Shown here: positions 1-33,316 of the stretch, piece by piece | Numbering within the stretch: position 1 is the first letter of the stretch | How the letters are laid out: every line of letters begins with the position of its first letter | Assembly: GCA_039024555.1 (NCBI GenBank) | Contig: JBCCQQ010000065.1 | Coordinates: 1 to 33,316, forward strand | Source of the DNA: Cyanobacteria bacterium P01_D01_bin.156 | GTDB lineage: Bacteria; Cyanobacteriota; Cyanobacteriia; Phormidesmidales; Phormidesmidaceae | Reading direction: 5' to 3' | Length of the DNA stretch: 33,316 nt | Program-made: the position numbers and the translations under genes | Notes under the pieces: model-generated | Database searches by the model: none | What the model saw: the letters and a program-made list of their open reading frames with translations, nothing else | Told to the model about the DNA's origin: nothing

Positions 1-258
1 GTGACCCATTTTTCCGGTCAAACCCCTTGGGAATGCCATCCGCAAGACGAACTCCTGTACGTGCTAGATGGTTCAGTTGAAGTCACGCTATGGCACGAGA
101 CAGATCCAGAAATGAGTATCGTCTCGGCCGGAGCCATGTGTGTCGTACCGAAAGGGGTGTGGCATCGGCAGATTCCCAGACCCGTAGCGAGGCTACTGTT
201 CATCACTGGGGATACTGAGGTTTCCTACGATGAAAGACCGCCGCAGACATCTACCTAA
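1..258 (+). CDS. Cupin-domain protein (probably 5'-partial at window edge)
   Basis: WECHPQDELLYVLDG ... VVPKGVWH cupin motifs 1 and 2. Confidence 0.8.
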   Translation: MTHFSGQTPWECHPQDELLYVLDGSVEVTLWHETDPEMSIVSAGAMCVVPKGVWHRQIPRPVARLLFITGDTEVSYDERPPQTST

Positions 259-282
259 CAACCGCGCTGCACCGTAACGCCC

Positions 283-465
283 CAAATAGCATCAAAAATA
301 TTTAGCCAGGAGCTATCCGAGCTTGGTATTCCGGTGGCAAAGTGGCCAGATATTCATGACTTTAATGAGTTTAGGCGCTGCTTTAAAGTTGAGCACCTTG
401 CATTCATTGCCGACTTAGGAGCCGAGCCACTTGTTACGCGGGAGATAACACTGTGGAATGCCTAA
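283..465 (+). pseudogene. 5'-truncated hypothetical gene remnant
   Basis: Frame is open from 259 to 465 without ATG: QIASKIFSQELSELGIPVAKWPDIHDFNEFRRCFKVEHLAFIADLGAEPLVTREITLWNA*; the stop lies in GCCTAAC. Confidence 0.4.
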
Positions 466-570
466 CAAATTTAGGTGATCGGACAATTTACGCTGTCTTT
501 TGCTCCGTGATTTGTCATTGCTAAAAGCGTTATCTCGACAAAATTATATCTACGTGGCTACGAGATTTTT

Positions 571-1068
571 ATGTCAAAACCAGATCTGATATTGCGACTT
601 GTTCGGCATGATGATTCTCCTCGTTTACAGGAAATTCGGCAAGCAGCTTTTGAACCCATATTTGCTTCGTTTCGCTCAATCTTGGGAGATAAAATATACG
701 AGTTAGCGCAGGCTAAAGAAGATGAAGAACAAGAGTCACTTCTTGCTTCAATGCTTGAGCCTGAATCTGATTGGGACGTGTATGTAGCTAAATTAGCTGC
801 GACTGTTGTTGGGTTTGTCTCAGTACAGCTAAATCTAGATACCCATGTTGGCGAGATTGGCCTGAATGCAGTTCATCCAGACTTTGCAGGGCGAGGGGTT
901 GGAACAGCCATGTATGAGTTTGCGATCGCCCGCATGAAAGAAGCAGGTATGCAGGTTGCAACCGTTGCAACGGGTGGAGACCCAAGTCATGCACCAGCAC
1001 GGCGTGCCTACAGAAAGGCCGGTTTCACAGTAGAGATTCCCAGTGTTTGGATGTGTCGCACACTGTAA
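571..1068 (+). CDS. GNAT family N-acetyltransferase
   Basis: AVHPDFAGRGVGT acetyl-CoA motif A; ARRAYRKAGF motif B. Confidence 0.9.
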   Translation: MSKPDLILRLVRHDDSPRLQEIRQAAFEPIFASFRSILGDKIYELAQAKEDEEQESLLASMLEPESDWDVYVAKLAATVVGFVSVQLNLDTHVGEIGLNAVHPDFAGRGVGTAMYEFAIARMKEAGMQVATVATGGDPSHAPARRAYRKAGFTVEIPSVWMCRTL

Positions 1069-1071
1069 GGC

Positions 1072-2430
1072 TTAGCGTTTTACCAAAGCCATTTGGATGC
1101 CATGTCTGGGACGTAACGTAAAAGCTCCCCAGAGCTCCACTGGCTTATCGTTCACCAGATCAAACCTAAACTGCTGACAAATTGTCGCTAACACCAACAC
1201 CAATTCCATCATGGCAAAGGCTTGCCCAATACAAACCCTGGGGCCACCGCCAAAAGGAAAATAAGCAAACGTAGGTAGCTGTTTCTCAAAGCCATCGGAC
1301 CATCGCTGTGGTATGAAGCTGTCTGGCTGTTCAAAATAGCGCGGGTCTCGCTGAACAATCCACGGGCTCATAAAAACAAAGCTGCCTGGCTTTAGCTCAA
1401 CTCCACCGACCTCACAGGGCTTGGCCACTGTTCTCCCAATGGCCCACGCAGGTGGATAAAGCCTGAGAGTCTCCTTCACCACCTGTGTCGTAAACGCTAG
1501 CCGTGGATAATCATCCACCGTTGGGCTTCGACCTGCTAAAACCGTATGCAATTCAGTTGCAAGTTGTTCTTCGATATCAGGATGTTGTGCCAGCAGATAG
1601 AGTGCCCAGGTCAACGCATTGGCCGTTGTCTCATGTCCCGCAATCAACAATGTCATAATCTCACTCTGCAATTGTTGATCGGACATGGGTTGGCCATCTT
1701 CATCCCGTGCCTGTAACAACATGGAGAGTAAGTCAACCGTATCTTCTTCTTTCGAAGCTCGCCGCTGCTGCACGATGCTGGTAATCAAGTTCTGCATACG
1801 TTTAGCTACTCGACGAAACCGCAGGTTAGACGCTGTGGGCACCCAGTCCGGCATAAAAAATAAAAATGGATTGGTACTGCGTAGCCCAAAGTATTCAATA
1901 ATCACCTCCATCGCTTTATCGATGTCTGTGGCCTTATCAGTCACATCTGCACCAAATAAGGTTTTGGCCGCAATTTCCACCGTCAACTGCATCATCTCCT
2001 GATGAATGTCGCGCACATTCCCCGGTTGCCATGTGCTTAGCAGACGATTGGTGTAGTCAACCATGGTCTCGCCATAGGTGGCAATCCGCTCTCGATGAAA
2101 TGCTGGCTGCATCAACCGTCGCTGACGTTGCCAAAAATCTCCTTCGCTGGTGAGCAGTCCCTTACCCAGGATTAGTCTTAGAATTGATAGGGCCTGGTCT
2201 TTAATAAAGTAATCGCGCTTTGATACAAAAACCTCTTCCAGCTGATCTGGATGATTTAGCTGCACACCAGGAAACATTAGCCCTGAGAAAGCAACCACAT
2301 CACCATATTCATCCGCACACCGACGGCTAAACCCCATGGGGTCTTGGCTGTAGTCCTGTATGCTGCCGATGAGAAAATTTCCCTTGGGGCCACGGGGAGA
2401 TTCTTTGGATGCAATGGAGTCGGATGCCAT
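1072..2430 (-). CDS. Cytochrome P450
   Basis: AGHETT I-helix, ETLR (ExxR), FGGGPRVCIG heme-Cys motif. Confidence 0.95.
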   Translation of the reverse strand: MASDSIASKESPRGPKGNFLIGSIQDYSQDPMGFSRRCADEYGDVVAFSGLMFPGVQLNHPDQLEEVFVSKRDYFIKDQALSILRLILGKGLLTSEGDFWQRQRRLMQPAFHRERIATYGETMVDYTNRLLSTWQPGNVRDIHQEMMQLTVEIAAKTLFGADVTDKATDIDKAMEVIIEYFGLRSTNPFLFFMPDWVPTASNLRFRRVAKRMQNLITSIVQQRRASKEEDTVDLLSMLLQARDEDGQPMSDQQLQSEIMTLLIAGHETTANALTWALYLLAQHPDIEEQLATELHTVLAGRSPTVDDYPRLAFTTQVVKETLRLYPPAWAIGRTVAKPCEVGGVELKPGSFVFMSPWIVQRDPRYFEQPDSFIPQRWSDGFEKQLPTFAYFPFGGGPRVCIGQAFAMMELVLVLATICQQFRFDLVNDKPVELWGAFTLRPRHGIQMALVKR

Positions 2431-2438
2431 GGTAAAAA

Positions 2439-2819
2439 TTAAAGCTGAGAAATGGTTGTGGCTAGTTGAAAATCTAGTTCGGTTAAGCCTCCGGCATCAT
2501 GGGTGGTGAGTTCAAGAGAGACTTGATTGTAGTTAACGGTAATGTCTGGATGGTGGGCTAATTTTTCAGCGGGGTCTACCAAACTGTTAACAAAATCAAT
2601 CGCTTCGACAAAATTTTCAAACGTGCGGGTATGGAAAAGGCTCTGTCCATCCGTTGTCCAATCTGGCAGTTGTTGCATGTGTAGCTGAACTTCAGAGTTA
2701 CTGAGACGAGTCAGACGGTTTTTTGTATGAACTACACTCACCTGCTCCACTGGAGCAGGGACAACTAACGCATTTACCCCTGCCTGTGTACTGGTAAAAA
2801 TTAATAGTGCGTGCAACAT
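2439..2819 (-). CDS. Pterin-4-alpha-carbinolamine dehydratase family protein
   Basis: AEKLAHHPDI and LTTHDAGGLTELDFQLA signatures. Confidence 0.88.
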   Translation of the reverse strand: MLHALLIFTSTQAGVNALVVPAPVEQVSVVHTKNRLTRLSNSEVQLHMQQLPDWTTDGQSLFHTRTFENFVEAIDFVNSLVDPAEKLAHHPDITVNYNQVSLELTTHDAGGLTELDFQLATTISQL

Positions 2820-2953
2820 ATCATTCGCTCTAAATATAAATTAGTGATGGGCATCGTGGACGGCACCTACTGTACGAAGGGTACAAAGACTTTCCACAAG
2901 ATGCGACAATGAGTAATGTCAATCTATTTCACATTACTTAACCGGTATTCCCA

Positions 2954-3502
2954 ATGCTAAAGCGACTGGCTGCCCTAATCATTGTATTTGCCACGGCGTT
3001 TGGCCTTCAGGCCTGCGGCGGCTCCACCCCTGTGAGCTTGCTGGACTACGTAAATAGCTTTGAAGGCTATCAGTTTGGCTATCCCACCGGTTGGGTAGAG
3101 GTCAATGTATCCAATGGTCCCCAGGTTGTATTCCATGACATTATTAACCCCACTGAAAATGTCAGCGTCGTGGTTAGCCCTGTGGCTGAAGGTAAAACCT
3201 TAGAAGAGCTGGGTGGCCCCACCGAAGTAGGCTATAAGCTTTCTAAGAGCATTACCGATATGGCTGGGGACAATCGTGATGTGGAATTACTCAGTGCTCA
3301 GAATGTAGATACGGACGACGGTAAGACCTATTACATCCTTGAGTATCTGGCTACCACCCCCGAAGGTCAGCGTCACAATTTGGCTAGCGCGATCGTACGT
3401 CGTGGTCAGCTATTTACCTTTAATGCATCGGTTCCAGAAGCTCGCTGGAAGCGCTTAAAGTCCTCCCTTACTCGCTCGGTTGCGTCCTTCTCTGTTTACT
3501 AA
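2954..3502 (+). CDS. psbP: Photosystem II PsbP-like lipoprotein (CyanoP)
   Basis: Lipobox LQAC; GYQFGYPTGW, FHDIINPTENVSVVVS and LGGPTEVG motifs; adjacent to maf. Confidence 0.88.
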   Translation: MLKRLAALIIVFATAFGLQACGGSTPVSLLDYVNSFEGYQFGYPTGWVEVNVSNGPQVVFHDIINPTENVSVVVSPVAEGKTLEELGGPTEVGYKLSKSITDMAGDNRDVELLSAQNVDTDDGKTYYILEYLATTPEGQRHNLASAIVRRGQLFTFNASVPEARWKRLKSSLTRSVASFSVY

Positions 3503-4104
3503 TGTCTGCTGTTCCCCAATTTGTCCTGGCATCTGCATCTGCACCTCGTCGTCAGCTTCTACTAAATGCTGGCATTCAGCCTTTTGTTTCCCCTAGTAAG
3601 TTTGATGAGGACCAGATTCAGCTTAGCGATCCGTCTGCTTTGGTAAAGGCACTATCCATAGGAAAAGCAGAAACGGTTGCTCCGCTTTTTCCCAATGCTG
3701 TAGTGCTGGGTTGTGATTCGGTTCTGGCCTTTGAAAATGTGATCTACGGTAAGCCGGAAACTCCAGAAGCTGCCGTAAAGCGCTGGTGGAAAATGCGCGG
3801 TAAGGTGGCCGAAATATTTACGGGCCATACGCTAGTCGCTCCCCAAGGTAGAAAGACGTTGACCCGCTGTCAGGTGACTCGGGTCTACTTTACTTGGCTT
3901 AGCGATCGCGAAATTGAAGACTACGTAGCCACAGGCGAACCCATGCACTGTGCTGGTGCCTTTACCATTGATGGTAGGGGCGGCTTTTTTGTAGAAAAGC
4001 TAGAAGGTTGCCATACGAATGTTATTGGTCTCAGCATGCCGATGTTGCGAGACATGCTCGGCGAGTTAGGCTATCGGGTAACTGATTTTTGGCAAAAGGT
4101 ATAG
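3502..4104 (+). CDS. maf: Maf-family nucleoside triphosphate pyrophosphatase
   Basis: VLASAS..RR, GCDS, CAGAF and NVIGLS motifs; TAATG overlap with the psbP stop. Confidence 0.9.
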   Translation: MSAVPQFVLASASAPRRQLLLNAGIQPFVSPSKFDEDQIQLSDPSALVKALSIGKAETVAPLFPNAVVLGCDSVLAFENVIYGKPETPEAAVKRWWKMRGKVAEIFTGHTLVAPQGRKTLTRCQVTRVYFTWLSDREIEDYVATGEPMHCAGAFTIDGRGGFFVEKLEGCHTNVIGLSMPMLRDMLGELGYRVTDFWQKV

Positions 4105-4194
4105 GTAACGATTAGGTCCATGTCACTAGTCAGAGTGATTGATAGTTTTCATCACAGGCTATAACTATGATCAGCAGAGTTCGGAGATGTGGTC

Positions 4195-4812
4195 ATGGTA
4201 CAAACATTGCCCATTGAGCAGCTGACACTCTATGACTTGGAGCAACAGTTTGGGTTGCAAGAGGTTGCCGATAAATCTTTTTTTTCAGAGTGGCAGGGAG
4301 AGCTGCCTGTGCTTAATGTCGCAGAGCAAGAACGCCTTGCGCGGGTAGAAGCGGCCTATGCAAACTTAGAAAAGCGCGCTCTGCTGGAAAATACAGTGAA
4401 AATGGCGGTGGTTGCCCCCCTTTTGGACTTGGCTGGGTTGTTTTTACCCCCGTTTTACGTCACCACTGAGAAATCTGTAGAAATTACGGCCCAAACCACT
4501 GAACTAAGCTTGAGGGGACGACTCGATGTTCTGGTCCTCAAAGATCAGCTGTGGGTGTTGGTGATTGAGTCTAAGCGTGCGGAGTTCTCACTTAAGGTCG
4601 GTATCCCTCAAGTGCTAGGTTACATGCTGGCAGCTCCTGAGTCCTCCTTACCCATGTATGGTCTGGTAACGAATGGCAGTAGCTTTGTTTTTTTGAAGTT
4701 GGTCGAGAATCAATATGCTCGGTCAAAAGAACTGATTTTAGATCAAGATGATGGACTGGCTAAGACGCTACAAATTGTGAAAGCACTCGCAACAGTTGCC
4801 ACAAATAATTAA
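4195..4812 (+). CDS. PD-(D/E)xK restriction-endonuclease-like protein (HsdR N-terminal-like)
   Basis: GRLDVLV...VIESKR, QVLGYM and GLVTNG motifs; GGAG upstream of ATG 4195. Confidence 0.7.
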   Translation: MVQTLPIEQLTLYDLEQQFGLQEVADKSFFSEWQGELPVLNVAEQERLARVEAAYANLEKRALLENTVKMAVVAPLLDLAGLFLPPFYVTTEKSVEITAQTTELSLRGRLDVLVLKDQLWVLVIESKRAEFSLKVGIPQVLGYMLAAPESSLPMYGLVTNGSSFVFLKLVENQYARSKELILDQDDGLAKTLQIVKALATVATNN

Positions 4813-4891
4813 GGCTTGTTCAACGGATGAACGCTATCTAACTTTCTTTATCACTCACGCCACTGTGAGTATCATGACCAATCGAAAATAA

Positions 4892-7231
4892 TTAATTGTT
4901 TTCCCTCAACTGCCAGCGCAATAGTAACGAATTCAACACCACACCAATGGAACTAAAGGCCATAAACCCACCAGCAAAACCAGGGCTTAAGGCAACACCA
5001 AATTTTGGCAACAAAACACCTGCTGCCAAAGGAATACACACCAGGTTGTAACCAAAGGCCCAGGCCAGGTTCTGACGAATTTTATTAAAAGTACTGCGCC
5101 CCAAATCCAGAGCCGCTAAGATATCTGTTAGCTCGTCTCGCATCAGGACAATATCTGCGGTTTCCATGGCAATCTCTGTACCAGAATGCATGGCAATGGC
5201 CACATCTGCCTGGGCCAGCGCCGGAGCATCATTGATGCCATCCCCTACAAAGCCCACCCGGTGCCCCGCCTGCTGCAGTTGCTCAATGGCTTGGACTTTA
5301 TCCGCTGGTGTCATCTGCCCTTTAGCTTTGGAAATGCCTAAATCAAGGGCAATGCGATTAGCTGCATCTGGCCGATCTCCGCTGAGGAGCTGTACGGTTA
5401 GATGTTTCTCCTTGAGCTGCTGAATTACCAATTGGGCCTCAGAACGAGGCCTATCCGCCACTGCGATGACTCCTACTAAATGCTCATCAATAGCTACATA
5501 GACAAGAGTTTTTCCCTGAGCTGCCAGGGCGGTGACATCCTGATCGGCTCCATCGGTAAAAATGTTGGCCTTGGCTAACCAGGCATCACTTCCCAGATAA
5601 ATGGTTTTTCCTTGCCATGTGGCACTTACACCTAGCCCCGGTTCTGTAATGCTGTTATCGATTTCGTGTAAGGGCTGCTGTCGTTGTTGAGCTGCGGCTA
5701 CAATCGCATCTGCTAAGGGATGGCGAGTTCCTTGTTCTACACTGGCGGCTAGCTGGAGTACATCGTCTTCGGTTAGCGTTGGATCGTAACTTAGGCAATC
5801 GGTGACCCAGGGTTTACCTGTCGTGAGGGTACCGGTTTTATCAAAAATAATGGTGTCCAGTTGATGTAGCTTTTCGAGGACGTCACCACCTCGCACCAGC
5901 AGTCCTCGCTGGGCTCCAATGCCAGACCCTACCAAGATTGCCATGGGGGTGGCTAACCCCAGAGCGCAGGGACAGGCGATGACTACGACTGCGATCGCAA
6001 GCTTTAAACTTACCAACAGTTTTGACGTGTCCGTCACCATATGTCCCATATGCCCATGGTGGCCGGAGTTTAAGGCTGCTTGGGCAGCGTCGGGCCAAAT
6101 GGTTAGACCAGCGCCATACCAAAAGAGAAATGTCAGCAGCGCCAAAGTTAAAATGCCATAGGTAAAATACCCGGACAGAGTATCGGCTAATCCTTGAATG
6201 GGAGCTTTACGAGTTTGGGCCGCTTCCACCAACTGAATCATTTGGGCCAGGGTGCTCTCGGCCCCTGTTCGCTGTACCTTGATCGTGATCAGCCCCGACT
6301 GGTTGAGGGTGCCGCCAATTACCTGGTCTCTAGGCTGTTTTGTGACGAGTAGAGATTCTCCTGTCACCATGGATTCGTCCACAGTGGTTTGGCCCTGGTC
6401 AATCTCTCCATCTACCGGAATTTTGTCACCGGGTAACACCTGCAGGAGATCCTCGACCTGTATCTGGGCGATGGGAATATCTACGGCTTTGCCCGGTCCA
6501 GCCAATAAGCGTGCATTGCTAGGCTGCAGAGCAATGAGACCCCGTAGCGCCGATGTCGCCCGAAACCGTGCCCGTTCTTCCAGTGTGCGCCCCAGCAAAA
6601 TAAAGCTGAGCAGCATCACGGGCTCATCAAAAAAGCACTCCCAGCCTAATGTTGGCAACACTAATGCGACAACACTGGCCAGGTAGGCACTCAATGCGCC
6701 GATGCTCACCAGGGTGTTCATATTTGGGCGAGCCCGCCGAATCCCGGTCCAACCATCTTGCAAAATGCTGCGAGCGGGTAGTGCCAAGGTGAGCGTAGCC
6801 AGAGCAAAGTGAAACCACAGGGTGGTCAAGATGGGGATATTGAAGCGGCCCCCCAGACTGTCAACGTGGTTAAGGTGACCAAGGATGGACAGAGCTAAAA
6901 GGGTGATTGCGATCGCCAGACGCCATTCCTGACCCTGCTGGTCCGCTGCCTGTTGGTCTGCCCAGGTGCCAAGATCGTTTCCCTGCCGTAGCTCACTGGG
7001 AAATCCTGCCTCCGTTAGCACCGTGGCAAAGTTTTCTGGTTCAGCAGCATTCGCTTCATACTGTACGGCTGCCGCTTTGGTTACTAAATTTACGGTGGCT
7101 GTAGCCACCCCCTCACACTGAAGCAGCTGAGTTTCTACGGCTTTGACACAGCCAGCACACATCATGCCATCCACATTCAGGACAGCGACGGCAGAAGCAG
7201 TGGGTTTATCAGGTGATACCGTTGGGGTCAT
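4892..7231 (-). CDS. Heavy-metal (Cu+) P1B-type ATPase, CtaA-like
   Basis: GMMCAGC metal-binding domain, TGES, CPC, DKTGT, HP, GDGINDAP, YN and MAFSS Cu+ ligands; start could be TTG 7240. Confidence 0.92.
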   Translation of the reverse strand: MTPTVSPDKPTASAVAVLNVDGMMCAGCVKAVETQLLQCEGVATATVNLVTKAAAVQYEANAAEPENFATVLTEAGFPSELRQGNDLGTWADQQAADQQGQEWRLAIAITLLALSILGHLNHVDSLGGRFNIPILTTLWFHFALATLTLALPARSILQDGWTGIRRARPNMNTLVSIGALSAYLASVVALVLPTLGWECFFDEPVMLLSFILLGRTLEERARFRATSALRGLIALQPSNARLLAGPGKAVDIPIAQIQVEDLLQVLPGDKIPVDGEIDQGQTTVDESMVTGESLLVTKQPRDQVIGGTLNQSGLITIKVQRTGAESTLAQMIQLVEAAQTRKAPIQGLADTLSGYFTYGILTLALLTFLFWYGAGLTIWPDAAQAALNSGHHGHMGHMVTDTSKLLVSLKLAIAVVVIACPCALGLATPMAILVGSGIGAQRGLLVRGGDVLEKLHQLDTIIFDKTGTLTTGKPWVTDCLSYDPTLTEDDVLQLAASVEQGTRHPLADAIVAAAQQRQQPLHEIDNSITEPGLGVSATWQGKTIYLGSDAWLAKANIFTDGADQDVTALAAQGKTLVYVAIDEHLVGVIAVADRPRSEAQLVIQQLKEKHLTVQLLSGDRPDAANRIALDLGISKAKGQMTPADKVQAIEQLQQAGHRVGFVGDGINDAPALAQADVAIAMHSGTEIAMETADIVLMRDELTDILAALDLGRSTFNKIRQNLAWAFGYNLVCIPLAAGVLLPKFGVALSPGFAGGFMAFSSIGVVLNSLLLRWQLRENN

Positions 7232-7393
7232 AGTCAGCAAATCGTCAGACAGTCTGAGCCTAGCGCTGATTTAGACGATTTGAGCCTGTTTCCAGGAACT
7301 CTCAAGAAAAATTTTCACCCAATAAAGTAAAAACAGCCCGAGAAGGGTATTCGCTGGAAGCGAGAAATTTTCGCTAGGGCTGTGTTCGGAAGT

Positions 7394-7473
7394 CGGAATT
7401 CAGAAGGAAAATGCATTATTTCGAACGCCAGTTGGAATTCGCAATCCCCTCCTTTTCCAACTTCTAAATTCCG
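7394..7473. repeat. Imperfect inverted repeat with adjacent heptamer-like repeats
   Basis: CGGAATTCAGAAG (7394-7406) and CTTCTAAATTCCG (7461-7473) are 12/13 complementary; ATTCCGC-ACTCCGC overlaps the right arm. Confidence 0.4.
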
Positions 7474-7521
7474 CACTCCGCATTCAACCCTTCGCCAAGA
7501 TTTCCCGGCTTGATTGATCCT

Positions 7522-8676
7522 CTATTTCGATCCCAGGGGATTCGTTTGAACGGTTTCCAGCTGAGATGTGGCCAGTCGGTCCATCCAGCCCAGCAGAAAC
7601 TCTCGGTTTTCTTCGATATCTTCTGGTGCTGTGGCGTCAGCTCCCTTAGGTAGTAACCCTATCAAGGCCGCATTGGTTACACAGAACATGGACCGTTGGA
7701 AGCTGGCACAAATTTTGACCCGCACATCCCCTAGTCTGCGTACGGTTTGCATGTAATGCTCCTCCAGATAATCTGGCATGTGACGGAACATATCCTGCAT
7801 CAGCAGTGTGGGTGGAATGCCGCTGCCGCCAATGGGCAATGGATCGGCATATAGAGCACCGTAGGTAAACCGACTTTGGTCCGGCGAGATCTGCTGAGCC
7901 TGGGCATTGTAGGAGACGGTTCCCAAGAAGGGAGCGCCCCGGAAGAAGATGGATTCTACATAGGGGATGCCCGTATCGGCCAAAAAGGTGAGCCCGGCAG
8001 CAGGGGGCAAAATATCGTAGGTTTCGCCGCCAATTTCTACACTGTAGGTAATAGGGCGAGCGGCATCGGCCACTAGGCCATCCTTAATGTGCTCAACAAT
8101 CTGGGGAATATGCTGAATCTCCCCGTTACGATAGCGAGCGGCTAAGGATGTGAAAATATCGCTCATCACTCGCCAAAACTGTCCCAGGCCGCTGTAGTAC
8201 GAAAGCTGGCGAATCTGTTCAATTAGAAATTCAGGGAAGACACGATGGAAAACCTGGAGTACTGGGTTGTACTTAATTTTAGCTGCGATCGCAGCCTGAC
8301 AATTAGCCCGAAACTCATCCGTATCCAAATAGGCATCTAGACCACCGCCACCGTGCCACATCATGGCTTTCATGGTGTATTCGGCATATTCATAATTGAT
8401 CCGATCGTGGAAAAAGTGTCTCCACATCTTGGCTGGCTGGATATCACCGTCAAAGTACTTAAAAACGGGAAACAGATTTAAGAACTGCTTGTCGGCAATA
8501 TGGTTCAAATTGATGGAGTAAAAGTCCAAAACAATACCGTAGCTGTCCAGTGCTCCCATCACTTCGATGACATTCTCGGGAGTATCTGGCAGCAGAGTCT
8601 GGCCAGCCAGAACCCGATCAGCATAGTGAGCAAACGGATGAATGTTTTTTAACTGAGCAGGTATAGTCTGAGTCAT
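7522..8676 (-). CDS. cupB: CO2 hydration protein CupB (ChpX)
   Basis: HDRINYEYAEY, LYADPLPIGGSGIPPTLLMQDM; short (384 aa) CupB type; overlaps the ndhD4 stop. Confidence 0.9.
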   Translation of the reverse strand: MTQTIPAQLKNIHPFAHYADRVLAGQTLLPDTPENVIEVMGALDSYGIVLDFYSINLNHIADKQFLNLFPVFKYFDGDIQPAKMWRHFFHDRINYEYAEYTMKAMMWHGGGGLDAYLDTDEFRANCQAAIAAKIKYNPVLQVFHRVFPEFLIEQIRQLSYYSGLGQFWRVMSDIFTSLAARYRNGEIQHIPQIVEHIKDGLVADAARPITYSVEIGGETYDILPPAAGLTFLADTGIPYVESIFFRGAPFLGTVSYNAQAQQISPDQSRFTYGALYADPLPIGGSGIPPTLLMQDMFRHMPDYLEEHYMQTVRRLGDVRVKICASFQRSMFCVTNAALIGLLPKGADATAPEDIEENREFLLGWMDRLATSQLETVQTNPLGSK

Positions 8677-10241
8677 GAGTTACAGTCTCCATCCGAACAA
8701 GTAGCTGTCGAAGAATTAGCAAGCGGCGCAGAAACGCTGTAGGACGATACTTCAAGTTTGATCGGCATAGCGTCATACATTGCTGTGGTTGTAGGTTCGA
8801 TCCAACGAGTCATCCAGCTAGGGCTTAAGCCAAACAAAAACAACAAACCCACCATCAAAAGTGCAGGGGCACGGTCTTGCCAAGTGACTATTGGCAAGAC
8901 CGGATCTTGTTCTATCGCTTGAGTATCCGATGTTGCTAAACGGCCAAAAAATGCTCGATTTACCAGCAGCAAGAAGTAAACTGCTGTGAGACCAGAGCCT
9001 AGCAAGCAAAGCAACGTTTGAGGAGCAAAACTAACAAAGCTGCCGCGGTAAACAATAAATTCAGAAATAAAGCCCACCATGCCAGGGATACCGGCACTGG
9101 CCATCACCGCCAACACCATGGCACTGCCGACCAATGGCAAACCCCGTTCAGGGTTCAGCAAGCCCCGCAGCACATTGAGGTCACGCGTTCCGGTTTTTTT
9201 ATAAACCACACCCACTACCAAAAACAGCAGCGCTGAGATAAATCCATGGCTCACCATCTGGAACACAGTTCCCACAAAGCTCAACGGATTAGAAGCTGCT
9301 GCTGCCAAAAGCACATAGCCCATGTGGCCCACCGAACTGTAGGCCACCATCTTCTTCATATCCGTTTGGGCAATGGCTGCAAACGACCCGTACAGCACAC
9401 TGGCCACAGCCCACCAGGCTAAATAGGGGGCTAAATCCACCCACACTTCTGAAAAGGTAACCACACCAAAGCGGAAGAGCCCGTAGGTGCCAAGCTTTAG
9501 CAGTACCCCTGCCAATAAAACCGAAATTGGTGTAGACGCCTGGACGTGGGCATCAGGTAACCAGGTATGAAGGGGAAATAGGGGAATCTTAATGCCAAAC
9601 CCAATCAGCAGAGCAGCTAGCAACACGGCCTGCTGAATCCAGGGGAGACCGTGGGCCATGGTGGCACTGTAGTCAAAGCTGTCCGATCCGCTAAGCCAAA
9701 CCAGTCCAAGAAATGACGCCAGAATTAAAATGCCGGAGATCGCTGTGTAGATTAAAAACTTTGTTGCCGCGTAGCCTCGCTGAGCGCCTCCCCAGATGGC
9801 AATTAATAGATACAGCGGGATTAGCTCTAGTTCATAAAAGATAAAGAAGAGAAGCAGGTTTTGGGCGACAAAAGCACCGGCCACTGCGAAGGTGATCAGC
9901 AACAACAGTGCGTAATACAGGCGAGGTCGCTGTTCATCATCGTCGCTGGCATACACGGCCACTAGAGACAACAGACTGTTGATGATAATCAGCGGCAAGG
10001 ATAGACCATCGATACCCAATTCGTAGCCCAGACCGAGATCGTCTAGCCAAGGTAATGACTCAATAAACTGCAGACCGGTAACCGCCAGGTCAAACTGGGT
10101 GAGCAGATAGAGGCTAACCAGAAAATTGAGCGCCAGACAGGCTAAGCTTAGGCGTTTAGCATCTTGACTCGTTAATTTACTGGGCCAACAGCTGATTAAC
10201 AGTGCCCCCAGCAGTGGAATCAGTAATAGTGCACTTAGCAT
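8673..10241 (-). CDS. ndhD4: NDH-1 subunit D4 (NuoM family)
   Basis: Polytopic membrane protein, FYELELIP, PLHTWLPDAHVQA, LLNPERGLP; lies between ndhF4 and cupB. Confidence 0.88.
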   Translation of the reverse strand: MLSALLLIPLLGALLISCWPSKLTSQDAKRLSLACLALNFLVSLYLLTQFDLAVTGLQFIESLPWLDDLGLGYELGIDGLSLPLIIINSLLSLVAVYASDDDEQRPRLYYALLLLITFAVAGAFVAQNLLLFFIFYELELIPLYLLIAIWGGAQRGYAATKFLIYTAISGILILASFLGLVWLSGSDSFDYSATMAHGLPWIQQAVLLAALLIGFGIKIPLFPLHTWLPDAHVQASTPISVLLAGVLLKLGTYGLFRFGVVTFSEVWVDLAPYLAWWAVASVLYGSFAAIAQTDMKKMVAYSSVGHMGYVLLAAAASNPLSFVGTVFQMVSHGFISALLFLVVGVVYKKTGTRDLNVLRGLLNPERGLPLVGSAMVLAVMASAGIPGMVGFISEFIVYRGSFVSFAPQTLLCLLGSGLTAVYFLLLVNRAFFGRLATSDTQAIEQDPVLPIVTWQDRAPALLMVGLLFLFGLSPSWMTRWIEPTTTAMYDAMPIKLEVSSYSVSAPLANSSTATCSDGDCNS

Positions 10242-10251
10242 CAGTATCTCC

Positions 10252-12087
10252 TTACCACATTGCCCACGTCATAAAAAATCCCAACAGACTTACACCGAGA
10301 ACAATGGTGAAGATGTATCCCTGGGATTGTCCGGAAATACTATATTTCAAGCCTTCTCCACTCATTAAAGAGGCCATTCCTACGAGATTAACGGCACCAT
10401 CAACTACATAGCGATCAAACCAGCTGATGATGCGTGAAAACTGGCTAACAAAAAATACAACGGTGACTCGATAAAGTTTTTCAGTGTAAAAGTCATTGGC
10501 CAAAAGGTCTTGCATCGAGCGCATAGGCTGTTGGTTAGACCTGAGTAGGGAACGACTTAACGGCGCTGTAAAGCCTAGAACTAAGCCAATAACTCCTGAG
10601 AAAATTAAGGACCCAAATACCCAAGGGTTCCAATATTCTAGGGGTGGCAACAATGACAGCCGTTCAAAAGCCAGGGGGAGGATGAGGACAAAAATACCTA
10701 GCCCAATCATAGGAGTGGACATTAACCAGTTGGCTTCAGGACATCGTCGAGTTTTGGGGGTGGGAGCGCCTAGAAATACCAGCCGGAAGATCCGCACTAG
10801 GTTAAAGACGGTTAAGGCATTAACCACGAGAAAAACCCCAGCCAGAAGAGGATGCTCCCGCCATAGAAAATCAATTCCCAGCTGCAATGCCCAGAAACCG
10901 CCCAAGGGAAGCACCCCTACCATGCCTGCACCTCCCACTAGAAAAGCAATGGTGGTTGCAGGCATACGTGACCAGATGCCTCCTAGCTCAGTCATATCCT
11001 GACAGCTCGTGTTGTTGATAATGGCCCCAGAACTCATAAACATTAGGGCCTTAGCAACAGCATGGGTTACCAAAAGACCGAGGGCTGCACCGGGCCATTC
11101 AGTCCCCACGGTGATGAATACCAAACCAATATAAGCGCTGGTGGAGTAGGAGAGAGTCCGCTTTAAATCTACCTGAGCAATAGATACTAGGGACGCCCCA
11201 ATTGCTGTTGTCGTCCCAATCGCAATTAAAGCTGTTAGGGCGATAGGAGAGATGACAACAATCGGCTGTAGTTTGATTAGCACATAGGCACCGCAGGTAA
11301 CGACGATAGAGTTCCGCAAAATCGATGCCGGACTAGGGCCTTCCATGGCTTCATCGAGCCAAAGATGGAGGGGAAACTGAGCACATTTTCCCGTGGGTCC
11401 TGCGATCAATGCGAGGCCTAAAAGTGTTGCGGCCAGTGGCTCTACATCGGCGGTTTTAACCCACTCATAGAGTTCGTTGTAGTGCAGGTCTCCGGCCCAG
11501 CTCGCTAGGCCCAGCACCCCCATCAATAACAAGATGTCTCCCACGCGTTTTGTCAAAAAAGCATCTCTCGCTGCTTTAACAACTAGGGGCTGGGCGTACC
11601 AAAAGCCAACGAGTAGGTACGTGGAGAGGGTGAGCATTTCCAACAGGAAATAGGCGAGGAAAAAAGAACCGCTTAGAACTACACCGTTGACAGCGCCTGA
11701 AAAGAAGCCCAATAGCGAAAAGAAACGAGCTAACGCCCACTCTTTTTCCATGTATCCCAGGCCATACATTTGCGCGAGCAGTGACAACCCGGTGAAAAGT
11801 TCCATAATTCCTAGGTTGAGCACTGACAGGTCTAAATCAAAGCTCAAGGTTAAGTCGGCGACCTGTAGCCAGGGAATCTGAAGTTCCACTCCGCCCACAT
11901 TCCAGATACCCATAAACACAAACATGCCATGGAGAAATGCGATCGCAGTCATAAAAACATTGATATAGACCGCTGGCCGAGGCCCGGTCCGTTGCACCAT
12001 TCCAAGCGACCAAGGCAGGGATAAAATCACCCCAATAAAGCCATAAATTGGAATCAGCCAACTGAACTCAATCAAAGATTGCATCAT
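10252..12087 (-). CDS. ndhF4: NDH-1 subunit F4 (NuoL family)
   Basis: RTGPRPA, GKCAQFPLHLWLDEAMEGP, FDRYVVDGAVN; ATG 12087/12084 preferred over TTG 12111. Confidence 0.88.
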   Translation of the reverse strand: MMQSLIEFSWLIPIYGFIGVILSLPWSLGMVQRTGPRPAVYINVFMTAIAFLHGMFVFMGIWNVGGVELQIPWLQVADLTLSFDLDLSVLNLGIMELFTGLSLLAQMYGLGYMEKEWALARFFSLLGFFSGAVNGVVLSGSFFLAYFLLEMLTLSTYLLVGFWYAQPLVVKAARDAFLTKRVGDILLLMGVLGLASWAGDLHYNELYEWVKTADVEPLAATLLGLALIAGPTGKCAQFPLHLWLDEAMEGPSPASILRNSIVVTCGAYVLIKLQPIVVISPIALTALIAIGTTTAIGASLVSIAQVDLKRTLSYSTSAYIGLVFITVGTEWPGAALGLLVTHAVAKALMFMSSGAIINNTSCQDMTELGGIWSRMPATTIAFLVGGAGMVGVLPLGGFWALQLGIDFLWREHPLLAGVFLVVNALTVFNLVRIFRLVFLGAPTPKTRRCPEANWLMSTPMIGLGIFVLILPLAFERLSLLPPLEYWNPWVFGSLIFSGVIGLVLGFTAPLSRSLLRSNQQPMRSMQDLLANDFYTEKLYRVTVVFFVSQFSRIISWFDRYVVDGAVNLVGMASLMSGEGLKYSISGQSQGYIFTIVLGVSLLGFFMTWAMW

Positions 12088-12154
12088 TTCTATCGAAGAA
12101 CTCACTGGCAACCCCTACATATCTCAGCTGGGCATCCTGCCTAAAAATTAGTGC

Positions 12155-12219
12155 TAGGCATTGCGCCTGAACACTTCAGTTAGGCATTGCGCCTAAACAC
12201 TTCAGTTAGGCATTGCGCC
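12155..12219. repeat. 26-bp tandem repeat, 2.5 copies
   Basis: TAGGCATTGCGCCT(G/A)AACACTTCAGT at 12155 and 12181, partial third copy at 12207. Confidence 0.9.
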
Positions 12220-12814
12220 ACCTACAAACCTGTTCAAGAACCAAAACCCTGGTACAGGTACGCGGAAAATTCCAAGCCACCAACTGCGCTGATAAGGGCA
12301 ACAGCTCTACACAGTGGATTAGAAATATTTCCTGATGTGATTGTTAATTAGTGTCAGATAGGCATCCATAACTAATTTCAATATCACATGCGCTGTCTCA
12401 TCCTACCCGATGGTCAGCATCGGTCAAAAACCTCTCTGGCTATCACTTTCAGTCAATTAACATCGATAACAGCCAGCGATTGCTTGACGGATAAGGTGAT
12501 AGCCAGTGGTTAAGCACAGGTACTCAGAGGATATAAATGCCCTGTTGGCTTAACATAAAGCAATGATTGTTAACGACCAGTATTAAATGGTTATAAGTAT
12601 TGGTAATGCTTAACATTAGAGACAATCATTGAGGCTTATATTGTCAAACGGCTTACCCCCTCGTATTCTGAATTGTAGTCATAGAGTTACTGCAAACTAA
12701 CGGTTTGCATGGTGAGTCTTGGTGTTTAAGGCAGTTTTAGACTGGTTTCTGAATCTGAGTTCCAAGACCATAAATGCTTGAACTAAAGCTGATTTATCTA
12801 GGAGATTTGCGACA

Positions 12815-13123
12815 ATGCCGATTGCCGTTGGAATGATTGAAACACGCGGGTTCCCCGCTGTTGTAGAGGCTGCTGACGCGATGGTCAAGGCAGCCCGTGT
12901 GACCCTAGTTGGCTACGAAAAGATTGGTAGCGGTCGTGTAACTGTCATCGTTCGTGGCGACGTATCTGAAGTTCAAGCTTCAGTTGCCGCTGGTATCGAA
13001 TCAGCTAAGCGTGTGAATGGTGGTGAAGTGCTATCCACTCACATTATTGCTCGCCCCCACGAGAACTTGGAGTTTGTGCTGCCTATTCGCTACACCGAAG
13101 CAGTCGAACAGTTCAGAACCTAA
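12815..13123 (+). CDS. ccmK2: Carboxysome shell hexamer CcmK2
   Basis: [29 protein letters not shown]; 102 aa; AGGAG RBS. Confidence 0.93.
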
Positions 13124-13179
13124 CCCATTAGGGCTTGGATTATTACGTCCAATTAGTCAGCATACTAAGGTAAAAAACA

Positions 13180-13518
13180 ATGGCAATCGCAGTAGGAATG
13201 GTTGAGACCCTGGGTTTCCCAGCGGTCGTTGAGGCAGCCGATGCTATGGTCAAGGCAGCCCGTGTGACCCTAGTTGGTTACGAGAAAATCGGTAGTGGTC
13301 GTGTAACTGTTATCGTTCGTGGCGACGTATCTGAGGTTCAGGCTTCAGTTGCTGCTGGTATTGAGAATGTTAAGCGTGTGAACGGTGGTCAAACACTATC
13401 CACTCATATCATTGCTCGCCCCCACGAGAACCTAGAGTTTGTATTGCCTATTCGCTATACCGAGGCTGTTGAGCAGTTTCGCGAAAGCGTTAGCGGCATT
13501 CGTCCCTATGGTAGATAA
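13180..13518 (+). CDS. ccmK1: Carboxysome shell hexamer CcmK1
   Basis: CcmK BMC domain with a 10-aa C-terminal extension. Confidence 0.92.
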
Positions 13519-13521
13519 GGC

Positions 13522-13824
13522 ATGCGCCTAGGAAAGGTTCGTGGCACGGTTGTTAGTACCTGTAAAGAGCCAAGCCTAACGGGCGTTAAGTTCTTGCTAA
13601 TTCAGTTTATTAGTGAGGATGGTGATTTGCTTCCAGATTACGAAGTAGCAGCTGATGTCGTGGGTGCAGGGCCTGGTGAATGGGTTCTGGTTACTCGCGG
13701 CAGCTCTGCCCGTCAGCATCGTGGCTATGAGGAAAGGCCGGTTGATGCTGCTGTAGTTGCCATTGTTGACACCGTTAGTTTGGACTCAGGTTCGCTCTAC
13801 AACAAACGTGAGGATTTCAGTTAG
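13522..13824 (+). CDS. ccmL: Carboxysome vertex pentamer CcmL
   Basis: VRGTVVST.K, VAADVVGAG.GEWVLV.RGSSAR. Confidence 0.93.
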   Translation: MRLGKVRGTVVSTCKEPSLTGVKFLLIQFISEDGDLLPDYEVAADVVGAGPGEWVLVTRGSSARQHRGYEERPVDAAVVAIVDTVSLDSGSLYNKREDFS

Positions 13825-13850
13825 CAGCTTATTTGGGAGGATAGGGGCCG

Positions 13851-15860
13851 ATGGTGCGTAAAGCCATGGCAACATCCCCTGCCCAGTATCAGTCAATGGC
13901 AAAGCCGTTGATTGACCCTACCGCCTTCGTTCATTCGTTTTCTCAGGTCGTAGGTGGTGTATATGTCGGGGCTGAGGTATCTATTGCCCCCGGCACATCA
14001 ATTCGGGCAGATGAGGGATTGCCCTTTTACATCAGTAGTCATTGTGATATTCAGGATGGCGTTGTCATGCACGGCCTTAGTAAAGGCTGTGTGCTTGGTG
14101 ACAATGGCAATTCCTATGCTGTTTGGCTGTCATCTAATGTCACACTTACTCATAAAGTTTTGATTCATGGACCAGCCTACTTAGGTGATGGTTGTTTCGT
14201 TGGTTTTAGGTCAACGATATTCAATGCTCGTTTGGGTGCGGGTGTAATCGTTATGATGCATGCCCTGGTGCAGGACGTGGAAGTTCCGCCGGGTCGATGT
14301 GTTCCATCTGGTGCAGTGATTACTACTCAGGCCCAGGCCGATGCCCTCCCTGCCGTGACTGAGGCAGATTTGGCTTTGGTGAGAGATATAGTTGAGCCCC
14401 ATATTCAGAAGCGATCCCACAGAAAGTCTGTAGGAGGCGCTTCTAATTCATTTAAAGAACATTCCAAATACCCTGACGGTCCAGTCAATACTGTTCCTAT
14501 TCAGGCTGCTCGCCAGGCGGCGAGTGATTCATACACCCAATACACCACCGATACCGTTGGTACAGACACTATGCAAGCACTAGCACCCGAGATTGTTCAA
14601 CAGGTCCGTCAGTTTTTAGCCCAGGGCTACAAGGTTGGTTCGGAGTACGCTGATAAACGACGCTATCGTAGTGGCGTTTGGCAAAGCTGTCCTACCGTAC
14701 AGTCCACCCGTGAAGGGGATGTGCTGTCAGCGCTAGCGGGTTGTCTGGCGGCAAATCAAGGTAGCTATGTGCGTATTTTTGGTATCGACCCCGTGGGTAA
14801 GCGTCGTGTGGGCATGATGACGGTGCAGCGCCCTGATGGTAAGCCCGTGGAAGTAAGCAAAGGCTCGGCAGTTCCTTCTCCATCGTCTACTGGTAATAGC
14901 GGTGGTAGCACTGTCATATTTGGTGATATTGCTGGGCAGGTGCGAGCTTGGTTGCGCCAAGGATACAAGATTGGTACAGAGCATGCGGATCGTCGTCGCT
15001 ATCGCAGTGGTGTTTGGCAAACATGTACTCCCATTGCAACCACTCGCGAAGCCGAGGCAATGGCGGCACTTGAGGGGTGTTTGACGGAGCATTCGGGTGA
15101 GTATGTGCGGATGTTTGGTATTGACCCGATTGCTAAGCGTCGGGTGTCTCCGGTAACTATCCAGCGAGGTGATGGTAAACCGGTTGCTTTGAATAAGAGC
15201 GCCGCTAGTTCTGCGCCTGCGGCGAGCCAGAATGGTGTGGCTCCTACCACCAGTGATGAATTGGTTCCCCAAATTCGCTCGATCTTGGCTCAGGGCCAGA
15301 AGATCGGCATTGAGTTTGCCGATAAGCGTCGTTATCGCAGTGGGATTTGGCAGACGGCCCCCGCCGTTTCTGCCTCTAGCGAGTCTGCTGCTGTAGCAGC
15401 TGTGCAGCAGATATTGGCTGAGCATGCGAATCACTATGTGCGAATTTTTGCCATCAACCCTCGGGTGAAGCAGCGTGGTCGTGCTATTACGGTTCAGAAG
15501 CCTGGTCAGGTTATGGGTGCTGCCAACGGTTCTGCCGCGGCTGCTAAGTCTGCACCCGCTTCCTACAATGGTTCAGCATCTACCAATGGCAGCAGTGCTT
15601 CGGTAAGCTCCGATTTGGCTCAACAGGTGACACAGCTCGTAAATCAGGGCTATCGAGTTAGTACTGAGTATGCGGACAAGCGTCGCTATAGCAGCGGTGC
15701 TTGGCAGACGGGCACTCCTATCAGTGGTAATCGTCCATCTGAGGTAATTGCTGCCCTCAAGGCTCAGCTAGCTGAGTACTCTGGCCACTATGTGCGTCTG
15801 GTGGGTGTTGACCCCCGTGCTAAGTGTCGTGTACTAGAAACCACGATCCAGCGTCCGTAG
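13851..15860 (+). CDS. ccmM: Carboxysome assembly protein CcmM (gamma-CA-like domain plus 4 RbcS-like repeats)
   Basis: Hexapeptide beta-helix N-terminal domain; four QG..IGxE.AD.RRY.SG.WQ repeats; likely internal start ATG 14571. Confidence 0.93.
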
Positions 15861-15888
15861 TCTACACCCTGTCTTTAGGACCGTCGCG

Positions 15889-16590
15889 ATGGAACCCTCG
15901 CCTCTACATTTTGTGAGTCATACCCATTACTATCGCGGCGGCGACGTTGTTATTGATGCGTCGGCTGCTATTGCGCCTGGTGTTGTGTTGCGGGCGGCTC
16001 CGGGTGCTTCTATTCGGGTAGGTGCCGGTGTTTGTGTGGGTGCTGGTGTTGTAATTCAGGCGAAACAGGGGTGTGTCTTTATCGAGTCTGGGGCAAGTCT
16101 GGGTACGGGGGTGCTGGTTGTCGGTCATGGGCATGTGGGTAAAGATGCTTCGGTGGGGCCGTCTAGCACGTTAATGAATCCTGCGATCGCACCAAATGAG
16201 ATTATTCCACCCTGTTCCTTGATTCAAGGAAGCAACAGTCAGGTATCTAGCAATGGTGCTTCTACTTACGAAGAACCCAATCAGTTTCGGGCTCCTGACT
16301 TGAATGGTCATAGTTCGGCAGTGCCCTCTATGCCTATTCCTCCGCGTACATCACCTACGGTTCAGCCCCAGGCCGTTTCTCCAAAAGCTGTTGATGTACC
16401 CGATCTAGAGACGCCTGCTGCCAAAACCGAGGATTTTGACAGTTCAGAACAGCAAACCAATCAAACCTCATCGGCGGTGGTGCAACAAAACGGGTATGTT
16501 TATGGGCGTGACCACTTAAATAATTTGTTGTCTGCTCTATTTCCCCACCGAAAACCCTTGAATAATGGAAATTCGGGTGGTGAATCTTAA
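15889..16590 (+). CDS. ccmN: Carboxysome assembly protein CcmN
   Basis: Hexapeptide repeats, P/S-rich linker, encapsulation peptide VYGRDHLNNLLSALFPH. Confidence 0.92.
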   Translation: MEPSPLHFVSHTHYYRGGDVVIDASAAIAPGVVLRAAPGASIRVGAGVCVGAGVVIQAKQGCVFIESGASLGTGVLVVGHGHVGKDASVGPSSTLMNPAIAPNEIIPPCSLIQGSNSQVSSNGASTYEEPNQFRAPDLNGHSSAVPSMPIPPRTSPTVQPQAVSPKAVDVPDLETPAAKTEDFDSSEQQTNQTSSAVVQQNGYVYGRDHLNNLLSALFPHRKPLNNGNSGGES

Positions 16591-16694
16591 AAAGACTTCT
16601 AGAATAGGGAATACATAATAATCAGTGTTTATTGAATTTAAGTAAGAGATTTTTATCATATTCAAGGCTTGCCTAACGCTACTTGAAACCTACA

Positions 16695-17555
16695 ATGCCA
16701 GCAGAATCCTCCGCTCTTGCCAGCTCCACTGATCAGGCCAGGTCCCTACTGAACCGGGTAAAGGATTCAGCCCTAGGAATTGTTTCAACGACTAGCTTTC
16801 CAGCCATCATTGGTGTTGCCGATGCCATGATGAAGTCTTCGAACGTGTACCTCGTTGGCTACGAAAAAACCGGTGGTGGTCAATGTAGTGCCATTGTTAG
16901 AGGTGGTGTGGCCGATGTTCGCATGGCGGTCCATGCCGGTGTAGAAACCGCCAAACAGTTTGGGCAGTTGGTATCTTCATCTCTGATTCCCAGACCCATG
17001 GCCGACATGGAAAAGGTTCTGCCAATTTTGCCCCGCATTAGCGATTTAGAAGGGGCAGGAGAAACCCATATGAGCAGTGGTGCTGTTGGCCTATTAGAAA
17101 CTCGTGGTTTTCCGGCCATGGTCGGTGCAGCGGATGCCATGACCAAATCTGCCGAGGTGGAATTAATTTCCCACGAAACCATTGGAGAAGGGTTGTGCAC
17201 GATTTTGATTCGTGGGTCGCTATCCAATGTGGCTATTGCCGTTGAAGCCGGAATGCATGAAGCTGAGCGCATTGGTGAGCTCAGCGCGGTGATGGTGATT
17301 CCCCGACCTCTCAATGATTTGGAGCGTAGTCTACCGAAGGTTAAGCAGGTTAAGACCCAGAAACCACAGAAGGTACAGCTACCGCTGAAACTAGGGGAGC
17401 GGCAGAAAGAGCTTATGCCTGCTCAGGCTCCTGCGGTGGAAGTTCAGAAACAAAGACAATTAGATTTGCCTGAAACAGAGTTGGTTCAGGCCCAGCAGCC
17501 TCCCACCATAGAAGTACAGCCGCAAAAGCCATTAGATTTGCCTGAGTTTGAGTAA
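16695..17555 (+). CDS. ccmO: Tandem-BMC shell protein CcmO
   Basis: Two BMC domains (ALGIVSTTSFPAIIG; AVGLLETRGFPAMVG); start ATG 16695 or TTG 16683. Confidence 0.9.
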   Translation: MPAESSALASSTDQARSLLNRVKDSALGIVSTTSFPAIIGVADAMMKSSNVYLVGYEKTGGGQCSAIVRGGVADVRMAVHAGVETAKQFGQLVSSSLIPRPMADMEKVLPILPRISDLEGAGETHMSSGAVGLLETRGFPAMVGAADAMTKSAEVELISHETIGEGLCTILIRGSLSNVAIAVEAGMHEAERIGELSAVMVIPRPLNDLERSLPKVKQVKTQKPQKVQLPLKLGERQKELMPAQAPAVEVQKQRQLDLPETELVQAQQPPTIEVQPQKPLDLPEFE

Positions 17556-17561
17556 ATCATC

Positions 17562-17596
17562 GTTTATGGAAGGTCCATACTGGACCTTCCATAAAC
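17562..17596. terminator. Perfect 16-bp hairpin between convergent genes (likely bidirectional terminator)
   Basis: GTTTATGGAAGGTCCA-TAC-TGGACCTTCCATAAAC. Confidence 0.75.
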
Positions 17597-17603
17597 TTGC
17601 TAC

Positions 17604-18065
17604 CTAAATATCAGCGTAGCCAAAGGTGACATTAAACTCTGCACACCAGATAACGACGGAGCCGTAGTCATCGAGGATAATATCGGCGGGCAGAACATAG
17701 CTCTGAGAGCCGTCAAAACTCTGTAGGTCACCAACGACAACATAGTCTTCTTCGTCTAGGCTAACGGGGGCAGAAGTGCCTTTGTAGAGTAGGACTTGAA
17801 CATCGGGGCCACGGGCGGTGTCAAAAGCGCTATCAAATTCCAGAATGCGCTGACCGTCTTTTTCAACAATACGAGCGGTGCCGGTGGTAGCCTTGGCCTG
17901 TTCAACCGTAACAAATTGGCCAGAGGTGACCACTGCTTTAGTAGCTGCTTGAGTAATGCTAGGTTGAGCAGCTAAAGCATCTGCAACGGTTACTGTTTGG
18001 GTAAAGGGGATGGCTACAGCAGTCAGCATTAGGGCAGAAAGGCTGGTAGAAAGTAGATTTTTCAT
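17604..18065 (-). CDS. Secreted DM13-domain protein
   Basis: AGGAG then MKNLLSTSLS signal peptide; GPDVQVLL, G.QSYVLP, SVVIWCAEFNVTFG. Confidence 0.85.
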   Translation of the reverse strand: MKNLLSTSLSALMLTAVAIPFTQTVTVADALAAQPSITQAATKAVVTSGQFVTVEQAKATTGTARIVEKDGQRILEFDSAFDTARGPDVQVLLYKGTSAPVSLDEEDYVVVGDLQSFDGSQSYVLPADIILDDYGSVVIWCAEFNVTFGYADI

Positions 18066-18436
18066 GATTGCAATATCTCCTAGGTGGCAAAAACAAGATT
18101 CTGTGCATTTGTGATTATCACTATCGTGGAGATGTCTGAGTCCCAGTTGATTCATATCCAAGGAAGCAATAAATCCTGTCTGAAAAATTCTGAGTAAGTT
18201 TGATGATCGAGATCACGCTGAAAAGGCTAGAAAGTGCTTGTAAATCTTGAAGGGATACCCATAGCGTCGATGTCGTTCATGAGGATAAGGAAAACTACCT
18301 AGCTTTGAATATGCTGCGCGGTAATGGCCCAATACCTAAATAGACGTTATCCGTCAGAAAACAGCAGTTGCCAGCTGGGACGTAGTTTGGATCTGAACAA
18401 TCGCTATTTCGATAACTGTTTCCACTGTGATGATGT

Positions 18437-19210
18437 ATGAAAAAGGCCGTTTACTGGTTAATGGGGGAGCAAGGGGGGAAAGCTTCCATAACTGCCTGGA
18501 ACTGGTTGTGGGGAATTGAGGAGGATGTGGCTGAACCAGAAACTGCCGAAGATGCAGATGAAGCTGAGATCGCACTAGACGAAGATGTATCTATACTTGA
18601 TGAAGATGCGATCGCAGCAGCCGAAGCATCGCTCAAGGCCATGCAGCAATCTGTCCAGCAGCTAGCCACCGCTACCAACCAACAGTACGCCACCTTTCAG
18701 CGGGCCAAGCAGATGTACCTGCGCAAAGTAAAGAACCTGGAGTGGGCAGAAAAATCAGCGTTGCGAGCAGAAAAAGAAGGTCGCCACAGTGATGCAGAAA
18801 CCGCCATGGCCCACGTGATTCAGCTAGAACAGCTCTTACCTGAACTAGAAATCCAGGTGGAACAGGCCGAAAAATGGGTGAATGCCTCTCTCGTTAAATT
18901 GCAACAGGAACAGGAAAGGCTCGAAAGTTACAAACGAGATTTTCAAACCCTTAAAAACCTAACCGAGGTCAATGAAGCCTTGACCGCCATTGCCGCAACC
19001 CATAATGCCCAGGATATGGCCTCTGCCCGTGCTCAGTTTGAGGCGGCCAAGAATTTGGTACACACACGGTATCTAGAAAACCAAGCCTATGTCGAACTGG
19101 CGGTAAACCCAGCTGACACATTAGATGCCTCCATAGACATGGCCCAGCAGCAGGAAATTGCCCGCCGACGATTACAGGAGTTGAAGCAGCGTCAGCAGTC
19201 GCTGAATTAA
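18437..19210 (+). CDS. PspA/IM30-like coiled-coil protein
   Basis: N-terminal YWLMGE...WNWLWG, acidic linker, long heptad A/E/Q-rich helices. Confidence 0.65.
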   Translation: MKKAVYWLMGEQGGKASITAWNWLWGIEEDVAEPETAEDADEAEIALDEDVSILDEDAIAAAEASLKAMQQSVQQLATATNQQYATFQRAKQMYLRKVKNLEWAEKSALRAEKEGRHSDAETAMAHVIQLEQLLPELEIQVEQAEKWVNASLVKLQQEQERLESYKRDFQTLKNLTEVNEALTAIAATHNAQDMASARAQFEAAKNLVHTRYLENQAYVELAVNPADTLDASIDMAQQQEIARRRLQELKQRQQSLN

Positions 19211-19456
19211 ACGCCCTTAATCGGCGGCGGCGTTAGGGGATAAAACAAGCTGTCAGATCTTCTAAGAAACAAGGATTTGACTACTATACTCCTTCCAAGA
19301 ATTAGCAGCGCCAAACCGCTCCTTCCAACTGTGCTTGGTCCCTTGCCAGAGGTGTGTTTTTACGAACAAACCTTGTCGCAATCTGCATCATATTCTGTCT
19401 GACTTGGGCAGATAGGGGATGTAAAAACGTTAATGAGAGTGACTGGAGATAGCACA

Positions 19457-20995
19457 GTGTCTAAGCGTAAAGGTGGCCCCCCACCTATTGTTTATATTGT
19501 CGGGATTATTGCGATCGCTTTTGGTGTTTTTAACTTTAGGGAAACCTTATTTTCAGCGTCTGAACAATCGTCATTAGCAAGTGACGGTGATTCAACCGAT
19601 CTGATGATTCTAGGGGATACCTTTAGCGGCTATAGTACATTTCGCTCCCCAGCATTTAAAGAAGAGCTCAATGAATTAGGCTTGTCCCTCAGTTTTGAAA
19701 ACGAGTTTGATCAAGCAGAAAGAGCGGCAAGATTGGCAGAGGGCAGTGCCGATCTGATTGTGACCACCTTAGATCAGTACTTAAAACATAAGCCAGACGG
19801 CAAAATTGTTGGTCTCATTGACCGCACCATTGGAGCTGATGCCGTGGTGCTCAATACCCCTAAATATGCAGACCTGAAATCTCTGAACGATCTCACCCAG
19901 CTGGTGGCCCAAGACAACTCTCTGAGTTTGACCTACGCCGTCGATACGCCGAGTGAGTTTTTAGCTCAAGTATTAGACATTCGCTTTGACGGTTTTAATA
20001 TGTCCGATTTTGAGCAACTTCAAGTTGCTGAAGCCTCAGAAGCCTGGGCAGAATTACAGGACCCCACCCAAAATATTGCAGTTGCGGTCCTTTGGGAGCC
20101 CTTTGTTAGCCAGGCCCGTGAAGCGGGGCACACCGTTGTCCTCTCTAGCAAAGATGCACCTAGTGCCATTTTGGACGTCATCGTTGCGTCAAATGACGTG
20201 ATCAGTCAGGAAGAGGAGACATTAACAGAGTTTCTATCGGCCTACTATCGACGAATGGATCAATCTGTTCGAGACAATACTCAATTGAAACAGCTGATTC
20301 AAACCGATGGGGATTTATCGGCAGCTCAGGCTGAGTTAGTTGTTGAAGGTATTGACTTTTTTACCTCAGTAGAAGCCGGACGCTGGATGGAAGATGGGAC
20401 CCTTTCTACACGTATTGATGCAACGTCAGCAATTTTGGTGCTATCGGGGCAGATGGTCCAGGTGCCTGCTGCTGAGGAACTCTATAGCGATCGCTTTATC
20501 ACTGCAGCCATTGCCAATACCCAGTCACTGATTGAAATGGTAGAAGCTGATGATCCTGAGCTGGCCCAATTCCTGATGGGAGAAGCCAGTACTGAGCAAC
20601 CACAAGCTGAGCTCACGTCAGAAGCTATTCAAAGCGCCCAGCCCATTGGTGACTTGGATGTAAAGGGAGAGGTTCGCTTTGGTTCGGGGTCAGCCATTAT
20701 CACCACCGAAAGCCAGCAGACCTTGGCCAATCTAGCTACCGAAATTAAGGAATTTAATACTGAAACTGTGGCTATTCGGGTGATTGGCCATACCTCTCAA
20801 ACGGGCGATCCAACCTTTAATCAGCGGCTTAGTCAGCAGCGGGCTGAAGCTGTGGTGCAGTACCTAAAGGGACAAGCTGTGGAGCACAATATTTCAGCTG
20901 AGGGTAAAGGTTCCAATGAACCGTTACCAGGTGTGGCTGGGAATAGTTCACAAAATCAGCGTACAGAAATTCGACTGGTGCGGATTAATCAGTAG
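19457..20995 (+). CDS. Membrane-anchored substrate-binding (NMT1/THI5-like) domain plus OmpA-like C-terminal domain
   Basis: N-terminal TM helix; GDTFSGY, DRTIGADAVV; GHTS...NQRLSQQRAEAV...NQRTEI; GGAG before GTG 19457 (ATG 19433 is an alternative). Confidence 0.8.
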   Translation: MSKRKGGPPPIVYIVGIIAIAFGVFNFRETLFSASEQSSLASDGDSTDLMILGDTFSGYSTFRSPAFKEELNELGLSLSFENEFDQAERAARLAEGSADLIVTTLDQYLKHKPDGKIVGLIDRTIGADAVVLNTPKYADLKSLNDLTQLVAQDNSLSLTYAVDTPSEFLAQVLDIRFDGFNMSDFEQLQVAEASEAWAELQDPTQNIAVAVLWEPFVSQAREAGHTVVLSSKDAPSAILDVIVASNDVISQEEETLTEFLSAYYRRMDQSVRDNTQLKQLIQTDGDLSAAQAELVVEGIDFFTSVEAGRWMEDGTLSTRIDATSAILVLSGQMVQVPAAEELYSDRFITAAIANTQSLIEMVEADDPELAQFLMGEASTEQPQAELTSEAIQSAQPIGDLDVKGEVRFGSGSAIITTESQQTLANLATEIKEFNTETVAIRVIGHTSQTGDPTFNQRLSQQRAEAVVQYLKGQAVEHNISAEGKGSNEPLPGVAGNSSQNQRTEIRLVRINQ

Positions 20996-21090
20996 AGTTT
21001 TTCCCTGGCATACCGCCTAAATGCCAAGCTTCCTGGGGCTGCGAATAAAAATTGTTCCAGACATTAGACTGCCAGACTGAACCTATTTCA

Positions 21091-21602
21091 GCCGTTGCTG
21101 ATTTCTGGGATGGACCGATCTGACGATGCTCGGCTGTGCCAGACTCTCTCAGAAAAAATCATCCCGAGGATCAGTAACGCCCTATTTCATCTATGGTAGC
21201 CCCGTTGTCCAGGCGTATAAGATTCCTACTGCCATAATACGTCCCATGTCAGCGCTGTGTACTATGTGTCGGTGCCGAACTCGGGCAATGATGAGGCAGG
21301 TAGTCTGGTGTTCTTTGATGATGTGCGATCTAATGAGGTGAGTCCTGAGTTGGGCAGTGAGAATACAATATTGTGATGAATTGGAATGCTCTAAATCAGG
21401 AGCAGGCGATGTACGAGCCCACAGAGGGGCGGTTGATTTTGTTCCTGTCGAAACAGCGCCATAGGGTGACGATGAATCATACAGAAGGAGTAAAAATTTC
21501 GTTGTCGTTTGATATTGTGTTGGCGGCGAAGCCAGGAAGTGAAGCAGGGGCCTATGAGTTTTTACTGCCGCCGCCAGACCAGTGGAAAAAGTTTAGTCAG
21601 TA
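21091..21602 (+). pseudogene. Decayed duplicate of the 2OG-Fe(II) oxygenase gene and its upstream region (copy of 29375-30216)
   Basis: 21091-21226 aligns to 29375-29510; about 330 bp including the start codon are deleted; 21228-21602 aligns to 29840-30215 with a -1 frameshift near 21367. Confidence 0.9.
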
Positions 21603-21605
21603 TTC

Positions 21606-22784
21606 CTAGAGTTGCTCTTTATATTTCTGAAGTATACGAATTGGCCTCAAAAAATAATACATAAAAGAAAAAGCAGCTGGTAAATCCCAATATGCCTTAT
21701 CTGCTGGTGTTAAAGTGAGCCACCCCGAGTGATTCATTAAGCCTATAAATGTTTTTAACTTATCAGACCAGCGCTCTCGAGTGCGCATATGAAATCGGCT
21801 TCGCTCGACTTCTCCAACTGGAGTAATGGACATTTGAAACAACTGTTGGTTGACTATATTTTCTAGCTCCGTGAGAGCTATTACATCCTTAACCATCCAC
21901 TGAGTTGCGATTTCAGGCAATTCTGCTCCTAACAGATTTTGTGCTAACGTTAGCCCCAGGCTTACTAGGCGTTGATACCCCCAACCCTGAGTTAAGGTGA
22001 TTACTTTATCCCAGTCTAAGGTTGAGCACTCAACTAATGCTGCCACATCGCAGATACGATTGAGATGCCTCCAATGCTCTTTCGTGCCATGCAAGCACAG
22101 CATGATTAAAGTCATTTCTGGTGTCAGACTAGTGATTGTCTGCCCTGCTAGCGATAAAGGCTGTGTATGTTGCCAAACATCCTGATTAGTTAAGGGATGA
22201 GACAGATGTTGAGGCGCAATCAAATTGTGCAGGTCAAGATTATATATACTATCTTTGCGCACTAGATGCGTCTCCCATGGTACCTCGATTTTGGGTTGAT
22301 AACCATCGGCTAGCAACAGATTTTTGGCCGTCTCAAAATCTTCGTCATAAAATAGAAAATCAAGATCACTAATCTGTCGGAGAGAGATATTTTTATAGAC
22401 AGACTGTGCTAGAACTGGACCCTTAAAGGGGAGAACTGCAAGATTTTGATCATCAAAGCGCTTTAATAGGCGACACAACTCTCTTGTTAAGAGCAAATTA
22501 TGATGTGTATTTTGTTGAAGAGAAGAGTTTACATACTCTAAAACATTTGTTGGCAACCTATTTGAGAAAAGCTGCTTTAAGTTCCAACAGATGAGGGGGA
22601 GAATTCCTTGTTGAGTGGCTGTCTGAAAAAATAATGACCAGTCAATGGTGGCTTGCAGCAGTTCCTTGATATAAGAGCAATCCTGTTCTGACAGGTTTAA
22701 TCGTACAACATGCAATATTAAGTTGATTTCTGATGGGTAATCAGTAGAAATCCTGGAGATAGGCTTTGTTATAGAAGCAACCAT
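21606..22784 (-). CDS. Nucleotidyltransferase family protein (lasso cluster tailoring, PsmN-like)
   Basis: FKGPVLA...RQISDLDFL, LDLH, LCLHGTKEHW..L..ICDV. Confidence 0.85.
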   Translation of the reverse strand: MVASITKPISRISTDYPSEINLILHVVRLNLSEQDCSYIKELLQATIDWSLFFQTATQQGILPLICWNLKQLFSNRLPTNVLEYVNSSLQQNTHHNLLLTRELCRLLKRFDDQNLAVLPFKGPVLAQSVYKNISLRQISDLDFLFYDEDFETAKNLLLADGYQPKIEVPWETHLVRKDSIYNLDLHNLIAPQHLSHPLTNQDVWQHTQPLSLAGQTITSLTPEMTLIMLCLHGTKEHWRHLNRICDVAALVECSTLDWDKVITLTQGWGYQRLVSLGLTLAQNLLGAELPEIATQWMVKDVIALTELENIVNQQLFQMSITPVGEVERSRFHMRTRERWSDKLKTFIGLMNHSGWLTLTPADKAYWDLPAAFSFMYYFLRPIRILQKYKEQL

Positions 22785-22853
22785 AGAACTAACGAAGGAT
22801 TATTTAACAGGGAATCAAAATCTGCAATAACTTTTTGATGGGTGACCTACAGA

Positions 22854-24698
22854 CTATTTACCAGTGCCTATAGGAATTATTGGGGCAACTTTGCTATCAG
22901 TGTTGACCTGAGCTGACCAAGACTGGGCGTATAGCCCACCTTGCATAATGAGTTCATCATGATGACCCGATTCTACAATTTGTCCCTCTTTCATAACGTG
23001 TACTATGTCGGCCCTTACTGCTAGGGGAAACCGATGGGTAACTAACAGGGCAGTTCTCCCCTGAGCCACTGTCTGGAATCGATCAATCCATTGCATTTCA
23101 GCCCAAGGGTCCATAGCACTAGTAGGCTCATCCAAGATGATCAGTGGCGCTTGCCTAAAAAAGGCTCGGGCCAAGGCTACCCGCTGCCATTCGCCACCGC
23201 TGAGATCGGTACCGCCGGGAAACATTTTGCCCAGTTGAGATTCATAGCCGTCAGGTAATCGCTGGATAATTTCATCTGCTCCAGCTACCTTTGCGGCTGT
23301 CTTGATACTCTCTTGGGTGGCGTCACGATTAATATCCCCTAAAGAAATGCTTTCGGCAGCACTCAAATAATACGGTACTGGATATTGAAATAGGATTGTA
23401 ATTCTACGTCTCAGTTCTCTTATAGAAAATGATTTTATGTCAACTCCGTTAAGTTCTATAGAGCCACGTTCTGGATCATAAAATCGGCATAATAACTTAG
23501 TCAGAGTACTCTTCCCAGCGCCATTATCTCCTACGATAGCAACAACTTTTCCAATCGGTATAGTCAAATTAAAACTATTGAGTATGAATCGCTGACTACC
23601 TGGATATCGAAATGATACATTCTTGAAACGAATTTCCCCAGAGATATTTGAGATTGGTTGAGGCTCAATGGGATCAAAGATGGTAGGTTGTAGATCGAAA
23701 AATTTGAATAAGTCGTCTATAAATAATTGGTTGCGATGGAACTGATTTAAATTGGTCATTACTGTACGCATCATTCCCTGGCTTCTATTTAAGGCTTGAT
23801 AGAATAATGCCAAATCACCTAAAGTAATAGCTCCTAACAGTGCCTGTTCAAACATCCAGAAAAAAGCAAAACCTGTCATAGCAAAACTTACAAGGCTTGC
23901 CACTAGACGCCTGACACTCTGACGACTGATTAAATTTAACTGTTCAGTCCGTAAACGATGTCTTATCTCTTGATAAGACGTCTGAAAAAAATCTCCTAGA
24001 CTAAAAAGTCTGACTTCCGGGGCCGACATGGAGTGAGTCAAAAGCTGTTCTTGATACTGTAACCATCGACGATCGGTTGTTGTATTGATTTGCCACCGAT
24101 ATTGTTCACGGTTGAGCCGTACTGCAATTATCAAGATTGGTAAAGCGCTAGCAATAATAAGAAACGGCATCCAGCTGCTGTAAGATAGCAAGACTGCTGC
24201 CATCGATAACAACGTCAAACTATTTTGCAAAAAGCTGCCGACGCTGTTGATCAGTGACAATGTCTGACCGCTAGCTCCATTTCTAATTCGGTTGAGATGA
24301 TCGTAATAATCAGAAGACTCGTAGCATGCTAGATCAATCTCAACTGACTTTTGGTGAATCAACTGACTGAGATGGTCATTGACTAATTCAGATTGTTGAG
24401 TGCGTACAAGGGTTGCTATATTTTGTAATACTTCCGATAGTATCAGGATACCTGCCATCAGGCTGACTGGTAAAAGCACATGGTTTATGGTGGCTTGTGA
24501 AAAGCCTTGGCCCATCACACTACTTAGGTCATCCACTAGCCACCGAGTAGTATAAACACTAGCGATGGGGATCAATCCCTGAACCAACAGTAAACCCGCC
24601 CAAGCCATTGTCCAATAGCGTGAAGCGGCCCAAATTAGCCGAAAGGTTTTATAAATTTGGGTAAGTTGGTGGCTAAATTGTTGATAACGTAAATACAC
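22854..24698 (-). CDS. ABC exporter, fused permease and ATPase (lasso D protein)
   Basis: TM domain, GDNGAGKST, LSGGEWQR, ILDEP. Confidence 0.92.
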   Translation of the reverse strand: MYLRYQQFSHQLTQIYKTFRLIWAASRYWTMAWAGLLLVQGLIPIASVYTTRWLVDDLSSVMGQGFSQATINHVLLPVSLMAGILILSEVLQNIATLVRTQQSELVNDHLSQLIHQKSVEIDLACYESSDYYDHLNRIRNGASGQTLSLINSVGSFLQNSLTLLSMAAVLLSYSSWMPFLIIASALPILIIAVRLNREQYRWQINTTTDRRWLQYQEQLLTHSMSAPEVRLFSLGDFFQTSYQEIRHRLRTEQLNLISRQSVRRLVASLVSFAMTGFAFFWMFEQALLGAITLGDLALFYQALNRSQGMMRTVMTNLNQFHRNQLFIDDLFKFFDLQPTIFDPIEPQPISNISGEIRFKNVSFRYPGSQRFILNSFNLTIPIGKVVAIVGDNGAGKSTLTKLLCRFYDPERGSIELNGVDIKSFSIRELRRRITILFQYPVPYYLSAAESISLGDINRDATQESIKTAAKVAGADEIIQRLPDGYESQLGKMFPGGTDLSGGEWQRVALARAFFRQAPLIILDEPTSAMDPWAEMQWIDRFQTVAQGRTALLVTHRFPLAVRADIVHVMKEGQIVESGHHDELIMQGGLYAQSWSAQVNTDSKVAPIIPIGTGK

Positions 24699-24794
24699 AG
24701 GTTAGAGAATCCTACAGGCTAAGGGAAGTAATCAGGTATTACTTGAGCAAGTTGTTTGATTAGAATTTTCTTGAATAGTCGAATTTAGGTTTAT

Positions 24795-25739
24795 TTAAAT
24801 AACATTTTGCACAGTCATCTTCTGAGATGATTGTGCATTTTTGACATGAGTTTCAACTAGTTGGGCTATGTTATCCAAATCATTAAGCGCATTTTTTCGC
24901 TTAAGAAAAAAGACAGGAACCTGTTTTAATATGCGAGTGCAACGTAGAAAATGATCAGACTTGCTTGTAACATCAAATATAGAACTACCAAAGCGAGCAC
25001 AGTACCAGTTACGCATAAGGGCATTCAGGGCCTGAGTACCAGATGGAGTCTCAATGTTGAGTGTTGCTCCTCCTGCTAATAGATAAATATGTTTGAGTGG
25101 CTGGGCAGCTTTTACTAAGCTTTTTTTAGACTGAAAATCTCGTTTGTCAATTTCAGGATGGAGCTTTGATAAACCCTCTGGTTGTTGCCCTAAGGCAAAA
25201 GCTGACTCTGGCCATAGTTTAAGTTGCCCATACCCTGGTAAAAGCATAGCTTGATGTGGATTACTCAAATCGATGGCTGTGACATCATCGGAAAAAAATG
25301 GATAACCGCGTTTATGCAAGGCTCCGGCAGTAGTTGACTTTCCCCATCCTTTGTTACCCATAAAGGCTACTGCACATCCATTTAAGGAAACAGAGCTTGC
25401 ATGTAATACAAATAGATTCCTTTGATGCAACAGCATTCCTAGACCGGCTCCTAATAAGAAGAGCCGTACTACATTTTTATCTGCATCTGGAAGGAGATTT
25501 AGAACGATTTCAGTCCCATTCCTAATCAGGAAAGTACCTATAAAAGGCCAATGCAAATAGACTTCATCCTTTTTGGGTGCTGCAACAAGGCATTGAGTTT
25601 GAGTTGATATAAAGTCAGGAGGTATAAAATCTCCTCGACTAATTGTGACATCTGTTGTTACAGCATCATTTAACGGACTTAATTCCGGCAAAAGCAATTC
25701 AGAGCAAATGGTTAAATTGTAAGCTCGGTAGAAAAACAT
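24795..25739 (-). CDS. HPr-kinase-like lasso peptide kinase (PadeK/PsmK-like)
   Basis: VLHAS, GNKGWGKST Walker A, SDD. Confidence 0.85.
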   Translation of the reverse strand: MFFYRAYNLTICSELLLPELSPLNDAVTTDVTISRGDFIPPDFISTQTQCLVAAPKKDEVYLHWPFIGTFLIRNGTEIVLNLLPDADKNVVRLFLLGAGLGMLLHQRNLFVLHASSVSLNGCAVAFMGNKGWGKSTTAGALHKRGYPFFSDDVTAIDLSNPHQAMLLPGYGQLKLWPESAFALGQQPEGLSKLHPEIDKRDFQSKKSLVKAAQPLKHIYLLAGGATLNIETPSGTQALNALMRNWYCARFGSSIFDVTSKSDHFLRCTRILKQVPVFFLKRKNALNDLDNIAQLVETHVKNAQSSQKMTVQNVI

Positions 25740-25800
25740 TTTCTTTCGCCGTAAATTATGAGGTTGCGTGTCTTGGAAAAAGCTGCCTTAAAGAAATAGT

Positions 25801-25834
25801 AAAAAATGCTTAGCCCCCGTTTTACCGGAGGCTA
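25801..25834 (-). terminator. Stem-loop with U-tract downstream of the precursor gene
   Basis: Minus strand TAGCCTCCG-GTAAAA-CGGGGGCTA-AGCA-TTTTTT. Confidence 0.6.
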
Positions 25835-25895
25835 GCTTGAGTCATCAAACTGAACTTTAGAAACTTTTTAGTCAGCTGAGAAACTCAATTACTCA

Positions 25896-26072
25896 CTATG
25901 ATCCACAGGCAAAGCCGAAGTCTTTTCTGTCGCACTTAGGGCCGAATACGCCGTCAGTACCATCAGCACCAAAGAAGGCATCTTCAACGAGATTACGTGT
26001 GCCTAAGGTGATCTCTTCGACGTCACCATGGACGATAAGAGCAGGTGCAGAGTAAGCTTTCTTCGTGTTCAT
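25896..26072 (-). CDS. Lasso peptide precursor (58 aa; not in ORF track)
   Basis: MNTKKAYSAPALIVHGDVEEITL/GTRNLVEDAFFGADGTDGVFGPKCDRKDFGFACGS*; GGAG RBS; YxxPxL leader motif, Thr at -2, Gly1, E7/D8. Confidence 0.93.
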   Translation of the reverse strand: MNTKKAYSAPALIVHGDVEEITLGTRNLVEDAFFGADGTDGVFGPKCDRKDFGFACGS

Positions 26073-26164
26073 TTATTTTCTCCAAATTGCTAACTGTTTT
26101 CTTGCATATTTCAAATCATTTTCTACTTAGGGTCTAGACATCACCTCCTTATTTGATCAAAAAT

Positions 26165-28117
26165 TTATTGAACATAACCTATCTGGAGACGTGGCGATAG
26201 TGCAGGTTGTTCATTTTGTTGATAACCTAACCACAGGCTTAGGACAATGATTTGCCACAGGGCTAAGTTTTTTTCTGATAATTTTTCATAGTTAAAATCT
26301 TTTTTTGTTGACCTTAATCTTGACAAATCAATATAGGGTTCTAGCTGACCTGACTCGTCAGAAAAAATGGCTTGGAGGTCAATATGCTTCTGGGTGATTA
26401 AGGTGTGACAAAAGTTATAGCCCAGATTGCCTTTGTCAGAACGCCAGCATACGTTGCTAGGCAGATGATTGTGCAAAGCTCGTCGGACAATCATGCGCGA
26501 TCGCCCATCTTGGATACGCTGATCGCTGGGTAGGGCCAAGCAAAACTCTGCTAATCGTCGGTCTGCAAAGGGAAATGTTGGCTCAATCGCAAAACTCATA
26601 CCTGCTTTACTGGCAATTTCTAGGGCCAACGGCATATCCCCAGAAAGCAAATCCCGGAAGCGACGATTTTTAGAAACACTCAAGTAAGGTAGAGGCTTAT
26701 ATTTGTCGGCACGCAGTCTACTGGGTAGAGAAATTCGTTCGACAAAGCTGGGGTTGATGAGAGCATAGTTGTCTTCAGGAGTAACTGGAGATGTCTGCCT
26801 TCTTGAACGTCGCCAGGCTTTTTTAAGTATGTTGGGAATTTTTTGTTTTAGGCTAAGTTCCCAGAGATAGCTTTTGAGAAGACTTGGAAATGAGTAGCCG
26901 GGCTGTCGCTTAGCTATCCCGTATAGCTGTTTGATTAGTGGGTAGTATTGGTCTGCCTGGGCTAAATCGATTAGATATTCCCATCCATGGCAGACTACAT
27001 TGTCCCCCATATACCCGTCGAGAAAAACCCTCACTCCCTGTTGTTGGGCAGCGCTGTAAAGACCACAGTGCATAAATAAATTGGGTGTTGCAAAGGGCTC
27101 ATCCTGATGCCAAAGCATCTTTTCAATTTGCGTTAGGGGATTTAGTCGATCAGCGCGTACAAAGTGAGGTTGTACCCCCCCTCGGTCGATTACCGCTTGA
27201 ATATAAGGACGTTCATCACTTTCAGGAACATCATCAAATACAGCTGAGAATGTGTGTAGAGGGTCTCGATTTTGCTGGGCTAGTTCTGCTTGAGCAACGC
27301 CTACAATAGAGGAAGAATCTAAGCCTCCACTCAAAGCAGATCCGATGGGATAAGCGCTACGCAAACGACATTTCACCGCCTTAGAAAAAATATCTAAATA
27401 GGCTTCTGCATATTCAGTTGCAGATGCTGGTTCAAGCTCTCTATTAGGGTCAAGAGACCAGAAAGGTTCGATGAGAAAGCGATTAGGGCTTACGATCAGC
27501 CGATGGGCTGGCGGTAGACGAAAAATATCTTGATAAAAGGTAATCGCCTTATCATTCAGCAATGAAGCTAGATGATCTCCTACCCTCACTTCATTGAGAC
27601 GTTGGGGCACCTGAGGCAGACAAAACAGTCCTTTAATTTCGGAACTAAACGTAAAGAGCTTTCGGGGGCCGTAGTGATAATAAAAAGGCCTTGCACCAAA
27701 GTAATCCCGAGCACAGAAAAGGATCTGATTGCGCCCATCCCAAATAGCAAAGGCAAAATCCCCCAACAGCTTTTCTGGACAGCGCTCTCCCCACTTCTCA
27801 TAAGCTGCCAGGATGATTTCACTGTCGGCCAATGGCTTTGAAGCATGGCTTTCTAGCTCCAAAGCCACGATCAGCTCATCTCGATTATCAATACGGGCAT
27901 CGGCGGTAATGGTGAGGGCACCCCGCTGCAGAGGCAGCTGTTCTGTTAGAGATTCTGGCGTGGTCCACAGCATGCGATGGCCTAATCCCACATTGCCAGA
28001 GGTCCAAATATCAGCCCCGTCAGGTCCCCGATGAGCTAGCCTATCCACCATGTTTGTCATCATGGTTGGTTCGACCGGGCGTCCATCTATGTAATATGTG
28101 CCAACAATGCCACTCAT
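26165..28117 (-). CDS. Lasso peptide cyclase (asparagine synthetase-like C protein)
   Basis: MSGIVG (no N-terminal Cys), HRGPDG, ALSGGLDSSS; adjacent to B1, B2 and the precursor. Confidence 0.92.
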   Translation of the reverse strand: MSGIVGTYYIDGRPVEPTMMTNMVDRLAHRGPDGADIWTSGNVGLGHRMLWTTPESLTEQLPLQRGALTITADARIDNRDELIVALELESHASKPLADSEIILAAYEKWGERCPEKLLGDFAFAIWDGRNQILFCARDYFGARPFYYHYGPRKLFTFSSEIKGLFCLPQVPQRLNEVRVGDHLASLLNDKAITFYQDIFRLPPAHRLIVSPNRFLIEPFWSLDPNRELEPASATEYAEAYLDIFSKAVKCRLRSAYPIGSALSGGLDSSSIVGVAQAELAQQNRDPLHTFSAVFDDVPESDERPYIQAVIDRGGVQPHFVRADRLNPLTQIEKMLWHQDEPFATPNLFMHCGLYSAAQQQGVRVFLDGYMGDNVVCHGWEYLIDLAQADQYYPLIKQLYGIAKRQPGYSFPSLLKSYLWELSLKQKIPNILKKAWRRSRRQTSPVTPEDNYALINPSFVERISLPSRLRADKYKPLPYLSVSKNRRFRDLLSGDMPLALEIASKAGMSFAIEPTFPFADRRLAEFCLALPSDQRIQDGRSRMIVRRALHNHLPSNVCWRSDKGNLGYNFCHTLITQKHIDLQAIFSDESGQLEPYIDLSRLRSTKKDFNYEKLSEKNLALWQIIVLSLWLGYQQNEQPALSPRLQIGYVQ

Positions 28118-28162
28118 AAGCTGTATTGCCTAACTGACAGATGAGGAGGGAGGGAGAACGCT

Positions 28163-28603
28163 TTAAAGACCAATGCTCTTTAATGAGGGGAGGGGGGTAA
28201 AGTCGCTAAGACCAGGTAAATTACCGATCAAAACTTTGTTCTGATGTTCTATCCAGGCATGGGCTGCCAGCTGCCCCTGACCATTCTTGGCGATGCCAAT
28301 ATACAACTGGTTACTATAGCCCCAACGATTAAATAGCACCTGGGCGGTCAATGCTTTAGCTAGGCACTTCGCTTGCTTGGGAGTATATCGACTGCTAGCT
28401 TCAACAGACCAGATAATTTTATTCAGAGGTATCCGAAATTTATTTTGAGAACCCTCAAAAGACAGCTTTGCCAAAATATTCCTGAGTCTCTGAAAAGGAA
28501 ATAACCATAAGCCTAATCGCACACCATGTAGAAGCATGGTCGTTTGTAGCAGTAGCCATCGATCCTCAGCTGTCAAGCGAAACAGCTTACGCACAAACCC
28601 CAT
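28163..28603 (-). CDS. Lasso peptide leader peptidase B2 (transglutaminase-like)
   Basis: KCLAKAL catalytic Cys, AHAWIE. Confidence 0.92.
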   Translation of the reverse strand: MGFVRKLFRLTAEDRWLLLQTTMLLHGVRLGLWLFPFQRLRNILAKLSFEGSQNKFRIPLNKIIWSVEASSRYTPKQAKCLAKALTAQVLFNRWGYSNQLYIGIAKNGQGQLAAHAWIEHQNKVLIGNLPGLSDFTPLPSLKSIGL

Positions 28604-28913
28604 AGTTCACCTCAATCAGATTAACGGCGTCCAAATCTGTGAGAATCTTTTGAAGATCTCGATCAAGAATCTCCGGTGCTACATCATACTCATGCAATAT
28701 AGTTTCGCGTATATCGCTAACGACTATCGTATCCTGAACCAGTTCCCATATTCTGATGCCCACACCAGTCAACCCATAGTAGACTCCAGAGTCAAGATGT
28801 AGTATGACGGATTCATCTCCCAGCTCAGATGAAATTTGACCGCTACACGCCTTGATGGAGGCGCTGAGCCAATTACTAGAAAGGTTTTGAGAAGCAGCGT
28901 AACTATTTTCCAT
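28587..28913 (-). CDS. Lasso RiPP recognition element B1 (PqqD family)
   Basis: ESVILHLDSGVYYGLTGVGIRIWELV...EYDV...LDRDL; overlaps the B2 start. Confidence 0.92.
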   Translation of the reverse strand: MENSYAASQNLSSNWLSASIKACSGQISSELGDESVILHLDSGVYYGLTGVGIRIWELVQDTIVVSDIRETILHEYDVAPEILDRDLQKILTDLDAVNLIEVNYGVCA

Positions 28914-29511
28914 GAGCAACGCGAGTATTTTTCATGAGGTTTTCAGAGAAGAAGAGCACATACCTCAACCAGAGAACTTACAGGCTATCTGGTAAATTTG
29001 ATGAACTCCTAGAACCAGGCTCAGCCTGGCGAAACGTAAACTGTCCAACATTCGCATTAGCCACAATTAAGCAACTCAGCAAATTGAGAAACATAGGCTT
29101 GCGTTTTCACCCACCAACCACGTGCTCTTATTCAAACACCTTGATAGATAATCGAATATGGCAACTGGGATTCTCAAGCCACACGGAATAGAATTTATCG
29201 TTATTTTATAAAGAAAGATTATTCTGCATACTTCATAGCTCAGACTTCGACCGTTATATCGTGCGATCAAGCGGATTTTTTGCCTGATTTGCCTTCATAG
29301 GCTTCACCATACCTTTACATTAATACTCATGTATAAATTAGTACTTATGATCGTACGTCCTTGTTAAGAAAAACGCCGTTGCTGATTTATAGGATGGACC
29401 GATCTGACGATGTTCTGCTGTGCCAGACTCTTTCAGAAAAAATTATCCTGAGGAGCAGCAACGCCCTATTTAATTTATAGTAGCTCCGTTGTCCAGGCCT
29501 ACAAAATTCCC

Positions 29512-30216
29512 ATGCCCGTTGATACTTGGTTTCCTCTGGCGGTGTATTACGAAGACCTTGCGGATGCCAACCTGCATAAAAAGAGGCTGATGGATGCTGC
29601 ATTGCAGCTAGAGCAGGATGGCTATGAACGTCGTGCATTTCCAGAAATGGCTTGGACCGGTGACTTGCATGGGGCGGAGCAAATTCACACTGATCCACAA
29701 TTTTCTTGGATTGTGGGCCAGGTGGAAGTGCATGTGCATCAGTATTTGAAAATGCTGGGTCTGGATCTTAGCCAAATTGATCTCTATATTCAGAGGGCTT
29801 GGCCTGTGATTTCTCGCTATCAGCAGGAGGTGGGTTCTCACTGCCATAATACGTCCCATGTTAGTGCTGTGTACTATGTTTCGGTGCCAAACTCGGGCAG
29901 TGATGAGGCGGGTAGTTTAGTGTTTTTTGATGATGCGCGGCCTAATGAGGTGAGTCCTGGGGTGGGCAGTGAAAATACAAATATTGTTGTGGATTGGAAT
30001 GCTCTAAATCAAGAACAGGCGATGTATGAGCCTACAGAGGGGCGGTTGATTTTGTTTCCGTCGAAACAGCGCCATGGGGTGACGATGAACCATACGGAAG
30101 GAGAACGGATTTCTCTTTCGTTTGATATTGTGTTGGCGGCGAAGCCGGGAAATGCGGCAGGAAGCTATGAGTTTTTATTGCCGCCGCCGGAACAGTGGAA
30201 GAAGTTTGGTCGGTAG
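29512..30216 (+). CDS. Putative 2OG-Fe(II) oxygenase (TIGR02466-like)
   Basis: WFP N-terminus, HCH....SAVYYV, LILFPSKQRHGV, RISLSFD. Confidence 0.85.
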   Translation: MPVDTWFPLAVYYEDLADANLHKKRLMDAALQLEQDGYERRAFPEMAWTGDLHGAEQIHTDPQFSWIVGQVEVHVHQYLKMLGLDLSQIDLYIQRAWPVISRYQQEVGSHCHNTSHVSAVYYVSVPNSGSDEAGSLVFFDDARPNEVSPGVGSENTNIVVDWNALNQEQAMYEPTEGRLILFPSKQRHGVTMNHTEGERISLSFDIVLAAKPGNAAGSYEFLLPPPEQWKKFGR

Positions 30217-30267
30217 GGTGTGCATCGCGCACCATTCGATATTACAGCGATTCTCCAATCAGCTCAA

Positions 30268-30837
30268 TTATGCATCCATAAAACCTTTGAGGGCAGCAAC
30301 CACGGGTTTAACTACTGGATGATCGATAGCTTCTTCTAGAGCGGTGCTTCCACCTTCTTTAAGAGCATTGATGACTCGGACTTTAAGGGTGGGATTGTTG
30401 TCAACGGATTCCACAAGTTTGGCTGTCATCATGGTTTGGCCGACAGGTGTGGTAGCGTCGTAGTCGGTTTCGAGCTGGGTCAGTAATTCTTTAATGTCTT
30501 TGGCAGCTTGGGCAAGGTCTTGGCTGTTGTTGATTTGGGTGTTGATTTTGTCCCCCATAACCTTATCGCCTCCGATGTTGTCGCCGGAGCCATATTGGTG
30601 GATAGTGTTGCCCATGATTAACTCTCCTGGTGTGTAAATTAGCTTGAGTACTTGGTTGGTATGGAGGGGAAGCATAGCGTAGGTTTGGCCATGATCATCG
30701 CTGAATTCGACTTCGTAGACATCAGCGGCTAATTCTTCGATAAGGGTGCCGACTTGGCCAGCCGTGAGATTGTGTTCGGGGAGGTCGTCTTTAAGGGTAA
30801 TGACGTCGAGTGGCTGTAGGTTGACTAGTGAATTCAT
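30268..30837 (-). CDS. DUF4926-like domain fused to a G/N/D-rich motif and a helical domain
   Basis: LDVITLKDDLPEHNL.AGQVGTLIE...YEVEFSDDHG.TYAML; then MGNTIHQYGSGDNIGGDKV; then QDLAQAAKDIKELL...NPTLKVRVINALKEGG. Confidence 0.8.
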   Translation of the reverse strand: MNSLVNLQPLDVITLKDDLPEHNLTAGQVGTLIEELAADVYEVEFSDDHGQTYAMLPLHTNQVLKLIYTPGELIMGNTIHQYGSGDNIGGDKVMGDKINTQINNSQDLAQAAKDIKELLTQLETDYDATTPVGQTMMTAKLVESVDNNPTLKVRVINALKEGGSTALEEAIDHPVVKPVVAALKGFMDA

Positions 30838-30880
30838 TGGGAGTGGTTGGTTACTCTCAGGATAGCGTTAGATTTTACTT

Positions 30881-33175
30881 TTACGTGCCTGTTTTATTCC
30901 CTTCTACTAAGTCTCCCGCAACATTGTCGCCGTCACCCTGTTGGATGATTTTAGTAGGAGTGTTAGTAACGGAAATGTTGACTCCGTCGCTAGAGTTGTC
31001 TACGTTAACACCTTTGCGTCGAAGAATTCGGGTGTCCATGGACTCATATCCATTAAGGAGCTGGCGTAGGTTGAGTTTGAGCTTGAGTTTCCCAATGACA
31101 ACATTTTGTTCACCCATGTCTTCTAGGCCAAGCAGTTCTTGATAATCGAGGGGGGGATGGTCAGAATGATCAGGGACTGGCACCCATTCGCTAGGTTTGG
31201 CAAAGTTGGCATGAATTTTTTTGAATGTGTCGCGGATGAGACCCAGAAATAGCCTACGGGTGGATTCTTTGCCGCTGATGGCGATAAAGATTTTGTTGTC
31301 GGCGGGGTCGGCTTTGATGCGAGCGATGTTGTAGACTTCGTCACCCTCTGTGTAGGCGAGCATGACACCGCTGCGCCAATAGGTTTGCTGGTGGATTTTG
31401 TCGTGCATCAACACAATAAATCGGGATATAACGCTATCGGGTAAGATAGTGTAGTGATACTGAAACTCTAAAGGGTCGCCTTCTAATCCTGTTTCTTTAG
31501 GTTCCTCTTTAGGTAAAATGCCGGGGATTAGGTAGCGATCAGGTTTACATTCAGGTAGCTGAAAACAGAGTTGGAACTCTTGCATCAGTTCAATGAGATA
31601 AGTATGTCGCTGCTCTGGATAGCGAGCGGTGGGGAGGATGCGTGTGAGGTCGGCTAGGGAGAGTTGGCCTTTAGACTCGGTTTTTAGGTCGTCATCGCTG
31701 AGTAGGGTGTAGATGCCGGTGGTGACCCAGTCTGGGTTGAGGACATTAGTGTGTTTTAGCAGGGGATGGTCGCTGTAGTTGAGCACCAGACCCAGATTAT
31801 GGAGTAAGTTGATTAACTGAGTCTGGTCTTTTTCTTCTTCGATGCCTTGCTGGTCGCAGATACTTTCATATTTGGAGTATTTGATAAAGTCTTTATCTAA
31901 GTTTTCAAGTTGTTCTTTGACTTCAAACCAAGAGAGAGGTAATAGGTCATAGACTTCTTTGAGTTGACCCACCTCTTGGAGGATGGCCTGGTTAAGGTCG
32001 TCAATGCCAGTCCCTTTGAAACAAGAGGTTTCAATGATGGCTTTTATATTTGGATATTTTTCTCGCAAGGCTTTACGGTTGATATCGAGGGGCTGCTCAT
32101 CGCGCTTGTTGCCGACGATGATAACAGGGGCATTATCGCCGAAACTTTTGATCAGCTTTAGCCAGTAGTCCAGGCGATTTTCCTCTTCACTGGTGCGGCA
32201 GTTGCAGACGAGCAGGTAGAGACTGCGCTTGGTGAGGAAGAACTGGTGGGTAGCATGGTAGATTTCTTGACCACCAAAGTCCCACACATTGAGGCGAACG
32301 TCCTTAGTATTAACGCTGATTTTCCAATTAGTAACATTGAGCCCATCGGTTTGTTCTTCATTGGGATTAAAGCGATTCTTAATAAGACGGTTGATTAGGG
32401 AAGTTTTACCAACGCTACCTTGACCGACAAGAATCAGTTTCGCTTCATTAAGAGGACGTACATCACCGCTGCGAAGCTGACGGCAATAATTAAAAACTCT
32501 CTCAGCGTTTTTGGACTTAGTAAAACCTGATAAAATTTCTGGCGAAATAGGAAGAGGATTATCAATCAAATAAAAAAGTGTAAGGTTTGAGAGAGTTTCC
32601 AAGCTTTCGGGAATATTTTTGATTTTATTTTGACCAAGAGCAAGCTGTTTTAAAGAAGTTAGTTTTGCTAGAGAGTCTGGAATGACCGTGATCTGGTTCC
32701 TATGAAGAAAGAGTACTTGTAGCGCAGTGAGCTTTGCTATAGAGTCTGGAATCTTTATGATTCGATTCTGATAAAGACGGAGGATTTTAAGAGAGGCAAG
32801 CTGAGCTAAGGAATCTGGGATGACCGTGATTTGGTTCGAGCTGAGGTTGAGCTGTTGTAGAGAGGCAAGCTGAGCTAAGGAATCTGGGATGACCGTGATT
32901 TGATTCGAGCTGAGGTAGAGCTGTTGTAGAGAGGCAAGCTGAGCTAAGGAATCTGGGATGACCGTGATTTGGTTCGAGCTGAGGTCGAGCTGTCGTAGCT
33001 TTTGTAAGTTTCTTACATCTTCAGATATTTCAGTTAGCTCACTAGTTAAGACTATTAGAGTTTCTAACTGGGTTAGAGTAGCAACCTCACTTGGTAGTGT
33101 TTCCCAAGGGTTACCGCTGAGGTCTAAATAATTCAGATTATGTAGCCTCTTGATATTGCTTGGTAGGCTTGTCAA
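30881..33175 (-). CDS. LRR-Roc-COR (Roco) GTPase, 5' end interrupted by IS
   Basis: 23-aa LRRs, GQGSVGKTS, WDFGGQ, GNKRD, COR; the ORF begins mid-LRR (LTSLPSNI) right beside the IS end. Confidence 0.9.
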   Translation of the reverse strand: MTSLPSNIKRLHNLNYLDLSGNPWETLPSEVATLTQLETLIVLTSELTEISEDVRNLQKLRQLDLSSNQITVIPDSLAQLASLQQLYLSSNQITVIPDSLAQLASLQQLNLSSNQITVIPDSLAQLASLKILRLYQNRIIKIPDSIAKLTALQVLFLHRNQITVIPDSLAKLTSLKQLALGQNKIKNIPESLETLSNLTLFYLIDNPLPISPEILSGFTKSKNAERVFNYCRQLRSGDVRPLNEAKLILVGQGSVGKTSLINRLIKNRFNPNEEQTDGLNVTNWKISVNTKDVRLNVWDFGGQEIYHATHQFFLTKRSLYLLVCNCRTSEEENRLDYWLKLIKSFGDNAPVIIVGNKRDEQPLDINRKALREKYPNIKAIIETSCFKGTGIDDLNQAILQEVGQLKEVYDLLPLSWFEVKEQLENLDKDFIKYSKYESICDQQGIEEEKDQTQLINLLHNLGLVLNYSDHPLLKHTNVLNPDWVTTGIYTLLSDDDLKTESKGQLSLADLTRILPTARYPEQRHTYLIELMQEFQLCFQLPECKPDRYLIPGILPKEEPKETGLEGDPLEFQYHYTILPDSVISRFIVLMHDKIHQQTYWRSGVMLAYTEGDEVYNIARIKADPADNKIFIAISGKESTRRLFLGLIRDTFKKIHANFAKPSEWVPVPDHSDHPPLDYQELLGLEDMGEQNVVIGKLKLKLNLRQLLNGYESMDTRILRRKGVNVDNSSDGVNISVTNTPTKIIQQGDGDNVAGDLVEGNKTGT
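32792..32998 (-). repeat. Three near-identical 69-bp tandem repeats encoding LRRs
   Basis: Units 32792-32860, 32861-32929 and 32930-32998 encode L(R/Q)QL(D/Y/N)LSSNQITVIPDSLAQLAS. Confidence 0.92.
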
Positions 33176-33176
33176 C

Positions 33177-33316
33177 GGGACTGTACAGAATTTTGTGTAA
33201 GCGATCTATCATCCATGTACATCAGGAGATCGCCCCATGGCCCGCAAGAAAAAAGAACCGAACCGCGTTGATGACTTACTAGACGAACTGCTGGAAGACT
33301 GCGCTACCCCGGAGGA
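33177..33316 (+). mobile_element. IS256-family insertion sequence, left end (runs off window)
   Basis: End sequence GGGACTGTACAGAATTTTGTGTAAG resembles IS256-family terminal repeats; transposase-like ORF follows. Confidence 0.8.
33237..33316 (+). CDS. IS256-family transposase N-terminus (partial)
   Basis: AGGAG RBS then MARKKKEPNRVDDLLDELLEDCATPE. Confidence 0.75.
   Translation, partial: MARKKKEPNRVDDLLDELLEDCATPE

What the first reader, a model, noticed from the sequence alone, without database searches (positions are those of the whole stretch)
21606..28913. Complete cyanobacterial lasso-peptide cluster with kinase and nucleotidyltransferase tailoring
Seen: seven co-oriented minus-strand genes, B1(RRE)-B2(peptidase)-cyclase-precursor-HPr-like kinase-ABC exporter-nucleotidyltransferase, all with intact motifs. 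Known: this gene set matches paeninodin and pseudomycoidin clusters, where the kinase phosphorylates the C-terminal Ser and the nucleotidyltransferase PsmN is linked to glycosylation of that phosphate. Inference: the locus makes and exports a phosphorylated, possibly phospho-glycosylated, lasso peptide. Such products are poorly characterised in cyanobacteria.
Basis: partly seen in the sequence, partly recalled or inferred. Interest (0 to 1): 0.82.

Follow-up and report, generated by a model that had tools for sequence, protein, structure and literature searches.

The report
Disulfide-tailed phospho-lasso peptide gene cluster
A cyanobacterium carries an intact seven-gene set of a common type, predicted to make and export a knotted "lasso" peptide whose tail likely bears both a cysteine bridge and a phosphate (possibly sugar-capped) on its last serine, a pairing not found in the papers searched.

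Summary
Seven intact minus-strand genes encode RRE, B2 peptidase, lasso cyclase, precursor, HPr-type kinase, ABC exporter and PF14907 nucleotidyltransferase. The layout is common: 26 of 58 long-enough related loci share the order.

The 35-residue core has a predicted Gly1-Asp8 ring, Cys24 and Cys33 in the tail, and one Ser, at the end. Among 80 cores beside related cyclases, Cys number is 0 (53) or 2 (27), never 1, which points to a disulfide. Only 1 of 25 two-tail-Cys cores there ends in Ser, but 24 of 72 profile hits show both features.

The cassette sits between an intact and a decayed copy of an oxygenase gene, and its cyclase groups away from congeners, so it was likely acquired.

Phosphorylation is likely. 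Glycosylation is unproven: the nucleotidyltransferase model resembles NMP transferases. Nothing was shown at product level. The scan noted the same combination before, in a Gemmatimonadota genome (e1-9875613).

The parts
28587..28913 (-). B1, RiPP recognition element (PqqD fold); predicted to bind the YxxPxL leader
   Evidence: PF05402 E 1e-13; NF033536 58 bits, below cutoff 80
28163..28603 (-). B2 leader peptidase; Cys80 and His115 present, third triad residue not assigned
   Evidence: NF033537 106.5 bits, cutoff 33; PF13471
26165..28117 (-). Lasso cyclase; SGGLDSS 263-269, DGYMGD 367-372; Ser in place of the N-terminal catalytic Cys of asparagine synthetase B (that Cys is recalled)
   Evidence: NF033535 775 bits, cutoff 525
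25896..26072 (-). Precursor, 58 aa. 23-aa leader with Tyr-17, Pro-14, Leu-12, Thr-2. 35-aa core with predicted Gly1-Asp8 ring, Cys24, Cys33 and terminal Ser35
   Evidence: NF033528 38.6 bits; positions; family alignment
25811..25834 (-). Terminator-like hairpin right after the precursor gene; may raise precursor mRNA over the downstream genes (inference)
   Evidence: 9-pair stem plus T run; the region's total of 8 such sites equals the shuffle mean of 7.8, so weak; fold z -2.0
24795..25739 (-). HPr-kinase-like peptide kinase; H113, G128, G131, G133, K134, S135, D151, D152
   Evidence: PF07475 below cutoff; same spacing as BsfK H148-G163-G166-G168-K169-S170-D186-D187 (PMC10368454)
22854..24698 (-). 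MsbA-like ABC exporter with Walker A, LSGG signature, Walker B and H-loop
   Evidence: PF00005; TIGR02203 295 bits, below cutoff 602
21606..22784 (-). PF14907 nucleotidyltransferase (PsmN-like by family); KG 121-122, R136, D140-x-D142
   Evidence: PF14907 E 4.7e-56; G122, R136, D142 invariant and D140 at least 90% conserved in 114 rows; model pLDDT 94
21091..21602 (+). Decayed left copy of the TIGR02466 oxygenase region: about 325 nt deleted including the start codon, plus a 1-nt frameshift; begins with a multicopy ~90-nt hairpin
29375..30216 (+). Intact right copy: hairpin repeat plus TIGR02466 2OG-Fe(II) oxygenase gene 29512-30216; a flank, not judged part of the pathway
   Evidence: TIGR02466 94.5 bits, cutoff 62.5; one match each in 18 of 21 congeners

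Best explanation
This is an intact lasso-peptide gene cluster predicted to make a 35-residue peptide with a Gly1-Asp8 ring, a likely Cys24-Cys33 tail disulfide and a likely phosphorylated terminal Ser35, which the nucleotidyltransferase would cap further. Shown here: the genes, their motifs, the precursor sequence and the family pattern. Inferred from paeninodin, pseudomycoidin and Bsf work: (1) B1 binds the leader; (2) the kinase phosphorylates Ser35 on the linear precursor, possibly more than once; (3) B2 cuts after Leu-1; (4) the cyclase joins Gly1 to the Asp8 side chain around the tail; (5) the PF14907 enzyme uses its DxD metal site to act on the phosphoserine, most likely by NMP transfer or by enabling a hexose cap; (6) the ABC transporter exports the product; (7) the disulfide forms without a dedicated enzyme. 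The cassette likely entered this lineage at the oxygenase locus and has been kept intact since.
For: Family hits and motifs. Asp8 in 56 of 72 and terminal Ser in 54 of 72 related precursors; 34 have two Cys, 36 none, 1 one and 1 three. In 80 cores found through the cyclase rather than the precursor, 53 have no Cys, 27 have two and none has one, against about 27 expected with one under a Poisson model; kin are not independent. The nearest cluster, L067, has the same order and a core with Gly1, Asp8, two tail Cys and the Cys-Gly-Ser end. Class IV clusters need no oxidoreductase gene (PMC9266682, passages). The flanking duplicate gene decayed (87% identity, deletion, frameshift; branch 0.13 against 0.045) while 7.3 kb of lasso genes stayed open.
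Against: No product, expression or enzyme data. Kinase profile scores are below cutoff. BsfK phosphorylates Ser3 or Thr3, so lasso kinases do not all target the terminus (PMC10368454). Of the 80 cores, 52 do not end in Ser although 71 of 78 loci carry a kinase homolog, so kinase presence alone does not fix the site. Genomic context is known for only 2 of the two-Cys, terminal-Ser precursors (this one and L067). PsmN itself was not aligned to this protein. Unmodified pseudomycoidin was not threaded (PMC6993621, section heading), so threading is not guaranteed. The decay argument assumes the duplication is as old as the cassette's arrival.
Confidence: 0.62

Rival explanations
1. One reading: the product is a phospho-glycosylated lasso peptide like pseudomycoidin (+80+162n), with the PF14907 enzyme itself transferring the hexose from an NDP-sugar.
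For: psmN deletion and a DxD mutant abolish hexose peaks (PMC6993621). The DxD is intact here. FKRP, a nucleotidyltransferase-fold enzyme solved with CDP-ribitol, appears among fold matches (Z 6.8, 148 aligned, rmsd 4.0).
Against: The best fold matches are NMP transferases: MenT1 Z 13.9 (174 aligned, rmsd 2.8), ANT(2'') Z 12.7, LnuA Z 12.2. A shared fold shows no function. The hexoses were seen in E. coli, and a host enzyme is not excluded. No glycosyltransferase was among the 30 window proteins scanned.
Confidence: 0.3
2. The peptide is cyclised and phosphorylated, but the ring encircles the chain between Cys24 and Cys33 or is not threaded at all, so the product is a loop-tail-bridged or branched-cyclic peptide rather than class IV.
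For: The 27 residues after the ring are Gly-rich and the plug position cannot be assigned from sequence. Unmodified pseudomycoidin is reported as unthreaded (PMC6993621).
Against: In the family, the spacer between the Cys varies from 6 to 16 residues while the first Cys stays at core positions 23-31, which fits a free tail loop better (inference).
Confidence: 0.2
3. The cluster is a silent passenger of an insertion and makes nothing.
For: It lies in an insertion with lower GC (42.9% against 47.1%; 4.6% of 1,595 genome windows are as low). None of 21 congeners carries this precursor type.
Against: All seven frames and their catalytic motifs are intact beside a duplicate gene that has decayed.
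Confidence: 0.1

Closest known systems
Pseudomycoidin cluster psmCAKB1B2ND, Bacillus pseudomycoides (PMC6993621; passages and section 7 part 1 read)
   Same: Same seven gene types, C-terminal Ser precursor, DD kinase motif, DxD nucleotidyltransferase whose model resembles ANT(2'').
   Different: Gene order B1-B2-C-A-K-D-N; Gly1-Asp8 ring against Ala1-Glu9; a longer, 35-residue core with two tail Cys; cyanobacterial host.
Paeninodin (PadeK), ThcoK and SyanK systems (PMC9266682, passages)
   Same: HPr-type kinase with His-Lys-Asp-Asp residues and a terminal Ser substrate.
   Different: Paeninodin is class II without disulfide, and its cluster has no psmN-like gene.
Class IV lasso peptides LP2006, pandonodin, felipeptins (PMC7689547, PMC13352647, PMC9266682; passages)
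   Same: Two Cys after the ring, no oxidoreductase gene; felipeptins also have an 8-residue ring from Gly1.
   Different: Their clusters are described without kinase or nucleotidyltransferase. Pandonodin (33 aa) is named as having the longest tail, while this core has 35 aa. Disulfide position relative to the ring is untested here.
Bsf cluster, Bradymonas sediminis (PMC10368454, passages)
   Same: B1, B2, C, D, kinase and nucleotidyltransferase; identical kinase motif spacing.
   Different: BsfK modifies Ser3 and the leader has Ile-2; here position 3 is Arg and the leader has Thr-2.
Locus L067 (record title: Cyanobacteria bacterium P01_A01_bin.83), uncharacterised
   Same: Same order; cyclase 51%, kinase 55%, ABC 63%, nucleotidyltransferase 42%; precursor 42% with the same Gly1/Asp8/two-Cys/Cys-Gly-Ser pattern.
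   Different: Different flanking genes; 34-residue core.

Membership tests
Lasso peptide gene cluster | Lasso cyclase, B2 peptidase and RRE genes | tested here: met
   NF033535 and NF033537 above cutoff; PF05402 above cutoff, NF033536 below
Lasso peptide gene cluster | Precursor with YxxPxL leader, Thr-2 and Asp/Glu at core position 7-9 | tested here: met
   Tyr-17, Pro-14, Leu-12, Thr-2, Glu7, Asp8; Asp8 is the conserved one
Lasso peptide gene cluster | Threaded macrolactam product | not testable with these tools
   Needs MS, protease and heat assays, NMR
Paeninodin/pseudomycoidin-type phosphorylated lasso peptides | HPr-like kinase with His-Lys-Asp-Asp | tested here: met
   H113, K134, D151, D152; profile scores below cutoff
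Paeninodin/pseudomycoidin-type phosphorylated lasso peptides | C-terminal Ser in the precursor | tested here: met
   Ser35 is the only Ser of the core
Paeninodin/pseudomycoidin-type phosphorylated lasso peptides | Phosphate on that Ser | not testable with these tools
   Needs co-expression and MS/MS
Pseudomycoidin-type glycosylated lasso peptides | PsmN-like nucleotidyltransferase with metal-binding DxD | tested here: met
   PF14907, D140/D142
Pseudomycoidin-type glycosylated lasso peptides | Direct sequence orthology to PsmN | not tested
   The PsmN sequence was not fetched
Pseudomycoidin-type glycosylated lasso peptides | Hexose on the phosphate | not testable with these tools
   Fold matches favour NMP transferases but do not show function
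Class IV lasso peptides | Exactly two Cys, both after the ring | tested here: met
   Cys24 and Cys33
Class IV lasso peptides | Disulfide formed | tested here: inconclusive
   The 0-or-2 Cys pattern supports pairing but is indirect
Class IV lasso peptides | Both Cys lie in the tail below the ring | not testable with these tools
   Needs a structure

The most novel reading that the evidence does not exclude
This cluster is the type case of an undescribed group of long lasso peptides (at least 24 precursors in the sets searched) locked three ways: a macrolactam ring, a tail disulfide loop, and a terminal phosphoserine two residues past the second Cys that the PF14907 enzyme caps with a nucleotide or sugar. 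It would be the first characterised lasso peptide of this kind from a cyanobacterium as far as the papers searched show, and a clean substrate for settling what PsmN-type enzymes do.
Probability: 0.3. Interest if true: 0.65.

Novelty: new variant of a known kind. Interest (0 to 1): 0.4.

Why it matters
The chemistry of PsmN-type nucleotidyltransferases is still open in the papers read, and class IV lasso peptides are described as rare. This compact single-precursor cluster has only one Ser in its core, so it gives an unambiguous test of both the kinase site and the capping reaction. The 0-or-2 cysteine rule seen in 80 cores suggests disulfide-tailed lasso peptides are common in cyanobacteria (25 of 80 cores), far more than the few characterised examples imply. 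The enzyme set itself is ordinary.

Tried and rejected
Single-sequence search with the precursor found only itself; an alignment with the L067 precursor was needed. A metagenome scan with the kinase gave 1 distant locus. A 400-genome phylum search with the kinase gave 7 other genomes at 34-39% identity, none with this precursor type. No PDB sequence match for the nucleotidyltransferase at E up to 1; kinase matches to HPrK only at E 0.12-0.42. No Rfam match in 20900-30400. Promoter-like (15 against 17.3) and terminator-like (8 against 7.8) counts equal shuffles. No RNA holder listed. I looked for an empty-site allele in run X1: the joints at 21181/21182-29375 have short sides (22-30 nt) and fall in the multicopy hairpin, so they were not accepted. 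The oxygenase as a tailoring enzyme was rejected: it is single-copy in congeners on contigs or at positions apart from their lasso loci and matched none of the cyclase loci L001-L078 or L080-L098. A second precursor or lasso cluster in this genome was not found. The careful cyclase tree did not finish; the quick tree is cited and no one-clade test was run. No complex prediction was run. Paper searches found no characterised cyanobacterial lasso peptide and no class IV phosphorylated one; 'cyanobacterial lasso peptide' gave 0 papers. The library lacks most subscription papers, supplements were not read, and MIBiG was not available.
Full report
Observation. Cyclase (NF033535, 775 bits), B2 (NF033537, 106.5) and precursor (NF033528, 38.6, leader only) pass curated lasso-specific cutoffs. 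The RRE passes PF05402 and the last gene passes PF14907. The kinase scores below its profile cutoffs, but H113, G128, G131, G133, K134, S135, D151 and D152 have the same spacing as the motif given for BsfK in PMC10368454 (passages). The window is a whole 33,316-nt contig of a 6.6-Mb genome and carries carboxysome, PsbP and CO2-uptake genes, so the host is a cyanobacterium. No second cyclase or precursor was found in the genome. A 9,351-nt contig from a marine metagenome run, possibly the source, matches 20776-30126 without a difference.

How common the layout is. Of these 78, 71 carry a kinase homolog, 52 a nucleotidyltransferase homolog and 29 the same gene order. Among the 58 loci with enough flank, the counts are 57, 46 and 26. 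In the host's genus, 17 of 21 genomes match the cyclase. The gene set is therefore an ordinary cyanobacterial lasso cluster, not a rarity.

The precursor. The leader has Tyr-17, Pro-14, Leu-12 and Thr-2. The 35-residue core has Glu7 and Asp8, Cys24 and Cys33, and a single Ser at the end. The nearest cluster, L067, has a core with Gly1, Asp8, Phe10-Phe11, two tail Cys and the same Cys-Gly-Ser end. A profile of these two found three more by word search (one is nearly the L067 peptide) and 74 hits among 1.84 billion representatives. I parsed 72 of the 78 proteins then held; 6 long ones were skipped, and P0053 and P0071 look mis-split. Of the 72, 60 start with Gly, 56 have Asp8 and 54 end in Ser. 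Thirty-six have no Cys, 34 have two, one has one and one has three. Twenty-four have two Cys after position 9 plus a terminal Ser, counting this peptide and a near-identical pair. The query carried these features, so this set is biased towards them. The 14-row alignment was hand-picked for them, and only its Gly1, Asp8, Gly12 and Gly18 invariance is free of that choice. Genomic context is unknown for these proteins except the window's and L067's.

An unbiased check used cores found beside cyclases: 80 distinct cores in 56 of the 78 loci, kept if they had Asp or Glu at positions 7-9. Cys number was 0 in 53 and 2 in 27, never 1, where a Poisson model expects about 27 with one. Related sequences are not independent, but the pattern spans many genera and spacings and is best read as disulfide pairing. 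In that set 25 cores have both Cys in the tail and only one (L067) ends in Ser; 28 of 80 end in Ser overall. The combination seen here is thus rare among the cyanobacteria-centred loci. A profile search of 172 other genomes of the same order found four matches, none in the 21 congeners, and their cores do not end in Ser.

Mechanism. By analogy with paeninodin and pseudomycoidin (PMC9266682 passages; PMC6993621 passages and section 7 part 1), the kinase acts on the linear precursor's terminal Ser, B1/B2 remove the leader, the cyclase closes Gly1-Asp8 and the ABC transporter exports. The review treats class IV disulfides as probably non-enzymatic, which fits the absence of an oxidoreductase gene. 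The PF14907 protein keeps G122, R136, D140 and D142 across 114 aligned relatives (114 of 120 listed). Its model (pLDDT 94) matches nucleotidyltransferase folds over residues about 91-300: MenT1 Z 13.9, ANT(2'') Z 12.7, LnuA Z 12.2, FKRP Z 6.8 (Foldseek best E 2.2e-4 to LnuA). This agrees with the Phyre2 remark for PsmN and leaves open whether the enzyme transfers NMP or sugar. A 2026 paper still calls such enzymes uncharacterised NTP transferases (PMC13381572, passages). All steps in this paragraph are inferred.

Origin of the locus. The cluster is bracketed by two direct copies of an oxygenase region, 21091-21602 and 29375-30215, 86-88% alike. The left copy lacks about 325 nt including the start codon and has a frameshift. 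Congeners have one match each (18 of 21), and in 6 of 14 short congener loci the OmpA-domain gene lies directly upstream of it, as it does of the left copy here. The two copies are sisters (support 92/91) with branches 0.13 (left) and 0.045 (right), which indicates duplication in this lineage and decay of the left copy. The cyclase groups with L067 and L001 (SH-aLRT 99, quick tree) and not with the 15 close congener cyclases, which fall in three other clades. The cassette is 42.9% GC against 47.1%. Horizontal acquisition is the likely reading; donor and order of events were not tested. Seven open frames beside a decayed neighbour argue that the cluster is maintained, if duplication and arrival were one event.

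Comparison and novelty. It works like a pseudomycoidin-type pathway and meets every gene-level feature tested. It meets the sequence criterion for class IV, while the disulfide, its position and threading are untested. Class IV clusters described in the passages read (PMC9266682, PMC7689547, PMC13352647) have no kinase or nucleotidyltransferase, and pandonodin at 33 aa is named as having the longest tail. Seven searches found no characterised cyanobacterial lasso peptide and no phosphorylated class IV peptide. PMC6993621 does mention a cyanobacterial cluster with a kinase in Stanieria. PMC12214591 (passages) added nothing specific; other papers were seen as listings only. Subscription papers, supplements and MIBiG were out of reach and may hold such sequences. 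Earlier notes of this scan describe the same combination in a Gemmatimonadota genome and internal-Ser targets in other cyanobacterial clusters; they are unchecked and not counted as support.

Verdict. Real, intact, a known pathway type in a common layout, with a predicted product that pairs two known modifications in a way not found in print here. Interest 0.4; new variant of a known kind.

Noticed in passing
window 21091-21181 and 29375-29465: A ~90-nt imperfect hairpin with terminal inverted repeats, upstream of both oxygenase copies; 43 blastn hits across the genome, no Rfam match, fold z about -1.8. It looks like a miniature mobile repeat and may have helped the insertion.
   Followed up: partly
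loci L003, L004, L009, L016-L018, L020, L028, L030, L031, L048, L066, L074, L075, L125-L130: Many two-Cys cores lack a terminal Ser but show an internal G/D-S-x-D/N motif just before the first Cys, while their clusters mostly keep the kinase; a candidate internal phosphorylation site.
   Followed up: no
L029 and L054; P0019, P0027, P0047, P0050, P0055, P0060: Cores with one Cys in or next to the ring and one in the tail, i.e. class III-like, most also ending in Ser.
   Followed up: no
L065, L070, L071, L073: Lasso cyclase relatives with kinase homologs and precursor-like ORFs in records titled Methanobacteriaceae/Euryarchaeota.
   Followed up: no
window 30881-33175 (-): LRR-Roc-COR protein with 69-nt tandem repeats at 32652-32998; the ORF starts near the contig end and may be incomplete.
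   Followed up: no
window 7522-17555: CO2-uptake NDH-1 genes (ChpXY and two membrane subunits) divergent from a carboxysome operon (BMC, CcmL, CcmM-like); ordinary cyanobacterial content.
   Followed up: no
window 18437-20995 (+): A 257-aa protein with no Pfam match followed by a 520-aa protein with a C-terminal OmpA domain; the latter lies upstream of the oxygenase gene in several congeners.
   Followed up: partly
window 29331-29344: One NtcA-like palindrome pattern about 420 nt upstream of B1; a loose pattern typed from recall, chance not assessed.
   Followed up: no

Follow-up and report, generated by a model that had tools for sequence, protein, structure and literature searches.

A clade of cyanobacterial Roco proteins carries, after the COR domain, either a fused effector domain or a bare motif; when the motif is bare, a nearby gene on the same strand specifies a protein in which this motif precedes a four-helix domain. 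This Roco/effector pair is a conserved module. The reading that we favour, with a probability of roughly 60%, is that of a two-component immune signalling module of the amyloid type and of reversed polarity, formed by a Roco receptor and an effector of an unnamed family. The starting point was a stretch of 33,316 nucleotides from Cyanobacteria bacterium P01_D01_bin.156 (contig JBCCQQ010000065.1), analysed as a whole and referred to as the window, whose features are reported in Table 1.

Table 1. Position of the Roco/effector features in the window.
Feature	Position	Strand	Remarks
HD1, four-helix domain	30271..30528	-	AF2 model pLDDT 90.7
Effector-side motif A	30547..30603	-	N-terminus of the 115-aa protein starting at 30615
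AGGAG Shine-Dalgarno-like site	30624..30628	-	8 nt before Met76, within the DUF4926 frame
DUF4926, in frame with the effector	30649..30810	-	PF16277, 9e-21
Roco (LRR-Roc-COR-A-COR-B) receptor	30881..33175	-	764 aa as read in the window
Receptor-side motif A	30893..30949	-	three residues before the Roco stop
COR-A and COR-B	31049..31939	-	aa 413-709; PF16095, PF25497
Roc GTPase domain	32099..32440	-	aa 246-359; PF08477
End of a multicopy insertion sequence and start of an ORF at 33237	33177..33316	+	99-100% identical copies

The motif at the end of the window Roco (IIQQGDGDNVAGDLVEGNK) and that of the next gene (IHQYGSGDNIGGDKVMGDK) share 11 of 19 residues without gaps, five of the 11 being specified by different codons; these values, first given by a sequence-only reading of the window, were confirmed when recomputed. 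Since the two stretches are identical at 34 of 57 bases and include five synonymous changes, a recent DNA duplication was ruled out as the origin of the motif, and the conservation lies at the protein level, as had been claimed. The local alignment (BLOSUM62) of the last 25 Roco residues with the next gene scored 60, a value reached only by the Roco itself and by this gene among the genome's 4,791 stop-to-stop frames with a length of 150 aa or more, the runner-up scoring 47. Pattern searches, strict as well as loose, recovered the motif in the two genes, the strict one giving one further match, unrelated in appearance, on contig C38. In 30 aligned Roco tails, the consensus of this motif (motif A) is Q-x-G-x-G-D-N-[VIF]-[AG]-G-D-x-V-x-G-[ND]-K, where Q, G, D, N, and D are invariant.

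The ORF downstream of the Roco gene (30268-30837, minus strand, 189 aa) contains a DUF4926 domain (aa 10-63) N-terminal to the motif. In the accessible part of one preprint (bioRxiv 10.64898/2026.08.28.747851), DUF4926 and the DUF6883 RNase are proposed to form a toxin-immunity pair, with DUF4926 as the putative immunity partner; no DUF6883 gene was found at the window locus, where the gap from the Roco stop to the DUF4926 start is just 43 nt. The window effector is an in-frame fusion behind DUF4926, yet with a predicted start signal of its own, namely the Shine-Dalgarno-like site and Met76, a residue common to all 12 effectors that were aligned. A promoter and terminator scan gave counts not exceeding chance. 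Of the receptor/effector pair first proposed, the C-terminal motif of the Roco and the motif placed before the helices stood, as did the helical domain itself, for which AF2 gave a four-helix model, whereas the effector ORF turned out to be a DUF4926 fusion.

The window Roco shows Pfam matches to LRR_8 (2e-30), Roc (1e-33), COR-A (aa 413-554, 2e-42), and COR-B (aa 569-709, 1e-31), with Roc preceding COR as in the Roco family. Its 5' end is truncated by an insertion sequence beginning at about 33177, flanked on both sides by GTTGACA; the missing first ~84 codons sit beyond it on contig G000:C13, where a tblastn search that used the closest relative (L065) as the query retrieved them. Copies of this element, which we take to be IS256-like, are located at or near the ends of eight other contigs, and its 26-aa ORF piece gave no Pfam or NCBIfam family match. 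The Roco proposed as the receptor has an LRR-Roc-COR architecture and a C-terminal motif; in this strain the gene is interrupted and probably not functional.

The pair was then considered in the best 80 of 419 Roco loci retrieved with a query that contained the motif; because these loci are related by descent, their counts overstate independence. Within these best 80 of 419, the Roco ends in the motif at 45 loci, and at 44 of them a downstream gene for the motif plus a helical domain lies 0.12-1.5 kb away, the one exception having 57 nt of contig remaining; the same partner occurs beside 0/30 fused Rocos (25 with at least 1.9 kb visible). Because of these pairing counts, the interpretation of the motif as a generic linker was rejected, and the expected enrichment in adjacent Roco/effector pairs was found. 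The effectors of the 44 two-gene loci belong to two types, HD1 (20) and HD2 (24). The genes between the partners vary (DUF6883/DUF4926, XisH/XisI, RelB-like/ParE, a BrnT pair, or none), and both motif copies persist. The motif heads 24/24 free HD2 genes (one frameshifted) and motif A is present in 0/27 fused HD2 tails (0/10 in a second sample); therefore, the pair is not a simple split gene, and the origin by plain splitting of one ancestral gene, a possible objection to the sequence-only reading, is contradicted. Variant motifs are altered on both partners at L087, L088, L112, L232, and L218, and without these variant loci the own-partner matching inside the motif-A set disappears (p = 0.20). 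In a sample retrieved with COR-B only, the partner is present at just 3/5 motif-ended Rocos, the exceptions being L234, orphan across 4.6 kb, and L215, close to a contig end. At L084, the Roco lacks the motif, yet a motif-HD1 fusion protein comes next.

The pairing of motifs in adjacent genes extends past the Rocos. At 38 loci where a free HD1 gene is near a non-Roco gene, the terminal motif of its own neighbour was matched in 25 cases, against 77 of 1,406 mismatched pairs, with a mean own-neighbour score of 54.7 versus 24.9 +/- 1.7 after shuffling; for 13 of the 38 genes, a matching neighbour is absent. The partners include DUF6232, HEAT, TPR, NB-ARC, caspase, and pentapeptide proteins, and at L162 the NB-ARC neighbour of HD1 has an N-terminal motif match. 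In 133 representatives, G (13.5 vs. 6.0%), N (13.4 vs. 6.5%), and Q (7.0 vs. 4.0%) are over-represented in the 35 residues N-terminal to HD1, where L (2.6 vs. 10.8%) and P are scarce, a composition near the G/N/Q-rich, L/P-poor bias reported for BASS motifs; V and I, though enriched in BASS, are barely so here. The effector-side motifs hold more repeats, with at least three pentads in 33/42, versus about 11-13/42 with three on the receptor side, and HET-s-type pairs likewise have more repeats on the effector side.

The HD1 profile retrieved 1,709 representatives (clusters at 50% identity) at E<=0.001, and the domain is C-terminal in 138/150 of them. No Pfam, NCBIfam, or PADLOC family matched HD1. 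Possible homology to Bell, HeLo, or Bab was judged from the Pfam profiles, which included none for Bell, and from structure searches. Foldseek returned nothing at E<=0.001 for HD1 or HD2, a wide structure search with HD1 gave a best Z of 5.6, and for neither model did a killing domain emerge as a clear structural relative; a search of PDB sequences with the HD1 profile had a catenin as its best hit (E 0.0035). DUF4404 (PF14357) resembles HD1 in 2/25 members (best E 0.022) and TCAD2 (PF19971) resembles HD2 in 2/18 (best E 0.042), both below the curated cut-off, and Atlas scores of 0.87-0.88 toward these two families serve only as leads; HD1 also bears a weak likeness to TCAD2, and a remote kinship is likely. 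A TCAD2 family search in five genomes gave no signal, its controls being equally silent. The kinship of HD1 with HD2 is unproven, since their profile comparison gave a probability of 6% and an E of 0.006. The hydropathy of HD1 is modest (best 19-residue mean 0.6-1.2), and the last helix is amphipathic in HD1 and hydrophobic in HD2. A complex prediction with three effector copies and the Roco tail, run without controls, scored 0.00 and bears neither way, and none of 104 pattern matches on viral contigs was confirmed as a relative.

According to the reading of the pair as an amyloid-type module, the LRRs would sense an invader cue, and the Roc-COR switch would cluster the receptor, gathering its C-terminal motifs; these would act as templates on which the N-terminal motif of the effector, a 115-aa protein with a start codon of its own, polymerises in cross-beta form. 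The helical domains so clustered, with their amphipathic (HD1) or hydrophobic (HD2) end helix, might harm the membrane or arrest the cell. We infer amyloid formation, cross-seeding, and cell death for this module. All-in-one genes probably also yield a free effector through a predicted internal start. A broader proposal, tentative and in our opinion somewhat doubtful as a whole, is that bacterial relatives of LRRK2/DAPK might be amyloid-seeding immune receptors, whose Roc-COR would nucleate a C-terminal cross-beta motif converting four-helix killers with an N-terminal motif; this reverse-polarity counterpart of BASS/Bell would also be used by DUF6232 membrane and repeat proteins, all-in-one genes would give both seed and effector via the conserved internal start, and some loci would free an RNase toxin by trapping a motif-fused antitoxin. 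Several points count against the amyloid reading: the scarcely raised V and I, the modest hydropathy of HD1, the lack of a PADLOC match and of a clear structural relative, the loss of own-partner matching without the variant loci, and the exceptions at L234, L215, L084, and the 13 unmatched HD1 genes. In addition, the fused forms retain a beta motif after COR and ahead of HD, as would also be expected of a linker, and, in the accessible part of a study on Podospora (PMC9815663), a globular tag placed C-terminal to the PUASM, HELLF, and RHIM motifs blocked foci, a motif-then-globular geometry that is that of the HD1/HD2 effectors.

All the pairing evidence would fit equally well a homotypic docking without amyloid, where the G-D-x-V-x repeats of one partner and those of the other add up to a short beta-solenoid or beta-roll of fixed size, with the helical domain serving as an adaptor, like the effector-associated domains in the conflict systems described by Aravind. 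The five-residue period of the motif and its many charged residues point the same way, as do the adaptor-like C-terminal position of HD1 in pentapeptide, CHAT, and Roco proteins and the weak TCAD2 and DUF4404 likeness. Such docking is nevertheless unlikely, given that the paired motifs, 20-30 residues long and biased toward G/N/Q, divide into numerous sequence families, the described hallmark of amyloid signalling motifs, and that the helical domain is conserved while the beta motif is variable yet matched. The abundance of all-in-one Roco-motif-HD1 proteins, the co-occurrence of a fused and a free copy (L052, L054, L060, and L178), the frequent switches of architecture along a quick tree of the loci, the orphan motif at L234, and the broken Roco of this strain would instead suit a by-product of gene shuffling: a Roco-motif-HD tail was duplicated, toxin-antitoxin modules were inserted, and the Roco copy lost its domain, leaving the motif as a relic and the internal ATG and Shine-Dalgarno site as relics of re-fusion. 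This scenario appears highly improbable in view of a Roco-side motif that keeps its five invariant residues, a few residues from the stop, in the Leptolyngbya, Nostoc, and Microcoleus groups, of the different codons at 5/11 shared residues, of the opposite distribution of motif A in fused and free HD2, and of unrelated neighbours, e.g., DUF6232, that bear matched motifs of other families.

The main output of the module might also be the release of an RNase toxin, freed when a motif-tethered antitoxin or immunity protein is trapped in the polymer seeded by the Roco; chaperone-addicted toxin-antitoxin systems offer a parallel. At 25/44 two-gene loci, the effector is joined in frame to a complete DUF4926, and 15 of these loci have DUF6883 upstream; DUF2283 (L054, L056, and L060) and the gene after BrnT (L087 and L112) are fused likewise, and DUF6883/DUF4926 follow 0/25 fused Rocos. 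There is, however, little chance that this is the main output: DUF6883 is present at 18/44 two-gene loci but absent at 26/44 and in the window, DUF4926 is decayed or absent in the close relatives L061, L063, L067, L068, and L069, the XisH/XisI and RelB-like/ParE spacers are unfused, and the effector retains its own start signal.

The searched literature, mostly without subscription papers, contained no prior account of Roco-linked amyloid motifs; for DUF6232 and DUF4404 it yielded no papers, and for DUF4926 and TCAD2 none on this subject. Table S2 of BASS and the BASS11 tables may bear on novelty. Fused Roco forms have been tabulated before, and the motif pairing was not found in print. The module offers a concrete, testable candidate for what bacterial Roco proteins act on, and would tie the LRRK2 family to amyloid-type immune signalling. 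If the amyloid-type reading is true, bacterial amyloid signalling would gain a third receptor class beside NLRs and Agp, together with an inverted geometry, a large effector family that has yet to be named, and numerous new families of motifs, and the small size of the parts (a 115-aa effector and 20-residue peptides) makes for cheap tests.

Among known systems, animal RHIM sensors and adaptors (ZBP1, TRIF) recruit a separate effector through an amyloid motif that follows the sensing domain; the effector of the Roco module is not a kinase, and RHIM (PF12721) gave no match in Pfam scans of the module proteins. The accessible part of PMC8195603 proposes bacterial Rocos as counter-invader proteins with a variable C-terminal effector, and the LRR+AP-GTPase+COR layout of those prokaryotic conflict systems is the same as here. 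Its Fig. 6 source data include COR+DUF4404 forms in Nostoc, Microcoleus, and Moorea, which, matched by description, are probably the all-in-one forms seen here; DUF4404 is absent from the main text, and the 30 of 205 places considered in the source data show fused forms only, without a shared motif or two-gene form. In the anti-phage system Bab/Agp (BASS11; accessible part of bioRxiv 10.1101/2024.11.07.622273), a non-NLR sensor responds to phage infection by signalling to a helical killer of ~110 aa, with an amyloid motif as the link; the sensor is TPR-GreA/B-C-PIN, the motif is N-terminal on Agp and C-terminal on Bab, and the word "GTPase" does not occur in the text of the paper. The closest comparison is that with the BASS1-10 Bell/NLR pairs, as far as the accessible parts of the sources describe them. 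They differ in polarity, the motif of the Roco module being C-terminal on the receptor and N-terminal on the effector: in BASS, a NACHT or NB-ARC protein serves as the receptor and carries the motif N-terminally, instead of an LRR-Roc-COR protein with a C-terminal one, and in the Bell-type effector the helical domain comes first and the motif last, whereas here the motif precedes the helical domain. Unlike BASS, the Roco module often has toxin-antitoxin spacer genes between the partners and an effector without a family match; six motif-A strings of 7-8 residues had no exact occurrence in the part of the PMC8086366 supplement holding BASS sequences. The Roco module nonetheless shares with BASS/Bell the adjacent collinear arrangement of a receptor and a small helical protein with a G/N/Q-rich, L/P-poor motif in common (~20-25 aa in BASS1-10), the many motif families, the coexisting all-in-one forms, and the occurrence in filamentous cyanobacteria, and the identity of the window pair, 58%, compares with 43-56% in cross-seeding BASS pairs (bioRxiv 10.1101/2020.01.06.895854).

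The Roco (LRR-Roc-COR) gene located at the end of the window, which spans the entire contig G000:C65 of the source genome (G000), shares a motif (motif A) with the gene downstream. Both stretches lie where the sequence-only reading had placed them, with 11/19 residues identical and, as it had claimed for the codons, five synonymous differences among the shared residues (34/57 bases identical). The arrangement that it had described, i.e., a receptor gene followed by an ORF with the motif ahead of a helical domain, was also recovered. When the Roco tail was compared with 4,791 long frames of its own genome, the next gene was the top non-self match (score 60; runner-up 47). An AGGAG site is located 8 nt upstream of Met76 in the DUF4926-effector frame. 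The helical domain, HD1, matches no family in Pfam, NCBIfam or PADLOC; a confident model (pLDDT 90.7) gives it four helices, for which the structural comparison returned no clear solved relative.

Coordinates of the features discussed (window positions unless a contig or locus is named)
Position	Strand	Feature
7522-17555		CO2-uptake NDH genes with ChpXY, carboxysome genes (BMC, RuBisCO-small repeats); ordinary content
21606-28919	-	Asparagine synthase-like, PqqD, transglutaminase-like, HPr kinase-like, ABC and nucleotidyltransferase genes; presumably a lasso-peptide-type cluster
30268-30837		Downstream ORF: DUF4926 at aa 10-63, then in the same frame Met76 (30615), motif A and 86-residue HD1
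30547-30603	-	Motif A, effector
30881-33175	-	Upstream gene, LRR-Roc-COR-A-COR-B
30893-30949	-	Motif A, Roco C-terminus
~33177		Start of multicopy element
G000:C38 2489-3726	-	DUF6232 protein whose terminal motif matches the N-terminus of the adjoining 112-aa HD1 protein (L153; score 64)
L062:34-130		Start of the Roco of relative L062; its residues resemble the same insertion-sequence end read in reverse

The first 84 codons of the Roco are located on another contig (C13), where a similar element end comes next, and GTTGACA flanks the element on both sides (window and C13 pieces); the receptor is therefore interrupted in the source strain. Copies of the element, which we take to be IS256-like, lie at or near the ends of eight other contigs. 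The closest relative by COR (92%) belongs to Leptothoe kymatousa. In the relative L062, the start of the Roco suggests a separate insertion in the LRR region.

Since many cyanobacterial Rocos themselves terminate in motif-HD1, the possibility of a split gene had to be tested. From 419 related Roco loci, the 80 best were taken as the main sample; the query contained the motif, which biases this sample toward motif-ended Rocos. In it, 45 were motif-ended (42 motif A, 3 variant), 30 carried a fused helical domain (27 of a second type, HD2, and 3 HD1) and 5 ended otherwise. The suspected co-occurrence in adjacent genes was found, with a same-strand helical-domain gene (20 HD1, 24 HD2) located 0.12-1.5 kb downstream of 44/45 motif-ended Rocos; only 57 nt of contig remain after the other one. 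The motif was detected by pattern, in the same frame, in 42/44 partners, the remaining two having a variant recognized by eye (L088) and a frameshift after the motif (L138). The 30 fused Rocos, 25 of them with 1.9 kb or more of visible sequence, are never followed by a free helical-domain gene. As for the five other-ended Rocos, one (L084) is followed by an unrelated protein ending in motif-HD1, and another (L136) has a TIR-like tail, by eye, with a 47-aa HD2 remnant after it. Motif A heads 24/24 free HD2 genes vs 0/27 fused HD2 tails, which contain a different N/Q-rich stretch; in a second sample it occurs in 0/10 fused HD2 and in 2/2 free HD2 genes beside a Roco (one frameshifted). The split ancestor feared by the sequence-only reading is contradicted by these counts, and simple cutting of a fused gene was rejected, because it cannot produce both motif-A-less fused HD2 and motif-headed free HD2.

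In an independent sample of 29 loci, picked by COR-B score alone from about 140 matches in 70/201 genomes, five Rocos were motif-ended and three of these had a partner: motif A in L223 (the same locus as L056), a variant in L232, and a different motif, matched on both partners, in L218. The motif-ended Roco of L234 has no partner within 4.6 kb; in L215, a two-gene spacer and then a partial motif follow, close to where the contig ends. The pairing rule is strong, not absolute, and the Roco-effector motif pair is real and conserved. Three more Rocos of the source genome (on C23, C31 and C1) are motif-less, with other terminal domains, two of them TIR-like by eye.

The spacer between Roco and effector varies (DUF6883/DUF4926, XisH/XisI, RelB-like/ParE, BrnT pair, or none). 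The second genes of several toxin-antitoxin-like spacers (DUF2283, DUF4926, the gene after BrnT, one without assignment) continue in frame into the effector (L054, L056, L060, L087, L112, L232, L237). In L031 and L035/L084, of the same genus, motif-HD1 is attached to another N-terminal domain, one with no Pfam family; the L031 example of this domain lies opposite a gene resembling the 2OG-Fe(II) oxygenase flanking the window's effector. A quick tree built from 98 COR regions (20 fused HD1 rows hand-picked from earlier matches) shows architectures that cluster, yet switch repeatedly; the minimum number of changes forced by starred branches is 5 for two-gene HD1, 6 for two-gene HD2 and 6 for fused HD2.

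In 43 fused Roco frames, an M precedes the motif in 25, a V in 7 and neither in 6 (5 missed by the pattern); GTG encodes 7/7 of these V (background, 171/964 V codons), and 370/3,557 background windows have an M. Shine-Dalgarno pairing reached -5 kcal/mol or better in 34/57 pre-domain vs 20/113 control windows, and an in-frame ATG/GTG with a Shine-Dalgarno-like site is conserved at the motif start inside long fused Roco genes such as those of L051, L054, L105, L118, L122 and L139. These signals suggest that all-in-one genes also produce free effector from an internal start; alternatively, they might be relics of recent fusion.

Within the motif-A set, own partners scored 73.7 vs 70.6 when shuffled (p = 0.001); without variant loci the effect vanishes (p = 0.20), making motif A a single family with interchangeable members. 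Beyond motif A, matching within loci is evident. A set of 61 free HD1 genes was reduced to 59 with neighbours, 45 without near-copies and 38 without motif A or Roco/HD neighbours. The own-neighbour terminus scored at least 40 in 25/38 vs 77/1,406 mismatched pairs, kin not being independent; it ranked top in 18, and 13/38 had no matching neighbour. The 25 partners comprise 14 DUF6232 (2 below cut-off), 4 HEAT, 3 family-less, and one each of TPR, NB-ARC, caspase and pentapeptide. DUF6232, the commonest, has its own matched motif in each of L007, L025, L028, L030, L152, L159, L165-L168, L172, L176 and L182, and is unnamed in the papers covered by the literature search; one such protein, below the Pfam cut-off, forms the second pair of the source genome (L153). 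In L024, L026, L029, L055, L146, L160, L162 and L163, the HD1 motif has its match at the N-terminal end of the protein encoded downstream (NB-ARC, TPR, HEAT or no family), both motifs thus being N-terminal.

Concerning the mechanism, we assign a probability of about 0.6 to a chain in which the LRRs would sense, Roc-COR would cluster the receptor, the effector motif would be templated into a cross-beta assembly, and the clustered helical domains would act. The region ahead of HD1 contains G 13.5, N 13.4, Q 7.0, L 2.6 and P 1.1%, and at least three pentads occur in 33/42 effectors vs 11/42 receptors; composition, length, many paired families and extra effector-side repeats resemble BASS, as described in the portion covered of 10.1101/2020.01.06.895854. 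The motif sits in the post-COR position where the sections covered of Kaur et al. (PMC8195603) put variable effectors of bacterial Rocos, read as counter-invader systems. Helix hydropathy is transmembrane-like in HD2 (1.3-2.6) and only 0.6-1.2 in HD1. Against templating counts the finding, in the part covered of PMC9815663, that a globular domain after the motif (the same geometry) abolished foci for three other motifs. Docking by a beta structure of fixed size appears unlikely, and we consider it improbable that the motif pairing is a relic of gene shuffling. Antitoxin trapping is just as improbable; in its favour, DUF4926 is fused in frame to the effector in 25/44 loci, two other spacer genes likewise, and a DUF6883/DUF4926 toxin-immunity pairing has been proposed (10.64898/2026.08.28.747851, in part), but trapping is impossible in the window, because DUF6883 is missing.

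HD1 matches were obtained in 60/401 sampled genomes of the phylum (one query) and, with a profile, in 85/151 genomes of its own order; HD2 matched in 19/201, and filamentous genera provide most named records. Cyanobacterial LRR+AP-GTPase+COR+DUF4404 and +TCAD2 proteins appear in the Kaur et al. source data (30 of 205 DUF4404 places), so the fused form has probably been recorded already. The portions covered of PMC7159879, PMC12261475, PMC13506858 and 10.64898/2026.10.19.760177 give no account of the motif pairing, nor does the openly accessible literature searched. An exact-string search of part of the supplement text of PMC8086366 found no motif-A strings in the BASS sets. The pair would work in the same way as BASS/Bell-NLR and Bab/Agp (the latter as described in the covered part of 10.1101/2024.11.07.622273), but differs in two defining features, receptor type and polarity; its best reading would be amyloid-type signalling in a new, variant form.
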